A stretch of DNA of 31,570 bases from contig CAYSIJ010000001.1 in the NCBI GenBank assembly GCA_964431155.1, positions 30,130 to 61,699 of the forward strand, read 5' to 3'. Under the pieces are notes generated by a model that was given only the letters and a program-made list of their open reading frames with translations, was not told the DNA's origin and searched no databases. This document shows positions 1 to 31,570 of this stretch, piece by piece (positions within the stretch are counted from its first letter, which is position 1; each line of letters starts with the position of its first letter). Origin of the DNA: an uncultured Gammaproteobacteria bacterium. Its GTDB lineage: Bacteria; Patescibacteriota; Patescibacteriia; Patescibacteriales; UBA12465. Both the position numbers and the translations under genes were made by a program.

Positions 1-1113
1 ATTTACAAAGTTAGAAAAATAAGGAATACCATATTTAGCAGTCATTTCCCAAGCCGGCTTCAAACATTCTCTATCCCAATCAAATTCTTTATCAATAGTA
101 TAAGTAGGAATCGGGAAGCCAAATACTCGTCCAGTGGAATCACCAGCAATCATTACTTCGGCGAAAGCCTGATTAAACATGTCCATTTCCGCTTGAAAAT
201 CCTTGTATTGCTCTGGCATTATTTCGCCGCCAATTACCACGCTCTCTTCGCCAATCATTTTTGAAGGAGTAACATCAAGAGTAACATTAGTGAATGGAGT
301 TTGGAAACCAACGCGAGTTGGAACATTGACATTGAACATGAATTCCTGCAAACCCTGTTTCACTTCTTCATAGGTTAATTTGTCATAACGAATAAAAGGA
401 GCGAGATAAGTATCAAAATTGGCGAAAGCCTGAGCGCCAGCGGCTTCCCCCTGAAGAGTGTAGAAGAAATTAACAATTTGTCCCAAAGCACTGCGAAAAT
501 GTTTGGCTGGTTTGCTTTGGATTTTTTCTTTAACTCCGCCGAAGCCCCTCAACAACAAATCTTTCAAATCCCAGCCACAACAATAAGGAGCAAGCAGGCC
601 GAGGTCATGAATATGCATGTCACCGTTAACATGAGCCAAGCGAATATTTTCTGGATAGAGTTTGTTCAGCCAATATTTGGCGGAGATGGCGGAGGCAAGA
701 TAATTATTCAAGCCCTGAACCGAAAAACTCATGTTGCTGTTTTCTTTCAAACGCCAATCGGAACGGCCGAGATAATCTTCCATTAATTTTTCTTCAACGG
801 TGGATTGAGTGATGTCACGAACCTGGCGATGTTGTTCGCGATAAAGAATATAAGCCTTGGCAACTTTGATTTTTTTGTTTTCAATCAGAATTTCTTCCAC
901 CACATCCTGAATCTCTTCAACTGCTGGAATGCTGTTTGGGTGAAATTTTTTGTTGACCCGAGCAATTACCTCAGAAACCAAATGCTTTGCTGCTACTTCA
1001 TCATAATCATCAACTGCCTTGGCGGCGTTGACGATGGCCTGCAAAATTTTCTCTTCGGAGAAGGGGGCGATATCGCCAGATCTTTTTCTAATTTTGGTAA
1101 TCGCTTCGGACAT
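1..1113 (-). CDS. nrdD: Anaerobic (class III) ribonucleoside-triphosphate reductase with N-terminal ATP cone; partial, runs off the window's left edge
   Basis: Not in the ORF track. Manual translation from ATG 1113 is open to base 1: MSEAITKIRKRSGDIAPFSEEKI (ATP cone)...HIHDLG...YCCGWDL...QGEAAGAQAF...PTRVGFQTPFTNVT...FGFPIPTY. These are typical NrdD motifs, and the gene lies directly downstream of nrdR. Confidence 0.95.
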   Translation of the reverse strand, partial: MSEAITKIRKRSGDIAPFSEEKILQAIVNAAKAVDDYDEVAAKHLVSEVIARVNKKFHPNSIPAVEEIQDVVEEILIENKKIKVAKAYILYREQHRQVRDITQSTVEEKLMEDYLGRSDWRLKENSNMSFSVQGLNNYLASAISAKYWLNKLYPENIRLAHVNGDMHIHDLGLLAPYCCGWDLKDLLLRGFGGVKEKIQSKPAKHFRSALGQIVNFFYTLQGEAAGAQAFANFDTYLAPFIRYDKLTYEEVKQGLQEFMFNVNVPTRVGFQTPFTNVTLDVTPSKMIGEESVVIGGEIMPEQYKDFQAEMDMFNQAFAEVMIAGDSTGRVFGFPIPTYTIDKEFDWDRECLKPAWEMTAKYGIPYFSNFVN

Positions 1114-1131
1114 AAAGATTTTTTATTTTAA

Positions 1132-1590
1132 TTATTTTTTTTCTTTGATTAATTTATTCAACTCTTTTCTAAACTCTTGCGCATCTTTGAATGATTCATA
1201 GACTGAGGCATAACGGATATAGGCAACCTGATCTACTTTTTTTAATTGTTTCATCACAATCGCGCCAACTTGGCGAGAAGTAATTTCACTTTTTTTCAAA
1301 CGCTGAATTTCTCTTTCAATTGAATGAACTAATTTTTTGAAACTGTCTTCAGTGATTGGTCTTTTCTCAAAAGATTTTTTGAGACCGCTTATCAACTTTT
1401 CTCTGCTATAAGATTCCCGACGACCATCTCTTTTGACAATTGAAAGGTCAAGCAATTCCACTTCTTCATAAGTTGAAAAACGAAAATTGCATTTCAAGCA
1501 TTCACGACGGCGACGAATGGAAAGGCCATCAGTAGCAACGCGGGAATCAACCACTTTTGTATCATCAAAGTAACAAATTGGGCATTTCAT
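1132..1590 (-). CDS. nrdR: Transcriptional repressor NrdR
   Basis: MKCPIC...TKVVDSR...IRRRRECLKCNFRFSTYE zinc ribbon, ATP cone (VKRDGRRE), and C-terminal VAYIRYASVY. Confidence 0.97.
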   Translation of the reverse strand: MKCPICYFDDTKVVDSRVATDGLSIRRRRECLKCNFRFSTYEEVELLDLSIVKRDGRRESYSREKLISGLKKSFEKRPITEDSFKKLVHSIEREIQRLKKSEITSRQVGAIVMKQLKKVDQVAYIRYASVYESFKDAQEFRKELNKLIKEKK

Positions 1591-1603
1591 AAAAGATTGA
1601 TAA

Positions 1604-1619
1604 ATTCAACATTTTGTGG
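1604..1619. promoter_or_regulatory. NrdR box 1
   Basis: attCaAcATtTtGtgg matches the NrdR-box consensus acaCwAtATaTwGtgt; 32 bp start-to-start from box 2, upstream of nrdR-nrdD. Confidence 0.8.
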
Positions 1620-1635
1620 GGTTTTCTTGCTCCTA

Positions 1636-1651
1636 CCACTAAATGTTGTGC
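1636..1651. promoter_or_regulatory. NrdR box 2
   Basis: ccaCtAaATgTtGtgc matches the NrdR-box consensus and sits just downstream of the predicted -10 element. Confidence 0.8.
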
Positions 1652-1659
1652 TTATTTGT

Positions 1660-1687
1660 ATTTTAGCAGAAATCCATATCAAGTAAA
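1660..1687 (-). promoter_or_regulatory. Putative sigma70 promoter of nrdR-nrdD
   Basis: Minus strand TTTACT-16 bp-TAAAAT, with an extended -10 (TGcTAAAAT). Confidence 0.55.
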
Positions 1688-1738
1688 AGAGGGTAAAATA
1701 AAGGGAAAAATTATTCTTTGACAAACGAGCGGAAAAAC

Positions 1739-1747
1739 TGTGGATAA
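1739..1747 (-). promoter_or_regulatory. DnaA box
   Basis: tgtggataa is the reverse complement of TTATCCACA, a perfect DnaA box, about 50 bp upstream of the nrd promoter. Confidence 0.6.
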
Positions 1748-1799
1748 GTCCAATTGCCTTCCGAAATAATCGCGCAAGAATCATACATTCATTATATAC

Positions 1800-1828
1800 A
1801 AAAATGAGGCCAAAATAGCCTCATTTTT
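1800..1828. terminator. Rho-independent terminator, just downstream of the displaced ftsZ tail copy
   Basis: aaaaatgaggc-caaaata-gcctcattttt perfect stem with A/T tracts on both sides. Confidence 0.8.
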
Positions 1829-1855
1829 TATGTCGATATCTTATTTTTTATTAAC

Positions 1856-1874
1856 TCATCCTCTTCCGAATAAA
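1856..1874. repeat. 19-bp direct repeat, copy A (displaced ftsZ 3' end, att-like)
   Basis: tcatcctcttccgaataaa, identical to 3437-3455. On the minus strand its context reads ...YPTFIRKRMS*, versus ftsZ ...IPAFIRKRMM*. Confidence 0.85.
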
Positions 1875-1940
1875 TGTCGGATAATGAGCTAGTCCTCTCA
1901 ATGAATCAACATTTGACTGAAATTCTTATCAATTTTCAAG

Positions 1941-2036
1941 TTAGATGCCAGTCGGACGATAAGAATGCTCGCGTGCATGGCCGGTTTTATATTGCTCGCC
2001 GACTTTCTGACTGAACTTTTTTACATTGATGCTCAT
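1941..2036 (-). pseudogene. N-terminal fragment resembling type ISP/IIG restriction-modification (N6 methyltransferase-fusion) enzymes
   Basis: Manual translation MSINVKKFSQKVGEQYKTGHAREHSYRPTGI*. Y-x-T-G-x-A-x-E-H-S-Y-R-P resembles the N-terminus of these enzymes as I recall it; the frame stops immediately afterwards. Confidence 0.5.
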
Positions 2037-2127
2037 ATAATATGATTATTTGCTATTTTAAAAAAATTTCAAACTAATCTCATACTTTTCCCGCCCCCAA
2101 CATCTCAATCTTCTTCATATCAAAATT

Positions 2128-2301
2128 TTATTCTTCCATCTTTTTCAAAATCTCCTCCACCTGCTCATTTGTAATGTTTCTACCAGAAAGCCGCAGCGAA
2201 GAGCCAGTGCTTTCAATCAGACACTTTTTCCTGAGCTCAGCCAGATAATCCTGGCTCATCTTTGCATTTGATGCATGAATTTTAATATTCTTATTTTTCA
2301 T
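2128..2301 (-). pseudogene. 57-aa ORF resembling the N-terminal helices of Fic-family proteins (truncated, no HPFxDGNGR motif)
   Basis: Manual translation MKNKNIKIHASNAKMSQDYLAELRKKCLIESTGSSLRLSGRNITNEQVEEILKKMEE*, compared with the recalled Fic pattern YLxELRKxAxIESIGSSTRIEG...TxEEVExLL. Starts 24 bp downstream of the wHTH-PRTase stop. Confidence 0.55.
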
Positions 2302-2324
2302 AAAGCATTATAAAGCTACATTTT

Positions 2325-3293
2325 TTAAACCTCGCTAATCACATCAAATCCCTTAAAGCTTCCTGTTATAGCTAGTCCGATAACTTTCTTAGCGATTCTT
2401 TTATCCTTGATTTTCTTGGCAATTTCATTCAATGTCGCACCAGAACCTACGGCATCGTCAACCAAGAGAATATTATTAAAATGTCCTGATTCTTCCAGGG
2501 CAAAAGTCTTCTGAGCGTTTTCGATTCTGTCATTAAGCTTGTTCAAGGTCTTTTGCGGGATTATAATATCTGTCTTGATTTTAGTAATTGTTATCTCTTT
2601 AACTGGCAGATTCAGCTTTTTTTTCAGCTCATTCATGAACTGCACTTCTCTTTTTACAGTCGGTTGTACAAATCCAACGCCGTTAATGTTAAATTTTTTT
2701 ATCATCTTTAGGATTGCCGGCCTGACATCATCAATCAATTCTTTCATCAGTCTCCTGCTCTGGCTTTGCTTGGCATATAATAGCATTTGACCAAGCTTCG
2801 TTTTGCCAAATCTCTCAATACTGTAAAAATCAAGATAATATACATCGTCTAGGTATAAATCTTTAAACGTACCTTTCATCTTTTGCATTCCGTCAATAAG
2901 ATCATCTTTCCTAAAACCGGAATATTTTTTCAAAGTAACCAGATATTCTTTAGCAGTTTTTTCAATCGGCAATTTCTGTTTTTCACACCAATAAACAAAC
3001 CCGGCAAATCCTTCCATCTTTTCCCCGCTCGGAGTAATGGTAAAATAATTTTTATCGATTATATTTTTAGTTTCGTTATCAACTTCATGACTAGTTTTTT
3101 CTGACTCCTTTTCTTTGAGGGTATAAAAAACTTTCGGCGGTCTTCCGGTCTTAATTATTTGTTTTCCGGACAGCATGTCTGGCAGATGTTTATATAAAGC
3201 TTGTCTGGAAATATCCAAATATTCAGCTATTTCATTAGCTGTTATTTGACCTTTTTCTTTAATTAGTTTAATTATTTTTTCCCGCGTATCCAT
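2325..3293 (-). CDS. N-terminal winged-HTH fused to a ComF-like phosphoribosyltransferase (PRTase) domain
   Basis: ITANEIAEYLDISRQALYKHL is an HTH. The C-terminus has ILLVDDAVGSGATLNEIAKKI (PRPP-binding loop) and a ComF-like PQKTL...RIENAQKTF. Confidence 0.8.
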   Translation of the reverse strand: MDTREKIIKLIKEKGQITANEIAEYLDISRQALYKHLPDMLSGKQIIKTGRPPKVFYTLKEKESEKTSHEVDNETKNIIDKNYFTITPSGEKMEGFAGFVYWCEKQKLPIEKTAKEYLVTLKKYSGFRKDDLIDGMQKMKGTFKDLYLDDVYYLDFYSIERFGKTKLGQMLLYAKQSQSRRLMKELIDDVRPAILKMIKKFNINGVGFVQPTVKREVQFMNELKKKLNLPVKEITITKIKTDIIIPQKTLNKLNDRIENAQKTFALEESGHFNNILLVDDAVGSGATLNEIAKKIKDKRIAKKVIGLAITGSFKGFDVISEV

Positions 3294-3319
3294 AATTTTT
3301 TAATTACTCTTATTTTAAT

Positions 3320-3361
3320 ATTTTATCAGGTTGACAGTTGACTGTCAACTGTCAACCTGAT
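3320..3361 (-). promoter_or_regulatory. Consensus promoter (TTGACA-17-TAAAAT) embedded in a perfect 37-bp palindrome; putative operator
   Basis: atcaggttgacagttgac-t-gtcaactgtcaacctgat (3325-3361). Minus-strand -35 at 3348-3343, -10 at 3325-3320 preceded by TG. Confidence 0.8.
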
Positions 3362-3376
3362 TACTACAATCATACA

Positions 3377-3402
3377 AAAACGAGGCATTTCAGCCCCGTT
3401 TT
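3377..3402 (-). terminator. Terminator of ftsA-ftsZ
   Basis: Minus-strand RNA aaaacggggc-ugaaau-gccucguuuu followed by U; the sequence resembles the 1800-1828 hairpin. Confidence 0.75.
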
Positions 3403-3431
3403 ACTATTTAAATACTATATTTTAACTAATA

Positions 3432-4703
3432 TTACATCATCCTCTTCCGAATAAAGGCGGGGATACTCAAATCGTCATCATCCTCTTCAACTGGCTCTTC
3501 TTTCTTGGGCTGAGATTTTGCGCCAAATAAGTTTTTCCTAACGAATGCCGGAGTGTCCAAATCTTCTTCCTCCTCTTCTTTCTCGGTGGCTTTAACTGGG
3601 GGAACTAAAGGCTTCAAAGGAGAAGTTTTTGCCGTTGGTAAGACATTCTTATTTTTTTCTGGCCATGTCTTGCCATTTTCTTTTTCAACATTCTCAATAA
3701 AATGATTTGGAGAATAGCTCTTGTGCGCTTCTCCCTGCTTACTATTTCCCCGACCATCAAAACCGGTCGCCACAACTGTAATCTTAACCATGTCTTTCAA
3801 ATCTTCATCAATCACCGCACCAAAAATAATTTTTGCTTCTTCATCAGCGGCAGAGGTGATAACTTTGGCCGCTTCACTAACTTCATTCATGCTCATATCA
3901 ACGCCGCCAGTAATCGTGAAAACAATCCCTCGAGCACCGTCAATTGACATGTCCAGCAAATTGGAATTAATTGCCGCCCGAGCAGCTTCCACAGCTCTAT
4001 TTTCACCGCTAGCCTGCCCAATACCCATTAAAGCTGAGCCAGCGTTTGACATCACTGCTTTAACATCGGCGAAGTCAGCATTAATAACTCCCGGAACAGT
4101 GATAATCTCAGCGATTCCTTGAACGCCTTGGCGTAAAACATCATCAGTGATATTAAAAGCCTCCAAGAGAGTGGTTTTTTTATCAATCACTTGAAGCAAT
4201 TTGTCGTTGGAAACTGTAATAATGGTATCAACTTTGTCGGCCAATTCAGCAAAGGCGCGATCCGCAATATTTTTCCTCTGCCCCCCTTCAAACATAAAAG
4301 GTTTAGTGACCACTGCTACGGTTAAAGCTCCCAATTCACGGGCAATTTCCGCAACAATTGGCGACGCACCAGATCCAGTGCCGCCACCCAAACCACAAGT
4401 AACAAAAACCATGTTGCAACCCTTCAAGGCTTCACGAATTTCATTTTGTGACTCTTCGGCAGCGCCTTTGCCAAGTTCTGGGTTCATCCCAGCTCCCAGG
4501 CCACGAGTCACCGTTTTACCAATGTGAATCTTCTCACTGGCTTTGTTGTAATGAAGAGCTTGGATGTCGGTGTTAATTGCCACAAACTCCACCCCCTTAA
4601 TGCCGGCTTCAATCATTCTATTTATTGCACTTCCGCCACCACCACCAACTCCAACTACCTTAATTTTTGCAAAAGTTTCTACTTCTGGTTTTACTTCAGC
4701 CAT
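3432..4703 (-). CDS. ftsZ: Cell division protein FtsZ
   Basis: IKVVGVGGGG, NTDIQAL, GGGTGSG tubulin signature, NADFADV T7 loop, and C-terminal IPAFIRK peptide. Confidence 0.99.
   Translation of the reverse strand: MAEVKPEVETFAKIKVVGVGGGGGSAINRMIEAGIKGVEFVAINTDIQALHYNKASEKIHIGKTVTRGLGAGMNPELGKGAAEESQNEIREALKGCNMVFVTCGLGGGTGSGASPIVAEIARELGALTVAVVTKPFMFEGGQRKNIADRAFAELADKVDTIITVSNDKLLQVIDKKTTLLEAFNITDDVLRQGVQGIAEIITVPGVINADFADVKAVMSNAGSALMGIGQASGENRAVEAARAAINSNLLDMSIDGARGIVFTITGGVDMSMNEVSEAAKVITSAADEEAKIIFGAVIDEDLKDMVKITVVATGFDGRGNSKQGEAHKSYSPNHFIENVEKENGKTWPEKNKNVLPTAKTSPLKPLVPPVKATEKEEEEEDLDTPAFVRKNLFGAKSQPKKEEPVEEDDDDLSIPAFIRKRMM
3437..3455. repeat. 19-bp direct repeat, copy B (within the ftsZ 3' end)
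   Basis: Identical to 1856-1874; covers the FIRKRM codons. Confidence 0.85.
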
Positions 4704-4721
4704 AGTTATGTAAATTATTTT

Positions 4722-5981
4722 TTATTTTGGCATTATTTTTTGGAGCAAGCCTTTTGCTTTACCAAAAAAATTATCAACATTTTTTTTGAAATTTCCGTTT
4801 CCTGATAATCCAAATTCATTGCGACTTGACCAGACCACCAAGCCAAGAGCGCTTAAAAATTCAGGGCGAGAAACTTTATCAATCACAGTTTTAATATTTC
4901 GAGCAGTACCGACACAAGCCGGTAAGCGAAGTTTTTTCTTGGCACTTTCTACTAAATTTTCCAAATAAGCACCGCCACCGACAAAAACCACCCCTGCCGG
5001 CAACATCCCGGAACGATCAATTTTTTTCAATTCATTATCAATTTTTTCAAAAATTTCTTCAACCCGGGCATCAATAATTTGAGCAATATATTTTCTGGAA
5101 ACCGTTTCAATATCGTCATTTACTTCTTCTTCTCGTACCAAATCACGGATATCAATTTCCTCGTCTTGATTAACATGGTCTTTCAGGGTACTGCCATATT
5201 CGCATTTGATGCGTTCGGCTAAATTGATTGGGCAACGCAAACCAAGGGCAACGTCAGCGGTGATATGTTCTGCACCAATCGGCAAAATAGCGGTGTGAAT
5301 CAAATTTCTCTCTTCATAAACCGCCAAGGAGGTAGTTGAAGAGCCAAGATTTACCAATACCACACCCAATTCTTTTTGTTTGGTGCTAAGCACGGCTTCC
5401 GCAGCGGCCAAAGGAGACAAAACTAAGTCCTCAATTTCCAACCCGGTTCGATGAATTGCTTTGGTGAGATTTTTTAATTGACTACCAAGACCTTGAATAA
5501 TCAAAATTTCAACTTCCAGCCGAATACCGCTCATACCAATCGGGTCCTTGATGTCTTCCTGGCTATCAACGGCGAATTTTATCGGCATGACATGGAGAAT
5601 TTCATAGTTCACTGGCACCGCCATTGCTTGAGCGGCTTCAATTGCTCTTTCAACATCGTGTTCGCTGATTTCTCCGTCGCTTTTGCTGACCGCCACCACC
5701 CCCTTGCTTCGTTCGCATTTGATGTATGGGTCATTGATGGAAATAGAAACTGCGCTAATCGGCACGCCAACTAACCTCTCGGCTTTTTCCAGACAAGCAG
5801 AAATTGAAGAAGTGGTTTCTTCAATACTATTTACCACCCCTCGGTTAACGCCGGAAGTTGGCACAGAAACAGCGCCGATAATTTGCAGTTCTTCTCCGGC
5901 CAAACCATTAATTTTTTGGCCGATAACTAGCCTAATTTCGGTTGAACCGATGTCTAAACCAGCAATAATATTGTCTTTCAT
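4722..5981 (-). CDS. ftsA: Cell division protein FtsA
   Basis: IAGLDIGSTEI, VNLGSSTT, IITADVA-like HITADVALGL, VFVGGGA, and a C-terminal amphipathic helix; directly upstream of ftsZ. Confidence 0.98.
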   Translation of the reverse strand: MKDNIIAGLDIGSTEIRLVIGQKINGLAGEELQIIGAVSVPTSGVNRGVVNSIEETTSSISACLEKAERLVGVPISAVSISINDPYIKCERSKGVVAVSKSDGEISEHDVERAIEAAQAMAVPVNYEILHVMPIKFAVDSQEDIKDPIGMSGIRLEVEILIIQGLGSQLKNLTKAIHRTGLEIEDLVLSPLAAAEAVLSTKQKELGVVLVNLGSSTTSLAVYEERNLIHTAILPIGAEHITADVALGLRCPINLAERIKCEYGSTLKDHVNQDEEIDIRDLVREEEVNDDIETVSRKYIAQIIDARVEEIFEKIDNELKKIDRSGMLPAGVVFVGGGAYLENLVESAKKKLRLPACVGTARNIKTVIDKVSRPEFLSALGLVVWSSRNEFGLSGNGNFKKNVDNFFGKAKGLLQKIMPK

Positions 5982-6037
5982 AGTTGAAATTAGAAACTAA
6001 GACGTAAGACCGCCTTAAAAGACTATTTAATATTTAC

Positions 6038-6066
6038 ATTATAGTAAATTTATCAGAACTCTACAA
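6038..6066 (-). promoter_or_regulatory. Putative ftsA-ftsZ promoter
   Basis: TTGTAG-17 bp-TATAAT; the -35 overlaps the stop codon of the prepilin peptidase gene. Confidence 0.55.
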
Positions 6067-6861
6067 TAAGCCCAAATACCAACCGATAATTCCTGGCCCG
6101 AAAAAGATCGTAATCATTCCGCCCAGAGCCAGAAAAAACCCGAGTGGCAAGGCCCCGCCAAGTTTTTTCTTGCCGAAAGCGATAAGCGACAAGCCAGTGA
6201 TTGCACCAAGAAAATAAGAAATAACAACAGCAAACAATAAAAATAAGTGAAGATATTCTGGAAAAATAAAGCCCAAAAGAATTCCTAAATAAATATCGCC
6301 TTCGCCAATTCCTTTCCCTTTGGTTAAAAAATATTGCAGAAAGAAAAACCCGCCCCCAAGAATCGCGGAAACGAGCGGCATAAACCAGGCAATTCCCAAA
6401 AATAAACTAAAAATATAAAGCACCAATGAAGCGCCTAACACAATAGAAGGAGAAACCAGGTAATATCTCCCGTCATAAATCAGAACAAATAACAGGACGG
6501 CCAAAGAAAAAATTTGGCCAATAAACTGCAGCCACTCATTCCCTGAAGGTAGCAAGGTGGAAAAATAAAGATGGTTTTTAAAAAACAAAAGAAAAGCTCC
6601 AGAGAAAAGAATCCCCCCGAAGAGCTCGGCGGCAAAATATTGCCAGCTGATTTTTTTATGGCAAGATGAACACTGACCTCTTAATAACAAATAGCTGAGC
6701 ACAGGGATATTTTCAAACCAAGACAACTTCCGCCCACAAGCATCACAGCGAGAAGATGGCCAAGCACTTTCATTTTTATAAAGGCGCCAAGCTAAACAGC
6801 TGAGAAAACTGCCGAAAACTGCACCTAGAAGAAAAAAATAAAAACCAAAAAGATAGTACAT
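6061..6861 (-). CDS. pilD: Type IV prepilin peptidase (PilD/ComC, A24 family)
   Basis: GAVFGSFL...SRCDAC...ENIPVLSYLLLRGQCSSC zinc-binding N-domain, catalytic YD and GEGD motifs, and multiple TM helices. Confidence 0.93.
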   Translation of the reverse strand: MYYLFGFYFFLLGAVFGSFLSCLAWRLYKNESAWPSSRCDACGRKLSWFENIPVLSYLLLRGQCSSCHKKISWQYFAAELFGGILFSGAFLLFFKNHLYFSTLLPSGNEWLQFIGQIFSLAVLLFVLIYDGRYYLVSPSIVLGASLVLYIFSLFLGIAWFMPLVSAILGGGFFFLQYFLTKGKGIGEGDIYLGILLGFIFPEYLHLFLLFAVVISYFLGAITGLSLIAFGKKKLGGALPLGFFLALGGMITIFFGPGIIGWYLGLL

Positions 6862-6864
6862 AAA

Positions 6865-8988
6865 TTATTTTTTTAAAATATTTTCTAACATCACAATAAT
6901 TGCCCTGGCTCTTTCTGGCTCTCCTAATTCATTGAAACAAAAAGCAATCCGGCGCAGAGCTTCCAAATTTTTTTCATTATTAACAAAGGCTAAGCCATAA
7001 TAATTAGAAGCATTGCGGAAATTTTTTTCAATTTCATGAGTTTGTCCAATAGTAAAAAATATCTCCCCTTTTATTCTTAGGAGTTCTTGTTTGTGAATTT
7101 CATTTAAACGGCGATCTTGCTGATCGGGCAACAAAGACAAAGCCCGACCAAAAAGCGCTCGTGATTCAGAAAATTTTCCCATTCTAGCTTGAACGAGGCC
7201 AGAAATAAAGTAGGCCTTTGGCCATAGCGGCACCGATTTCAAAATGGTATTACTCAAAAAATCAGCTTCCTGGAAATTGCCGTTAAAAACTTTCAGCTCC
7301 ATTAAACTTTCGGTATCAAAAATTGAGTTGGAATTAAAAAGTTTTTCGTCTTGCTGAATAATTTTTTTTATCTTCTCGGTAACCACCGAGTCGGAATAAA
7401 TATTCTGGATAGCGGTCATCTTCACAAGCATCATCTTCCGATAATTTGTATCGGCAACCCCTAATTTAATAATTTTTTCTCGCACCGAAAAAGCACTAGA
7501 ATATTCTTGAATATTCCAGGCTTGGTTAAAATAATAAAAATAATAATCAGCGATAACAACCTTGAAAGAATAAACCAGAGAGCTGGCGGAAATTAATAAA
7601 GCGAAAAAAACGGCCAGATATTTTTTTTGATTAAACTTCAACTTTCTCTCAATCGGCGATTCAGAAAGAGCCAAAGAGATTCCAAATAATAAGAAGAAAA
7701 ATATTGCCGTGGTCGCCACTGAAAAGCTGAACAACAAAGAAAACAGATAGGATAGCAGGGAAAAACCAAGGGCAAAACAAGCCGGATAATTTTTGAGCTT
7801 CTTGGCGGCGGAGATTAATATTTTAAAAATTGAGAAATACCAAAAAACCCAAACGGCCAAGCCAAGCAAGCCAAAGCTAAGAGTCAGATCCAAAAACAAA
7901 TTATGAGCCCGATCGGGAAGCAAAAAAGCCGACTCAAAAACCGCCCAATCTTTTTGATATTCCAGAACTAATCTTTCCGGCTGACTTTCCGCGCCGTAAC
8001 CAAGCCAGGGACTTTTTTTGATTTGAGAGATTGCCGCTTGATAAACTTGCGCCCGATAAGCACTGCTTCCCTCTGAAAAATCAGTAATTGTTTGGAAACG
8101 TTCACTCTTCAATAAACCAAAAATTATTAAAGCTAAAACCAAAATAACCCCAGAAAGACTAATTATTTTTTTTCTTTTAATAATTTTGTTTTGGAAAATA
8201 AAAATCCCAGAAAAAACTAATAAAGTGGCGGCAAACGAGAGCCAAGCGCCACGACTACCGGAAAAAACCAAAGCTAGAAGTTGCAGGAAACCAGCGGAAA
8301 CAAAAAAAAGACGAAAGATATTTTTTTTCGCCAAAAAAGCCGACAAAAATGTCAGGGGAATCGTCAATAATAAAAAAGAGGCCAAGAAATTAGGCTGAAA
8401 AAGAGTGGCGGAAGCCCGATGAGTGAGATTCGCCGGCTCTTGCCAAATTAAAAAATCAAAACCAAAAAATTGGCAAATTGCATAAATTGAAACCAGGAAA
8501 GCTGACGAAACAGCCACAGTCAAAATCGTTCTCAATTTTTTTTGTAAATTTTCAAAACCATCGCTAGACAAGTAAACACTCACCAAAAAAGCAAAAATAA
8601 AATAGCAAAACCAATTCACCAAGCCGTCATTGCGGGAATAAGAACCAAAAAAAGATTGATAATGATTTTGGCTCCAAAGAATAGACAGGGCAAGGAACAA
8701 AATTAGGACTATTGAAGAAAAATAAATTTTTGGTTTATTCAAAAAACCGGGAAAATAAATTTTTTCCTTTTTTATGGCAAGCGCTAACACTTTGCACAAA
8801 AAAAAGATTAAGGAGAGAAACAGCCAAACCTGAAACCAAAATAACTTATTTAAATCAAAAAGATTGTTGGTTTTGAAAAACAATGACAAATACAAAGGAG
8901 TGCCAAAAATCAGGACTAAAATTGAAAAATCAAAAAGAAACGAAAATATTTTCGGCCAGTTTTTTAATTTAAAACCTTCTAAATTCAT
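6865..8988 (-). CDS. O-antigen ligase / PglL-like oligosaccharyltransferase with C-terminal TPR region
   Basis: About 12 TM helices; QPNFLASFL, SGSRGAWL, PWLGYG, DRAHNLFLD (Wzy_C His motif); helical TPR-like C-terminus; stop codon 3 bp before pilD. Confidence 0.88.
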   Translation of the reverse strand: MNLEGFKLKNWPKIFSFLFDFSILVLIFGTPLYLSLFFKTNNLFDLNKLFWFQVWLFLSLIFFLCKVLALAIKKEKIYFPGFLNKPKIYFSSIVLILFLALSILWSQNHYQSFFGSYSRNDGLVNWFCYFIFAFLVSVYLSSDGFENLQKKLRTILTVAVSSAFLVSIYAICQFFGFDFLIWQEPANLTHRASATLFQPNFLASFLLLTIPLTFLSAFLAKKNIFRLFFVSAGFLQLLALVFSGSRGAWLSFAATLLVFSGIFIFQNKIIKRKKIISLSGVILVLALIIFGLLKSERFQTITDFSEGSSAYRAQVYQAAISQIKKSPWLGYGAESQPERLVLEYQKDWAVFESAFLLPDRAHNLFLDLTLSFGLLGLAVWVFWYFSIFKILISAAKKLKNYPACFALGFSLLSYLFSLLFSFSVATTAIFFFLLFGISLALSESPIERKLKFNQKKYLAVFFALLISASSLVYSFKVVIADYYFYYFNQAWNIQEYSSAFSVREKIIKLGVADTNYRKMMLVKMTAIQNIYSDSVVTEKIKKIIQQDEKLFNSNSIFDTESLMELKVFNGNFQEADFLSNTILKSVPLWPKAYFISGLVQARMGKFSESRALFGRALSLLPDQQDRRLNEIHKQELLRIKGEIFFTIGQTHEIEKNFRNASNYYGLAFVNNEKNLEALRRIAFCFNELGEPERARAIIVMLENILKK

Positions 8989-8995
8989 ATATTTG

Positions 8996-9004
8996 ATTAT
9001 AGCA
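8996..9004 (-). promoter_or_regulatory. Extended -10 promoter 7 nt upstream of the ligase ATG (near-leaderless)
   Basis: TGcTATAAT-caaatat-ATG. Confidence 0.6.
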
Positions 9005-9021
9005 TAAAAGGGCTGGGGAAA

Positions 9022-9053
9022 TAAAAAACCGTTAACTTTTTAAGGTTAACGGT
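9022..9053 (-). terminator. Terminator downstream of the GH57-like gene
   Basis: accgttaac/gttaacggt stem followed by a U6 tract on the minus strand. Confidence 0.75.
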
Positions 9054-9073
9054 CGCATGTTTATGATTAACTG

Positions 9074-10261
9074 TTAGATATCTAACTGTTTTGTGACGGC
9101 GATTAAGCGTTCCCAGTAAATACCGCCTTTCTGTTTTTTGCTTAATTCTCTCCAGAGTTTTAGCTCTTTTGAACCTTCTTCTTCCTTTATTCTCGCCAAG
9201 AAAACTTTTCTAGCCAAATAACCAGCATCAATTATTTCTTTATTACCCGTAATTTGCACGGTTCCAGGATTTCCCTCAGAATCTACTAATGGCAAATTTA
9301 TTGGCTTTCTTGAAAAAATAGATTTTTGGAACACCGCTGCAGCAAGGTCTGCACCAGCCGCAAAAGCAAGCAATAGATGATTTTCTTCACTCATTTCTTG
9401 TTTCGCATAATGTTTCAACTCAGAGAAATAATCAAACATCGCCTCAATCGAAGTCCACTTTGACAAACTGCGGTGAGGAGTATCAATTATTTCTTGTGCT
9501 TCGGAAATTAAAGATTGAGAAATTTTGGCGAAATCTAAAAAACGATCTTCTAAGCCGTTCTCTTTGATTTTTGCAATTAATCTTTCCCAAAATATTTTTC
9601 CAAGTTTGGAGCCAACATATGGCGCTTCCAAATCAAAGGGAACAAGAATAACTTCGTCCACTTCTGCAATCGCTTTTACTAAAAGATCCAAATTGCTAAT
9701 TCCGGCATCATTTGTTTTGTCTGGAAACCTTTGAGCTAAAAACATGAGATCAAGAATTGGCTTAAATAACTTTTCAGTCATCACAAACCCAAATCTTCCA
9801 TTAACTTTCACAACTGGCGGCAAAGCACCAACTTCTTCGGCATTCCAAGAAACTTCTTGATTCAAATAACCGTCTGAATAATAGTGTGTCTGACTATCCA
9901 ACAACCAAAAATTGCGATTCGGTTTGGTTGGTGAGCAAAATTCTGGATAAAAAGAAACCGTTTGGTTTTTTATCCCATTTTCTTCCTGCCATTTCAAATG
10001 TTCGTCCGAAGTTAATGCGGGCAATACATGAGAAAATAATCCTCCTGAAAATTGCAAATTTTGATACTCCTGATATTTTCCCAACCAAGGATACATCAAA
10101 AAATCTAATTGATGGCAATTGATTGTCAGGTTTAAACCTGATTCTGCCAACACTCCCAAGCCTAATTCTTCGGCGTGGATTTTTTCAAAACTTTGCGGCA
10201 ACACATTGCCGTGAAATGAGTTGGTTGACGCAACCAACACGATTCCTCTTTCTTTTCCCAT
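9074..10261 (-). CDS. Cytoplasmic protein, probable divergent glycoside hydrolase family 57
   Basis: Ordered GH57-like segments: FHGN, SHVLPAL, FYPE (nucleophile-like), PFDLE (acid/base-like), RSLSKW. No signal peptide. Confidence 0.5.
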   Translation of the reverse strand: MGKERGIVLVASTNSFHGNVLPQSFEKIHAEELGLGVLAESGLNLTINCHQLDFLMYPWLGKYQEYQNLQFSGGLFSHVLPALTSDEHLKWQEENGIKNQTVSFYPEFCSPTKPNRNFWLLDSQTHYYSDGYLNQEVSWNAEEVGALPPVVKVNGRFGFVMTEKLFKPILDLMFLAQRFPDKTNDAGISNLDLLVKAIAEVDEVILVPFDLEAPYVGSKLGKIFWERLIAKIKENGLEDRFLDFAKISQSLISEAQEIIDTPHRSLSKWTSIEAMFDYFSELKHYAKQEMSEENHLLLAFAAGADLAAAVFQKSIFSRKPINLPLVDSEGNPGTVQITGNKEIIDAGYLARKVFLARIKEEEGSKELKLWRELSKKQKGGIYWERLIAVTKQLDI

Positions 10262-10334
10262 TATATATAATTTTTAAAGTATGCGCTCCTCGGTTTTATG
10301 AGATCACTATCCCACCAATTTGCACTTAGAATAC

Positions 10335-10363
10335 ATTATAAACCAAAACAGACAAAATGTCAA
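10335..10363 (-). promoter_or_regulatory. Perfect-consensus sigma70 promoter for the GH57-like gene
   Basis: TTGACA-17 bp-TATAAT. Confidence 0.8.
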
Positions 10364-10397
10364 TAGTGACAACTTATTCTTTAAAATAAGCCTAAAA

Positions 10398-10432
10398 ATC
10401 AAAAACGAGAACCCCCAGGCTCTCGTTTTGAT
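10398..10432 (-). terminator. Terminator of secD-secF
   Basis: atcaaaacgaga...tctcgtttttgat stem (one bulge) followed by a T tract on the minus strand. Confidence 0.7.
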
Positions 10433-10454
10433 AAAATTCCAATTTTCTTTTTTC

Positions 10455-11360
10455 TTAGGCCTTCCGGCGAGCCATTCTCTCCCAAATAACAATCATCGGG
10501 CTGGCAATAAAGATTGAGCTATAGGTTCCGACAAAAATACCGACCGCCAAGGCAAGGGCGAAGTCGCGGATACTGGAACCACCGAAAGCAAGAATCGCCA
10601 AAAGAGCCAAAATCGCAGAAAATGAGGTATTGATGGAACGGGTTAAAACTTGGTTGACACTGGTGTTCACAGTCCCCTCAAAATCCTGGCTGGATTTTGG
10701 CAGATTTTCCCTGGTCCGATCAAAAACAATAATTGTATCGTTAACGCTATAACCAAGAACCGTGAGAACGGCAGCAATGAAGGCTGTGTTGACCTCTGTG
10801 CCCAAGAAATGACCAAGGACGGCAAAGACGCCCAGAACAACAATGACATCGTGTGCGAGGGCAATAATAGCCGCCAGGCCATACTTCCAAGAAGCAACTG
10901 GCTTGGAAACTTTGCGGAAAGCAAAGGCAATAAAAACAATCATTACCAAGAGAACAACAATAATGGCATTAAATGATTTGCTTTTTAATTCCTTGCCAAT
11001 AGAAGGACCAATAGAATCAAAACGCAATTCCTTGGCTGAGCCATTATGGTCGGAAGCTAGTTTGTTTAAGTTTTCATTGATTGCCTGGTGAGTTTCTTGA
11101 GAACTTTCTTTGAAGCGCAAAAGAGTGGTGTTGTTTTGGGTTGGCTGAATTACGAGATTGCTTGCCCCAACATTGCGAAGACTTTCTTGAATGTCGTTAA
11201 TCCCTGGCTGATAGTTGGTAAATTCCACTTCCATCAAACTGCCGCCAGTGAAATCAATGCCGAAATTCAAACCCCACATTGAAAGGGCGCCGATTGAAAG
11301 GGCGACCAATAAACCGGAAATTGAAAGCCAAATTTTGCGATTTTGAATAATGTTTAACAT
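10455..11360 (-). CDS. secF: Protein translocase subunit SecF
   Basis: GIDFTGG, IGPSIGKEL, AHDV, GYSVNDTIIVFDRTREN, GTYSSIFIA. Confidence 0.98.
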   Translation of the reverse strand: MLNIIQNRKIWLSISGLLVALSIGALSMWGLNFGIDFTGGSLMEVEFTNYQPGINDIQESLRNVGASNLVIQPTQNNTTLLRFKESSQETHQAINENLNKLASDHNGSAKELRFDSIGPSIGKELKSKSFNAIIVVLLVMIVFIAFAFRKVSKPVASWKYGLAAIIALAHDVIVVLGVFAVLGHFLGTEVNTAFIAAVLTVLGYSVNDTIIVFDRTRENLPKSSQDFEGTVNTSVNQVLTRSINTSFSAILALLAILAFGGSSIRDFALALAVGIFVGTYSSIFIASPMIVIWERMARRKA

Positions 11361-11372
11361 ATAAATCTTTGA

Positions 11373-12932
11373 TTAGTTTTTCTGTTTTAAACCAGAACCG
11401 ATAAGCCAAGTCTTCTTTTCAAGCCACTTTCCGAGGACCAGAGTGAATAAAGTGCGAGAGATTACAATGGCGCTGAATAAAGACACGGCTAAACCAATAA
11501 ATAAGGCAGTACCAAATCCCTGTACTGCGGAGGTGCCGAAGAACATCAGGATAAAGCAGGTCAAAATAGTAGAAGTGTTGCCATCGCGAATTGAAGGCCA
11601 GGCATGGCGGAAGCCTTCATCAACGGCCAAAGACATTGATTTCCCGGCGCGAAGCTCTTCCTTGATACGTTCAAAAATCAAAATATTGGCGTCAACGGCC
11701 ATCCCGATAGACATAATAAAACCAGCGATACCCGAAAGGGTGAGAGTAATAGATTTTGAGGCATAAACAAAAAGTAACACGCCAATTACCAGAAACAGCA
11801 AGGCGACTCCGCCGTTAAACACCTTGATTTCATTAAAGGTATAGAACAATAAACCAATCATCACTGCCACCAGAACAAAAGCTAACCAGATAGGCAGGGC
11901 TTTAAAGATTGCCAAGACTGTTAATCCATACACCAGCAGAGAAACAACAGCTAACAAACCTGGGAAACGATAAATTACTATCATAAAGATAGAAACCAAT
12001 AATAAACCAATCAAACCAGCAACCAAGCTGTTGTTGATTGATTTGGCGCCCAAGCTAGCTTCAACCGTCTGTTGAGAAATCAGAGAAATTGGCACTGGCA
12101 AAGCACCAGAGTTCAAACGTTTAACTAAATTTTTTGCTTCATCAACAGTGAAACTACCAGAAATCATCGCTTTACCACCAGTAATTCTTTCATTAACATT
12201 TGGAGCACTAATTACTGCCCCGTCCAATAAAATAGCAACTGGCTTGCCAACATTCCGTTCGGTAATGTCGGCAAATAATTTTGCTCCTTCATCATTAAAA
12301 TCCAAAGAAACATAAGGAGTTCCGTCATTCTGGTTAAATTCCAAATAGGCTCGTTCCAAGTATTTTCCAGTCAATTCAGTATTTTGCCAAGCCCCCTGCT
12401 TCCCGGCATCAAGAGTGATTTCGCCAGTTGAGCTGGCGGAATTAACAACAGTCGCAGGAGCACTGCTCATTTCTTTGAATTCCAATAACGGAGTTTCACC
12501 AATCATTTTGATTGCTTCATTTACGTCCTTAATACCTGCTAATTCAACGATGATTCGGTATTCACCGCTAGCTGAATGGTTAATCTGCACCAATGGTTCA
12601 CTGACACCAAATACATTAACCCGGCGTTCAATGACATCGCGAGCAGAATCTAAAGCACTAGCTCGATCTTTTTCTGGAATATTGGCGACATCAGCGAGGT
12701 AGACCAAATGGGCACCGCCCTGAAGATCCAAGCCCAAACTGAAAGGAATGTCTTTTACTAAAGGCAAAGAAACCACACCGTTCGTTTTTTGAGAAAGATT
12801 TTTGGCAAAATTGTTGTAATGACTGCTACCGGAAATCAAACCGACAGTTAAGGCAAAAATGGCAATCAAACCAAAAACCCACCAAGCCTTTGCTCGAGCG
12901 GATAATTTTGAAAACTTCTGGAAGATGTTCAT
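11373..12932 (-). CDS. secD: Protein translocase subunit SecD
   Basis: LGLDLQGG, IERRVNVFGVSEP, LNSGALP, GMAVDANILIFERIKEE, IRDGNTST. Confidence 0.98.
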   Translation of the reverse strand: MNIFQKFSKLSARAKAWWVFGLIAIFALTVGLISGSSHYNNFAKNLSQKTNGVVSLPLVKDIPFSLGLDLQGGAHLVYLADVANIPEKDRASALDSARDVIERRVNVFGVSEPLVQINHSASGEYRIIVELAGIKDVNEAIKMIGETPLLEFKEMSSAPATVVNSASSTGEITLDAGKQGAWQNTELTGKYLERAYLEFNQNDGTPYVSLDFNDEGAKLFADITERNVGKPVAILLDGAVISAPNVNERITGGKAMISGSFTVDEAKNLVKRLNSGALPVPISLISQQTVEASLGAKSINNSLVAGLIGLLLVSIFMIVIYRFPGLLAVVSLLVYGLTVLAIFKALPIWLAFVLVAVMIGLLFYTFNEIKVFNGGVALLFLVIGVLLFVYASKSITLTLSGIAGFIMSIGMAVDANILIFERIKEELRAGKSMSLAVDEGFRHAWPSIRDGNTSTILTCFILMFFGTSAVQGFGTALFIGLAVSLFSAIVISRTLFTLVLGKWLEKKTWLIGSGLKQKN

Positions 12933-12972
12933 AAAAATTCTAATTATTGAAAATAATCTTGTAACTCCTCAA

Positions 12973-13001
12973 ATCTTACCGAATAAAAAAACAAAAATCA
13001 A
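12973..13001 (-). promoter_or_regulatory. Putative secDF promoter
   Basis: TTGATT-17 bp-TAAGAT. Confidence 0.55.
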
Positions 13002-13018
13002 GTGAAAAAGCCTTTTTA

Positions 13019-13047
13019 TTTACAAAATCGCCACTTTGTATTATAAT
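13019..13047 (+). promoter_or_regulatory. Putative clpP promoter, back-to-back with the secDF promoter
   Basis: TTTACA-17 bp-TATAAT. Confidence 0.7.
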
Positions 13048-13080
13048 CGGGATAGATAATAATAATTAACTACAAATAAT

Positions 13081-13656
13081 ATGCCGATAATTCCTACTGT
13101 TATTGAAAAAGAAGGTCAAATGGAGCGGGCCTATGATATTTATTCCCGTCTTTTAAAAGACCGAATAATTTTTCTGGGCGAACCAATAAATGATCACACC
13201 GCGAATATTGTGATTGCCCAACTCTTGTTTTTGGACGCAGAAAATAACCGAGATATAAAATTTTATATCAACTCTCCGGGTGGTTCAGTTTCGTCAGGAT
13301 TGGCGATTTACGATACAATGCAATACATTAAATCCGATGTCTCGACAATTTGTGTCGGCCTAGCCGCTTCCATGGCTTCTGTCTTACTCGCTGCCGGAAA
13401 AAAGGGAAAAAGATTGGCCCTGCCAAATAGCGAGGTGATGATTCACCAAGTAATGGGCGGTGCTGAAGGTCAGGCGAGCGATATTAAAATCATGGCCGAA
13501 CATATTCTAAAAACAAAAAATAAATTAAACCAAATTCTTGCCAAACACACTGGGAAAAAAAGCGAAACTCTGGAAAAAGACAGCGACCGCGACAATTTCA
13601 TGAGTGCCGAAGAAGCCAAAAAATACGGCTTGATTGATAAAGTAATCGGGGAATAA
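13081..13656 (+). CDS. clpP: ATP-dependent Clp protease proteolytic subunit
   Basis: [22 protein letters not shown], catalytic triad AASM / MIHQ / DRDNF. Confidence 0.99.
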
Positions 13657-13672
13657 AAACGGTTCACCAGAT

Positions 13673-13702
13673 AAAAAACAACGTCTCCCGACGTTGTTTT
13701 TT
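13673..13702. terminator. Bidirectional terminator between clpP and the convergent surface-protein cluster
   Basis: aaaaaacaacgtc-tccc-gacgttgtttttt, a perfect 13-bp stem. Confidence 0.9.
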
Positions 13703-13722
13703 ATTTATTTCTGTTTTAAAAA

Positions 13723-14721
13723 TTATTTGACGTTTAATTTGAAGTTATCAATAATCATTTCAAACAAGCGGAAATAGTTGGCAGTATTCCCTTCAACTGC
13801 CCCGAGAGAAAAAACATAAATATTTTTCTTGGCCTGGTCACTCAAATAAAAAACCGTTTTGTCATTATTATAAACCCCCTGCCAAGAACCATCGGCCGCC
13901 GATTTGGCTTCTCCTGGCGCTTGATCGGGAAATTCCGCTTGATACCAATCCAAAATTGCTAAATTTTCTGGGTTCGTTTGATGAATAACTTGAATAAAAT
14001 AATTCTCATCCTCCGAAGAAACTAGAACCGTTTCATTGCCGTTTAGATTCTTCAACACCCAACTTTTTGGCTGGAGCAAAGAATATTTTAAAGAAGAATT
14101 GCGATAGACAACGAGATTAGAAGAAGATGCCAAGCGGCCGACGCCGGCTGGGTTATAGGAGTTCTGAAGCTCAATTAGATCAGCATTCCCGTCGCCATCT
14201 GAATCAATATTTTCTGGGTTGGAGCCGAGAAGTAATTCTTCGGCATCGCTCAAGCCATCGCCGTCAGTATCAGTCATTGATTCGGAAATAATTGTACTGG
14301 TGGCAACATCAACAATTACTGTACTTGTGGCGGGCGGAGTTTCAATTACGGCGACAGAAGAAGAATTCGTTTCTGGCGCTGGTACATTCAGATTTGTCTG
14401 GAGCTCATCCCCTTCAGTGTTTAGGCCAGAATTAATTTCGGAGGTAGTTTTTTCCTGAACTGTCTTTGGAGAAAGAGAAGGTTTGATTACCAAAACATAA
14501 GCTCCATAAACTAGCCCGGCAACCAACAAAACGCCGAGAGAAATAATTATTAGGCCAGTCTTTTTGTGGTTTCCTGAAGAAGGCGAAGATGTTTTATTGG
14601 TTAACGCTGAAGAGGAAAGGGGCGAAGGCATATTATGGACAATAAAATCCTGACTCAAGCGATTGCCCAAATCATTGCCCTTTTCACCTCCAATTGCTTG
14701 ATTTTTATCCTTGGAAAACAT
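13723..14721 (-). CDS. Single-pass membrane protein with S/T-rich linker, DxDxDG (bacterial TSP3-like) Ca-binding repeats and a PsbP-like C-terminal domain
   Basis: TM LIIISLGVLLVAGLVYGAYVLV; DTDGDGLSDAEE and DSDGDGNADLIE; C-domain begins YRNSSLKYSLLQPKSW. Confidence 0.75.
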   Translation of the reverse strand: MFSKDKNQAIGGEKGNDLGNRLSQDFIVHNMPSPLSSSALTNKTSSPSSGNHKKTGLIIISLGVLLVAGLVYGAYVLVIKPSLSPKTVQEKTTSEINSGLNTEGDELQTNLNVPAPETNSSSVAVIETPPATSTVIVDVATSTIISESMTDTDGDGLSDAEELLLGSNPENIDSDGDGNADLIELQNSYNPAGVGRLASSSNLVVYRNSSLKYSLLQPKSWVLKNLNGNETVLVSSEDENYFIQVIHQTNPENLAILDWYQAEFPDQAPGEAKSAADGSWQGVYNNDKTVFYLSDQAKKNIYVFSLGAVEGNTANYFRLFEMIIDNFKLNVK

Positions 14722-14723
14722 AA

Positions 14724-14876
14724 TTATTTAATGAAAAAACAAACCGCCACCAAGCTAATAGTTGAAACCCAAACAAAAAGCGTTAGATAAGCAGTATGAA
14801 GAGAAACTTTGCGATGCAATTGAGGCATCACGTGGATATAAATTGGTTTTGTCCAAATTGTTTGTTTGTTTCCCAT
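14724..14876 (-). CDS. 50-aa small membrane protein (not in the ORF track)
   Basis: MGNKQTIWTKPIYIHVMPQLHRKVSLHTAYLTLFVWVSTISLVAVCFFIK*. It fills the gap between neighbours exactly (5 and 2 bp spacers) and has a C-terminal hydrophobic helix. Confidence 0.6.
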   Translation of the reverse strand: MGNKQTIWTKPIYIHVMPQLHRKVSLHTAYLTLFVWVSTISLVAVCFFIK

Positions 14877-14881
14877 AAAAA

Positions 14882-15610
14882 TTATTTTACTGCGGTCGCT
14901 GGTAATTTACCGGCGCCATTTGGGTTGTAGCCCTTTTTAACTTCTGAGCCATCAGAATAAGTATCGCCGTCGGTATCAACTACCAAGGGATTAGTTAGAT
15001 AAGTTTTTACTTCTTCATAATCCGTGAGGCCGTCATTGTCGGTATCAACTTTATTAATGTCAGTACCGGCAAGCATTTCTTCTTGATCATTCAAGCCATC
15101 ACTGTCGGTATCAACGCTATCAGCTGTAACAACTGCCGGTATATTAACCGTGGAGGAACTGGTTTCCGTTGAAGAAGCTGTCGCAGGCTCAGTGGTCGTG
15201 GCTGCGATATTGTTATTTTCTTGTTCACTGATTTTAGCTTCCAAGGCAGCTTGGTCATTTTCATTAACTACTGGGATTGGATTGCTATTAATATTGGAAA
15301 CAACTTCAGCCTTTGGTTTGATAAACTGGGCATAAACAAAATAACCCGCAAAGGAAATAATCGCGGCAACGATTAGAAGGATTAAAAAAATCTTTAAAGC
15401 CTTGGTGCTCCGTTCACTAGCAGCCGGCATATTATCCTCAACATTCAAATAAGCTTCCCGGCTAGTACCAGACAGCGCTTGAGGAGAAACCGGGTTTTGA
15501 GTTGTAGGTACCGGGGCAGGTGGCGTCACTGGGGCACTGTCAACATCAGAAAAGATATCGTCAATTTCTTTTGCTCCCCCTTGGGAAGAGTTATTCTGGT
15601 CGTTAAACAT
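14882..15610 (-). CDS. Single-pass membrane protein with three DxDxDG (TSP3-like) Ca-binding repeats
   Basis: TM IFLILLIVAAIISFAGYFVY; DTDSDGLNDQEE, DTDNDGLTDYEE, DTDGDTYSDGSE, GYNP. Confidence 0.8.
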   Translation of the reverse strand: MFNDQNNSSQGGAKEIDDIFSDVDSAPVTPPAPVPTTQNPVSPQALSGTSREAYLNVEDNMPAASERSTKALKIFLILLIVAAIISFAGYFVYAQFIKPKAEVVSNINSNPIPVVNENDQAALEAKISEQENNNIAATTTEPATASSTETSSSTVNIPAVVTADSVDTDSDGLNDQEEMLAGTDINKVDTDNDGLTDYEEVKTYLTNPLVVDTDGDTYSDGSEVKKGYNPNGAGKLPATAVK

Positions 15611-15635
15611 AAAGAATCTTGTTATTTTTATTATT

Positions 15636-16058
15636 TTATTTTTTTATCTTAAAATTATCTTGGCAAGCGGTTTTAAATTCTTCATTGCTAATTTGATCAC
15701 AAATTTTTCCATCCCGCAAATCAGTCGCGAGACTCAGAAGACAAATAGAAGCACCATCTAGGTTCTGCATTTCTTGGCAACGACTGCTTTCTTTACTAGC
15801 TAATATTTCTTGGTACAAGGCTTTGTCATGCTTGGCTTTTTCAAGGCGAGCAGCTTCTTTTTGTCGCCATTTAGTAATTCCTTCATTCACTGGATAAAAT
15901 TTTTGCGCATTCTCCGGCTGTTTTGTTCCCAGTTGTTTTAGTTCTTCTTTCGGTTTATTTAACAAGCTAAAAAATAACCACGAGACTAAAGCGAAAAGCA
16001 GTAGCGCTCCGGAAATAATAATGATAAAACGATGCTGACGATTTTGCCAATTAATCAT
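15636..16058 (-). CDS. Membrane-anchored protein with a C-terminal 4-Cys helical repeat (140 aa, start revised to MINWQ)
   Basis: ATG 16058 lies 4 bp past the upstream stop and avoids a 53-bp overlap; N-terminal TM; C-terminal RCQEM...IC...ICDQI...AC. Confidence 0.7.
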   Translation of the reverse strand: MINWQNRQHRFIIIISGALLLFALVSWLFFSLLNKPKEELKQLGTKQPENAQKFYPVNEGITKWRQKEAARLEKAKHDKALYQEILASKESSRCQEMQNLDGASICLLSLATDLRDGKICDQISNEEFKTACQDNFKIKK

Positions 16059-16062
16059 AGGA

Positions 16063-19000
16063 TTAAAAATTATCACCGGAAATTTGGGTTGATAAATGAT
16101 AGATGAGATTACCAAAAATTTTATACTCTTCGGGCTTTAAAGCGGCGCCATTGTTATGCCCCAATTGAATTGAAGCGACGCGATTGCAAACACTTGCCCA
16201 GGAATAAGTTGGCGAAGTCGGAATATGGAAAATATTTGTTAATAAGGAGCTAGCTGCCGAACAAGCCGAACCGCCGCATTGCGGGCCACAAGCACTATTA
16301 GCCGCTTTCAATAAATAAGATGGCTGCCAAGTATTGACCGTAATGTTACCAGTAGAAAGCGAGAATATCTCTCTGGAATTATTGGCGTGAACAATCATGG
16401 TGGCATTTACTGGAGAAAAAGTATTGGGAACTGTCCCCGAATAGTCGCTGAAGATTGTTCCATTTAGAGTTTTCCCGCCAAAAACCACCATCCCACCATT
16501 TTTAATAAAGTTTTCTACTAAAACACGGGCCAAGGGATCAGGATAACTCAAATTATTTCCCATTCCGAAAACAATGAGGTTGTATTTTTCCAAAATATTT
16601 CCTACTGGTAAATATGAAGTTGGACTGGAATTAAACACATTCATCGACACTGTATCAACAGAATAATCTACCTGACCGGAAGTATCGTTATCAACAATAG
16701 CGACATTGTCCCGGAAAGAAGAATCGGTTGGATTATTTCCCAGAGTATTTAAAATGGCCTTAACGGAAATTGTATTTGCGGCTCCAGAACTATTTCCAGC
16801 ATAAACCTGAAGAATTTTTAATTGGCGAGCAATTTTACAACGATTATTGCAGTATTCTCCGAGATAGGCCTGGACTGAATATGGGTCGCCGGGATCGCAT
16901 TGTTCTCCCTGATTATTCTGGACTATTCCATCACCGCAATATGAACAATCCGTATGACAATATTGATTTGTATTAAAACCAGGATCATAAACTTCGTGAT
17001 CATCAGTGGTAAAAGTGCTATCTATGGAACCACAAATTCCATCGCCGCAATAGCCGCCGGTCGCTCGGCAATAATTGTTAGAAGTAATTGGATTTGGAGT
17101 AGTAGAACCAACGCCGGTGGTGCAAGAATACTGGCGAGAAGCCGAACTATCAGCCACATTGAGAGCGACTCCGCCGACACCGTCACACTCTTCCATTCCG
17201 TCATTATAAATTCCCCCTCTTTTTTCTTGATTCGGCGCCTGTTTAATTCCATCGCCGCAATAGCTATTAATCTTCAAAACGAAACTCTTGGTGGCAGAAG
17301 CACCGTATTCATTGGTCGCAGTAATGGTGATAGGAAATTCGCTTTGAGGCGCTGGGGTTGACGTACCCGTTGAAGTGTTTCTAGTTTCATCATATTCATC
17401 AAACCTGCTAGCATAATTAGCCTCTTCTTCAGAAGTAACGACTGAGAGATTGCCGCTCGTGTTATTTGTATCAAGTGCGGGGTTAGTTCTCTGAAAACAG
17501 ACTTGTTGTTTGGTTGCTTGCTGGTTAGCGGCTGGTGCGCCCAGAGATTCGGCGAAAGCCTCTTTGATTTGCAAAACATTCTTCGCCCAAGTAACAACTC
17601 TAAGGACTGGAGATAAAAGAGCGGAAGGAAGAATATTATTTTCCTCCTGCATTTCTTGTTGTTGGCTTTCTAATTGTGATTCTGCTTTCAAGATAACACT
17701 TTTCAAAACATCATCATATTTCTTAAAAAATGATTCTTGAAGAGTGGCTGCATTTTCCTGGTCATTTTCTGAAACAAATTTTTGATAGGATTGAGTGCTA
17801 CAAGGAAAATTACGGTTGATTGTCGGTGGAGTAGGAGGAACACCTAAGGCATTGCCGCTAATTCTCACCGTTCCAACCTTGCTGGGGTCAGTAGAGGTTG
17901 ATAAATTAGTTCCCGTCAAACCGGCAACTGAATAAGTAATATCGTGATCTTTGCTGTTTAAAAGTTTCACTACACAATCATAGGCCCCGAACTTTCGGAC
18001 ATTTTCTTCACATTGATAATCAAAAACTGGCTTATCTTGTTTTAAATTAATTATAAAATCTTTCACCGAGGAACCGCCTGATGAGTTGTTGAGAGTAACC
18101 CGATAATTTAAGACTTTATTTGAACCAGCAGGAACATCTATTCTTCCACTATTTTGAAAAATAGTGACCTTGAATCTGCCCCTTTCAATCTTTTCAATTT
18201 TTGACTCCAAGCCACTTGGTAAAATGCCGGATGAACCACCACTAAGAGACGGCCGTGTATAGCTTAAAGTGTAATTTGGAGTGCCGGAATCGGAAACTGA
18301 ATCATCATTCAAATAGAATGAATAACTTAATCTATTATTGTTCAAAATAAAATCGGAGTTTTCTGCCTCAATTTTTGGCTTTGACTTGCTAATGGTAATT
18401 TTAAAAACTTTGGTTTGCTGTCCGAGCCGATTGTCAGAAACCTTGATGCTAATTTCTGCCGCGCCAACAGTCAAAGCCTTTCTTGAATAAACTTTTTTCT
18501 GATTTGGATTATTAGTGTCAACCAAAGTGACGCCGCCATCAAAAATGCTTGCGCCCGATATCACCGAAAGCTCCCAGGTCAATGGGTTGCCGCTTGGATT
18601 TGCTACCTTGATAAAACCGCTAAACTCCTGACCGAGCTCGCCTTGAAGATTCGCCGCTTCAAAAACTGGGTTAACCGGAGAGGTTGGGGCATCAATTTTC
18701 ACACTACAAGCCCCCTGACTCAAAAGCCTGTCAACAGTATTATAATTATTCACCGAATCAGCACTACCGTGAGTCTCCATTGAGGCACACAAACTATATT
18801 TGGCGCCACTATTTTCTGATTGATAAGCCATGACTAAACTATTATTCGGAAACTCTAGTGGATTAGTTTTAGCGGCAAAAGTGCTTAGGTTTTTATTCCA
18901 ACAGGTGACAGCATCAAAACCTGGGCATTGGCCTAGTTTGTTAACTGGATCAACTAATGATTTATCAAGACCTAATTGAGCACCAAAAGTACTCTGCCAG

Positions 19001-19719
19001 CTTGGCCAAGTAGAAATAGTTAGATGAGGGAGATAACTACCTGATGGTAAATCCGGAAAACGACCGTTTTTTTCTTGATAATTTTTTAAGGATTCTTTTA
19101 TCTCAGCCAAAACTGACAAACGTTTTACATCGCGGGTAATTTTGGCTTTTAAGCTATCGCAAAATCCCTTGCCAAGACAATCGCCATCAACCAAACAAGT
19201 GGAGGTTGCCGCCACCGTAATCGCACACTTTCCAGGAGCCGCTAAATTATTATTGAATTTCCAATTAGCAATAATCTGGCCGAGCGCATCGGTGGTGCCA
19301 GGCTTTGAATCTTGGTTATAAGAGATTAGATAAATGTTGGTGTGAATGATATTTCCTAAAACATTGGTGGCATTAACATAAACTGTCCGGCCATCGCGGA
19401 TTGCTTCATAGCCATCAACAATCAAAAATTGCGGCGATCCGGAAAAACCTTTTTCGCGATACCAGCGTTCAATTCCATAATGCTCATCGTTTGGCAGAAT
19501 TCTAATTGCCACCGCATCCAAACTTTCACCTGATACGGCCTGAAAATGATCACTAGCATCAACGGCGGAATCTATCTCAGCTGCAGTCTGGTCGGCAGCC
19601 TGGCAAGGATTATTTACCAAGAAGAAACAACTGACAACCAACAAAAATAACCCAGCTGACAACAAAAAAGGCTGGTAATTTTTACCTCTATTAAACCGCT
19701 GGAACATTATTGGTTTCAT
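16063..19719 (-). CDS. 1218-aa secreted Cys-rich surface protein: pilin-like helix, Ig-like repeats, CGDG (DUF4215/Myxococcus Cys-rich-like) repeats, C-terminal class-I-GATase-like fold
   Basis: Signal peptide ending CQA; RDVKRLSVLAEIKESLKNYQEKNGRFP; three YCGDGI repeats; LKILQVY...YNLIVFG...FIKNGGMVVFG. Confidence 0.7.
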   Translation of the reverse strand: MKPIMFQRFNRGKNYQPFLLSAGLFLLVVSCFFLVNNPCQAADQTAAEIDSAVDASDHFQAVSGESLDAVAIRILPNDEHYGIERWYREKGFSGSPQFLIVDGYEAIRDGRTVYVNATNVLGNIIHTNIYLISYNQDSKPGTTDALGQIIANWKFNNNLAAPGKCAITVAATSTCLVDGDCLGKGFCDSLKAKITRDVKRLSVLAEIKESLKNYQEKNGRFPDLPSGSYLPHLTISTWPSWQSTFGAQLGLDKSLVDPVNKLGQCPGFDAVTCWNKNLSTFAAKTNPLEFPNNSLVMAYQSENSGAKYSLCASMETHGSADSVNNYNTVDRLLSQGACSVKIDAPTSPVNPVFEAANLQGELGQEFSGFIKVANPSGNPLTWELSVISGASIFDGGVTLVDTNNPNQKKVYSRKALTVGAAEISIKVSDNRLGQQTKVFKITISKSKPKIEAENSDFILNNNRLSYSFYLNDDSVSDSGTPNYTLSYTRPSLSGGSSGILPSGLESKIEKIERGRFKVTIFQNSGRIDVPAGSNKVLNYRVTLNNSSGGSSVKDFIINLKQDKPVFDYQCEENVRKFGAYDCVVKLLNSKDHDITYSVAGLTGTNLSTSTDPSKVGTVRISGNALGVPPTPPTINRNFPCSTQSYQKFVSENDQENAATLQESFFKKYDDVLKSVILKAESQLESQQQEMQEENNILPSALLSPVLRVVTWAKNVLQIKEAFAESLGAPAANQQATKQQVCFQRTNPALDTNNTSGNLSVVTSEEEANYASRFDEYDETRNTSTGTSTPAPQSEFPITITATNEYGASATKSFVLKINSYCGDGIKQAPNQEKRGGIYNDGMEECDGVGGVALNVADSSASRQYSCTTGVGSTTPNPITSNNYCRATGGYCGDGICGSIDSTFTTDDHEVYDPGFNTNQYCHTDCSYCGDGIVQNNQGEQCDPGDPYSVQAYLGEYCNNRCKIARQLKILQVYAGNSSGAANTISVKAILNTLGNNPTDSSFRDNVAIVDNDTSGQVDYSVDTVSMNVFNSSPTSYLPVGNILEKYNLIVFGMGNNLSYPDPLARVLVENFIKNGGMVVFGGKTLNGTIFSDYSGTVPNTFSPVNATMIVHANNSREIFSLSTGNITVNTWQPSYLLKAANSACGPQCGGSACSAASSLLTNIFHIPTSPTYSWASVCNRVASIQLGHNNGAALKPEEYKIFGNLIYHLSTQISGDNF

Positions 19720-19747
19720 ATTTTCAAGAAAAAATTAAGTTAAGATA

Positions 19748-19756
19748 ATTATACCA
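19748..19756 (-). promoter_or_regulatory. Internal extended -10 promoter upstream of the 1218-aa gene
   Basis: TGgTATAAT immediately after the stop codon of the 1862-aa gene. Confidence 0.55.
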
Positions 19757-19760
19757 CAAA

Positions 19761-22700
19761 TTATTTATTACTGAAAAAATAATATTCTTTTAAAATATCC
19801 CAGATGCATAAACCGCCGGAACAATTGGCGTCCGAAGAACAAGACTGAGCATTGTTATTACTACAAACCTTACTTGGACTTTTTGGAATAGCACTCTCGG
19901 AAATTTCCGGCAAATCATCACTTGTACCTGGCTTCCCCGCATCGCGACAATAATAAAAATCGTAATTAAAAGGATTGTTCGCGAAATTATTTTTATCACG
20001 CCACGGTGCCCAAGTGCCATCGGATTTTATTCTTGGCCAAGGATTCGCGCAAATAAAGACAAACAGCTCAGAACTGGATTTTTCTCCATTACCGCCGAAA
20101 TATTGATTACCGGTGGACATTTCCACGGTGGAATAAAGCAAAGTCTTGCCATCGTTAATTTTGTCAGCCGCAGTCGCAATAATTTTATTAGCCATTAATG
20201 AAACAGTAGTTGTAGAAATTAAGGAAGGATTTTCTGATTTGAATACCCAGGTCCAATTATAGCCAGTAACAGGATTTAATAGTTGATCATCAATACTATA
20301 AGCATTGGCTTCAAAAACTTTGTCACGATCACGCCTGGAATCAAACGAGGCATTTCCAGGGGTGTCATCAGCTGAATCATTGGCGGCCGTGGAAAACAAG
20401 TATTGATTAGGGACTAAGGTTGTATAATCAATTTCACAAATATCAGCTCTGGTGGTAAAAGTACTGACAAAAGCCTTGTATAGGTTATTGTTTATTTTTG
20501 CTTTAATTGCTCCTTGGTAAAACCCGCTATCTTGAGGCTGGCTAGCATATTTTTTGATATTCTGATCTATAACTTCGCCTATCTCTTCCCTTCTGATATT
20601 TAAATCACCTAGCTCCATAGAAAAATCTTGGACGTCAAGTTCCAGGCTAGACTTTAACATTTTAGAGCGAATTTCTCTTATCTTTTTCTTTAATTCTTCT
20701 AGCTCTTCAATTTGTGTTCCTAAATCCTTCCAGTTTGCGCCATTGACAGCTTTGGCAATCATCAAACCTGTATTATTTCTCCGTTTTTCTGCTTCATCCA
20801 ACAGATCATTAGTTGCTAAGATTTCGTTAAAATTTTTATTGATTTCGGCATCAGAAACTTTTTTCTGATAATTTTTAATCTGATTCTCGTACTCTTTTAA
20901 GTCACTATGGAGAACCTGAAAATCTGCTGTTGAAAAACCGGAATCATCCACAACACTCATCCCAACACCATCGCCACTCAAAACACCGTCCGCCGGAGAA
21001 TTTTCCTGGTTATTTCCCCTGACAAAAATTAAATATTTTTGACCACTCTTGAGCACAGCTTTTGGCTTAATAAGCGCAACTGTGGTCGTGGCAAAGTTTT
21101 TCACCCGATCCACAGCTTCAACATTGATGGGGACTTGGCAATAAGTATGATTAGCGGTATTGTCAGCCAAGGCTTTGTCTTTCTTGAAAATATTAAAAAA
21201 TGAAATAATTATTTTTTCAACACCCTGATAGGCTTTGACAAAAATATTTTCTTTTAAATTATCGGCTGCCAAAGGGGTGCTAGTCGGACACTTGAAGCCG
21301 GCCACATGCTCTTCCAAAAGTTTTACATTATTACTATTAAGACTGGTGCCAATCATGATGCGATCAAAATTGATTTGAAGAGCAGCGTTTCGGCAAACTC
21401 CAGTGCTGTCAGCAGCCGGGGAAACGCCGCTGATTGTTGGCTTGGGATAGCAACAAGAATCCACACCACAACCACTTAGACCAACCCCGCCGGGATTACA
21501 TTCACCATCATTAGAGCAACCACAACAAAGACCGCGTGAAGCACCACTGCAGTCTCCTTTGTTGGAAAGGCAGGATAATTTTGAATTGATTGCTTTGCAA
21601 GCGGTATCCGTTTTTGGATTACAACAGCAAACCCCACATTCACCGCCTGCTGAAGGCGCTGCGGAAGTTATTGTTCCGCCAGTGGAAGTTAGGCAAGAAA
21701 GATTTGACGTGGCGCCAAAAACCCCGGAACAAATTGAAGTATCGCATGTATAATTATTAGTGGTTTTCCCGGCAGTGCCACAACTTAGACCCAGGCCAGT
21801 GTTGCCGCCCGATGGTTTACAATTAGCTTCGCAAGCTGTGATGGAAGAATAGGTGCCATTTCTTCCAGGAGTACTGGAAGCACATTTATTATTTTCTGTA
21901 ATTGCATTATTTGGATCAGAGCAATTGTAATAAGCGCAATATCCTGGATCACTAGGAATTAAATTTCCAACACCACCGCGACAGACTGGCCCACCAGTCG
22001 CCTTGGCATCCAAACAGCAAACGGAAGAATGCGCCATGCATTCATCAGTGTCCAAAGTAGCACAATCGACGCAAGCACCGGTCGGGAAAGCCCCAGAAGT
22101 CGCACAGAACTGACCATTGTGACCTGAACAGTTGCAGGCAGCATCTCTGGAGTCAGTGTCGGCTCCGGCCGCAAAGCAACCAGAACATTTGCCAAATCCC
22201 GAATTGTCAGTTGGATTGGTATCAGAACCGCAAGTTCCACCACAAGTTAATGGCGCACAGCAATCTTGGTTACCATTGCTAATTTGGCAACAACATTCGC
22301 AAGAAGGTGCTTCGTCAATAACACACTCCCCCGAGGAATTACAAGTCTCTCCGCCTTTACATTGCAAATCAATTTTACATTTTCCCTCTAAGCATTTTTC
22401 TGTATTCTCACACAATGAACAATTATTACTAGTTTTTAGATCTACAGTGGAGGCACCTTTAGCGCAAAGGCCGCCATTTATTTTTATCCAACCATTGATA
22501 CAAGTGGTGTTTGAGCTATAAACTAGACGTTGGCGATTTTCATATTCTGGTAAAACTTTACAGAAAGAGCCTATTTTTTCTGTGTCGCTACAAATTTTTT
22601 CTGGATTTTTAATGCAACTGCCGTTAACGACAGAATAACCACTCGGACAACAAGGTCCTTTTGGCGCCGCGACTACTGTTGAACCGGAAGAACATTTACC

Positions 22701-25349
22701 AGGCACATTTGGACAAGTGCTACTAGTTTGGCAGGAGCCAACTTCTTTGGAAACACCGAGGCAGCTATCAAAAGTGCTAGGTGGAGGAGTAGTGGGATTT
22801 GTGATATCTATTGTCCCGAGTTTAGTGCTAAAAGCCCATTCAAAAACTGAATTTTTAACATCACCCACACAATCAGCAAGATCGCTCACACACTGGCCTT
22901 TCAAAGAAGTGGTTACTGGACAACAAAATTTTCCCGACGAGCAATCGGAATTTTTTCCGCAAGCACCAACTTGAAAATTAACTGGGTTACTATCCTCTAA
23001 TCTTACTAACCCGGAAACCGCGGCGGCAGGAACAAGCACTTCTGCTTTATTAGTTTTATTGCTAATTGAAATTGTAGAAGCAGCAGCAATTGAATTAAAA
23101 TAAACCTTCACGGCAGAACCACTTGATCCAAAATTTTCTCCAAAAAGTGTTGTCGTGGAATTTGCCGGACCGCGGCTAGGATCAATTTTACAAATTCCTG
23201 GTTTCAATTTTTCATTAGAATCAAAATAAAAAGATAGGTTGTTTGAGGAAGAATGCATTTCCCAGGAATCAGTTTTGATCATTACATCGCTTTTTTGCGG
23301 ATTAATTCCGTCAGGAGCTTTAACAAGAATCTGCTTATCCGACCAGAGATCGGCCGCACATTCGCTTGGAAAAGTATAAACCGCTTCTTTACTACCGAAA
23401 AACACTTTGCCATTTCCACGGTTATCACCAAAATTACTGCCGCTGATTGTAACATATTGTCCTACTGGACCTCTATCGGGAGAAATCGCCGAAATATTTG
23501 GAGCCGCGGGAAGATCGTTCAGCTTTTCAAAAAATAAAAAATTACTTTTTGGTTTTCCATTGCTGACAAAAATACTATTATTACCAACTGCCAAAACAGG
23601 AACGGCGGCACTAGCCTTGGTGTCACTAGCAAATTTTCCCTGACCATTAAGATTTTTTTGATAATCACCAAAAAATACCGAACCATTGCCAAAGTTATTT
23701 CCAAAAAGAGAAATAACTTCGTTGGTCTGCGCAGCGCTTGGCGACAACCTGCAAAGACCAGGACGAGAAATCCCATTCTTTAAAAAATCTTTAATTTTTG
23801 GTCCATTGTCGTCATCTGTCGTTTCTATTTCATTGAACCGCGACCGGATTTCAATTTTGCCGTTTTGGACATCATCAGGAACGACGACAATAATTTGATT
23901 AGCACTGAAACTTGAACATTGGGAATATATTTCCGAGGCAGTTTTAACTGTTACTCCGCCGATAGTAATTGAGCGTCCAGCGGTTTCATCAACAATTTTC
24001 AGATCATCAATAAACAAGGAAGTCCCGTTGCCAGTCGGCCCACCAACCAAAACAAAACGCATTTTTGGGCTCCCAATTTTTGGCGAATTACCAAGTGAAA
24101 AAAATATTGTTCTTTGGTTGCTATATTGTCCTGGGATAATCTCAGTGATTTTTTTGTCATCAAAATAAATTTCTAAACGATTAGTTAGTTCCCCTTCAAA
24201 AGTAATTTGCCCACCGTACTGACGACCATCTTGAAAACCAACTTTTTCCAGATCATAAAAAACTTCGGCATTGGCATCAGTGCCATCAACATTCCCTGGT
24301 TTCTGCCAGAAAAGTAACGACATAGACTCTTTAATCGGCGTTTTTGCAAAAGAAATTTTAGCCGCATCGCCGGCTTTCAAATCGCCAAAATTGGGACTGC
24401 CAATGCTTCCGCCCTCAGGATAGCTATCAAATTTTTCCTCAAAAATTTCCTTACCTGATGGCTTATTAAAATTTTTACCAAGAATCGTTAAAAGATTTCC
24501 TGGCTTGCCATTTGGCGTAATGGTGTTACAAGTGGAACTTGGGCAGTCAGCATTTGTGTCACAAGGCCTGTTATAATTATTTTCACAAAAACCGCCCGCC
24601 GGGCTAACACTCAAAATAGTAATTGGCCCCTCACAAACACAAGAACCAGTATTACAGGTTAAACCATCAGCGCAATTATTTCCATTAACATCGCAGGAGC
24701 CGTCTTCTTTAAAACCGCAAGAATCACCCGATTGGCTTTTGTCTTCACATAAGCAATTATTATTACAAATCTTATCCGGTGAACCGCAAAGATTGTCGTT
24801 TGGTGTGCAAGAACCCAAATTAGAACCACCATTGCAGCTTATTGGGGTAGACGTTGAGTTTGTACAATCATAACCTGAACAAGTCGGATTACCACCGTCG
24901 CAGACAATATGCCCACCGCAGAAACAAGGGGTGCCGGCCACGCAAGCTCCTCCCGGATAAATGGAATTACCACCATTATTGCCATCGCCTAATAACCTAT
25001 TAATTACAAAATAAGCGATTCCCCAGGCGGATAAAATAATAATTAAACCAATTAAACCAGATCTTAGAATTTTTTTTGCTTTGGTGATTTGTTCTTCACT
25101 ACCATTACTCTTCATCCAAACAAACCCTCCCCAAAGAATAATACTAACGGCAATAATTCCCAAAAACATCAATGAGAGGTTGATAATTCGGACCGCCATA
25201 TCACGCGGGTCACTCGCTGATAAGTTTATGTCGGCTCCTACTTGGTCCACCCCAGTATCAACCGTGGTTGCAGCCAAAGCCAAACGAGCGCCAAAAAGCA
25301 CAGTAAAACAAAAAATCGCGCTTAATAAAATTTTACTAGATTTTTTCAT
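19761..25349 (-). CDS. 1862-aa surface protein: N-terminal TrbC/VirB2-like (T4SS-type) pilin, Cys-rich modules, IPT/TIG repeats, SbsA-like Ig domain
   Basis: MAVRIINLSLMFLGIIAVSIILWGGFVWMKSNGSEEQITKAKKILRSGLIGLIIILSAWGI (pilin hairpin); repeated (I/L)SPxxG..TLxGxNFG TIG starts; ISGVSPAADSTGVCRNAALQINFD; dozens of Cys. Confidence 0.8.
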   Translation of the reverse strand: MKKSSKILLSAIFCFTVLFGARLALAATTVDTGVDQVGADINLSASDPRDMAVRIINLSLMFLGIIAVSIILWGGFVWMKSNGSEEQITKAKKILRSGLIGLIIILSAWGIAYFVINRLLGDGNNGGNSIYPGGACVAGTPCFCGGHIVCDGGNPTCSGYDCTNSTSTPISCNGGSNLGSCTPNDNLCGSPDKICNNNCLCEDKSQSGDSCGFKEDGSCDVNGNNCADGLTCNTGSCVCEGPITILSVSPAGGFCENNYNRPCDTNADCPSSTCNTITPNGKPGNLLTILGKNFNKPSGKEIFEEKFDSYPEGGSIGSPNFGDLKAGDAAKISFAKTPIKESMSLLFWQKPGNVDGTDANAEVFYDLEKVGFQDGRQYGGQITFEGELTNRLEIYFDDKKITEIIPGQYSNQRTIFFSLGNSPKIGSPKMRFVLVGGPTGNGTSLFIDDLKIVDETAGRSITIGGVTVKTASEIYSQCSSFSANQIIVVVPDDVQNGKIEIRSRFNEIETTDDDNGPKIKDFLKNGISRPGLCRLSPSAAQTNEVISLFGNNFGNGSVFFGDYQKNLNGQGKFASDTKASAAVPVLAVGNNSIFVSNGKPKSNFLFFEKLNDLPAAPNISAISPDRGPVGQYVTISGSNFGDNRGNGKVFFGSKEAVYTFPSECAADLWSDKQILVKAPDGINPQKSDVMIKTDSWEMHSSSNNLSFYFDSNEKLKPGICKIDPSRGPANSTTTLFGENFGSSGSAVKVYFNSIAAASTISISNKTNKAEVLVPAAAVSGLVRLEDSNPVNFQVGACGKNSDCSSGKFCCPVTTSLKGQCVSDLADCVGDVKNSVFEWAFSTKLGTIDITNPTTPPPSTFDSCLGVSKEVGSCQTSSTCPNVPGKCSSGSTVVAAPKGPCCPSGYSVVNGSCIKNPEKICSDTEKIGSFCKVLPEYENRQRLVYSSNTTCINGWIKINGGLCAKGASTVDLKTSNNCSLCENTEKCLEGKCKIDLQCKGGETCNSSGECVIDEAPSCECCCQISNGNQDCCAPLTCGGTCGSDTNPTDNSGFGKCSGCFAAGADTDSRDAACNCSGHNGQFCATSGAFPTGACVDCATLDTDECMAHSSVCCLDAKATGGPVCRGGVGNLIPSDPGYCAYYNCSDPNNAITENNKCASSTPGRNGTYSSITACEANCKPSGGNTGLGLSCGTAGKTTNNYTCDTSICSGVFGATSNLSCLTSTGGTITSAAPSAGGECGVCCCNPKTDTACKAINSKLSCLSNKGDCSGASRGLCCGCSNDGECNPGGVGLSGCGVDSCCYPKPTISGVSPAADSTGVCRNAALQINFDRIMIGTSLNSNNVKLLEEHVAGFKCPTSTPLAADNLKENIFVKAYQGVEKIIISFFNIFKKDKALADNTANHTYCQVPINVEAVDRVKNFATTTVALIKPKAVLKSGQKYLIFVRGNNQENSPADGVLSGDGVGMSVVDDSGFSTADFQVLHSDLKEYENQIKNYQKKVSDAEINKNFNEILATNDLLDEAEKRRNNTGLMIAKAVNGANWKDLGTQIEELEELKKKIREIRSKMLKSSLELDVQDFSMELGDLNIRREEIGEVIDQNIKKYASQPQDSGFYQGAIKAKINNNLYKAFVSTFTTRADICEIDYTTLVPNQYLFSTAANDSADDTPGNASFDSRRDRDKVFEANAYSIDDQLLNPVTGYNWTWVFKSENPSLISTTTVSLMANKIIATAADKINDGKTLLYSTVEMSTGNQYFGGNGEKSSSELFVFICANPWPRIKSDGTWAPWRDKNNFANNPFNYDFYYCRDAGKPGTSDDLPEISESAIPKSPSKVCSNNNAQSCSSDANCSGGLCIWDILKEYYFFSNK

Positions 25350-25367
25350 AAAATAATTTCTGGAAAT

Positions 25368-27968
25368 TTATTTACAATTACCATCCGCATCCAAGCCCGT
25401 TGCATTGCTAACCGGAACATCAAAACAACAGGAAGGGCTAACCGCAGAAGCAGGGCAAGAATCACTGCCACTCGGTTTGAAACAATTTTGATAAATATCA
25501 CGAATACCCGATCCAGCCTGAGCATTAAAAGCGCTAGATTCGGAAAATACAGAATGATTAATTTTAATAGTCGTTTGGTCTAATACTCCATTATCGCCAG
25601 CGGACTTGTTAAACGAAGAAACCCAATAACCAGCCGGATTACCAAAACTGCGGATATTTAAAAACTTGTGCTCTACATCGCCTTTGCCATTGTTTATTAT
25701 TTTTGAACCAGTGACCAAGCTAGCATTCAACATTAACCGAGAAAATTCAATCGTAATCGGAACATTGAGATCGGCACCACTCACATTATTTTCCGGAGAA
25801 ATTGTCCTGATAATCGGGGCAGTGGTTTCCATTTGATCGCTAATGAAGAATGACCACTGGAAATTATCTTTTTTGTTTTTGTCGCCCACATTTTCATTAA
25901 AAATATCTACTGGCCCATCAGAAAAAGTATCGCGATTTCCATCAAATGAATTACTGGAAGCATCAAAAATTCCTTTCAAAGAAAGAACATTGGCGGCTGG
26001 ATAAAACTTTCCGGCAGAATTTGCGCAAGATTTGTGGGATAAGGCTGAGAGATTATTACAGTTGCTAAAAGGCGCCTTCGTTCCACAAGCCGTGTTATCG
26101 CTACAATTTTCTAAATCAGCGGCAATTAATTCAACTTTCAAATTAGAATTAGCGGGCAAGCAATAAATTTTTTCACCACAACCATTCACGCCACATTGAT
26201 TATCTGATAAAAATTCTAGAGTCTTATAATCGCTAGAAAGTGTGAAATTTCCCGTAACTGGCTGACCATCATTAATATTAATTACCCGGATTGTGCTGCT
26301 CACAAAATTTGATGGCCCAGCAATTGTGAGGGGATTTATTTCTTTGCTAAAATTGATTTGAATTGCTGAATTCATTGGCTGATCAGGCTTGCCACCACCA
26401 GGATTCAAGGTTTTGCCACCATCCGCTCCACCAGAAAACGGTGTTATTTTGAAAGTGCCTGAGCGAGCAGATGAAAGAGAAATATCATTCCCCTGAGCAC
26501 CAGGCTTGGCAATAATGGTTAGGACATTGCCGCTAATAGCGACGTCTTTGAATTCATTAAAAACAGCAGGGTTCTCCAAAAATGCTTTCACCTTGCTGAC
26601 AGTTTCTGCTAAAGTGCCTGCCTGGTTGATACTTAAATTTCGACCGCCAACAGTTAAAATATCGGCTGGATAAGGTTTATTTAATTTTATCTTCCAAGAA
26701 TTTCCAGCAACTACTTTATCTATTTTAAAGCTGAAAAAATTTGGAAAGCTGACCAGATATTCATTTCCTTGCTTCACGGGTTGCGCCGCACCACGCGATT
26801 TTCCGCCGGCAGAAATCACAAAAACATTTCCCGAATCAACACTCACTTCAAAAACATCTCCTGGGTCGTTGGAAATCTCTTGGTAGTTATTACTCATTAC
26901 GAAAGAGCTGGAATCGAGACTTGAGGAATTTCCTCCTGGCGTTGAGGTGAAGGAAGCTTCTTTTTCTGGGCCCATTGCTCTTACGATTTCAATTTTGGCA
27001 ATTGCTGAAGAGCCGACCCTCTGAGCGAAAGAATCCTGTTGATTATCAACGGGAGGAAAAACGCCTTGAGAAACAACTATTGGCGGCACCAAATCAATCA
27101 GGCCATTAACTGAAAAATTCCATTCCAGATAATTGGGCTGGCATTTACTAAAAATATTTTCTCCTCTTAGATTTTTGATTTGATTGGTGAAGCGGACCCC
27201 ATAAGGAACCGCTACATTGGCCTCGCCAAGATATTCCTGAGGAAGAATGACAATAGTTTTTTTGTCATAAGACAGGCCGACTGTTGCCTTGGTCAAATTG
27301 GTGTTGTTGGTGTTGCAACCGCTGGCGCCACAGGCATTGCCGGCTTCTTTTTTGAAAATTTGAATCGCTTCCGGGTTGAGTTTGTTGCAAGCCGTTGAAC
27401 AAGCACAAGCATTACCGCTATCGTTTTTGCAAATGGATTCTGGGGCAACCTCTTCCTTGAAGGTCACCATGATTGAGGAATTTCGCGGCACATTGGATTT
27501 TTCAGCACTTGGAAAAAAATTTTCCACCACGCAAGCACCAACGGCACCAAGGCCGACTTGATAATTCTGGCCGCCAGTCGTGTCTACGCCTGAACCAGAG
27601 CCAGAACCACTGCCAGTCAATCTTCTCAAAATAAAAGCAGCAATTCCCCAAGCGGACAAAATAATAATTAAACCAATCAAAGCATTTTTCAGAATTTTCT
27701 TTGCGGTCGCAATCCGGTCTTCATTGCCATTACTAGTCATCCACACAAAACCGCCATAGATAACGAGCGACACCGCAATAATCCCCAAAAACATCAGGGC
27801 AAAATTGATAATCTTCACGGCCATCACTATCGGACTCGTGTCGCTCAAGGCAATAGTAGCACCGACTTGGTCTACCCCCGTATCAACTGCCGCAAAAACA
27901 AAAACCGCTGGCAAGAAAAAAGCCATCCCGAATAAAAAACCGACTAGCAATTTAAAACTTTTTTTCAT
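25368..27968 (-). CDS. 866-aa surface protein: N-terminal TrbC/VirB2-like pilin plus three SbsA-like (Big_5) Ig domains
   Basis: Pilin hairpin paralogous to that of the 1862-aa gene; VPRNSSIMVTFKEEV, PMNSAIQINFSKEINP and ADLNVPITIEFSRLM Ig-domain starts. Confidence 0.8.
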   Translation of the reverse strand: MKKSFKLLVGFLFGMAFFLPAVFVFAAVDTGVDQVGATIALSDTSPIVMAVKIINFALMFLGIIAVSLVIYGGFVWMTSNGNEDRIATAKKILKNALIGLIIILSAWGIAAFILRRLTGSGSGSGSGVDTTGGQNYQVGLGAVGACVVENFFPSAEKSNVPRNSSIMVTFKEEVAPESICKNDSGNACACSTACNKLNPEAIQIFKKEAGNACGASGCNTNNTNLTKATVGLSYDKKTIVILPQEYLGEANVAVPYGVRFTNQIKNLRGENIFSKCQPNYLEWNFSVNGLIDLVPPIVVSQGVFPPVDNQQDSFAQRVGSSAIAKIEIVRAMGPEKEASFTSTPGGNSSSLDSSSFVMSNNYQEISNDPGDVFEVSVDSGNVFVISAGGKSRGAAQPVKQGNEYLVSFPNFFSFKIDKVVAGNSWKIKLNKPYPADILTVGGRNLSINQAGTLAETVSKVKAFLENPAVFNEFKDVAISGNVLTIIAKPGAQGNDISLSSARSGTFKITPFSGGADGGKTLNPGGGKPDQPMNSAIQINFSKEINPLTIAGPSNFVSSTIRVININDGQPVTGNFTLSSDYKTLEFLSDNQCGVNGCGEKIYCLPANSNLKVELIAADLENCSDNTACGTKAPFSNCNNLSALSHKSCANSAGKFYPAANVLSLKGIFDASSNSFDGNRDTFSDGPVDIFNENVGDKNKKDNFQWSFFISDQMETTAPIIRTISPENNVSGADLNVPITIEFSRLMLNASLVTGSKIINNGKGDVEHKFLNIRSFGNPAGYWVSSFNKSAGDNGVLDQTTIKINHSVFSESSAFNAQAGSGIRDIYQNCFKPSGSDSCPASAVSPSCCFDVPVSNATGLDADGNCK

Positions 27969-28026
27969 GTGAAGTTAGAGTTTCGGAAAAAATGAATCCG
28001 AGTTAATAAATACGGGGCCTTCCTTT

Positions 28027-28055
28027 TTGACGGTCGCCCTTTTTTGAGCTATAAT
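28027..28055 (+). promoter_or_regulatory. Putative rel promoter
   Basis: TTGACG-17 bp-TATAAT. Confidence 0.75.
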
Positions 28056-28110
28056 CTGAGAGCAAAAAGAAGAAAAAAATCGCGAAAATAAAAGGCCGAT
28101 AACTTAGTTT

Positions 28111-28139
28111 ATTTTAACATAAAAAACTAAATTCGTGAA
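28111..28139 (-). promoter_or_regulatory. Putative promoter of the pilin-adhesin cluster
   Basis: TTCACG-17 bp-TAAAAT, with an extended -10 (TGtTAAAAT). Confidence 0.5.
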
Positions 28140-28145
28140 ATAAAA

Positions 28146-29615
28146 ATGACGATTGATCGGATAATAAAAAAATTTAACGACAACAACCCTGGGCTTGACG
28201 CTAGCATCCTGCAAACGGCATATGATTTTGCCGAAGAAGCACACCAGGGACAAGTCCGAAAAAGCGGTGAACCATACATCAACCACCCAGTTTATGTTGC
28301 ATATTTACTAGCGGAAATGAAAGCCGACCTCGCAACCGTGACCGCCGGGATTCTCCATGATGTTCCAGAAGACACTGAAAAAACTTTAGAAGATTTAAAA
28401 AACAAATTCGGCCCAGAAGTTGCCAATCTCGTCAAAGGAATCACAAAATTAGGAAAAATAAAATACCGAGGACTAGAAAGATACCGAGAAAACTTAAAAA
28501 AAATGTTCTTGGCAATGGCCGTAGATATTCGGGTAATTTTTATCAAATTTTGCGACCGACTCCACAATTTGAGAACCTTGGAGTATCTCCCGGAAGAAAA
28601 ACAAAAAAGAATCGCCAAGGAAACTTTGGAAATTTATGCGCCGATTGCCGGAATTTTGGGAATCTGGCGATTAAAATGGCAATTAGAAGATTTATGTTTC
28701 AAGTATCTATATCCAGAAGAATTTCATAAATTGGAATATAAATACGAAGTTGAAAAAAGAACCGAAAGAAATAATTTTTTTAATCGGGTAAAAAAAGAAA
28801 TTTCGCCACTACTGAAAGAAGCGGAAATTCCTCATGAGATTGAAGCGAGATTCAAACACTTATATAGCATTTATCAAAAAATGAAAATCAAAGATCGTAA
28901 TTTTGATGAAATTTATGACGTTTTCGCTTTAAGAATTATTGTTGAAGACGTGAATGATTGCTATAAAGTCTTGGGAATAATCCATACTATTTGGAAACCG
29001 AAACCCAATCGTTTCAAAGATTTTATTGCCGTTCCCAAACCAAATGGCTATCGCAGTCTTCACACCACTGTTTTCGGCCCCGAAGGAAAGCTGGTGGAAT
29101 TTCAGATTAGGACCAAAGAAATGCACGAAGAATCAATTTATGGCTTGGCTGCTCATTGGCACTATAAGGCCCAAAGACAAGAAAAGACAAAAAAACAGCC
29201 GACCTGGATTAAAGAAATTATTGATATCCAAAAAGAATTCAGCGATACCAATGATTTTGTCCACAAAATACAATTAGACGTTTTTCATAACCGAATATTT
29301 GTTCTTTCTCCGAAAGGCGATGCAATTGAATTACCAGAAGGCTCAACGCCAATTGATTATGCCTATGCAATTCACACCAAGGTCGGAAACAGCGCGGTCC
29401 GGGCAATTATTAACGAAAAAAATTCCCGCCTGGACCAAGAATTAAAAAACAGCGATGTTGTGGAAATTATCACCGAAAAAAATAAAATTTATTCAAACAA
29501 AGACTGGCTGAAATTTGCCAAAACCAAAAAAGCCCGCGACGCCATCAAACAATACGCCAAACAGTCACCGTTTGAAAATATCAAAAAATTTATTCCCGGG
29601 ATTGGAAGAAAATAA
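28146..29615 (+). CDS. rel: RelA/SpoT homolog: HD hydrolase + synthetase + TGS, lacking ZFD/ACT domains
   Basis: HQGQVRKSGEPYINHP, LHDVPED, KFCDRLHNLRTL, RFKDFIAVPKPNGYRSLHTT, EFQIRT, AAHWHYK, TPIDYAYAIHT; ends shortly after TGS. Confidence 0.95.
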   Translation: MTIDRIIKKFNDNNPGLDASILQTAYDFAEEAHQGQVRKSGEPYINHPVYVAYLLAEMKADLATVTAGILHDVPEDTEKTLEDLKNKFGPEVANLVKGITKLGKIKYRGLERYRENLKKMFLAMAVDIRVIFIKFCDRLHNLRTLEYLPEEKQKRIAKETLEIYAPIAGILGIWRLKWQLEDLCFKYLYPEEFHKLEYKYEVEKRTERNNFFNRVKKEISPLLKEAEIPHEIEARFKHLYSIYQKMKIKDRNFDEIYDVFALRIIVEDVNDCYKVLGIIHTIWKPKPNRFKDFIAVPKPNGYRSLHTTVFGPEGKLVEFQIRTKEMHEESIYGLAAHWHYKAQRQEKTKKQPTWIKEIIDIQKEFSDTNDFVHKIQLDVFHNRIFVLSPKGDAIELPEGSTPIDYAYAIHTKVGNSAVRAIINEKNSRLDQELKNSDVVEIITEKNKIYSNKDWLKFAKTKKARDAIKQYAKQSPFENIKKFIPGIGRK

Positions 29616-29631
29616 TTTTGTATTAAAAATG

Positions 29632-29662
29632 AAAAAAAGAGCCACATTACTGTAACTCTTTT
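29632..29662 (-). terminator. Minus-strand terminator (G-U pairs form only on the minus-strand RNA)
   Basis: aaaagaguuac-aguaau-guggcucuuuu followed by a U tract; on the plus strand two stem pairs would be C-A mismatches. Confidence 0.6.
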
Positions 29663-29901
29663 GAAATATTTTCTTCGTTTTTGTCTTGGTACGAGAACCT
29701 GGAGGCTCTGCTTCCTCTTGGCATCCCCATTTTAATATCAACGGGAGACAAATTACTCGATATTTATTTTATTTGTGTTGATCGAGAACTATTTCTTTCG
29801 AAAAAATAATACCTAATGCTTTACAGGCAGACTCGCATAACTTCAAATTTTTTTGTTAATAATACTTTTGTTTTTATTTCAAAGCAATTGCTCAGAAATA
29901 T
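29632..29901 (-). ncRNA. Candidate ~270-nt small RNA (family not recognised)
   Basis: Bounded by a near-consensus promoter and a strand-specific terminator; I found no contained ORF longer than about 35 codons in the three minus-strand frames. Confidence 0.35.
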
Positions 29902-29907
29902 AAATAT

Positions 29908-29936
29908 ACTATATCACACAAACAAACACTTGTCAA
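29908..29936 (-). promoter_or_regulatory. Strong sigma70 promoter with no obvious downstream CDS
   Basis: TTGACA-17 bp-TATAGT, with TG extension. Confidence 0.75.
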
Positions 29937-30000
29937 TAGCAAAATGGGCAAATCTGTTGAAAACTAGACAATATATCTAATAATAGCTAAATAAGGGCAC

Positions 30001-30028
30001 AAAAAACACCCCTTTCGAGGTGTTTTTT
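30001..30028 (-). terminator. Terminator of hisS-rpsU
   Basis: aaaaaacacctc-GAAA-ggggtgtttttt. Confidence 0.85.
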
Positions 30029-30048
30029 AAAATTTTTGTACTTCAATA

Positions 30049-30288
30049 CTAACGATTGTTGTTCATCTGGTCTTCTGGCAACTTGCCGGTCTTGCGCAAA
30101 AATTCCTTTTCTTTACTAAGCTTCATGCTTGTTAAAGCAGAAATTTTCAATTGGCGTTTGTTTTTCTTCGGTTTTAAGTGTTGAATGGAACGAGCTTTCT
30201 CAAGCCTTTTGCTGTTCTTCAAGCCTTTTTTGAATTTTCTCAAAAAACTTTCAAAACTTTCACCGGGTTTTCGTTTAAAATCAGCCAT
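30049..30288 (-). CDS. rpsU: 30S ribosomal protein bS21 (start revised to MADFKRK)
   Basis: KRKPGESFESFLRKFKK N-terminus and a basic helical protein of 79 aa; ATG 30288 has an SD at 6-nt spacing. Confidence 0.88.
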   Translation of the reverse strand: MADFKRKPGESFESFLRKFKKGLKNSKRLEKARSIQHLKPKKNKRQLKISALTSMKLSKEKEFLRKTGKLPEDQMNNNR

Positions 30289-30294
30289 AAAATC

Positions 30295-30301
30295 CACCTC
30301 C
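30295..30301 (-). promoter_or_regulatory. Strong Shine-Dalgarno site of rpsU
   Basis: AAAG-GGAGGTG-GATTTT-ATG. Confidence 0.85.
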
Positions 30302-30305
30302 CTTT

Positions 30306-31570
30306 CTAAATGTGTTTAATAATATTTATTAACTTGCTTTCATTATTGCTTAAATCTATTTTTTTTGCAAGTTTTTCCTTTATTTTTTTAATTGGCACGA
30401 TTTCTTGAACGGTTGAATCCATGTCCCGCATCAAAATAGTTTCATCCATTACTTCTTTTTTGCCCATAATTAAAGAAATTTTTGCCTTCACGCGCACTGC
30501 CTCTTCCATTTGGGTTTTTAGACTGTCTGTGGAAAAAGACTGGCGAATTTTGAAACCAGCTTGACGCAATTCATCAAATAATTGCAAAGATTTCAATTTT
30601 GCCGGATCACTTAATTGGGCGATAAAAACCAAGTTATCTTCCGCGTTTGGCAGAGGATAATGCCTATCACGCATTTTCAAGGCTGTTCTTTCAAGCCCAA
30701 TAGCTAGCCCGACTGCAGGAGATGGCTTTCCTCCCATATTTTCCACTAAAGAATCACAACGGCCACCGCCCGCCAAAGCATATTTACCTTGAGCAACGCC
30801 AGCATCATTGATTGGCCAGAATTCAAAAACAGCGTCATTGTAATAATTCAAACCACGTACCAAGAAAGGATTAAAGTTATAAGGAATATCTAATTCATCC
30901 AAATATTCACAGATTTTTTTGAAATGGTCGCGGCTTTCATCGGACCAAAAATCAGCAATTTGCGGGGCTTCTTCTCTTAATTTTACACAACCCTCTTCTT
31001 TGCAGTCCAAGAGGCTCAAGACATTTTTCAGGAGGTTTTGTTTGCAATGATGGCAAACTTTGGACTTCCGACCGCGCTCCCGATAAAAAGCCGAGAGTTT
31101 GTGACTATATTCTTTCCGGCAATCGGCGCCGCCCAAGCTGTTAATTTGCACCTGGATATCAATTCCTAAATCCTTAAAATAATGAAAGGCCAAACTAATA
31201 ATCATTGCTTCGGCAATCGGCTTTTTGTCTTTGATAATTTCTAAATCAAATTGCGTAAATTGCCGCTGAGAATTATTCTGCAATTTTTCGTTGCGAAAAA
31301 CCGAGCCGATAGAAAAAACGCGCAATGGTGATTCTATTTCATCTAATTTCTGTTCAATATAGTGCCGAACGATTCCCTGAGTTAATTCTGGGCGCAGGCA
31401 CATTCTTTCATTTTTTTCACCAATTAAAGCGTAGAGTTCTTTTTCACTGGATTTTCTGGTGCTTTTTTTGTATAAATCAATATTTTCCAAAATTGGCGTT
31501 TCCAAATGATCAAAACCATAACAAGCACAAAGCTCCTCCGCCTTGCGGCGAGCAATGTCAAAATATTGGC
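30306..31570 (-). CDS. hisS: Histidyl-tRNA synthetase-like protein, 5' partial (frame open to the window edge)
   Basis: The frame extends upstream of 31505 (QYFDIARRKAEELCACYGFDHLETPILE). Motifs LRPELT, FRNE..RQFTQ, LVRGLNYY, GGGRCD, GLER, plus a C-terminal anticodon-binding domain. Confidence 0.85.
   Translation of the reverse strand, partial: QYFDIARRKAEELCACYGFDHLETPILENIDLYKKSTRKSSEKELYALIGEKNERMCLRPELTQGIVRHYIEQKLDEIESPLRVFSIGSVFRNEKLQNNSQRQFTQFDLEIIKDKKPIAEAMIISLAFHYFKDLGIDIQVQINSLGGADCRKEYSHKLSAFYRERGRKSKVCHHCKQNLLKNVLSLLDCKEEGCVKLREEAPQIADFWSDESRDHFKKICEYLDELDIPYNFNPFLVRGLNYYNDAVFEFWPINDAGVAQGKYALAGGGRCDSLVENMGGKPSPAVGLAIGLERTALKMRDRHYPLPNAEDNLVFIAQLSDPAKLKSLQLFDELRQAGFKIRQSFSTDSLKTQMEEAVRVKAKISLIMGKKEVMDETILMRDMDSTVQEIVPIKKIKEKLAKKIDLSNNESKLINIIKHI

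What the first reader, a model, noticed from the sequence alone, without database searches (positions are those of the whole stretch)
1796..3455. Islet inserted at the ftsZ 3' end, flanked by a duplicated ftsZ tail and terminator (ftsZ as an att site)
Seen: 19 bp encoding FIRKRM occur in ftsZ (3437-3455) and again at 1856-1874. The second copy reads ...YPTFIRKRMS* and is followed by its own terminator. The two terminators are themselves similar (atacaaaaaYgaggc...gccYcRtttt). Between the copies lie a wHTH-PRTase, a Fic-like stub and an RM-like stub. Known: integrative elements that target gene 3' ends duplicate and restore the tail. Inference: this is a decayed defence or integrative islet using an essential cell-division gene, rather than a tRNA, as its attachment site. 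No integrase remains here.
Basis: partly seen in the sequence, partly recalled or inferred. Interest (0 to 1): 0.75.

Follow-up and report, generated by a model that had tools for sequence, protein, structure and literature searches.

The report
Decayed mobile element inserted in ftsZ's tail
The 1.6-kb stretch between ftsZ and nrdR in this Falkowbacteria (Patescibacteria) genome is the integrase-less remnant of a mobile element that inserted into the last codons of the cell-division gene ftsZ. Related phages and islands with an intact integrase use the same site, so an essential gene's conserved tail serves here as an attachment site in the way a tRNA gene usually does.

Summary
The 19-mer occurs exactly twice (1856-1874 and 3437-3455; 0.03 expected). 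Similarity extends over about 95 bp and includes two real terminator hairpins.

- A distinct tyrosine-integrase clade (about 27 clusters at 90% identity) carries an ftsZ-tail mimic (..PAFIRKKM.*) 60-360 nt after its stop codon in all 9 clusters examined.
- In five of these the integrase and mimic lie upstream of nrdR. In one (L220) phage genes lie on both sides, which is an attP arrangement.
- In relative L022 a prophage starts at the ftsZ stop codon, and the integrase lies next to nrdR on a contig of the same length, taken to be the same contig. L022 FtsZ ends in element-type KKMM*. The native RMN* end sits in attR, read from a near-identical strain (L203).
- In the window, the distal copy is attR. 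Its 64-nt left arm plus core is 89.8% identical to the integrase-adjacent arm of L219, and its tail (RMS*) is one nucleotide from the clade's native RMN*.
- The FtsZ end in use (RMM*), its spacer, its terminator and the wHTH-PRTase module are element-type. They are 88-94% identical in hosts whose FtsZ is only 65-68% identical.
- The integrase and most of a type ISP restriction gene were deleted.
- Relatives show empty sites (183-261 bp) and many different cargoes.

This is a new member of a known kind (e14/icd-type integration) with a new target gene.

The parts
3432..4703 (-). ftsZ (423 aa), intact. Its last residue and stop codon (..RM|M*) lie beyond the core and are of the element type.
   Evidence: Pfam Tubulin 2.5e-48 and FtsZ_C 7e-34. 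Close relatives without an element end in RKRMN*.
3437..3455 (-). attL core: a 19 bp repeat identical to the distal copy. The 11 bp TTTATTCGGAA (3445-3455, encoding F-I-R-K) is shared by most att sites of the family, with one-base variants in a few, and is the likely crossover region.
3366..3436 (-). Element-derived right arm (P'): FtsZ's final codon and stop, a spacer, and a terminator hairpin at 3377-3402.
   Evidence: Hairpin fold. The arm is 84% identical to the ftsZ-downstream region of L100, whose FtsZ is only 70% identical. It is 88.5% identical in L217 starting right after the stop codon.
3320..3361 (-). Perfect 18+18 palindrome (3325-3361) overlapping a TTGACA-17-TAAAAT promoter. Probable autoregulatory operator of the wHTH-PRTase gene.
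   Evidence: I1/I2; -27.2 kcal/mol, z -8.9. Conserved in L004, L212, L217 and L218.
2325..3293 (-). wHTH + phosphoribosyltransferase-like protein (322 aa). First gene inside attL and part of a recently mobile module.
   Evidence: Pfam HTH_11 and Pribosyltran. PADLOC PsyrT C-terminal half 1.1e-17 and retron III-A PRTase 9e-8. 92.6%, 88.5% and 93.7% nt identity in L212, L217 and L218. The L212 and L217 hosts have FtsZ only 65-68% identical; L218 shows no host genes.
2128..2301 (-). 57-aa ORF ('fic57') that follows full-length Fic genes in L100, L125 and L212. It has no Fic catalytic motif.
   Evidence: No Pfam, NCBIfam or PADLOC hit.
1941..2036 (-). N-terminal 28-31 codons of a type ISP restriction-modification gene, truncated by the deletion that also removed the integrase.
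   Evidence: 83% nt identity to the start of an intact gene in L217. That gene matches the N-terminus of type ISP RM enzymes at 5e-19.
1875..1939 (-). Remnant of the integrase-proximal attP arm (P).
   Evidence: 89.8% identity over 88 aligned nt (window 1939-1851) to the arm that follows the integrase in L219. 87.4% to L131.
1856..1874 (-). attR core: the second copy of the 19-mer.
1796..1855 (-). Displaced native ftsZ end (..M|S*, stop at 1851-1853), with its spacer and native terminator hairpin (1800-1828).
   Evidence: AGT TAA is one nucleotide from the AAT TAA/TAG of L002, L004 and the L203 attR. The distance from this stop to the nrdR ATG is about 260 bp, close to the empty-site spacers of 258 and 261 bp. 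Fold.
1590..1795 (-). nrdR upstream region: a GATTCTTGCGCGATTATT motif (1765-1782), a DnaA box TGTGGATAA (1739-1747), and NrdR-box inverted repeats (1590-1665). Homology with L002, L004 and L005 resumes at 1749, and with L001 at 1698.

Best explanation
**What it is.** A mobile element with a tyrosine integrase recombined its attP with the 3' end of ftsZ. This happened in this lineage or in a close ancestor. The element belongs to a family that includes tailed phages and non-phage islands of Patescibacteria.

**How integration works.**
- The crossover lies in the sequence encoding F-I-R-K of the FtsZ C-terminal peptide. The shared core is TTTATTCGGAA, and 19 bp are identical in this window.
- attP carries its own copy of the FtsZ end, followed by a terminator. 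FtsZ therefore stays intact but ends in element-supplied residues (RMM* here, against the clade's native RMN*).
- The native end and native terminator are pushed to the far side of the insert, next to the nrdR promoter, as attR.

**What happened afterwards.** A deletion removed the integrase, its small upstream ORF and all but about 28 codons of a type ISP restriction gene. It fused that stub to the last ~65 nt of the integrase-proximal arm.

**What remains between attL and attR.**
- The element's terminator.
- A self-contained module: a palindromic operator-promoter plus the wHTH-PRTase gene.
- A 57-aa ORF linked to Fic genes in other genomes.
- The restriction gene stub.

**Shown:**
- The repeats.
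- The arm homology.
- The link between the integrase clade and the tail mimic.
- The swap of tail types.
- Empty sites and variable cargo in relatives.
- Recent horizontal spread of the wHTH-PRTase module.

**Inferred:**
- The exact crossover position.
- That the integrase was once present here.
- That the wHTH-PRTase arrived with the element.
- Any present function of the remnant.
For: 1. **The repeat is real.** Two copies found against 0.03 expected. Both terminators fold.

2. **Integrase clade.** P0121-P0147 are at least 51% identical to the L131 integrase. The next best hits are about 40% and XerC/D-like. Pfam Phage_integrase 3.2e-38.

3. **Tail mimic next to every integrase.** A mimic with no FtsZ upstream follows the integrase in all 9 clusters examined:
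   - L131, L036/L205, L203/L204, L206, L207-211, L105, L166, L219 and L220/221.
   - nrdR-nrdD lie downstream in L131, L105, L203, L205 and L207-211.
   - L220 has phage genes on both sides (TerL, portal, PBECR2), which is an attP arrangement.

4. **A matched pair, L022 and L203.**
   - A prophage (AAA_24, ParB-MTase, TerS, TerL) starts at the L022 ftsZ stop.
   - The integrase lies next to nrdR on a 104,492-bp contig, taken to be the L022 contig because the length is identical.
   - attL reads ..CCAGCATTTATTCGGAA|AAAAATGATGTAG (KKMM*) in L022. attR reads ..CCAGCATTTATTCGGAA|GAGGATGAATTAG (KRMN*) in L203, a near-identical strain with the same integrase protein.
   - KRMN* is the tail of the element-free relatives L001 and L002, and also of L004.

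5. **The window's attR.** Its arm is 89.8% identical to the integrase-adjacent arm of L219. Its tail is one nucleotide from the native type. Its distance to nrdR (~260 bp) is close to the empty-site spacers.

6. **The window's attL side is mobile DNA.** It is 84-94% identical to the matching regions of L100, L212, L217 and L218. Where host genes are visible (L100, L212, L217), FtsZ is only 65-70% identical.

7. **Decay elsewhere.** Intermediates occur in L166 (integrase cut after 64 aa and fused next to the core) and L222 (in-frame stop).
Against: - **No integrase here.** Neither an integrase nor an excised or empty form was found for this strain. The only two contigs with the identical FtsZ both carry the islet.
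- **L004 and L005.** They carry the wHTH-PRTase in the same collinear position but have no attR. L004's FtsZ ends in the native-type tail RMN* (L005's tail was not read). Either the gene predates the integration and the element captured it, or L004 and L005 lost the distal part. The data do not decide.
- **Family size.** The wHTH-PRTase family is very large in Patescibacteria and also sits in non-ftsZ contexts, for example after rpsI.
- **No single record with both ends.** No contig with DNA in hand shows both att sites of an intact element. The L022 attR comes from a near-identical strain (L203) plus a gene list without DNA.
- **Other spacers.** Most variable spacers in relatives have no second tail copy. 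Other processes, such as homologous replacement between the conserved ftsZ and nrdR genes, must also shape this locus.
Confidence: 0.85

Rival explanations
1. The att-flanked segment was not integrated in this lineage. It was imported ready-made. DNA from a related Patescibacterium that already carried a decayed element replaced the ftsZ-nrdR spacer, by homologous recombination in the conserved flanking genes.
For: The spacer differs among relatives, mostly without any att duplicate, so flank-mediated replacement is likely to be common here. The window's attL-side module is 88-94% identical in distant hosts.
Against: The attR right side carries the clade-specific RKRM codons and a tail one nucleotide from the clade's native RMN*. 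The spacing to nrdR fits local empty sites. Even under this rival, the structure still originates from integrase-mediated insertion into ftsZ.
Confidence: 0.1
2. A local duplication of the ftsZ 3' end and its terminator, by slippage or unequal crossing-over, was followed by unrelated insertions between the copies. No site-specific recombination was involved.
For: Both copies and both terminators are homologous variants of the same ftsZ-downstream region.
Against: The 64 nt upstream of the distal core are not ftsZ-like. They match the arm that follows integrases in L219 and L131 at 87-90%. The two tails are of two distinct types, element and native, exactly as in the L022/L203 pair. The flanks are only about 74% identical while the core is 19/19.
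Confidence: 0.03
3. The repeat is a chance match or reflects a dispersed repeat family.
For: None beyond the AT-rich composition.
Against: 0.03 matches expected. There are no further copies with up to 3 mismatches. The second copy is in frame with a stop codon and followed by a terminator.
Confidence: 0.01

Closest known systems
e14 element and phage 21 integration into the 3' end of icd (isocitrate dehydrogenase) in E. coli
   Same: A tyrosine-integrase element inserts inside the 3' end of a protein-coding gene and supplies a substitute 3' end, so the ORF stays functional. A pseudo-3'-end (icd', 163 bp) is displaced to the other side as attR, and the replacement can change terminal residues (PMC6379469).
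   Different: The target here is ftsZ, an essential cell-division gene, in Patescibacteria. The duplicated coding part is only 7-9 codons (19 bp identical), but it is accompanied by a substitute terminator. The integrases form their own Xer-like 302-aa clade. In the window the integrase is gone.
tRNA/tmRNA-targeting prophages and genomic islands
   Same: They use a short, highly conserved sequence at a gene's 3' end as attB. attP restores that end. The site accumulates variable cargo and decayed remnants.
   Different: The conserved target is a peptide-coding motif (the FtsZ C-terminal peptide PAFIRK), not a structural RNA. There are no tRNA or tmRNA genes in the window.
dusA-specific integrases and their islands (PMC4482086), and the ffs att site of phage phiEf11 (PMC12540744)
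   Same: A dedicated integrase clade is tied to one conserved housekeeping gene across many genomes. It was recognised by finding the integrase next to a duplicated gene end (titles and abstracts seen).
   Different: dusA elements target the 5' end of a non-essential gene, and ffs is an RNA gene. The target here is the extreme 3' end of ftsZ.
PsyrTA and retron type III-A PRTase effectors (for the wHTH-PRTase cargo)
   Same: Same domain pair, wHTH + PRTase. PADLOC PsyrT 1.1e-17 over the C-terminal half of the profile, and PRTase_III-A 9e-8.
   Different: No partner gene (helicase, or RT with msr-msd) is adjacent. The gene has its own palindromic operator. The family is near-ubiquitous in Patescibacteria.

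Membership tests
Integrative element inserted in the 3' end of a protein-coding gene with restoration of the end (e14/icd type) | Direct repeat (att core) flanking the insert, with one copy inside the 3' end of the target gene | tested here: met
   The 19-mer lies at 3437-3455 (inside ftsZ) and at 1856-1874. 0.03 matches expected.
Integrative element inserted in the 3' end of a protein-coding gene with restoration of the end (e14/icd type) | Target ORF remains intact, its terminal codons come from the element, and the native end is displaced to attR | tested here: met
   FtsZ is intact and ends in RMM*. The distal copy reads RMS*, one nucleotide from the RMN* of L001, L002, L004 and the L203 attR. 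The same swap is seen in L022 (KKMM*) against L203 attR (KRMN*).
Integrative element inserted in the 3' end of a protein-coding gene with restoration of the end (e14/icd type) | Site-specific recombinase gene adjacent to one att site | tested here: not met
   No integrase homologue is in the window. The feature is met in related elements: all 9 integrase clusters examined lie 60-360 nt from the tail mimic. The window therefore counts as a decayed remnant, not an active member.
Integrative element inserted in the 3' end of a protein-coding gene with restoration of the end (e14/icd type) | attR carries element-derived arm DNA on its inner side | tested here: met
   Window 1939-1851 is 89.8% identical over 88 nt to the integrase-adjacent arm of L219, and 87.4% to that of L131.
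Integrative element inserted in the 3' end of a protein-coding gene with restoration of the end (e14/icd type) | Unoccupied sites and different occupants in related genomes | tested here: met
   Empty spacers of 183, 258 and 261 bp (L019, L016, L033). Prophage in L003 and L022. Other cargo elsewhere.
Integrative element inserted in the 3' end of a protein-coding gene with restoration of the end (e14/icd type) | Demonstrated integration or excision (circular junction, attP form) | tested here: inconclusive
   L220/L221 show the integrase and tail mimic flanked by phage genes on both sides, consistent with attP. L125 has the P arm, core and element-type right flank. No read-level or experimental evidence is available.
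Tyrosine recombinase / phage integrase (PF00589) | Catalytic domain with the R..HxxR..Y signature | tested here: met
   This applies to the related integrases, not to the window. The L131 integrase hits PF00589 at 3.2e-38 and XerD/XerC models at 8e-56, below their equivalog cut-offs. Its sequence shows ATGMR, HSFRHS, LGHS and IYTHY.
PsyrTA / retron III-A PRTase defence systems (wHTH-PRTase gene) | Two-gene or RT-linked architecture with the PRTase as effector | tested here: not met
   No helicase, RT or msr-msd is adjacent. Only domain-level similarity was found.
Fic / SoFic (57-aa ORF) | Fic domain with the HxFx(D/E)GNGRxxR motif | tested here: not met
   The 57-aa ORF has no Pfam or PADLOC hit. 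The motif is present only in the neighbouring 353-aa Fic proteins of L100 and L125 (SoFic 6.7e-55 for L100).
Type ISP restriction-modification enzyme (31-aa stub) | Full-length nuclease-methylase-translocase polypeptide | tested here: not met
   Only about 28 homologous codons remain. The intact homologue starts in L217.

The most novel reading that the evidence does not exclude
The coding sequence of the FtsZ C-terminal peptide may be the general attB of a Patescibacteria-wide family of temperate phages and islands. That would make the ftsZ-nrdR spacer a principal landing pad for defence genes (restriction-modification, Fic, AbiE, wHTH-PRTase) in these reduced genomes. Each integration rewrites the last residues of FtsZ after the conserved partner-binding peptide, so lysogeny could alter cell division. 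The clade-specific second, internal PxFVRKNLF motif in FtsZ could be a scar of such an event.
Probability: 0.3. Interest if true: 0.8.

Novelty: new member of a known kind. Interest (0 to 1): 0.62.

Why it matters
- **Mobile elements of Patescibacteria (CPR).** Little is known about their temperate phages and integrative elements. This work defines an integrase clade, its att site (core TTTATTCGGAA within the FtsZ C-terminal peptide codons) and its landing locus. Prophages and islands in these genomes can now be found and delimited by a simple rule.
- **An essential gene as target.** An essential division gene can serve as an attachment site, provided the element carries a replacement tail and terminator.
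- **A testable effect on the host.** Lysogens carry an FtsZ with altered terminal residues.
- **Annotation.** The short 'FtsZ-like' pseudo-end and the extra terminator upstream of nrdR are explained as attR.

Tried and rejected
- **Second tail copies in relatives.** I searched the ftsZ-nrdR spacers of 24 genome relatives for a second tail copy and found none. Duplication is therefore not a general feature of variable spacers.
- **First viral scan.** It was rejected for too few specified bases. The repeat scan found one viral contig.
- **Terminase relatives.** Forty-five viral loci related to the L022 terminase contained no tail mimic and, as far as tested, no integrase. They did not help to close the prophage.
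- **L036.** I first read it as attP. The longer locus L205 shows nrdR-nrdD downstream, so it is an integrated attR.
- **L138.** This is a chance match inside another coding frame.
- **A single contig with both att sites.** I looked for one through nine of the twelve contig look-ups (integrase and wHTH-PRTase clusters). None had ftsZ within 10 kb upstream of the integrase. The DNA of the L022 contig's distal end was not available.
- **Small ORFs.** Pfam, NCBIfam and PADLOC gave nothing for the 57-aa ORF or the 31-aa stub. The stub was identified only through its intact homologue in L217.
- **Terminator similarity.** I considered whether it marks a recombination site. The same style occurs elsewhere in the window, so it is treated as an ordinary terminator of shared descent.
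- **Literature.** Searches found no report of ftsZ as an att site. The absence applies to the held library only.


Full report
**Observation**

All genes in the first 6 kb run on the minus strand. In window coordinates they are nrdD (1-1113, partial), nrdR (1132-1590), a 322-aa wHTH-PRTase (2325-3293), ftsZ (3432-4703) and ftsA (4722-5981).

- The 19-mer TCATCCTCTTCCGAATAAA occurs at 1856-1874 and 3437-3455 only, even with three mismatches allowed. Chance expectation is 0.03.
- The proximal copy encodes the real end of FtsZ (..DDDDLSIPAFIRKRMM*).
- The distal copy reads ..SLRGLAHYPTFIRKRMS*, with stop codons 22 codons upstream, so it is not part of a gene.
- Similarity extends over about 95 bp.
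- Each copy is followed, 23-27 nt after the stop codon, by a hairpin and T-run that folds far better than shuffled sequence.
- The whole window has no tRNA or tmRNA genes, and positions 1-6000 give no Rfam hit.

**Organism and synteny**

FtsZ relatives place the window in Candidatus Falkowbacteria (Patescibacteria/CPR). In about 25 related genomes the order ftsA-ftsZ-(spacer)-nrdR-nrdD is conserved, but the spacer is not:

| Spacer content | Loci |
|---|---|
| Empty: terminator plus nrdR promoter only (183, 258, 261 bp) | L019, L016, L033 |
| About 400 bp | L008, L012 |
| Glycosyltransferase | L006, L014, L018, L020 |
| 274-aa unknown protein | L007, L009, L023 |
| UvrD-like helicase | L001, L002 |
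| Heavy-metal ATPases, up to 5.7 kb | L010, L011, L013, L015, L027 |
| wHTH-PRTase alone | L004, L005 |
| Prophage starting at the ftsZ stop codon (AAA_24, ParB-methylase, small and large terminase) | L003, L022 |

The conserved nrdR upstream region always begins at a DnaA box, followed by NrdR boxes. Compared with L004 and L005, the window has an extra 574 bp (1750-2323). This holds the 57-aa ORF, the restriction stub, the distal tail copy and its terminator. From the distal stop codon to the nrdR ATG is about 260 bp, almost exactly the length of the empty spacers.

**The integrase family**

A scan of viral contigs for the tail-coding pattern found one hit with no FtsZ upstream. A 302-aa tyrosine integrase is followed 120 nt later by ..CYPAFIRKKMM* and a terminator (L036).

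Seven loci have a tail copy without FtsZ upstream, and one of these (L138) is a chance match. The rest are genuine ftsZ ends.
- In L131 the order is cargo (AAA ATPase, macro domain, nuclease), a small ORF, the integrase, GLREGLAHHPAFIRKKMM*, then 2.2 kb, nrdR and nrdD.
- L105 has the same layout.
- In L166 the integrase is cut after 64 residues and fused next to the core.

The integrases form a distinct clade. P0121-P0147 are at least 51% identical, and the next hits are about 40% and XerC/D-like. Every clade member whose context I could read has the tail mimic 60-360 nt past its stop codon:
- L203/L204, L205, L206, L207-211 and L219.
- L220/L221, where phage genes lie on both sides (a PBECR2 giant protein on one side; terminase, portal, methylase and Tad2-like on the other). 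This is the attP arrangement in a phage genome.

**The matched pair that shows the mechanism**

Integrase P0127 lies on a 104,492-bp contig, the same length as the contig that holds L022. I take them to be the same contig. Its gene order is type I restriction system, DUF87, integrase, then 430 bp, nrdR and nrdD. The DNA of a strain with the identical integrase (L203) supplies attR.

| Site | Sequence | FtsZ-frame reading |
|---|---|---|
| L203 attR | ..GAACAT CCAGCATTTATTCGGAA GAGGATGAATTAG | FIRKRMN*, then terminator, DnaA box, nrdR |
| L022 attL | ..AGTATC CCAGCATTTATTCGGAA AAAAATGATGTAG | FIRKKMM* |

The element-free relatives L001 and L002, and also L004, end in RKRMN*. Integration therefore replaced the last FtsZ codons with element-encoded ones and moved the native end to attR.

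**Reading the window with this key**

| Site | Sequence | FtsZ-frame reading |
|---|---|---|
| Window attL | CCCGCC TTTATTCGGAAGAGGATGA TGTAA | RMM*, the element-type ending ATGATGTAA |
| Window attR | CCGACA TTTATTCGGAAGAGGATGA GTTAA | RMS*, one transition from the native AAT TAA |

- The 64 nt left of the attR core are not ftsZ-like. Together with the core they are 89.8% identical over 88 aligned nt to the arm following the L219 integrase, and 87.4% to that of L131.
- Immediately left of that arm is the 31-codon stub. Its intact homologue begins in L217 (83% nt identity) and matches the N-terminus of type ISP restriction-modification enzymes at 5e-19.
- One deletion therefore removed most of that gene, everything up to and including the integrase, and the outer part of the arm.

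The attL side behaves as mobile DNA. Window 3434-2325 covers the spacer, terminator, a perfect 18+18 palindrome over a near-consensus promoter, and the wHTH-PRTase gene.

| Locus | nt identity to the window module | Host FtsZ aa identity |
|---|---|---|
| L217 (starts right after its ftsZ stop) | 88.5% | 68% |
| L212 | 92.6% | 65% |
| L218 | 93.7% | no host genes visible |

The 120 nt after the stop are also 84% identical in L100, whose FtsZ is 70% identical. The cargo downstream of this module differs among these loci: a type ISP RM gene in L217, AbiEi/AbiEii in L218, and an M16 peptidase in L212. Fic plus the 57-aa ORF occur in L100, L125 and L212 (in L212 they precede the module).

**Open points**

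1. *Origin of the wHTH-PRTase.* L004 and L005 have the gene (about 75% aa identity) in the same collinear position but no attR. L004's FtsZ ends in a native-type tail; L005's tail was not read. Two histories fit. The element may have captured a host [tail-terminator-wHTH-PRTase] segment by imprecise excision and later delivered it here. Alternatively, L004 and L005 lost the distal part. The family is very large in Patescibacteria (3835 hits) and also sits elsewhere, for example after rpsI. Its role is unresolved. It could be a regulator, in the way that PurR combines a DNA-binding domain with a PRTase-like sensor (from my own knowledge). It could also be a defence effector (PADLOC PsyrT 1e-17 and retron III-A PRTase).
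2. *L125.* It has the P arm, the core and the same right flank as L100. It may be an attP or tandem junction, or it may be the attR of an L100-like host. I could not tell.
3. *Both junctions on one molecule.* No contig with DNA in hand carries both junctions of an intact element.
4. *Other spacers.* Most variable spacers lack att scars. Homologous replacement between the conserved flanks probably also operates at this locus.

**Comparison with known systems**

The closest analogue is e14 or phage 21 in icd. There the element also supplies the gene's 3' end and leaves a pseudo-end at the other junction (PMC6379469). Integration at tRNA and tmRNA genes follows the same logic. The dusA and ffs integrase families are parallel cases of a clade tied to one housekeeping gene.

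Full-text searches found no report of ftsZ as an attachment site. The mechanism is therefore known. The target (the coding sequence of the FtsZ C-terminal peptide), the integrase clade and the host phylum are new.

**Verdict**

The window itself contains only a fixed, integrase-less remnant. The value lies in the family it reveals.

Noticed in passing
window 1739-1747 and 1590-1665: A consensus DnaA box (TGTGGATAA) lies about 150 nt upstream of nrdR. It is followed by NrdR-box inverted repeats. Both are conserved, in either orientation, in nearly all relatives (not L019), and they mark where homology resumes after every variable spacer.
   Followed up: partly
window 3535-3578 vs 3445-3488: FtsZ of the window's clade (window, L001-L004, L022) has a second, internal copy of the C-terminal peptide motif (EDLxTPxFVRKNLFG) about 30 residues before the terminal DDLSIPAFIRKRM. 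Other Falkowbacteria have only one copy. It could be an old in-frame tail duplication.
   Followed up: partly
L100 ~1700-1745, L125 ~2225-2265, L212 ~6600; remnant at window 1765-1782: Three tandem copies of GCGCGATTCTT lie between the ftsZ terminator and the Fic gene. A two-copy remnant follows the window's distal terminator. The function is unknown; it may be an operator.
   Followed up: no
window 3325-3361: A perfect 18+18 palindrome ATCAGGTTGACAGTTGAC/GTCAACTGTCAACCTGAT overlaps the TTGACA-17-TAAAAT promoter of the wHTH-PRTase gene. It is conserved in L004, L212, L217 and L218.
   Followed up: partly
L207-L209 (nrdD), L033 9916-11994: nrdD carries an intein in some relatives (Intein_splicing hit). 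In L033 it is interrupted by about 1 kb.
   Followed up: no
L036 1519-1803, L131 5982-6293, L203 7675-7890, L207 514-726: A conserved 63-103-aa ORF with a CxxC..CxxxH-like motif precedes every integrase of the clade, overlapping its start in some loci. It is a candidate excisionase or directionality factor with no Pfam hit.
   Followed up: no
L206 4285-8789; L220 19661-19942: Elements with this integrase carry counter-defence or diversification genes. L206 has a diversity-generating retroelement (bAvd + RT + target protein). The L220 phage has a Tad2-like gene.
   Followed up: no
L022 15330-17296: About 2 kb of the prophage downstream of the large terminase has no ORF longer than 63 aa. This may mean degraded structural genes.
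   Followed up: no
L205 11318-19249: A 2643-aa secreted protein gene fills the space between attR and nrdR in the host of the L036/L205 element.
   Followed up: no

Follow-up and report, generated by a model that had tools for sequence, protein, structure and literature searches.

A winged helix-turn-helix protein of Patescibacteria with a ComF-like phosphoribosyltransferase fold: a highly likely self-repressor, apparently mobile, with a possible conflict-type role

In the genome of an ultra-small Patescibacteria bacterium (86% complete), within an analyzed stretch of 31,570 nucleotides that is called the window below, we found a gene for a protein composed of a winged helix-turn-helix (wHTH), a family-specific middle domain, and a phosphoribosyltransferase (PRTase) fold resembling that of ComF. 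We propose, with a confidence a little short of even in the statement as a whole, that this wHTH-PRTase gene constitutes a mobile one-gene module, self-contained and negatively autoregulated, with a conflict-type or selfish role. The features of the locus are as follows.

2128 to 2301, minus strand: open reading frame (ORF) of 57 amino acids immediately downstream of the gene, accompanying the cassette in some relatives
2325 to 3293, minus strand: coding sequence for the wHTH, the family-specific domain, and the ComF-like PRTase (ATG start, 322 amino acids, stop codon included)
2325 to 3385, minus strand: apparent exchanged unit, promoter/operator plus coding sequence
2355 to 2906, minus strand: ComF/PsyrT-type PRTase fold, about residues 130 to 313, based on structure and profile matches
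2433 to 2471, minus strand: PRPP (ribose-5-phosphate) loop, I275-L-L-V-D279-D280-A-V-G-S-G-A-T287
2910 to 3098, minus strand: family-specific middle domain, about residues 66 to 128, with conserved G-F-x-Y-W-C and K-T-A-x-E-Y stretches
3108 to 3293, minus strand: wHTH, residues 1 to 62, three helices and a two-strand wing, G50-x-P-P53-K-V-F-Y57
3168 to 3206, minus strand: recognition helix, residues 30 to 42; residues 28 to 36 differ by operator class
3320 to 3348, minus strand: sigma-70-like promoter within the palindrome, TTGACA-17-TAAAAT (11/12, TG-extended; a consensus match only)
3325 to 3361, no strand: predicted operator, a perfect 18+1+18 nt palindrome of GTTGAC(A) heptamer repeats, unique in the genome
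3372 to 3407, minus strand: terminator-like hairpin and T-run after ftsZ, separating ftsZ from the cassette; absent from a stricter terminator scan

The N terminus of the protein matched HTH_11 (Pfam) at residues 4 to 37 (E 2.9e-8, 33.9 bits against a cut-off of 25), which agrees with the original prediction of a helix-turn-helix in the place of the ComF zinc ribbon; since the protein contains a single cysteine (C103), it has no four-cysteine ribbon. In the AlphaFold2 model of the full-length protein (pLDDT 94.9, pTM 0.86), the wHTH is built from helices 3-14, 19-26, and 30-42 and strands 46-51 and 54-59, and its structural matches were of the MarR/ArsR type (Z about 11 across 60 residues). 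The middle domain, about 60 to 80 residues long, gave a pLDDT of 84.9 when modelled by itself. Its best match to solved structures had Z 3.7 and none of 48,161 chains reached Z 5, which is not proof of a new fold; residues 66 to 150 had no match in PADLOC, and the Atlas returned only clusters of the family itself. Residues 217 to 305 matched Pribosyltran (Pfam; E 2.9e-5) with 23.9 bits, slightly below the 26.3-bit cut-off. The PRPP loop, predicted to be intact, could be read directly in the ORF: D279 is invariant in 84 family members, while D280, S284, and G285 are conserved in at least 90% of them, and V-D279-D280-A-V-G-S-G-A-T supplies the two acidic residues and the small-residue turn that define a type I PRTase. 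The homodimer prediction for two copies of the protein scored 0.37 against a mark of 0.42, a value that counts neither way for binding. Among the best 120 matches, family identity ranged from 57 to 96% at near-constant length, and a search for longer forms revealed no fused relatives (weak evidence). The family comprises at least 554 loci in species-representative genomes, of which 80 were used for locus comparisons, and at least 749 clusters (50% identity) at E<=0.001.

The closest relatives of the PRTase part were found among ComF proteins. Comparison of the family profile with that of ComF (hhalign) aligned family positions 149-315 with ComF positions 65-235 (98.5% probability, E 2.4e-15, 157 columns), and the structure prediction suggested earlier as a check placed H. 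pylori ComFC (PDB 7p0h) first among solved structures (Z 13.3 and rmsd 3.1 over 161 residues). Common to both are a PRTase-fold body with a hood and the signature residues K175, P210, R215, Q247, R256, N259, D279-D280, and G-x-T. However, the wHTH-PRTase protein differs from ComF/ComFC in lacking the zinc ribbon (no PF18912 match) and in possessing the added wHTH and the unmatched middle domain. It reached only 28.1 bits against the TIGR00201 cut-off of 233.55, over residues 247 to 305 only, and the RGFNQ motif, found unchanged in each of 40 ComF sequences, falls into a gap of the family, with only Q218 kept. A canonical ComF with a double zinc ribbon (PF18912 plus PF00156) is separately encoded in the same genome (contig C23, positions 7231-7821), as is DprA, on a different contig from the wHTH-PRTase gene.

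While ComF is near-universal, the wHTH-PRTase gene was present in 24 of 401 genomes of the phylum (about 6%) and in 12 of the 338 high-quality ones, and in three of 23 carriers (G304, G201, and G342) copies are interrupted. In the window it lies among housekeeping genes (nrdD, nrdR, ftsZ, ftsA, prepilin peptidase, and SecDF), none of which was found beside homologs at 20 loci. Given this patchy occurrence, the lack of synteny, and the separate ComF, the gene does not belong to the core competence genes of fixed synteny, an outcome that the original prediction had named as contrary to its own reading. At 79 further loci, the largest cluster of neighbors covered only six, and no recurrent partner, antitoxin, or DprA-like gene was found among 136 immediate neighbors. 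The latter were mostly housekeeping genes, with a minority of defense or mobile families (raw tally: Fic, 4; AbiEii, 2; RhuM, 2; IS200-type, 2); DNA_processg_A was not among their 25 commonest families, and no competence genes appeared beside the wHTH-PRTase gene in the neighbor tallies. The 57-residue ORF matched no family and, by BLASTP, showed no resemblance to the Fic protein encoded at locus L040, and at locus L055 its homolog sits after a Fic gene instead. Searches of 50,697 phage records and 72,556 plasmids (tblastn) revealed no homologs, and none of 81 pattern stretches from IMG/VR was confirmed. Adjacency to tRNA genes was considered as a sign of integration and rejected, as a tRNA gene lay within 150 nt at only four of 80 loci (L072, L085, L130, and L131).

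Upstream of the gene, heptamer-repeat operators (at least three phased copies plus an exact inverted pair) were detected in 72 of 79 homolog regions, compared with eight of 464 upstream regions of other genes from the same loci, which served as controls. Within one locus every repeat bears the identical variant triplet, and between classes the recognition helix changes as well: with motifs that were defined after the operator classes were known, the helix read x-R-A-[IV]-R-K in 15 of 15 members of the GTTCCT class, [EPQ]-R-A-[IV]-F in all six of the GTTCAT class, and x-Q-[AG]-[LIV]-[FY]-K in 27 of 28 of the GTTGAC class. For the GTTCCT class, the change went in the same direction in eight of eight independent pairs on well-supported branches (p 0.008). 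Operator and recognition helix lie no more than about 150 nt apart and are co-transferred, so their association is partly one of physical linkage. The conservation of the own-promoter operator, together with the match between operator type and recognition helix, makes it very probable that the protein binds DNA sequence-specifically, and on the same sequence evidence we consider its autorepression highly likely. Several relatives look leaderless, with a -10 box 5 to 8 nt upstream of the ATG. Metatranscriptome contigs (three runs of one study) and one contig from a DNA run of another study match positions 2114 to 3390 with about 95% identity; such contigs show neither transcription, start site, nor level, and one of those from the RNA runs extends upstream of the predicted promoter.

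Scans of the genome for further operators pointed back to this single promoter. The exact 14-mer, with up to two mismatches, gave no other site; the tandem-heptamer pattern gave five matches, two of them its own, against a mean of 3.4 in shuffled sequence, and the 9-mer half-site gave 145 matches against 151 to 168 in shuffles. Away from the own promoter, inverted 9-mer pairs yielded two candidates, both inside coding regions. Five other carriers were scanned with the pattern: four (G205, G356, G217, and G259) have it at their own promoter and otherwise at or below the level of a reversed-pattern control, and the fifth (G288) has a different operator type. Of the one-component regulator gating defense cargo that was originally predicted, the DNA binding is supported by the operators and the helix that tracks them, whereas the gating of cargo finds no support in an operator confined to its own promoter, housekeeping neighbors, and the lack of a partner family.

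The cassette appears to have moved between genomes independently of its surroundings. From promoter/operator to stop, it shares about 92.5 to 92.6% nucleotide identity with locus L055, against 66 to 70% in the flanks, and at four-fold third positions the identity was 0.79 for the cassette (96/122), compared with 0.29 for the adjacent ftsZ (38/131) and 0.38 for nrdR (13/34). In pairs such as L076 and L126, the flanks are about 50% identical, the first 130 nt 55 to 62%, and the stretch between nt 133 and the stop codon 85 to 95%, with a return to about 50% right after it. In a tree built without the HTH (80 rows), the operator class switches at least 30 times, the minimum with shuffled labels being 35 and the mean 42. 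G146 and G289, the two genomes that carry two complete copies each, have a different operator type at each copy. Taken from sequence comparison, these data make horizontal mobility together with exchange of the head, that is, the promoter/operator and the recognition helix, a likely property of the family. Because nothing prevents drift in an autoregulatory loop that stands alone, the diversity of heads could be partly neutral.

We suggest that the N-terminal wHTH would bind the heptamer repeats (two direct and one or two inverted) over its own strong sigma-70-like promoter and, because the repeats overlap that promoter, that the protein would limit its own synthesis. As the genome scans gave no other such site, the protein itself would have to be the output of the circuit. 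The C-terminal PRTase fold, which retains both its loop for ribose-5-phosphate and, from the ComF signature, residues K175, R215, Q247, R256, N259, D279, and D280, probably binds a phosphoribosyl ligand (NMP/dNMP or PRPP), by analogy with the solved ComFC. Such a ligand might relieve repression, serve as a substrate of an effector, or do both; we give even weight to ligand control of the protein and to its absence. The closest analogy would be a fused repressor-effector, much as if toxin and antitoxin were joined in a single chain. More tentatively, we put forward a conflict or selfish role, because the gene is patchy, seems to be transferred from promoter to stop, has no partner, and keeps swapping its operator/helix head; the similarity of its PRTase to the effectors PsyrT, retron III-A, and ShosT was also counted for a role as a conflict effector. 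Autoregulation is common among harmless regulators, and good conservation and near-constant length equally fit an ordinary enzyme or sensor, observations that were weighed against the conflict-module reading. In our reading, the gene product is neither a housekeeping regulator nor a protein of the competence machinery.

Among defense systems, the best PADLOC match was PsyrT (PDLC03928, 54.3 bits, E 1.8e-15, residues 159 to 311), which, like RqlH, carries a C-terminal PRTase. According to PMC4670107, this domain is the toxic (genotoxic) part of RqlH/PsyrT and needs the aspartate of its PRPP loop. In contrast to PsyrTA/RqlHI, the wHTH-PRTase protein has neither a RecQ-like helicase nor a tetracysteine domain, and its gene is flanked by ftsZ and the 57-residue ORF instead of the DprA-like PsyrA/RqlI. 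The idea that it equals the C-terminal half of PsyrT (residues 4-311 against profile positions 367-683) was rejected, as only the PRTase matched in a part-by-part scan; against the PsyrT profile, the middle domain showed no match and the wHTH a marginal one (11.7 bits, E 0.014). Type III-A retrons (PRTase-CE; Retron-Eco11) likewise join a winged-helix module for DNA binding to a PRTase-like fold (PMC7736814, PMC12746101), and PADLOC PRTase_III-A matched the PRTase part (E 1.2e-8). However, the domain order is reversed, the wHTH being N-terminal here, PF24390 scored 20.2 bits against a 27-bit cut-off, and the retron motif Gx14PNNxP (PMC12746101) was not seen in the sequence. No reverse transcriptase or ncRNA adjoins the gene: as stated by the original prediction, the window holds no reverse transcriptase, the nearest RVT_1 gene lying outside it, about 14.7 kb from the wHTH-PRTase gene, and an Rfam search of the window gave no match. 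The ShosT toxin of ShosTA (PDB 8zvc/8zvd), whose toxicity requires PRPP binding (PMC12961424), has the same non-canonical PRTase fold (Z 11.3 across 162 to 171 residues), but the wHTH-PRTase protein lacks its N-terminal pyrophosphatase-like domain and its DprA-like partner ShosA, and the PADLOC match to ShosT was weak (E 7.9e-4).

A search that detected PRPP synthetase in 14 of 14 control genomes did not find it in this genome, nor was it found in 13 of 22 other carriers, seven of those 13 being at least 90% complete; no salvage PRTase was found in this genome either. Since no PRPP synthetase was detected in most carriers, a simple PRPP-consuming toxin or a PurR-like PRPP sensor is disfavored. 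While the Retron-Eco11 effector acts by PRPP depletion, a toxin of that kind, or of the ShosT kind, is unlikely in this organism.

The lack of a detected PRPP synthetase in many carriers would suit a noncatalytic NMP sensor, a one-component regulator like PurR or PyrR, in which the PRTase fold only senses a ligand (NMP, PRPP, or (p)ppGpp) and the targets are too degenerate for our scans. B. subtilis PurR, with which the protein had been compared from the outset, has the same domain logic (an N-terminal wHTH, a C-terminal PRT fold, and nucleic acid binding modulated by a ligand), Foldseek listed PyrR chains among its matches at an E of about 2e-4, and PMC9005727 describes PurR and PyrR as co-opted PRT domains and the PRT domain of ComFC as binding PRPP, NMPs, and NDPs with no known catalysis. 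Beyond architecture, the analogy did not hold. The PRT domain is of the ComF type and not of the purine-salvage type, no PurR model was among the NCBIfam matches at E<=1, and no PurR chain was among the structure matches listed, although an unlisted family is not thereby excluded. PurR-type regulators have boxes at several operons, whereas the operator described here stands only at its own promoter in this genome and in four other carriers; no conserved neighbor offers itself as a target, and a regulator without targets has no output. Mobility and head swapping are likewise unexpected for a metabolic regulator, and we consider this explanation improbable.

Slightly less probable still is an accessory ComFC paralog that takes part in DNA uptake or handling, or in nucleotide scavenging, and whose amount is set by a nucleotide-responsive self-repressor head in place of the zinc ribbon. 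ComFC is the best structural and profile relative, every ComF signature residue except RGFNQ is kept, DprA and ComF indicate that the genome has competence machinery, and Patescibacteria rely on scavenged nucleotides. This sits poorly with a gene carried by so few genomes, never beside competence genes in the tallies, and without RGFNQ, and the predicted sequence-specific binding at its own promoter is not a property of ComFC. Moreover, the zinc finger that the protein lacks is required in H. pylori ComFC for membrane association and uptake (PMC9005727). The lowest weight goes to a trigger enzyme, a true phosphoribosyltransferase that would act in base salvage or make a special nucleotide, with its own promoter under the control of its substrate or product in the manner of BirA or NadR. 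The residues of both the PRPP loop and the flexible loop are intact, an HTH_11 head is a typical feature of BirA-type enzyme-repressors, and the predicted strong promoter with tight self-repression would suit homeostatic control; yet the undetected PRPP synthetase weighs against it, the canonical PPi-loop motif of ComF is missing, and in the literature covered, catalysis by ComF-type domains is known only for the toxic ShosT and retron effectors.

The family was not found in the full-text literature covered (subscription journals and supplements lay outside its scope), where the related matches were only papers on retrons and polyvalent proteins; new are the repeat operator, confined to the gene's own promoter, and the tracking of operator by helix. 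ComF-type PRTase folds are essential for transformation, toxic in PsyrT, ShosT, and retron III-A, and among the least understood recurring domains, and the wHTH-PRTase family presents such a domain in its simplest setting: one gene, one promoter, and one operator. The matched variants of operator and recognition helix provide a natural read-out and a small natural code for wHTH-DNA recognition, while gene-sized transfers and a recombination breakpoint just before the conserved wing illustrate modular regulator evolution in genomes below 1 Mb. More speculatively, and with a probability that we put rather low, the family may represent a hitherto undescribed one-gene conflict or selfish class of Patescibacteria, a fused repressor-effector with a swappable head that diversifies like a phage immunity region and a ComF/PsyrT-like domain that acts on nucleotides or DNA once derepressed. 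In organisms whose way of life depends on taking up DNA, such a class might serve in defense, in addiction, or in keeping incoming DNA out. Should the module turn out to serve defense or addiction, the very few immune systems known from Patescibacteria would gain one that consists of a single gene.

Read along its own strand, the wHTH-PRTase gene follows ftsA, ftsZ and a terminator-like hairpin and precedes a 57-codon ORF, a stretch of some 540 nt in which no gene is convincing, nrdR and nrdD. Genes for a prepilin peptidase, a Wzy-like membrane protein, SecDF and large surface proteins lie farther upstream. The hairpin and T-run that close ftsZ suggest that the wHTH-PRTase gene is transcribed separately. 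The relevant features are as follows:

2325-3293, minus strand: wHTH-PRTase ORF (ATG start, 322 codons)
2128-2301, minus strand: 57-codon ORF
3325-3361: perfect 18+1+18 nt palindrome of GTTGAC(A) heptamers, some 32 nt 5' of the ATG
3372-3407: ftsZ's own terminal hairpin and T-run
Residues 1-62: winged HTH (AlphaFold2 model), matched by MarR/ArsR-type heads at Z of about 11
Residues ~66-128: small alpha/beta middle domain (AlphaFold2 model)
Residues ~130-313: PRTase fold (AlphaFold2 model)

Elsewhere in the window, two minus-strand genes (19761-25349 and 25368-27968) encode very large proteins (1862 and 866 aa) that combine a T4SS_pilin-like segment at the N-terminus with TIG/Big_5 domains. An unannotated 1218-aa ORF (16063-19719) and genes for two TSP3-repeat proteins are close by, and the whole group resembles a gene cluster for surface or pilus-like structures.

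Within the palindrome lies the region's best promoter-like sequence, TTGACA-17-TAAAAT (11 of 12). When the 110 nt 5' of 79 homologs from species-representative genomes were inspected, at least three phased heptamer copies together with an exact inverted pair were found in 72 of the 79 regions, as compared with 8 of 464 control regions taken 5' of other ORFs from these loci, and degenerate heptamer versions were visible in the remaining seven, "weak" regions. The heptamer varied among loci (GTTGAC, GTTTAC, GTTCCT, GTTCAT, GT[AG]TAC, GTTTAT and GTGGAC), and within any one locus all copies were of the same variant. The recognition helix changed in step with the heptamer class: by helix motifs that were set up only after the operator classes were known, and with operator and helix adjoining on the DNA, GTTCCT was paired with x-R-A-[IV]-R-K (15/15), GTTCAT with [EPQ]-R-A-[IV]-F (6/6), GTTGAC with x-Q-[AG]-[LIV]-[FY]-K (27/28), and GTTTAC with either of two helix types (22/25). 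For the GTTCCT class, operator and helix changed together in all eight independent pairs on well-supported branches (p 0.008). Linkage of operator and helix cannot explain the concerted identity of the three to four repeats of each operator, nor why these repeats keep a constant place over the promoter or 5' end. In a divergent subfamily (the 39-41% identical homologs of L041 and L044), an upstream palindrome of the GGGGTGAGC type replaces the heptamer repeats, and direct AAAATTGAGTA repeats lie upstream of the L050 homolog; here, the principle of repeats on the gene's own promoter holds and the site architecture differs. In many relatives (L074, L065, L064 and others), the ATG follows a -10-like box by 5-8 nt or the end of the operator by 3-4 nt, which leaves no space for a Shine-Dalgarno sequence, so these mRNAs may be leaderless.

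The original prediction envisaged either a regulator gating defence cargo or a conflict effector, of which the second may still apply. In the window's own genome (33 contigs, 0.75 Mb, completeness 86%), the repeat operator was found nowhere except at the wHTH-PRTase promoter, its half-sites were no commoner than in shuffled sequence, and two further inverted pairs both fell within coding regions. In four other genomes carrying the gene (G205, G356, G217 and G259), the tandem pattern marked the homolog's own promoter and was elsewhere at or under the level of a reversed-pattern control. Confinement of the operator to its own promoter in these five genomes lends no support to the cargo proposal, and the circuit appears to regulate nothing except itself.

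Comparison with L055, a homolog locus in a related genome, pointed to mobility of the cassette, i.e., the gene with its promoter/operator. The two proteins are 95% identical and the DNA is 92.6% identical from 92 nt 5' of the ATG through the stop codon, while identity falls to 70% in ftsZ and 66-69% in nrdR/nrdD. At four-fold degenerate sites, 96/122 positions (0.79) are identical in the wHTH-PRTase gene, as against 38/131 (0.29) in ftsZ and 13/34 (0.38) in nrdR, a contrast that argues for exchange of the cassette long after divergence of the flanks. In L055, the cassette is preceded by a SoFic-like Fic gene and a 56-codon ORF (L055:5682-5852) that starts 1 nt past the Fic stop and is 68% identical to the window's 57-codon ORF, and it is followed by a gene for a 977-aa M16/PreP-type peptidase. 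In the window, the ftsZ-nrdR interval (1591-3431, compared with L055:4406-10201) holds nothing besides the cassette, the small ORF and the stretch without a convincing gene; the interval is thus variable and, as no Fic gene is present, the 57-codon ORF may be a Fic partner left on its own. Contigs from other runs also contained the cassette and the small ORF together.

Seven further pairs suggested the limits of the transferred unit. Identity was about 50% in both flanks and 55-62% across the promoter and first 130 nt of the gene; from about nt 130 onward it was 65-95%, and directly past the stop codon it was again about 50%. This profile indicates that the wHTH-PRTase gene itself is the unit transferred, and that the promoter/operator and helices 1-3 form a separately exchangeable head within it, the breakpoint lying just ahead of the G-x-P-P-K-V-F-Y wing, which is conserved. 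In a quick IQ-TREE phylogeny of the body, the protein without its HTH (80 rows, 262 columns), operator class changed at least 30 times, as compared with 35-42 times with shuffled labels, which suggests that head and body are nearly uncoupled. A conserved end motif was looked for 3' of the stop codon and none was found. In 4 of 80 loci, a tRNA gene (Glu, Glu, Glu and His) lies within 150 nt of the cassette:

L072:5851-5923, L085:634-706, L130:5782-5856, L131:6975-7051: tRNA genes

The family is large and uniform. It comprised 3,836 proteins at E<=0.001 in a 90%-clustered collection, the best 120 of which were all 297-339 aa long and 57-96% identical; there were at least 749 clusters at 50% identity (E<=0.001; 221 at E<=1e-30) and at least 554 loci on one-genome-per-species contigs. 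Relatives carry the labels Parcubacteria, Moranbacteria, Falkowbacteria and other Patescibacteria. Of ten length variants scanned, nine kept the wHTH. The gene is nevertheless accessory: 24 of 401 sampled phylum genomes carried it (a count that takes in G233, with merely a 46-residue loop match), as did 12 of 338 high-quality ones; by genus the figure was 21 of 320, and in one family 11 of 23. Interrupted copies were present in three carriers, and two full copies with different operators in two. None of the window's neighbour genes recurred beside 20 homologs, FtsZ adjoined the gene in only the four closest relatives, and the largest cluster among 373 neighbours of 79 further loci, glycosyltransferases, came from six loci. 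As raw tallies without a background rate, from which no enrichment is claimed, the commonest Pfam families among 136 immediate neighbours were Fic (4), GT1 (3) and FtsZ (3), with AbiEii, RhuM and IS200-type transposase at two each; PADLOC reported four SoFic-like and two AbiEii genes in this set, and the first ten loci had AbiEii, Cas1+Cas4, a weak Fic match, UDG, RNase J, DNA ligase, Sua5 and others as neighbours. The neighbourhood is mixed, without a partner gene.

The protein itself is closest to ComF. A confident AlphaFold2 model built from 84 family members (pLDDT 94.9, pTM 0.86) has three parts. Pfam recognized HTH_11 at residues 4-37 (33.9 bits, over the cut-off) and Pribosyltran at residues 217-305 (23.9 bits, slightly under it), with a weak match to the retron-effector family PRTase-CE (20.2 bits). 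The best solved match of the PRTase fold was H. pylori ComFC (Z 13.3 over 161 residues), with ShosT, a defence toxin, in second place (Z 11.3), and a Foldseek-independent structure search repeated the top rank of ComFC. The middle domain matched no family profile, had only own-family neighbours in the ESM Atlas and, folded alone (pLDDT 84.9), no solved relative over Z 3.7. In a profile-profile alignment with 40 ComF proteins from Patescibacteria (98.5% probability, E 2.4e-15), the family spans the entire ComF body behind the zinc ribbon, and its invariant or near-invariant residues (K175, P210, R215, Q247, R256, N259, D279, D280, S284 and G285) coincide with the K, P, R, Q, R, N, DD and G-x-T that are invariant in ComF. 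The protein, with its single cysteine, lacks the four-Cys ribbon and the invariant RGFNQ stretch. Since the ComF-type body aligns, the ribbon is absent and the loop residues are conserved, the original description of an HTH replacing the zinc ribbon ahead of an intact VDD..GSGAT loop was correct. A canonical ComF with a double zinc ribbon is encoded on contig 23 of the same genome. DprA, on contig 19 (C19:6952-7568), is matched in two adjoining pieces in separate open frames (profile 2-162 and 172-210), which may reflect a frameshift or assembly error.

Among defence effectors, PADLOC matched the whole protein to PsyrT along its full length (E 1.1e-17). Homology to the whole C-terminal half of PsyrT/RqlH was rejected, as a part-by-part scan confined the match to the PRTase part (54.3 bits, E 1.8e-15; wHTH 11.7 bits; middle domain alone, no match), to which matches to the retron PRTase_III-A (E 1.2e-8) and ShosT (E 7.9e-4) were also confined. 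RqlH/PsyrT is a RecQ-like helicase whose genotoxic part is a C-terminal ComF-like PRTase domain requiring the PRPP-loop aspartate and countered by a DprA-like protein (PMC4670107; PMC3378886), ShosT toxicity requires PRPP binding (PMC12961424), and retron III-A effectors are PRTase-like with a winged helix that is C-terminal or separately encoded, Retron-Eco11 depleting PRPP (PMC7736814; PMC12746101). The window's own genome has three RVT_1 genes in ORFs of 302-404 aa (C1:17130-17759, C1:70053-70661 and C20:9620-10108), all of them outside the window; the closest is some 14.7 kb away from the wHTH-PRTase gene. The ESM Atlas also contains a separate, chiefly Chloroflexota cluster of about 360 aa (HTH_40, RQC and Pribosyltran) that resembles a helicase-less RqlH C-terminus (TM 0.49) and would be another stand-alone winged-helix and PRTase family.

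PRPP supply bears on the mechanism. No PRPP synthetase (TIGR01251) was found in the 86% complete genome by a search that succeeded in 14 of 14 control genomes, and the only PRT-fold genes there were ComF and the wHTH-PRTase gene. PRPP synthetase was present in 9 of 22 other carriers (4 of 11 at >=90% completeness) and exceeded the cut-off in 113 of 401 phylum genomes, a tally that takes in one unpublished genome (G154). Carrier G205 has two Prs-like genes (C2:411847-412752 and C2:542034-542996), one with two in-frame TAA codons and the other about 3.4 kb from the wHTH-PRTase gene. The family is apparently kept in many organisms unable to make PRPP, which makes depletion of PRPP, salvage of bases and sensing of PRPP in the manner of PurR less likely mechanisms and leaves NMP/dNMP or nucleic-acid ends as plausible ligands. 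ComFC binds PRPP, NMPs and NDPs, with no known catalysis and no established physiological ligand (PMC9005727).

The repeat operator on the gene's own promoter is the main new observation. Comparative sequence data give good support to the view that the wHTH-PRTase gene is a mobile module the size of one gene, which represses itself and has an exchangeable specificity head; its ComF-type domain would give ligand control of the module, for which we infer a conflict-type or selfish role.

Follow-up and report, generated by a model that had tools for sequence, protein, structure and literature searches.

The perfect 37-bp palindrome in the window (the whole 31.6-kb stretch of DNA analysed here) very probably represents an operator by which the protein of the adjacent gene would repress its own σ70-type promoter. 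A sequence-only reading of this DNA had suggested an autorepression operator of four half-sites, with occlusion of the −35 hexamer. Conservation of the element across 81 loci, its covariation with the recognition helix of the encoded protein and natural swaps of HTH/operator pairs lend support to this predicted function.

An inverted-repeat search identified two arms of 18 nt each (3325–3342, ATCAGGTTGACAGTTGAC; 3344–3361, GTCAACTGTCAACCTGAT) with 100% complementarity around a single central nucleotide, T3343. On the plus strand, positions 3330–3356 read GTTGAC-A-GTTGAC-T-GTCAAC-T-GTCAAC, so that the search and the sequence together confirmed the 18-bp perfect arms, 1-nt centre and GTTGAC heptads described earlier. 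Read in the direction of the gene (minus strand), the element comprises four 7-bp units in the orientation → → ← ← (GTTGACA GTTGACA GTCAACT GTCAAC). The span 3325–3361 is the sole perfect inverted repeat of such size in the window. The core pattern matched four times in the window against a mean of 0.76 in shuffled sequences, and at least four matches were found in none of 100 shuffles.

The promoter scan of the minus strand detected TTGACA (3348→3343), a 17-nt spacer and TAAAAT (3325→3320), with 11 of 12 matches and a TG before the −10 hexamer, whose end lies 26 nt from the ATG (3293) of the gene at 2325–3293(−). This agrees with the claim that a TTGACA-17-TG-n-TAAAAT promoter is embedded in the palindrome 26 nt before the ATG. 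The spacer between −35 and −10 is filled by H3 and H4 (Table 1), and the transcription start site is expected near 3313. No clear Shine-Dalgarno sequence was found in the 26-nt gap before the ATG of the window regulator. The hairpin at 3372–3407, which was not called by the terminator scan of the minus strand, isolates the regulator promoter from upstream (ftsZ) transcription.

Table 1. Coordinates of the putative operator, its promoter and the adjacent gene in the window
Feature	Position	Strand	Basis and remarks
Perfect 37-bp palindrome	3325..3361	none	Entire putative operator with symmetric flanks; 18-nt arms, centre 3343
Heptad H1 GTTGACA	3350..3356 (3356→3350)	−	Distal direct repeat; contains the outer TTGACA
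Heptad H2 GTTGACA	3343..3349 (3349→3343)	−	Holds the −35 hexamer TTGACA (3348→3343)
Heptad H3 GTCAACT	3336..3342 (3342→3336)	−	Inverted half-site; perfect in the window; GTAAACT, GTTAACT or GTCAACT in relatives
Half-site H4 GTCAAC	3330..3335 (3335→3330)	−	Inverted
Extended −10	3320..3328	−	TG (3328–3327), A, TAAAAT (3325→3320); promoter scan 11/12 plus TG
Terminator-like hairpin followed by T-run	3372..3407	−	Inverted-repeat search and sequence; behind ftsZ (3432–4703); conserved in ortholog L001
Gene for 322-aa protein (wHTH, alpha/beta middle domain, ComF- and PsyrT-like PRTase)	2325..3293	−	ORF translation, Pfam, NCBIfam, AlphaFold2, Foldseek, PADLOC
Recognition helix ISRQALYKHL, codons 28–37	3183..3212	−	R30, Q31 and Y34 covary with operator type
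PRPP-loop motif LLVDDAVGSGATL, codons 276–288	2430..2468	−	Invariant or nearly so across the family

The window is a stretch of ordinary CPR/Patescibacteria chromosome carrying nrdR, ftsZ, ftsA, a prepilin peptidase gene, secDF, clpP, a Rel/SpoT homolog (28146–29615; HD, RelA_SpoT and TGS domains) and hisS. It also contains a 22-bp palindrome (AACTGTTAGATATCTAACTGTT, 9069–9090) at the 3′ end of a 395-aa ORF and another palindrome (GTTAACTTTTTAAGGTTAAC, 9031–9050) that forms a terminator-like hairpin immediately upstream of the next promoter. The regions 16063–25349 and 25368–27968 contain two very large ORFs (1218 aa, without a Pfam match, and 1862 aa) and, beside them, a protein of 866 aa in which T4SS-pilin-like and Big_5 domains were recognised.

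By the terms of the sequence-only reading, a lack of similar palindromes in homologs would have counted against it; the opposite was found. In a comparison of the 120 nt upstream of the gene in 80 loci from GTDB species representatives (52%–95% identity) and the window (81 loci in total), a 27-bp four-heptad element was present in essentially all loci. A strict rule, which required a 9-2-9 palindrome with at least 8/9 matches and a flanking heptad repeat with at least 6/7 matches within 130 nt upstream, recovered 69 of the 81 (mean in shuffled sequences, 0.025 loci), and the remaining, degenerate elements were recognised by eye. In general, the element reads GTTnnnA GTTnnnA GTwwACT nnnAAC, or the mirror image of this pattern. 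Heptads were of the GTTTAC (26 loci), GTTGAC (25), GTTCCT (17) or GTTCAT (4) type, with GTATAC, GTGTAC, GTGGAC and GTTGAT being rarer.

The position of the element was quantised, and it overlapped or abutted the core promoter (−35/−10 or transcription start site) in all 81 loci. In one group of placements (start at −43 to −46, −55/−56 or −63/−64), it covers the −35 hexamer and the spacer, with the −10 hexamer directly after it; in the other (start at −29, −30 or −36), TTGACA-17-TATAAT lies just upstream and the element spans the transcription start site up to the ATG. A location upstream of the −35 hexamer, as expected of an activator site, was observed in none of the 81 loci. Thus, the element has the geometry of repression. 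Furthermore, every heptad of the GAC type includes the σ70 −35 consensus, and a repressor and σ region 4 would therefore compete for one hexamer.

In 41 of the 81 family genes, a good −10 hexamer ended 5–8 nt (mode, 6) ahead of the start codon, compared with 3% of random ATGs. Such proximity implies leaderless mRNAs for these genes. The same layout was observed in the window at an O-antigen-ligase-like gene (start, 8988; region 8988–9010), which is preceded by TGcTATAAT and 7 nt before its ATG.

A metagenomic search with the 20-bp core GTTGACAGTNNACTGTCAAC returned 113 exact matches, 58 of which were situated 17–117 nt upstream of a family member; all except one of these 58 had the extra heptad. 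Among the 56 gene-adjacent GAC-type sites in standard orientation, H3 was GTAAACT in 17, GTCAACT (fully symmetric, as in the window) in 17, GTTAACT in 14 and GTTGACT in 4. H1 and H2 were identical (7/7) in 57 of the 58 gene-adjacent sites and in most GAC-type loci, and the extra direct-repeat heptad covaried with the half-sites of the palindrome. Judging by these sites, the conserved feature is the set of four half-site-like heptads rather than perfection of the palindrome, and the perfect form in the window is a common variant.

The sequence of the heptads followed that of the protein. When mutual information with operator type was calculated for the 322 protein columns, residues 34, 31 and 30 ranked first, second and third, and they remained at the top after sequences with > 80% identity were collapsed (z = 14–18), followed by residues 33, 19 and 36, likewise in the HTH. 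The top three columns are all located inside the recognition helix (I28–L37), and the residues found with the main operator types are given in Table 2. Over all pairs of loci, residues 30/31/34 predicted a shared operator type with an AUC of 0.87, compared with 0.55 for identity over residues 70–322; shared ancestry can inflate such covariation, since operator type and lineage are correlated, although three mosaic pairs argue against this explanation.

Table 2. Recognition-helix residues associated with each operator type
Operator	Residue 30	Residue 31	Residue 34
GTTGAC	R	Q	Y/F
GTTTAC	R	M/Q	S/H/F
GTTCCT	D/S/T/P	R	R
GTTCAT	E	R	F

These three independent pairs (L019/L053, L048/L065 and L022/L071) are 93%–94% identical over residues 70–322 and have different operator types, TTTAC or TTGAC in one member versus TTCCT in the other, with corresponding helices RQxxH/F versus xRxxR. 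Identity over residues 3–47 is only 53%, 27% and 49%, respectively. At the DNA level, identity is 85%–95% from approximately nt 130 to the stop codon, and the sequences cannot be aligned across the 5′ part that encodes the HTH, the operator or either flank. The conserved gene body amid unalignable flanks indicates that it occurs in unrelated genomic contexts, and the collapse of identity at the adjoining HTH segment and operator indicates that both were replaced together, as one module. In sequence terms, a protein and the site that it reads would be expected to be replaced together in this way. The L015/L052 pair is also mosaic; the gene is located at approximately 3001 in these two loci and in the three pairs above.

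An alternative to the operator interpretation is that the element acts as a DNA structure, with extrusion of a cruciform or hairpin hiding the −35 hexamer or pausing replication or transcription. The perfect 18-nt arms in the window are compatible with this view, as is the predicted free energy of the palindrome folded as single-stranded DNA (−18.6 kcal/mol, z = −8.4). In addition, the 95%-identical ortholog L001 (2938–2974) differs from the window within the 37 bp by only three substitutions (A→G in the flank, T→C at its mirror position and T→C in H3), each of which keeps or perfects the symmetry. These symmetric changes could reflect either selection for extended symmetric contacts or a template-switch ‘palindrome correction’. 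However, symmetry is not conserved among relatives, given that H3 was GTAAACT or GTTAACT in 31 of the 56 GAC-type sites described above. The conserved, covarying extra heptad is a direct repeat, which is useless to a hairpin; protein recognition explains its covariation, whereas hairpin formation does not. Moreover, half-site sequence follows protein residues, and most relatives have short arms and a central spacer of 1–2 nt, from which extrusion is unlikely unless the DNA is supercoiled. The cruciform, which the sequence-only reading had offered as an alternative, is consequently not favoured and appears improbable.

It is also very improbable that the heptads are bound by another trans-acting factor, such as an omega-type ribbon-helix-helix (RHH) protein or a global regulator. 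Contiguous direct and inverted 7-bp heptads are a known signature of omega/RHH operators (PMC9499535), and orphan elements without an adjoining family gene exist. Nevertheless, the element was linked to the gene family in 81 of 81 loci amid unrelated neighbourhoods, it covaried and was co-replaced with the adjacent wHTH, and no conserved small RHH gene was found nearby in these 81 loci. A function in RNA, as a 5′-UTR hairpin governing translation or stability, is more doubtful still. In the Moranbacteria-like arrangement, the −10 hexamer precedes the element and the ATG follows it, so that the element would be transcribed, but in the window and most GAC-type loci it is upstream of the −10 hexamer with the −35 hexamer inside, thus outside the mRNA, which excludes an RNA element for the window type; half of the family is apparently leaderless, and no Rfam match was obtained. 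Finally, although chimeric assembly can create perfect palindromes, an assembly or recombination artefact, as the sequence-only reading had allowed for, is excluded because the element recurs in dozens of independently assembled species and in 113 contigs from metagenomes, and the expectation from shuffled sequences leaves a negligible role for chance.

The other 55 of the 113 core matches did not adjoin a family gene and consisted of 26 bare palindromes and 29 sites with the extra heptad. The latter included clear gene remnants and orphans without a common downstream gene. An intact operator and promoter were followed by a 17-codon stump (MKKNTAEKII...) in L093 (133–230), by a gene with an in-frame internal deletion in L088 (approximately 2780–2991), which fuses its N-terminus directly with the PRPP loop, and by C-terminal fragments of the family gene in L129 (approximately 12697). 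Such intact operators before decayed genes indicate gene turnover. Approximately a dozen full elements were present in CPR-like contigs without an adjoining intact family gene; these orphans could be relics, as those in L088 and L093 clearly are, or targets.

The bare palindromes were mostly found in higher-GC contigs with cyanobacteria-like proteins, and some were located within longer heptad arrays. No family gene was found in L082 (approximately 5813–5870), L116, L131, L117 (approximately 9640–9690), L124, L171/L172, L186 or L152 (two copies). The GC content of these contigs was 0.39–0.46, except for L124 (0.62), and they contained longer GTTGACN heptad arrays converging on a central GTTAAC as well as dispersed copies of the palindrome. 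Cyanobacteria-like proteins were also encoded in the gene-less contigs L099, L109, L155 and L176. These arrays may be STRR3-type (CAACAGT) repeats, for which a literature search was empty. The heptad arrays in this group of contigs are unrelated to the CPR regulator.

In the loci fetched, there was no sign of targets beyond the gene itself. No second operator was found in the 31.6-kb window, and 497 kb of homolog loci contained just one extra composite element, an orphan (GTTTACAGTTGACAGTAAACTGTAAAC) at 5574–5600 of L021 that is followed by a terminator only. This locus also has two tandem paralogs (2971–3963 and 4306–5283) whose operators differ, one consisting of GTTCAT heptads and the other being a separate palindrome, GGTTAATATTAACC, that lies between TTGACA and TAATAT. 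In 1.2 Mb of fetched loci, a second site was absent from every regulator-bearing locus except L080. In L080, approximately 170 bp of promoter and operator are duplicated (1665–1836 and 2814–2984) around an inserted IS200/RAYT-like transposase gene (ORF 1883–2512), and the upstream promoter copy is cut within its last heptad. No conserved neighbour or operon partner was found in the 81 loci, where ftsZ was upstream in five and nrdR was downstream in two. Within the scope of the fetched loci, as distinct from complete genomes, these sequences support only self-regulation.

The encoded protein has an N-terminal HTH_11/wHTH domain (Pfam, residues 2–60, E = 2.9e-8) and a sub-threshold PRTase domain (Pfam, residues 217–305). 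NCBIfam returned weak matches to TIGR00201 comF and GntX over residues 223–305 (28.1 bits against a cut-off of 233.55 and 22.8 against 304, respectively), leaving the curated ComF cut-off unreached, and a marginal match to the orotate-PRTase-like model NF002620 (E = 0.0025). An AlphaFold2 model based on a 60-sequence alignment (mean pLDDT, 87.9) predicted a wHTH at residues 1–60 (alpha1-beta1-alpha2-alpha3-wing), a short low-confidence linker, an alpha/beta middle domain at 73–200 and a PRTase domain at 205–311. The best PDB match in Foldseek was Helicobacter pylori ComF (7p0h_A, E = 4.1e-5, 166 aligned columns), followed by HPRTs and PyrR, and the match to PurR (1p4a) was weak (rank 30, rmsd 16.7). 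A PDB sequence search yielded generic wHTH matches only. The best profile match was the PADLOC PsyrT model PDLC03928, in which residues 4–311 aligned to positions 367–683 of 689 (E = 1.1e-17). By these comparisons, the protein is a stand-alone, helicase-less version of the C-terminal module of PsyrT/RqlH. Assignments to the PurR, GfcR and BirA-type families (including the label ‘biotin operon repressor/HGPRT’ in some sources) were rejected on the basis of the Pfam, NCBIfam and Foldseek results.

Across 60 sequences, D280, A281, G283, S284, G285 and T287 of the PRPP loop were invariant and D279 nearly so; in the wing, G50, P53, V55 and Y57 were invariant and K48, P52, K54 and F56 nearly so. A word-indexed search retrieved 3,836 protein clusters (90% identity) from sources such as Parcubacteria, Moranbacteria and Falkowbacteria, among which the most specific source name was ‘HTH domain-containing protein’. 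An exhaustive search of 50%-identity clusters found 305 representatives at E ≤ 1e-30, nearly all of approximately 325 aa and full length. Three proteins of 363–413 aa (P0146, P0161 and P0215) match only from approximately residue 70 onwards and have a longer, different N-terminal region in place of the wHTH. Family members were not found in IMG/VR viral contigs, and a literature search, including CPR papers mentioning ComFC, did not retrieve a description of the family, the heptad sequence or the operator.

Under the operator interpretation, an oligomer of the protein would occupy the element through its N-terminal winged-helix domains and exclude RNA polymerase, and this promoter occlusion would hold the protein at a low, self-limited level. 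The element would probably be bound by two dimers. The variable heptad positions 4–6 would be read by helix residues 30, 31 and 34 (R, Q and Y/F for GAC), and the wing (K48-G50-P52-P53-K54-V55-F56-Y57), which is invariant or nearly so, presumably recognises the constant GT..A frame. Here, we infer physical binding, repression rather than activation, and the oligomeric state. Given what is reported for PurR and ShosT, we tentatively suggest that PRPP or a nucleotide, as a ligand of the PRTase-like domain, might modulate the regulator.

The protein could serve as a sensor-regulator or as a dose-limited, possibly toxic enzyme; the predicted autorepression suggests that its dose needs strict limits. 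A more speculative scenario, which we regard as rather unlikely, is that the gene forms a self-contained unit by itself, is shuffled horizontally and encodes a helicase-less relative of the genotoxic PsyrT/RqlH/ShosT-type PRTases that is rendered harmless through very tight autorepression. Its HTH and operator would then form a ‘specificity cassette’ that was replaced repeatedly, as in phage immunity regions, so that co-resident or incoming copies avoid cross-repression. If this scenario were true, the operator would act as a safety catch on a protein that is dosage-toxic or defence-like and widespread in CPR, and the family would supply a natural wHTH recognition code relating residues 30/31/34 to heptad positions 4–6.

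To our knowledge, there is almost no experimental knowledge of transcription factors in CPR/Patescibacteria. One point against the operator interpretation is that half-sites spaced by 7 bp are uncommon among dimeric wHTH proteins and typical of RHH proteins such as omega. From the sequence comparisons, three aspects look new: a wHTH that would read contiguous 7-bp units arranged → → ← ←, discrete operator/recognition-helix specificities that appear to be exchanged as a cassette between near-identical proteins, and the coupling of a ComFC/PsyrT-like PRTase module to such a putative switch throughout CPR. The predicted regulator–operator pair is concrete and cheaply testable, as its consensus-like promoter should work in Escherichia coli, the binding site is predicted down to the base, and specificity residues are predicted for GTTGAC (R30, Q31 and Y/F34), GTTCCT (x, R and R) and GTTTAC (R, M/Q and S/H). 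The natural HTH/operator swaps amount to swap experiments done by nature. These results also tie an uncharacterised family to the ComFC/PsyrT/ShosT group of PRTase-fold proteins, and its mutually orthogonal heptad operators could become parts for synthetic biology.

Among known systems, the window protein matches the wHTH, middle and PRTase parts of the PsyrT model. PsyrT/RqlH combines a RecQ-like helicase with a PRTase domain at the C-terminus; this domain, which has the PRPP pocket, is the genotoxic part, and its genotoxicity is seen only when the DprA-like partner is missing (PMC4670107); the toxicity of the related ShosT requires PRPP binding (PMC12961424). Unlike PsyrT/RqlH, the window protein lacks the RecQ-like helicase: it has 322 aa, no helicase Pfam match and an alignment starting at profile position 367. 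The DprA-like PsyrA/RqlI is likewise absent, as no conserved neighbour was found in the 81 loci and no DprA Pfam match in the scanned window ORFs. In addition, its wHTH appears to be a sequence-specific autoregulator, a role not reported for RqlH.

H. pylori ComF (7p0h) is the closest solved structure to the PRTase part of the window protein, and, judged against the ComF consensus, both appear to share the motifs Q..L....R..N...F and DDxxxxGAT. Unlike ComF, the window protein has a wHTH at its N-terminus instead of the zinc-finger region; it is far below the family cut-off, and no link to com genes was seen. The protein also resembles PurR in having an N-terminal winged helix and a PRTase-like domain with a PRPP-binding loop, and PurR likewise autoregulates. 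In Bacillus subtilis PurR, a winged helix is combined with a PRTase-like sensor domain for PRPP and ppGpp (PMC8789054). However, the two are not homologous at the family level, with no PuR_N match in Pfam and only a weak match to 1p4a, and PurBox operators are unrelated to the window heptads.

As with the putative operator in the window, the operators of omega (pSM19035) and other heptad-reading RHH repressors are series of adjoining 7-bp units, direct and inverted, that overlap promoters (PMC9499535), although the omega reader is an RHH dimer, one per heptad, whereas the covarying reader in the window is a wHTH. GfcR, a haloarchaeal regulator with an HTH and a PyrE-like PRTase fold (PMC10838023), shares the fusion of an HTH to a PRTase-fold domain, but it is an activator of sugar catabolism, and its lineage and sites differ from those of the window protein. 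The system belongs to none of PurR, ComF, GfcR or the full PsyrT system, and it would work like any promoter-occluding autorepressor.

Follow-up and report, generated by a model that had tools for sequence, protein, structure and literature searches.

Proteins of the Pfam family PF18895 are treated as VirB2-like pilins, and both these pilins and the Patescibacterial T4SS are essential in Southlakia, the sole species tested so far (PMC12102498, PMC10633639, PMC12857230). As described, such pilins are about 113 to 150 aa long and end 8 to 12 residues past their second helix; arrays of them are known from Southlakia epibionticum and other CPR bacteria (PMC10633639, PMC12102498, PMC12857230), and polymerization of these small proteins into a T4SS-dependent pilus has not yet been demonstrated (PMC12857230). 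In a 2025 survey, only 1135 of 1948 assemblies had the pilin gene in the vicinity of virB4, so adjacency of the two is not strict; the survey reported that Patescibacterial T4SS loci had yielded no adhesins, and it made no mention of fused pilins. Two systems from other bacteria show how pili may be adapted to adhesion: in the modular type IV pilins PilB and PilC of Streptococcus sanguinis, a polymerizing module fused to a vWA or lectin module makes the filament itself an adhesin (PMC8179133, PMC9934059), and the Trw T4SS of Bartonella carries multiple variant copies of VirB2 and VirB5 for host-specific adhesion (PMC12857230). The literature that we searched contained no description of a modular VirB2-like pilin.

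The window analyzed here, a stretch of 31,570 nucleotides from an ultrasmall bacterium of the Patescibacteria (CPR), carries between relA and clpP an operon-like block of seven ORFs, g1 to g7, all on the minus strand at positions 13723 to 27968 (Table 1). The tight packing described in the first-pass annotation was confirmed, the intergenic gaps from g1 to g7 being 18, 41, 4, 25, 5, and 2 bp (range, 2 to 41 bp), and the hairpin with a 17-bp stem between g7 and clpP is likely to be a bidirectional terminator that ends the operon. A PilD gene is also present in the window, at 6061 to 6861, outside the operon. A synteny survey, which had been proposed as a check on whether the genes belong together, recovered the block in about 25 species-level Falkowbacteria-like genomes of the class ABY1, in which the order relA-g1-g2-g3-(g4)-g5-(g6)-g7-clpP was held down to 36% g1 identity; synteny across so many species-level genomes means that the grouping is not due to chance. 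More distant variants retain a pilin-Big_5 protein, a giant pilin-TIG protein, and TSP3 proteins, and some genomes retain g1 alone or g2 alone. Orthologues of g1 fall into more than 60 clusters of 830 to 920 aa with PF18895 and Big_5, and hypervariable inserts occur in both g1 and g2. The position in the lineage is fixed, between relA and clpP-secDF, and this gene order indicates a vertically inherited core locus among housekeeping genes, not an accessory island.

Table 1. Features of the g1 to g7 locus, with coordinates in the window
Feature	Coordinates	Strand	Basis or remark
Candidate sigma-70-like promoter	28111..28139	-	Upstream of g1; 9/12 consensus matches, extended -10 TG; consensus match alone
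g1, 866-aa modular pilin	25368..27968	-	ORF, Pfam, hydropathy, AF2
g1 pilin hairpin, aa 44-119	27612..27839	-	Pfam, AF2, conservation
g2, 1862-aa modular pilin	19761..25349	-	ORF, Pfam, hydropathy
g2 pilin hairpin, aa 50-121, paralogous to g1 hairpin	24987..25202	-	Pfam, alignment, conservation
g2 IPT/TIG array, aa about 538-798	22956..23738	-	Pfam; three or four TIG domains
g3, 1218-aa Sec-secreted protein	16063..19719	-	ORF, hydropathy, family comparison
g3 conserved N-module, aa about 60-600	17920..19542	-	Family comparison, AF2, Foldseek
g3 Cys-rich YCGDG repeats (three), aa 821-935	16915..17259	-	Nearly invariant across g3 family
g4, 140-aa bitopic membrane protein	15636..16058	-	ORF from ATG (MINWQ), hydropathy
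g5, 242-aa TSP3 protein, one TM	14882..15610	-	ORF, Pfam, hydropathy
g6, 50-aa tail-anchored peptide	14724..14876	-	ORF, hydropathy, conservation
g7, 332-aa paralogue of g5	13723..14721	-	ORF, Pfam, hydropathy
Hairpin, 17-bp stem, between convergent g7 and clpP	13669..13706	.	Likely bidirectional terminator

The proteins encoded by g1 and g2 are modular pilins of the VirB2-like type. Each begins with a Sec-type signal peptide (aa 1 to 26 in g1, with a like segment in g2, as judged by hydropathy), followed by two hydrophobic helices with a short polar loop between them. PF18895 (T4SS_pilin) scored 33.4 bits in g1 and 31.4 bits in g2, above the Pfam gathering score of 26.6 bits; an HMM of the family, derived from stand-alone pilins, matched all g1 and g2 orthologues with E values of 1e-31 to 1e-44; and the first 130 aa of g1 and g2 are 58% identical. 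The claim that two of the genes start with paralogous VirB2-like hairpins had been staked beforehand on a match to T4SS pilin profiles, and that match was found with both the Pfam and the family models. AF2 placed helices at residues 2 to 24, 46 to 77, and 83 to 119 of g1, with a pLDDT of about 90 over the hairpin. Both hairpins align in register with stand-alone Patescibacterial pilins of ~128 aa, and all of the family-invariant Gly, Phe, and Ala positions are present, as are the DP...WMT.GNE...AKK motifs. Directly after helix 2 comes a flexible, Gly-rich linker, GSGSGSGSG in g1, or GDGNNGGNS.

The link to canonical VirB2 is more distant. PF04956 (TrbC/VirB2) matched neither g1 nor g2 themselves and was matched weakly by 15 of 34 members of the pilin family (E of ≤0.1; best, 1.1e-4); hhalign brought the Patescibacterial profile into register with mature Agrobacterium tumefaciens VirB2 over 56 columns (E of 7e-4; probability of 26%). 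No solved VirB2 or TraA was retrieved from PDB sequences with the family profile at an E value of ≤10, and a Foldseek search of the PDB with the hairpin model gave nothing at an E value of ≤0.001, returning generic helical hairpins only; a search of this kind does not separate a helical hairpin from unrelated ones. The NCBIfam model NF045849, for a pilin-like protein of Mycoplasma ICEs, scored 28.9 bits in g1 and 27.9 bits in g2, under its cutoff of 40. Taken together, the profile comparisons suggest a relation between PF18895 and canonical VirB2 that is real but weak. In layout, canonical VirB2/TrbC proteins (PF04956; PDB 8cue/8exh) share with g1 and g2 the long signal peptide, helix 1, the short polar or basic loop, and helix 2; they differ in that the loop of g1 and g2 is 8 residues longer, a giant C-terminal passenger follows, the host is monoderm, and there is no sign of cyclization.

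The PF18895 pilins of Patescibacteria are the closest known system, alike in signal peptide, two-helix hairpin, and conserved motifs, and their arrays of 2 to 11 divergent genes are echoed by g1 and g2, two divergent paralogues side by side; in contrast to the described proteins, g1 and g2 run on for 740 to 1740 aa, and their locus does not adjoin virB4. The best functional analogy lies with the modular type IV pilins (PMC8179133, PMC9934059), which likewise join a pilin module to a bulky functional one but belong to an unrelated superfamily, carry a class III signal peptide that is cut by prepilin peptidase, and bear modules up to tenfold smaller than the passengers of g1 and g2; neither an N_methyl match nor the G|F-T-L-I-E motif of such signal peptides was found in g1 to g7. 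The Bartonella Trw system resembles our locus in the reuse of a T4SS or pilus for attachment and in the diversification of pilin paralogues, but its pilins stay small, and variation in adhesion comes from gene copies instead of fused modules. Among the "extended VirB6" proteins, a T4SS membrane subunit has been lengthened by large extracellular domains, the lengthened subunit being VirB6 and not a pilin (PMC12857230). PrgB-type adhesins of Gram-positive conjugation systems are also large Ig-like surface proteins associated with a monoderm T4SS; those are LPxTG anchored by sortase, whereas the anchor of g1 and g2 is the pilin hairpin, and neither an LPxTG or sortase signal nor a Pfam or NCBIfam match to PrgB-like domains was found in the cluster proteins.

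The Ig, TIG, and Cys-rich passengers noted in the first-pass annotation were recovered by domain searches. In g1, about 740 aa comprise three Big_5 (Ig-like) domains and then a Cys-containing C terminus; in g2, about 1740 aa comprise Cys-rich regions, the TIG array, a weak Big_5 match, a lineage-specific coiled-coil insert, and a conserved C-terminal domain. The protein encoded by g2 contains 103 Cys residues (5.5%), and those encoded by g1 and g3 contain 2.3 to 2.5%. The predicted topology of both pilins is a signal peptide, an outward N terminus, two helices, and an outward C terminus; with the hairpin in this orientation, the passenger would be extracellular, as had been proposed. The Gly-rich linker immediately behind helix 2 might instead serve as a cleavage site; the hairpin would then act in targeting or export, and the passengers would be set free as soluble effectors or toxins against host cells. 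T4SSs of other bacteria do export proteins (PMC12857230). We consider this very unlikely: Sec signal peptides are already present, the passengers are Ig-like stalk modules in which Pfam and NCBIfam detected no enzyme or toxin domain, and the operon encodes no protease.

A weightier question is whether the hairpin still acts as a pilin. It could have been exapted as a two-helix membrane anchor, such that g1 and g2 are tethered surface proteins or adhesins with neither a pilus nor a T4SS, an explanation that we regard as possible, though on balance improbable. These are monoderm bacteria, and the lack of LPxTG or sortase signals in the cluster proteins means that an anchor of another type is needed; the locus sits among housekeeping genes; the passengers are much too bulky for a packed filament; and VirB4, VirB6, and other T4SS genes were absent within 10 kb in every one of more than 30 related loci (L005 to L042), just as the window itself contains no VirB4, VirB6, or other T4SS gene and, in agreement with the original reading, no VirB4-type or other T4SS ATPase. 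Simple anchors usually drift, however, whereas the hairpin is the best-conserved segment of both proteins: mean identity among orthologues is 63 to 65% for the g1 hairpin and 62% for the g2 hairpin, against 13 to 60% and 2 to 55% for the respective passengers. The polar loop motifs and the DP motif ahead of the helix are kept, and the fused domains still fall within the pilin family by the HMM values given above. Judged from these comparisons, the constraint on the hairpin exceeds the needs of a plain anchor, and we suggest that the hairpin has been retained because it is still doing the job of a pilin.

We tentatively favor, as quite possible if short of probable, a vertically inherited ABY1 operon that builds a cell surface display module from modular VirB2-like pilins, possibly T4SS borne and likely to have a role in attachment. 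After cleavage of the signal peptide, the hairpin would lie in the membrane with both ends outward, as in VirB2 propilins, and would join the membrane pilin pool; a T4SS encoded elsewhere in the genome would recruit g1 and g2 as tip or low-stoichiometry subunits, so that the pilus, or a pilin platform at its base, would bear large binding modules, which probably serve to attach the cell to a host or a substrate. Peptides fused to the C terminus of F-pilin are displayed on F pili. If every subunit bore a passenger of 750 to 1750 aa, steric clashes would prevent the packing of a VirB2-type filament, and g1 and g2 can thus be rare or terminal subunits at best. One genome that carries a g1 orthologue, HGW-Falkowbacteria-2 (P0081), is listed as VirB4 positive (Table S1 of PMC12102498). 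The filament role and the host attachment role are inferences, as is the type IV pilin-like domain of g3.

The design is frequent. In an exhaustive search, 80 of the 150 best cluster representatives had one N-terminal pilin domain and a total length of more than 500 aa, to a maximum of 3,737 aa, and the pilin domains of fused proteins clustered separately from the stand-alone ones, whose proteins are 113 to 140 aa long; polypeptides with 2 to 11 tandem pilin domains were also found. Much of the uncultured diversity of bacteria belongs to the Patescibacteria, whose cultivated members live attached to host cells. A protein in which a pilin domain is covalently joined to giant modules of Ig-like and Cys-rich type would offer a direct candidate for the missing host contact, and it would be the first example, within the T4SS pilin family, of a modular pilin principle so far drawn from the unrelated type IV pili. 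A broader and more doubtful proposal is that Patescibacteria hold a large, undescribed class of modular VirB2 pilins, with passengers of 0.5 to 3.7 kaa, which would be the missing adhesin or tip parts of the essential T4SS pilus and would set host specificity, with g1 to g7 as their dedicated assembly and docking module in ABY1/Falkowbacteria. The locus itself yields specific protein targets to seek on filaments, and the conserved seven-gene set is usable as a phylogenomic marker.

The third large protein, g3, has neither a pilin hairpin nor a membrane anchor beyond its signal peptide; its N-terminal module is conserved, and the payload at its C terminus varies. The module, common to more than 511 proteins, runs from a beta domain through a long helix and beta sheet with conserved disulfides to Ig-like domains, and its middle part is possibly a pilin head-like domain; AF2 models a helix of 29 residues that leads into beta strands. 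The CGDG repeats claimed for g3 were confirmed as three motifs, at residues 821, 891, and 928, but the type IV pilin-like helix was not established: T2SSG was the most frequent Pfam match in the family, yet a weak one, found in 3 of 18 members (best E, 0.037), a profile search of the PDB with residues from about 185 to 345 returned nothing, and Foldseek results for the conserved region were dominated by Ig-like domains. Payloads across the family include He_PIG, FISUMP (lectin-like), vWA, beta-helix, and other modules. In the display module that we favor, g3 would be a secreted partner whose conserved N-module docks on the assembly and whose swappable payload adds binding specificity.

The three smaller membrane proteins with Ca or Cys repeats and the 50-aa peptide of the first-pass annotation are all accounted for by g4 to g7, which, as small bitopic proteins with cytoplasmic motifs and Ca-binding TSP3 repeats, could form a membrane- and wall-spanning scaffold. 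The TSP3_bac family (PF18884; cutoff, 25) scored 49.2 bits in g5 and 31.3 bits in g7, each of which has two DxDxDG motifs and no Cys. A conserved cytoplasmic N terminus (MFND..DDIF..D), one TM segment, and extracellular TSP3 repeats make up g5; g7 combines an IVHNMP motif on the cytoplasmic side with a single TM segment, TSP3 repeats, and, at the C terminus, a globular domain with no assigned fold. Such Ca-binding proteins with conserved cytoplasmic tails would also suit a structural or S-layer-like complex, in which TSP3-tethered Ig-like and Cys-rich proteins serve envelope integrity or shape instead of host attachment; the core, vertically inherited site between relA and clpP-secDF is equally compatible with a structural part in the envelope and with host-specific adhesion, and Foldseek matches to the Ig-like region of g3 include the S-layer protein SbsB alongside adhesins. 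We nevertheless hold this to be distinctly unlikely, since the swapping of FISUMP, vWA, and He_PIG payloads in the g3 family and the hypervariable inserts of g1 and g2 are typical of ligand-binding and not of lattice proteins, and lineages differ in gene content, with g1 only or g2 only. Of the remaining small proteins, g4 has a TM segment at residues 8 to 36 and 4 Cys, and a positional equivalent occurs in most loci, with a different sequence in distant ones. The short g6 ORF is real and encodes a conserved, tail-anchored peptide: the motif [IL]H[VT]MP[QKR] is conserved ahead of its TM segment, and a counterpart of 58 to 73 aa (ORF-based starts) was present in 17 of the 23 loci in which the gap between g5 and g7 could be examined.

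The proteins encoded by g1 and g2, the first two genes of a seven-gene block, each open with a bona fide pilin domain of the Patescibacterial VirB2-like family PF18895 (T4SS_pilin), fused to a giant passenger of extracellular type. The paralogous pilin hairpins recognized in the first-pass annotation were borne out as PF18895 domains: they score 33.4 bits (g1) and 31.4 bits (g2) against the family profile, both above its gathering score of 26.6, and the two proteins share 58% identity over their first 130 residues. Hydropathy and AF2 modeling (pLDDT of about 90) place a signal-peptide helix at residues 2-24, followed by a 20-residue nonhelical stretch and a helical hairpin at residues 46-77 and 83-119. 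Both sequences align in register with stand-alone Patescibacterial pilins of about 128 aa and retain every family-invariant Gly, Phe, and Ala, together with the polar motifs DP(R), W-M-T-x-G-N-E-D, and A-K-K; the stand-alone pilins end 8 to 12 residues past helix 2, whereas g1 and g2 run on through GSGSGSGSG or GDGNNGGNS linkers into their passengers. Because they pass the profile and topology tests but are neither small and stand-alone nor adjacent to virB4, we regard g1 and g2 as a variant of the family.

The link from PF18895 to canonical VirB2 is weaker, at the level of sequence comparison, than the membership of g1 and g2 in PF18895. The TrbC/VirB2 family PF04956 was matched by 15 of 34 family members (best E value, 1.1e-4), hhalign against Agrobacterium tumefaciens VirB2, the sequence of which was checked against PDB entry 8cue, gave an E value of 7e-4 and a probability of 26% over 56 in-register columns, and g1 and g2 scored under the cutoff of the NCBIfam Mycoplasma ICE pilin-like model. 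The family profile found no VirB2, TraA, or solved pilin among PDB sequences, so that test gives no grounds for claiming homology to canonical pilins; Foldseek with the AF2 hairpin model returned generic helical hairpins only, all at E values of ≥2, a two-helix fold being uninformative in such a search. In the literature, proteins of the PF18895 type are treated as VirB2-like pilins, which occur in arrays of 2 to 11 genes and, in Southlakia epibionticum, are essential (PMC12102498, PMC10633639, PMC12857230).

The block lies in a 31.6-kb window of housekeeping character from a Patescibacterial (CPR) chromosome, which also encodes NrdR, an HTH-PRTase protein, FtsZ, FtsA, a prepilin peptidase, a Wzy_C/TPR protein, SecD, SecF, ClpP, RelA/SpoT, and HisRS. 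Seven open reading frames, with exactly the boundaries and common strand first proposed, lie between relA and clpP, both on the plus strand, and the tight spacing first described was measured as 18, 41, 4, 25, 5, and 2 bp from g1 to g7. A promoter-like site upstream of g1 and, where g7 and clpP converge, a hairpin with a 17-bp stem are each consistent with a single transcription unit. An origin of the operon in a mobile element or ICE was rejected because housekeeping genes flank it in an order that is conserved, with no relaxase or integrase and with no tRNA genes in the 31.6-kb window.

Coordinates of the seven-gene block and of other features of the window
Feature	Position	Strand	Length	Description
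g1	25368-27968	minus	866 aa	pilin hairpin plus passenger
g2	19761-25349	minus	1862 aa	pilin hairpin plus passenger
g3	16063-19719	minus	1218 aa	large secreted protein
g4	15636-16058	minus	140 aa	small membrane protein
g5	14882-15610	minus	242 aa	small membrane protein
g6	14724-14876	minus	50 aa	small membrane protein
g7	13723-14721	minus	332 aa	small membrane protein
Hairpin	13669-13706			between g7 and clpP
Prepilin peptidase (A24)	6061-6861			
Wzy_C/TPR protein	6865-8988		707 aa	O-antigen-ligase-like membrane protein
Conserved protein	9074-10261		395 aa	no Pfam family
HisRS	30306-31505		399 aa	TTG start

Fusions of this kind are frequent. With the g1 pilin domain as query, an exhaustive phmmer search of 1.84 billion cluster representatives gave 27,123 matches at E≤1e-3, and architectures were read from the best 150, a set skewed towards relatives of the query. 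Of these 150, 113 have just one pilin domain, which in every case lies within the first 50 residues; 80 of the 113 proteins exceeded 500 aa and 14 exceeded 2,500 aa, with a maximum of 3,737 aa. The other 37 carried 2 to 11 tandem PF18895 domains per polypeptide (P0243-P0386; e.g., P0296, 1147 aa; P0251, 820 aa; P0243, 555 aa), and we found no mention of such "polypilins" in the literature consulted. In clustering, the pilin domains of extended proteins group mainly with one another (113 of 137 nearest neighbors are also long), apart from a separate clade of stand-alone pilins; the closest of the latter belong to an array of six tandem genes encoding 127 to 147 aa (L043, JGI 3300026162), as the literature describes, with no VirB4 gene within 10 kb. 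A seventh pilin gene lies about 5 kb upstream of that array, beside an SBP_bac_1 gene. Some of the fused proteins carry the NCBI name "pilin." Our literature search for pilin-passenger fusions found none, and a 2025 survey of Patescibacterial T4SSs reported no adhesins and did not mention fused pilins (PMC12102498).

The seven-gene operon is conserved. One genome per GTDB species was scanned with a g3 alignment, yielding 32 loci, against whose open reading frames the window proteins were searched by BLAST. The order relA(-)|g1|g2|g3|(g4)|g5|(g6)|g7|clpP(-)|secD|secF is kept in roughly 25 species-level MAGs labeled Falkowbacteria, Patescibacteria, or Parcubacteria, in which g1 identity falls from 64% to 36%; the synteny survey called for in the first-pass annotation thus found the genes conserved together. 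Every g1 and g2 orthologue opens with the pilin domain (E values of 1e-31 to 1e-44), and the hairpin is conserved better than any other segment, with a mean identity of 63 to 65% in g1 and 62% in g2 compared with 13 to 60% and 2 to 55% for the passengers, which bear lineage-specific inserts; as judged from these identities, constraint within both proteins is strongest on the hairpin. Among the 23 loci with examinable gaps, 19 have a small open reading frame at the g4 position and 17 have one with the g6 motif and a C-terminal transmembrane segment. Variants include four loci without g1 and two with g1 alone, followed by recA, while more-distant genomes encode a pilin-Big_5 protein of 517 to 612 aa, a giant protein of 2666 to 2887 aa (in L041, with pilin and TIG domains), and a TSP3 protein. 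In the distant lineages (L040 and L041), the module follows hisS-S21-YqeY, with a shorter pilin-Big_5 protein, one giant protein, TSP3 proteins, and no separate g3, which may have been lost or have merged with the giant protein. At a different locus (L034/L035; contig CAYUCS010000001.1, 772 kb), three tandem g3-like paralogues and TSP3-like proteins occur with no pilin-fusion gene, and the g3 module therefore works outside the operon too.

An extracellular location is predicted for the passengers from the cleaved signal peptide and the two helices, in agreement with their Cys-rich, Ig-like composition. That of g1 has three Big_5 Ig-like domains (20 Cys in the protein), and that of g2 has a TIG array at residues of about 538 to 798, a weak Big_5 match, and 103 Cys, densest at residues 100 to 300 and 800 to 1300; TIG and Big_5 were the sole additions from Pfam scans of passenger segments; for about 60% of g2 and for the C terminus of g3, no family was matched. 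Passengers of this type might be released as cargo, a reading to which we attach very little weight.

The g3 protein has a Sec signal peptide and no further anchor. Its N-terminal half is common to >511 proteins, among which the C-terminal half is swapped for He_PIG, FISUMP, vWA, CarboxypepD_reg, beta-helix, or dickkopf-like modules. The three YCGDG repeats of g3 are nearly invariant. The CGDG repeats noted earlier were confirmed, but the accompanying type IV pilin-like helix found little backing: in the AF2 model of residues 44 to 620 (pLDDT of 84), a beta domain and Ig-like domains accompany a helix of 29 residues with strands after it, the helix subdomain matched T2SSG in 3 of 18 family members (best E value, 0.037), and its Pfam and PDB profile searches were weak or negative. 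Foldseek matches to the N-terminal module were dominated by tandem Ig-like domains (titin, SraP, RTX adhesin, antigen I/II, and SbsB), masking the putative pilin-head subdomain.

The small membrane proteins were largely as first described: g5 and g7 are paralogues, each with a cytoplasmic N terminus, one transmembrane segment, and TSP3 Ca-binding repeats above the cutoff, g4 is bitopic with 4 Cys, and the 50-residue g6 is tail anchored. In the window and in loci L008-L033, g6 and g7 share a cytoplasmic motif just ahead of the membrane segment ([IL]H[VT]MP[QKR] in g6 and D-x-[IV]-V-H-N-M-P in g7, "IVHNMP" in g7 orthologues), and the g5 N terminus is conserved as MFNDLN..(V/I)DDIFA(E/D)TD ("MFNDLN...DDIFAETD" in orthologues). 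PilN-type proteins have a short cytoplasmic docking motif, which this layout recalls. Motif searches led us to reject sortase anchoring and type IV pilin processing of the cluster proteins. When the g4 of the window is compared with L014-L033, a small bitopic gene occupies the place between g3 and g5, but close relatives have a Cys-containing sequence (CQEMQNLDG) and distant ones another (EFLT..EK...K.QVL.R..G..VYKVIK), which could reflect replacement or extreme divergence. A structural envelope complex encoded by the operon is in our view unlikely.

As first observed, the window contains no VirB4 or other T4SS ATPase, and no VirB4, VirB6, or other T4SS gene turned up there or, at any of the loci examined, within 10 kb. 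The hairpin might accordingly be read as an exapted two-helix anchor that forms no filament, which we consider a serious, if doubtful, possibility. Pilin genes lie near virB4 in 1135 of 1948 assemblies (PMC12102498); most of the Falkowbacteria (GTDB class ABY1) in Table S1 of that study are VirB4 positive, among them HGW-Falkowbacteria-2, which encodes the g1 orthologue P0081. We tentatively favor a reading in which the hairpin would retain pilin behavior, g1 and g2 would sit in a T4SS pilus or pilin platform as minor or terminal subunits that display binding modules, g3 would be a docked partner with swappable payloads, and g4-g7 would form a membrane scaffold. The best analogy is provided by Streptococcus sanguinis with its modular type IV pilins (PMC8179133), members of an unrelated pilin superfamily.

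Elsewhere in the window, the A24 prepilin peptidase gene directly adjoins that of the Wzy_C/TPR protein, and the two may form a pilin-glycosylation pair for a type IV pilus system; the conserved 395-aa protein between the latter and SecF occurs in the sister contig L001 as well. The HisRS open reading frame is short compared with its orthologues (445 to 468 aa), which may be due to an in-frame stop upstream or to a wrongly chosen start near the window edge. Several public MAGs with the locus, itself clearly Patescibacterial (L008, L011, L013, L015, L020, L029, L030, L032-L035, and L038), bear the title "uncultured Gammaproteobacteria" (TPA_asm), which looks like a taxonomic mislabel.

What the first reader, a model, noticed from the sequence alone, without database searches (positions are those of the whole stretch)
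30049..30305. rpsU is the only SD-led gene inspected: possible bS21 anti-SD-sequestration autoregulation in a CPR bacterium
Seen: upstream regions of about 20 starts that I read (nrdD, nrdR, ftsZ, ftsA, pilD, secD, secF, clpP, rel, the giant genes) are A/T-rich with no properly spaced SD, whereas rpsU has GGAGGTG 6 nt before its ATG. Known: in Bacteroidia, bS21 helps sequester the anti-SD, and rpsU alone keeps a strong SD so that bS21-lacking ribosomes up-translate it. Inference: the same feedback loop operates, possibly convergently, in this lineage.
Basis: partly seen in the sequence, partly recalled or inferred. Interest (0 to 1): 0.75.

Follow-up and report, generated by a model that had tools for sequence, protein, structure and literature searches.

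The report
Lone strong Shine-Dalgarno on rpsU
In this tiny-genome bacterium (Candidatus Falkowbacteria, Patescibacteria/CPR) and about 90 relatives, genes almost never carry a classical ribosome-binding site, except the gene for ribosomal protein bS21, whose site is very long and strictly conserved; this is the sequence signature that in Flavobacteria lets ribosomes lacking bS21 switch its synthesis back on.

Summary
rpsU (30288..30049, minus strand) is preceded by TAGAAAGGGAGGTG at -20..-7. This is complementary to a canonical 16S 3' tail (CACCUCCUUUCUA) over 13 nt with one unpaired base, giving -16 to -18.4 kcal/mol. The other 18-19 starts in the window score +1.6 to -4; one doubtful ORF scores -9.

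In 80 of 80 related species the block TAGAAAGG-N-RGGTG sits at the same distance from the ATG. It is 100% identical at -20..-13, across two different hisS reading frames.

760 neighbouring gene starts are depleted in anti-SD complementarity. Allowing alternative start codons does not change this.

Eight of 11 more distant Parcubacteria lineages (Buchananbacteria-, Magasanikbacteria-like) also have an rpsU SD of -16 to -19 kcal/mol. The S16 gene in the same loci has none.

This matches the bS21 autoregulation signature known from Bacteroidota: a 13-bp SD-ASD helix starting at -20 that excludes bS21. I found no report of it for Patescibacteria.

The mechanism is inferred only. I could not obtain the 16S tail. 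The Bacteroidia signature residue Tyr54 of bS21 is absent. bS18 and bS6 were not seen. I rate it a new variant of a known kind.

The parts
30049..30288 (-). rpsU, encoding a divergent, long (79 aa) ribosomal protein bS21 with a Patescibacteria-type C-terminal extension (E[YF]LRK[TI]GKLPE)
   Evidence: ORF and translation. Pfam PF01165 and TIGR00030 hits are sub-threshold (E 0.009 and 0.012). The family profile finds bS21 chains of the PDB as its top hits (E from 6.5e-4). Homologues are named 30S ribosomal protein S21, and many relatives pass PF01165. The AF2 model has two long helices, 12-36 and 44-67, at pLDDT 85.6.
30295..30308 (-). Extended Shine-Dalgarno element TAGAAAGGGAGGTG at -20..-7. 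It is predicted to pair with the 16S 3' tail over 13 bp, with one unpaired base at -12. Its first three bases (TAG) are also the hisS stop codon in this species.
   Evidence: Sequence. Pairing energy is -16.0 / -18.4 kcal/mol, against +1.6 to -4 for nearly all other starts. In 66 unique relatives the block is 100% identical at -20..-13. Position -12 is free (A/G/T, and C in L214), -11 is a purine only, and -10, -9, -7 are 98-100% conserved. The block is kept across two hisS reading frames.
30289..30294 (-). 6-nt spacer GATTTT between the SD and the ATG. T at -3 and at -1 is nearly invariant in the clade.
30306..31570 (-). hisS (histidyl-tRNA synthetase), 5'-truncated by the window end. It lies immediately upstream of rpsU, probably in the same transcript. 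In most relatives its 3' end overlaps the rpsU start codon.
   Evidence: Pfam tRNA-synt_His and HGTP_anticodon. The open frame runs to the window end. The hisS stop is at +5 (33 loci), at +11 (30 loci), or at the TAG of the motif (7 loci).
30001..30028 (.). Terminator-like hairpin with A/T runs on both sides. It lies 21 nt after the rpsU stop codon, between the convergent rpsU and rel genes.
   Evidence: sequence

Best explanation
**What the element is.** It is a selectively maintained, unusually long Shine-Dalgarno sequence that serves one gene, rpsU, in an organism whose other genes start translation without SD-anti-SD pairing.

**Proposed mechanism.**
1. The 16S rRNA keeps a canonical 3' tail (...GAUCACCUCCUUUCUA-3').
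2. On complete 30S subunits that tail is not used. It is either unavailable, or the 13-bp helix it would form with rpsU mRNA cannot coexist with bound bS21, whose C-terminal helix lies in that space.
3. 30S subunits that lack bS21, the last protein to assemble, can form the long helix from -20 to -7 and translate rpsU efficiently.
4. The new bS21 completes the subunits and turns its own translation down.

**What is shown.** The sequence signature, its conservation, its geometry, and the SD-poor background.

**What is inferred.** The 16S tail sequence, the pairing itself, any role of bS21 in gating the tail, and the feedback loop.
For: 1. rpsU is the sole strong-SD gene among about 20 starts in the window.
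2. All 77 rpsU genes called in 80 related species score -16.5 to -20.3 kcal/mol. The median for 760 other starts is -1.95. Only 3.0% of those reach -8 or lower, against 5.8% in a mock coding region.
3. TAGAAAGG at -20..-13 is 100% identical in 66 unique sequences. Flanks are 64% identical and third codon positions 77%. Position -11 varies only A/G, which keeps a pair with U.
4. The block is conserved although hisS reads it in a different frame, or stops at it, in different species. In distant lineages it lies in a 45-184-nt intergenic gap. The constraint is therefore on the RNA, not on HisRS or on gene overlap.
5. No competing mRNA structure is present. The TIR is less structured than shuffles (z = +2.5), and the alignment shows no covarying helix.
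6. More distant lineages carry contiguous TAAGGAGGTGA, GAAGGAGGTGA, AAAGGAGGTGA or GAGGAGGTGA at rpsU. This is exactly the complement of UCACCUCCUU(A). Their neighbours, including rpsP, have none.
7. 304 closely coupled or overlapping genes lack SDs, so coupling in these genomes does not need one.
8. In F. johnsoniae the same signature is experimentally tied to bS21 autoregulation. The rpsU SD-ASD helix there is 13 bp, spans -20 to -8, and sterically excludes the C-terminal helix of bS21 (PMC9976891, PMC13000457, PMC13000453). Here the helix would be 13 bp spanning -20 to -7, and bS21 has an even longer predicted C-terminal helix, residues 44-67.
Against: - No 16S rRNA from this clade could be retrieved, so the anti-SD is inferred.
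- The bS21 residue that defines the Bacteroidia pocket, Tyr54, aligns with a non-aromatic residue (T53 in the window protein; variable in the family). The C-terminal-domain pI is 10.45, between F. johnsoniae (9.5) and E. coli (11.9).
- bS18 and bS6 were not seen.
- Three of 11 more distant lineages with the same bS21 type have no rpsU SD yet are equally SD-poor. The loop is therefore dispensable.
- In E. coli, classical work (from memory: Van Duin and Wijnands 1981; Backendorf et al. 1981) shows bS21 promoting anti-SD availability, not blocking it.
- The 760 control starts come from only about 15 orthologous families plus the window genes, so they are not independent.
- No expression or ribosome data exist for these uncultivated organisms.
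Confidence: 0.5

Rival explanations
1. The element is a genuine SD that pairs with a freely available anti-SD, but it is only a constitutive high-efficiency start signal with no bS21-dependent feedback. A short, highly expressed gene sits at the end of the weakly translated hisS message and needs its own strong ribosome entry or re-initiation site.
For: rpsU lies directly after hisS, or overlaps it, in nearly all loci. A few other genes in related genomes do have plausible SDs: L053 AAAGGAGGT, L056 AAGGAGGA, and small ORFs in L214. SD recognition is therefore probably not abolished. The Bacteroidia pocket signature in bS21 is absent.
Against: Other abundant or coupled genes lack SDs: ftsZ, clpP, rpsP and 304 close-coupled genes. 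The SD is kept where rpsU is 45-184 nt away from hisS. A helix of -18 kcal/mol over 13 bp is far longer than needed for efficient initiation. In F. johnsoniae, the only system tested, such a helix is specific to bS21 control (PMC9976891). This rival also does not explain why the one gene chosen is always rpsU.
Confidence: 0.25
2. The 16S tail of this clade is not canonical but carries an extra base (CACCU-U-CCUUUCUA, or -C-). The common TAGAAAGGAAGGTG would then be a perfect 14-bp complement, and the rpsU SD would covary with an altered anti-SD, as in Chryseobacteria. This concerns the pairing partner. It is compatible with either the feedback or the constitutive reading.
For: 57 of 81 TIRs pair best with the +U tail, with a median of -22.4 against -18.1 kcal/mol. 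Positions -12 and -11 are mostly A or G, and both can pair with U. Tsurumaki et al. found the CCTCCT motif missing in 52% of Parcubacteria 16S genes (PMC9297842).
Against: All four bases, and TT, occur at the variable position within close relatives: T in L018, L019, L021, L022 and L072, C in L214, TT in L207. Frequent change is implausible for a 16S tail. L014, L042, L078 and L079 have contiguous TAGAAAGGAGG. L063 has TAGAACGGAGGTG without the extra base. Distant lineages have contiguous AAGGAGGTGA.
Confidence: 0.2
3. bS21 promotes SD-anti-SD pairing, as reported for E. coli, or binds the purine-rich leader directly as a classical autogenous repressor. Control would then be feed-forward, or protein-mRNA repression, rather than through bS21-free ribosomes.
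For: Classical E. coli biochemistry (from memory). In Francisella tularensis the rpsU2 leader mediates bS21-dependent control of mRNA abundance and stability (PMC13374519).
Against: The conserved block is complementary to the 16S tail, not a mimic of a bS21 binding site. The leader has no conserved structure. Positive feedback gives no homeostasis. The exact parallel in length and position with the F. johnsoniae helix favours the exclusion model (PMC13000457).
Confidence: 0.05

Closest known systems
bS21 (rpsU) translational autoregulation by bS21-lacking ribosomes in Flavobacterium johnsoniae / Bacteroidia (Jha 2021 PMC7797042; McNutt 2023 PMC9976891; NAR 2026 PMC13000453 and PMC13000457)
   Same: - The genome is SD-poor.
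- rpsU is the one gene with an extraordinarily strong, extended SD (mode about -20 kcal/mol there, -16.5 to -20.3 here).
- The helix is 13 bp and begins at mRNA position -20.
- It pairs with virtually the whole 16S 3' tail.
- It is conserved across a large clade, and some sub-clades have lost it.
- Other r-protein genes are SD-less.
   Different: - The phylum is different (Patescibacteria/Parcubacteria).
- bS21 lacks the signature Tyr54 and is 15 residues longer, with a conserved E[YF]LRK[TI]GKLPE C-terminal motif.
- In the Falkowbacteria-like clade the helix is interrupted by one unpaired base at -12.
- rpsU is tied to hisS.
- ASD sequestration, bS18/bS6 features and the feedback itself are all untested.
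Strong rpsU SDs in Chlorobia (noted in the discussion of McNutt 2023, PMC9976891)
   Same: This is a second SD-poor lineage in which rpsU stands out. It is known only from sequence, and no ribosome structure exists.
   Different: Chlorobia belong to the same phylum as Bacteroidia, so the trait may be inherited. Patescibacteria are unrelated, which implies convergence or a much older origin.
rpsR (bS18) SDs in Bacteroidales, Cytophagales and Sphingobacteriales (Jha 2021)
   Same: A platform protein gene is the exceptional SD-bearing gene in an SD-poor genome.
   Different: The gene is different. Those SDs are shorter (-8 to -12 kcal/mol). rpsR of this clade could not be examined.
bS21 paralogue control in Francisella tularensis (PMC13374519, PMC9578407)
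   Same: bS21 content of ribosomes changes which mRNAs are translated, and an rpsU leader mediates autogenous control.
   Different: Francisella uses several paralogues. Control there acts on mRNA abundance and stability through the 5' UTR, not through a unique extended SD in an SD-poor genome.
Classical r-protein autogenous repression through rRNA-mimic leaders (S15, L20, S4, S8 and others; general knowledge)
   Same: A ribosomal protein gene carries a conserved regulatory element in its translation initiation region.
   Different: Those leaders are structured mimics of the protein's rRNA site. This element is unstructured and complementary to the 16S tail.

Membership tests
Ribosomal protein bS21 (Pfam PF01165 / TIGR00030) | Score above the curated family threshold | tested here: not met
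   PF01165 scores 16.1 bits against a cut-off of 27 (E 0.009). TIGR00030 scores 15.5 against 28.95. Many members of the wider Patescibacteria family do carry a precomputed PF01165 hit.
Ribosomal protein bS21 (Pfam PF01165 / TIGR00030) | Profile-level similarity to experimentally placed bS21 chains, with the conserved core (GE..E.ALRRFK....K.G.L.E.R...(Y)EKP) | tested here: met
   A profile of the family finds bS21 chains of many ribosome structures as its top hits (E 6.5e-4 to 0.2), aligned over residues 1-60. The alignment with F. johnsoniae, E. coli and B. subtilis bS21 keeps E10, L16, K20, R33 and P40.
Ribosomal protein bS21 (Pfam PF01165 / TIGR00030) | Two long alpha-helices joined by a coil | tested here: met
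   The AF2 model has mean pLDDT 85.6, with helices 12-36 and 44-67. Foldseek found no significant PDB match for the isolated model, which is uninformative for such a small extended protein.
Bacteroidia-type bS21 autoregulation (ASD sequestered; rpsU alone SD-led) | Genome generally lacks SD sequences, with SD-like complementarity at or below chance upstream of starts | tested here: met
   Window: 18-19 starts score -4 or weaker. Clade: 3.0% of 760 starts reach -8 or lower, against 5.8% in the mock region. G is 7-12% at -15..-1. There is no enrichment at any alternative start. This covers only about 30 kb per genome, not whole genomes.
Bacteroidia-type bS21 autoregulation (ASD sequestered; rpsU alone SD-led) | rpsU carries an extended SD (about 13 bp, about -20 kcal/mol) far beyond any other gene | tested here: met
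   -18.4 kcal/mol in the window. -16.5 to -20.3 in 77 relatives. 13 paired positions from -20 to -7.
Bacteroidia-type bS21 autoregulation (ASD sequestered; rpsU alone SD-led) | SD conserved or covarying with the ASD across the clade | tested here: inconclusive
   Conservation is met: 80 of 80 species, with 100% identity at -20..-13. Covariation with the 16S could not be tested because no 16S sequence was obtainable.
Bacteroidia-type bS21 autoregulation (ASD sequestered; rpsU alone SD-led) | 16S rRNA retains the anti-SD | not testable with these tools
   No 16S is present in the window, in the 80 genome loci or in the 17 further loci. The anti-SD is inferred only from the contiguous AAGGAGGTGA / TAGAAAGGAGG upstream of rpsU.
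Bacteroidia-type bS21 autoregulation (ASD sequestered; rpsU alone SD-led) | bS21 signature: Tyr54 stacking on A1534, and a weakly basic C-terminal domain | tested here: not met
   Tyr54 of 7JIL chain z aligns with T53, a variable non-aromatic position. The C-terminal-domain pI is 10.45, against 9.53 in F. johnsoniae and 11.9 in E. coli.
Bacteroidia-type bS21 autoregulation (ASD sequestered; rpsU alone SD-led) | bS18 (K/R37, F50, N56, Q58) and bS6 C-terminal helix (W100, R103, K107) forming the platform pocket | not tested
   rpsR and rpsF are not in the window or in any fetched locus.
Bacteroidia-type bS21 autoregulation (ASD sequestered; rpsU alone SD-led) | bS21-depleted ribosomes translate rpsU faster (functional feedback) | not testable with these tools
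   This needs biochemistry or genetics, and the organisms are uncultivated.

The most novel reading that the evidence does not exclude
A large part of the Parcubacteria radiation (Falkowbacteria-, Buchananbacteria- and Magasanikbacteria-like lineages) has independently evolved 'SD-blind' ribosomes. In these, the anti-SD is retained essentially for one purpose: sensing bS21 occupancy through a 13-bp helix on rpsU mRNA. The gate would be built from a Patescibacteria-specific C-terminal extension of bS21 rather than from the Bacteroidia Tyr54 / bS18 / bS6 pocket. That would make bS21-gated specialised ribosomes a recurrent solution in SD-poor bacteria.
Probability: 0.35. Interest if true: 0.8.

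Novelty: new variant of a known kind. Interest (0 to 1): 0.68.

Why it matters
bS21 autoregulation through bS21-free ribosomes is the clearest bacterial example of a 'specialised ribosome', and so far it is confined to Bacteroidota.

Finding the same signature in an unrelated, uncultivated phylum suggests that the long-helix / bS21 exclusion principle is general. The shared signature is a sole, 13-bp SD beginning at -20 on rpsU, in an SD-poor genome. Here it comes with a different bS21 tail.

It also offers an explanation for why SD-poor lineages keep the anti-SD.

It gives a concrete, testable handle on translation initiation in CPR bacteria, about which almost nothing is known.

There are two practical consequences:
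- These bS21 proteins fall below the Pfam and TIGRFAM thresholds, so reports that bS21 is 'frequently absent' from Parcubacteria may be partly detection failures.
- Gene callers that rely on an SD model will mis-start genes in these genomes. The ORF listing and some public gene calls start rpsU at a GTG or ATG inside the SD.

Tried and rejected
1. **16S in the fetched loci.** I looked for a 16S gene in the window, the 80 genome loci and the later loci, using primer-site regexes. None was found.

2. **Metagenome scan for a non-canonical tail.** I scanned for GATCACCTNCCTTTCT.
   - None was a 16S of an AT-rich organism.

3. **Viral-contig scan for any 16S 3' end.** It gave one GC-rich, unrelated 16S.

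4. **Rfam.**
   - On the window it found no family, so there is no known r-protein leader or riboswitch.
   - On L105 it gave no hit for a recurrent GC-rich 'GGCTGGATCACCTCCCTTTCT' element.

5. **Structure around the TIR.** RNAalifold and a single-sequence fold found no conserved structure. An SD-occluding hairpin is rejected.

6. **Foldseek with the AF2 bS21 model against the PDB.** No significant match, which is uninformative.

7. **Extending the window.** nrdR look-up gave only about 1.9 kb more.

8. **Reaching r-protein operons through S16 of L209.**
   - The hits were Magasanikbacteria-like rather than Falkowbacteria.
   - They still supplied two loci in which rpsP and an SD-led rpsU co-occur.

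9. **Explanations rejected for the conserved block.**
   - HisRS C-terminal coding or the hisS stop codon: the reading frame differs among species, and the block is intergenic in distant lineages.
   - Mis-called start codons hiding SDs on other genes.

10. **Supplement of Tsurumaki 2022.** It is not held, so per-lineage anti-SD calls were unavailable.
Full report
**What is at the coordinates**

The minus strand reads ...TAG AAAGGGAGGTG GATTTT ATG GCT GAT TTT AAA....
- The ATG is at 30288 and the ORF ends at 30049 (79 aa).
- TAG (30308..30306) is the stop codon of the upstream gene, a histidyl-tRNA synthetase that runs off the window end.
- The ORF listing starts the ORF at the GTG inside the SD. 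That is an artefact of its first-start rule.

The product is a divergent bS21.
- Pfam and TIGRFAM hits are below threshold (E 0.009 and 0.012).
- A profile of the family retrieves bS21 chains from many solved ribosomes as its top hits.
- Homologues are named S21, and many pass PF01165.
- An AF2 model shows the expected two long helices.
- The organism is a Candidatus Falkowbacteria (Patescibacteria, Parcubacteria group). Locus L001, from a Falkowbacteria MAG, encodes a bS21 99% identical to the window's.

I assigned the window's genes and scored the 25 nt upstream of each start against the 16S tail.
- With GAUCACCUCCUUA, rpsU gives -16.0 kcal/mol and 18 other starts give +1.3 to -4.0.
- With the longer Bacillus-type tail GAUCACCUCCUUUCUA, rpsU gives -18.4. 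The others give +1.6 to -4.0.
- One doubtful small ORF gives -9.0. Its match is to the GAUCACC part only, at the wrong distance.
- Across both strands of the window only four places reach -14 or lower. The other three are inside coding sequence.

**Relatives: the Falkowbacteria-like clade**

A scan of one genome per GTDB species found 163 species with this bS21. The best 80 were fetched with 10-kb flanks. Every one has a purine block upstream of rpsU.
- In 70 of the 81 TIRs (66 distinct sequences) the block starts exactly 20 nt before the start codon.
- In the 66 distinct sequences in that register:

| Position(s) | Content | Identity |
|---|---|---|
| -20..-13 | TAGAAAGG | 100% |
| -12 | A 74%, G 20%, T 6% | free |
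| -11 | A or G only | purine |
| -10, -9 | GG | 98% |
| -8 | T | 83% |
| -7 | G | 100% |
| -45..-21 | flank | 64% on average |
| third codon positions, first ten codons | | 77% |

- TAGAAAGGAGGTG is the exact complement of CACCUCCUUUCUA-3', the 16S tail of many bacteria (my own knowledge).
- The clade therefore has 13 complementary positions, split 8 + 5 by one base.

The block is not a by-product of hisS.
- hisS stops at the TAG of the block in only 7 loci (the window's group).
- It reads through the block in another frame in 63 loci, stopping at +5 or +11 inside rpsU.
- No RNA secondary structure is conserved around it. The window's TIR folds worse than its shuffles (z = +2.5).
- Rfam finds nothing.

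**Are SDs rare elsewhere?**

I called ORFs in the window and the 80 loci, giving 760 non-rpsU starts with a complete 5' end.
- Their median pairing energy is -1.95 kcal/mol.
- 3.0% reach -8 or lower, against 5.8% for a mock region inside the same genes. At -4 the figures are 22% against 39.5%, Fisher p = 2e-13.
- All 77 called rpsU genes fall between -16.5 and -20.3.
- G frequency falls from about 0.2 at -30 to 0.07-0.12 between -15 and -1, the opposite of an SD-using genome. T at -1 occurs in 69% of starts.
- No SD-like 5-mer is enriched.
- Taking the best score over every ATG, GTG or TTG near the 5' end of each ORF gives no excess over matched non-start codons. Mis-called starts are therefore not hiding SDs.
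- 304 genes that overlap or closely follow the preceding gene are as SD-poor as the rest. Coupling in these genomes does not require an SD.

Caveat: the 760 starts come from about 15 orthologous families plus the window's genes, so they are not independent. Only about 20-30 kb per genome was seen.

**Beyond the clade**

An exhaustive profile search found only 170 cluster representatives of this long bS21 type. A word-indexed search found 2,331 proteins, named Buchananbacteria, Falkowbacteria, Parcubacteria or Patescibacteria. All share the C-terminal motif E-Y-L-x-K-x-G-K-L.

I fetched 11 further lineages. Eight have a strong rpsU SD:

| Locus | Lineage note | rpsU upstream motif | kcal/mol |
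|---|---|---|---|
| L204 | Buchananbacteria | TAAGGAGGTGA | -17.0 |
| L215 | | GAAGGAGGTGA | -18.5 |
| L216 | | AAAGGAGGTGA | -19.0 |
| L217 | Magasanikbacteria | GAGGAGGTGA | -18.5 |
| L213 | | CGGAGGTG | -16.0 |
| L207 | | TAGAAAGGTTGGTGG | -16.6 |
| L214 | | TAGAAAGGCAGGTGG | -18.7 |
| L219 | GTG start | TAGAAAGTGAGGTGA | not scored at the true start |

- Three lineages (L209, L210, L212) have none, and no alternative start rescues them.
- In these loci rpsU is 45-184 nt from hisS, so the SD is not tied to gene overlap.
- Neighbours are again mostly SD-less.
- In L217 and L219 the S16 gene (rpsP), in the same locus as an SD-led rpsU, scores +0.2 and -4.8. It is the only other r-protein gene I could examine.

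**What does the SD pair with?**

I could not obtain a 16S sequence from this group.
- The metagenome scan, for a tail with an extra base, was badly designed.

The indirect evidence favours a canonical tail.
- Several lineages have contiguous AAGGAGGTGA or TAGAAAGGAGG.
- L063 has TAGAACGGAGGTG with no extra base.
- The extra position takes all four bases, or TT, among close relatives. That fits an unpaired base better than a changing 16S.

A tail with one extra U would make the commonest variant a perfect 14-mer.
- It would also tolerate the A/G variation by wobble.
- It scores best for 57 of 81 TIRs.
- Tsurumaki et al. report that CCTCCT is undetectable in 52% of Parcubacteria 16S genes (PMC9297842).
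- I put this alternative at about 0.2.

On either reading the pairing is 13-14 bp.

**Comparison with what is known**

In Bacteroidia the anti-SD is held in a pocket made by bS21, bS18 and bS6. Genes lack SDs, and rpsU alone has an extended SD. Ribosomes lacking bS21 translate rpsU faster, which closes a feedback loop (PMC7797042, PMC9976891, PMC13000453).
- Cryo-EM shows a 13-bp SD-ASD helix on rpsU mRNA, running from -20 to -8.
- That helix clashes with the C-terminal helix of bS21, and bS21 is absent from the complex (PMC13000457).
- Strong rpsU SDs are also noted in Chlorobia.

The CPR signature reproduces several of these features:
- the sole-SD status of rpsU;
- the energy range;
- the 13 paired positions;
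- the -20 start of the helix;
- the patchy loss in some sub-lineages.

It differs in the protein.
- I confirmed the F. johnsoniae bS21 sequence against PDB 7JIL chain z.
- Its Tyr54 aligns with a variable, non-aromatic position here.
- The C-terminal-domain pI is 10.45, against 9.53 for F. johnsoniae and 11.9 for E. coli.
- The CPR protein has a 15-residue extension with a conserved motif, and a predicted C-terminal helix spanning residues 44-67.

This is therefore not a member of the Bacteroidia 'platform pocket' family as defined by its residues, although it may work the same way.

Searches of the held literature found no paper linking bS21, rpsU or SD usage to Patescibacteria or CPR in this sense.

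**Mechanism and confidence**

- About 0.9: the element is a functional, selected, extended SD that pairs with the 16S 3' tail.
- About 0.5: it is part of a bS21 feedback loop through bS21-free subunits, with mutual exclusion between the long helix and bS21.
- About 0.25: it is a constitutive strong start site.

What weakens the constitutive reading:
- no other abundant or coupled gene has an SD;
- the gene singled out is always rpsU;
- the helix is far longer than efficient initiation needs.

What weakens the feedback reading:
- the Bacteroidia residues are absent;
- three SD-poor lineages manage without the rpsU SD;
- E. coli bS21 has been reported to help, not hinder, anti-SD use (from memory).

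**Verdict**

This is a new variant of a known kind, with interest about 0.68.

Noticed in passing
window 30049-30288 (-), and the family: This bS21 type scores below the Pfam and TIGRFAM thresholds (16 bits against 27-29), and many public records call it 'hypothetical protein'. Published statements that bS21 is 'frequently absent' from Parcubacteria (PMC9297842) may therefore partly be detection failures.
   Followed up: partly
upstream of 760 gene starts in the window and L001-L080; rpsU -3 and -1: T at position -1 occurs in 69% of starts, with A slightly raised at -6 and -11. At rpsU, T at -3 and -1 is 98-100% conserved. This may be a clade-specific start-context signal replacing the SD. It differs from the A-rich (-3, -6, -12, -13) context described for Bacteroidia.
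   Followed up: no
window 16063-27968 (-), and downstream of rpsU in L204-L219: The gene order lepB - hisS - rpsU - (yqeY) - giant secreted proteins with T4SS_pilin / Big_5 / TIG domains (866, 1862 and 1218 aa in the window; up to more than 4,800 aa elsewhere) is conserved from Falkowbacteria to Buchananbacteria- and Magasanikbacteria-like lineages.
   Followed up: no
L001-L080, rpsU start region: In 63 of 80 species hisS ends inside rpsU (TGA in ATGGCTGA, or TAA at +11). Ribosomes finishing hisS must therefore traverse the SD and the rpsU start codon. In the window's own group hisS instead stops at the TAG that forms the 5' end of the SD.
   Followed up: partly
L214 14965-15171 (-), L214 38-379 (+), L214 11918-12097 (+), L207 10874-11122 (+), L053 10798-11661 (-), L056 2989-3711 (+): A handful of genes in these SD-poor genomes, mostly small ORFs without a Pfam hit, do have well-placed canonical SDs (AAAGGAGGT, AAGAGGAGGT, AAAGGGGGAG). 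They could be recently acquired genes or a second class of SD-dependent messages.
   Followed up: no
L090, L096, L104, L105, L106, L120, L140, L184 (metagenome loci): A recurrent GC-rich element ends in ...CCGTAGGGGTACACATCGGCTGGATCACCTCCCTTTCT. It resembles the helix-45 / 3' end of a 16S rRNA but with an extra C in the anti-SD. Rfam gives no hit on L105 at gathering threshold. Its origin is unknown.
   Followed up: partly
L201 4720-5530, compared with window 6061-6861 (-): The prepilin peptidase (pilD) is one 266-aa ORF in the window. In the near-identical JGI contig L201 it is called as two overlapping ORFs (154 + 126 aa). This is a frameshift or an assembly error in one of the two.
   Followed up: no
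window 30342-30370 (-): A weak sigma-70-like match (TTGCAA-17-AATAAT, 9 of 12) lies inside the 3' end of hisS, about 35 nt upstream of the SD. It is no better than expected from shuffles, so whether rpsU has its own promoter is open.
   Followed up: no
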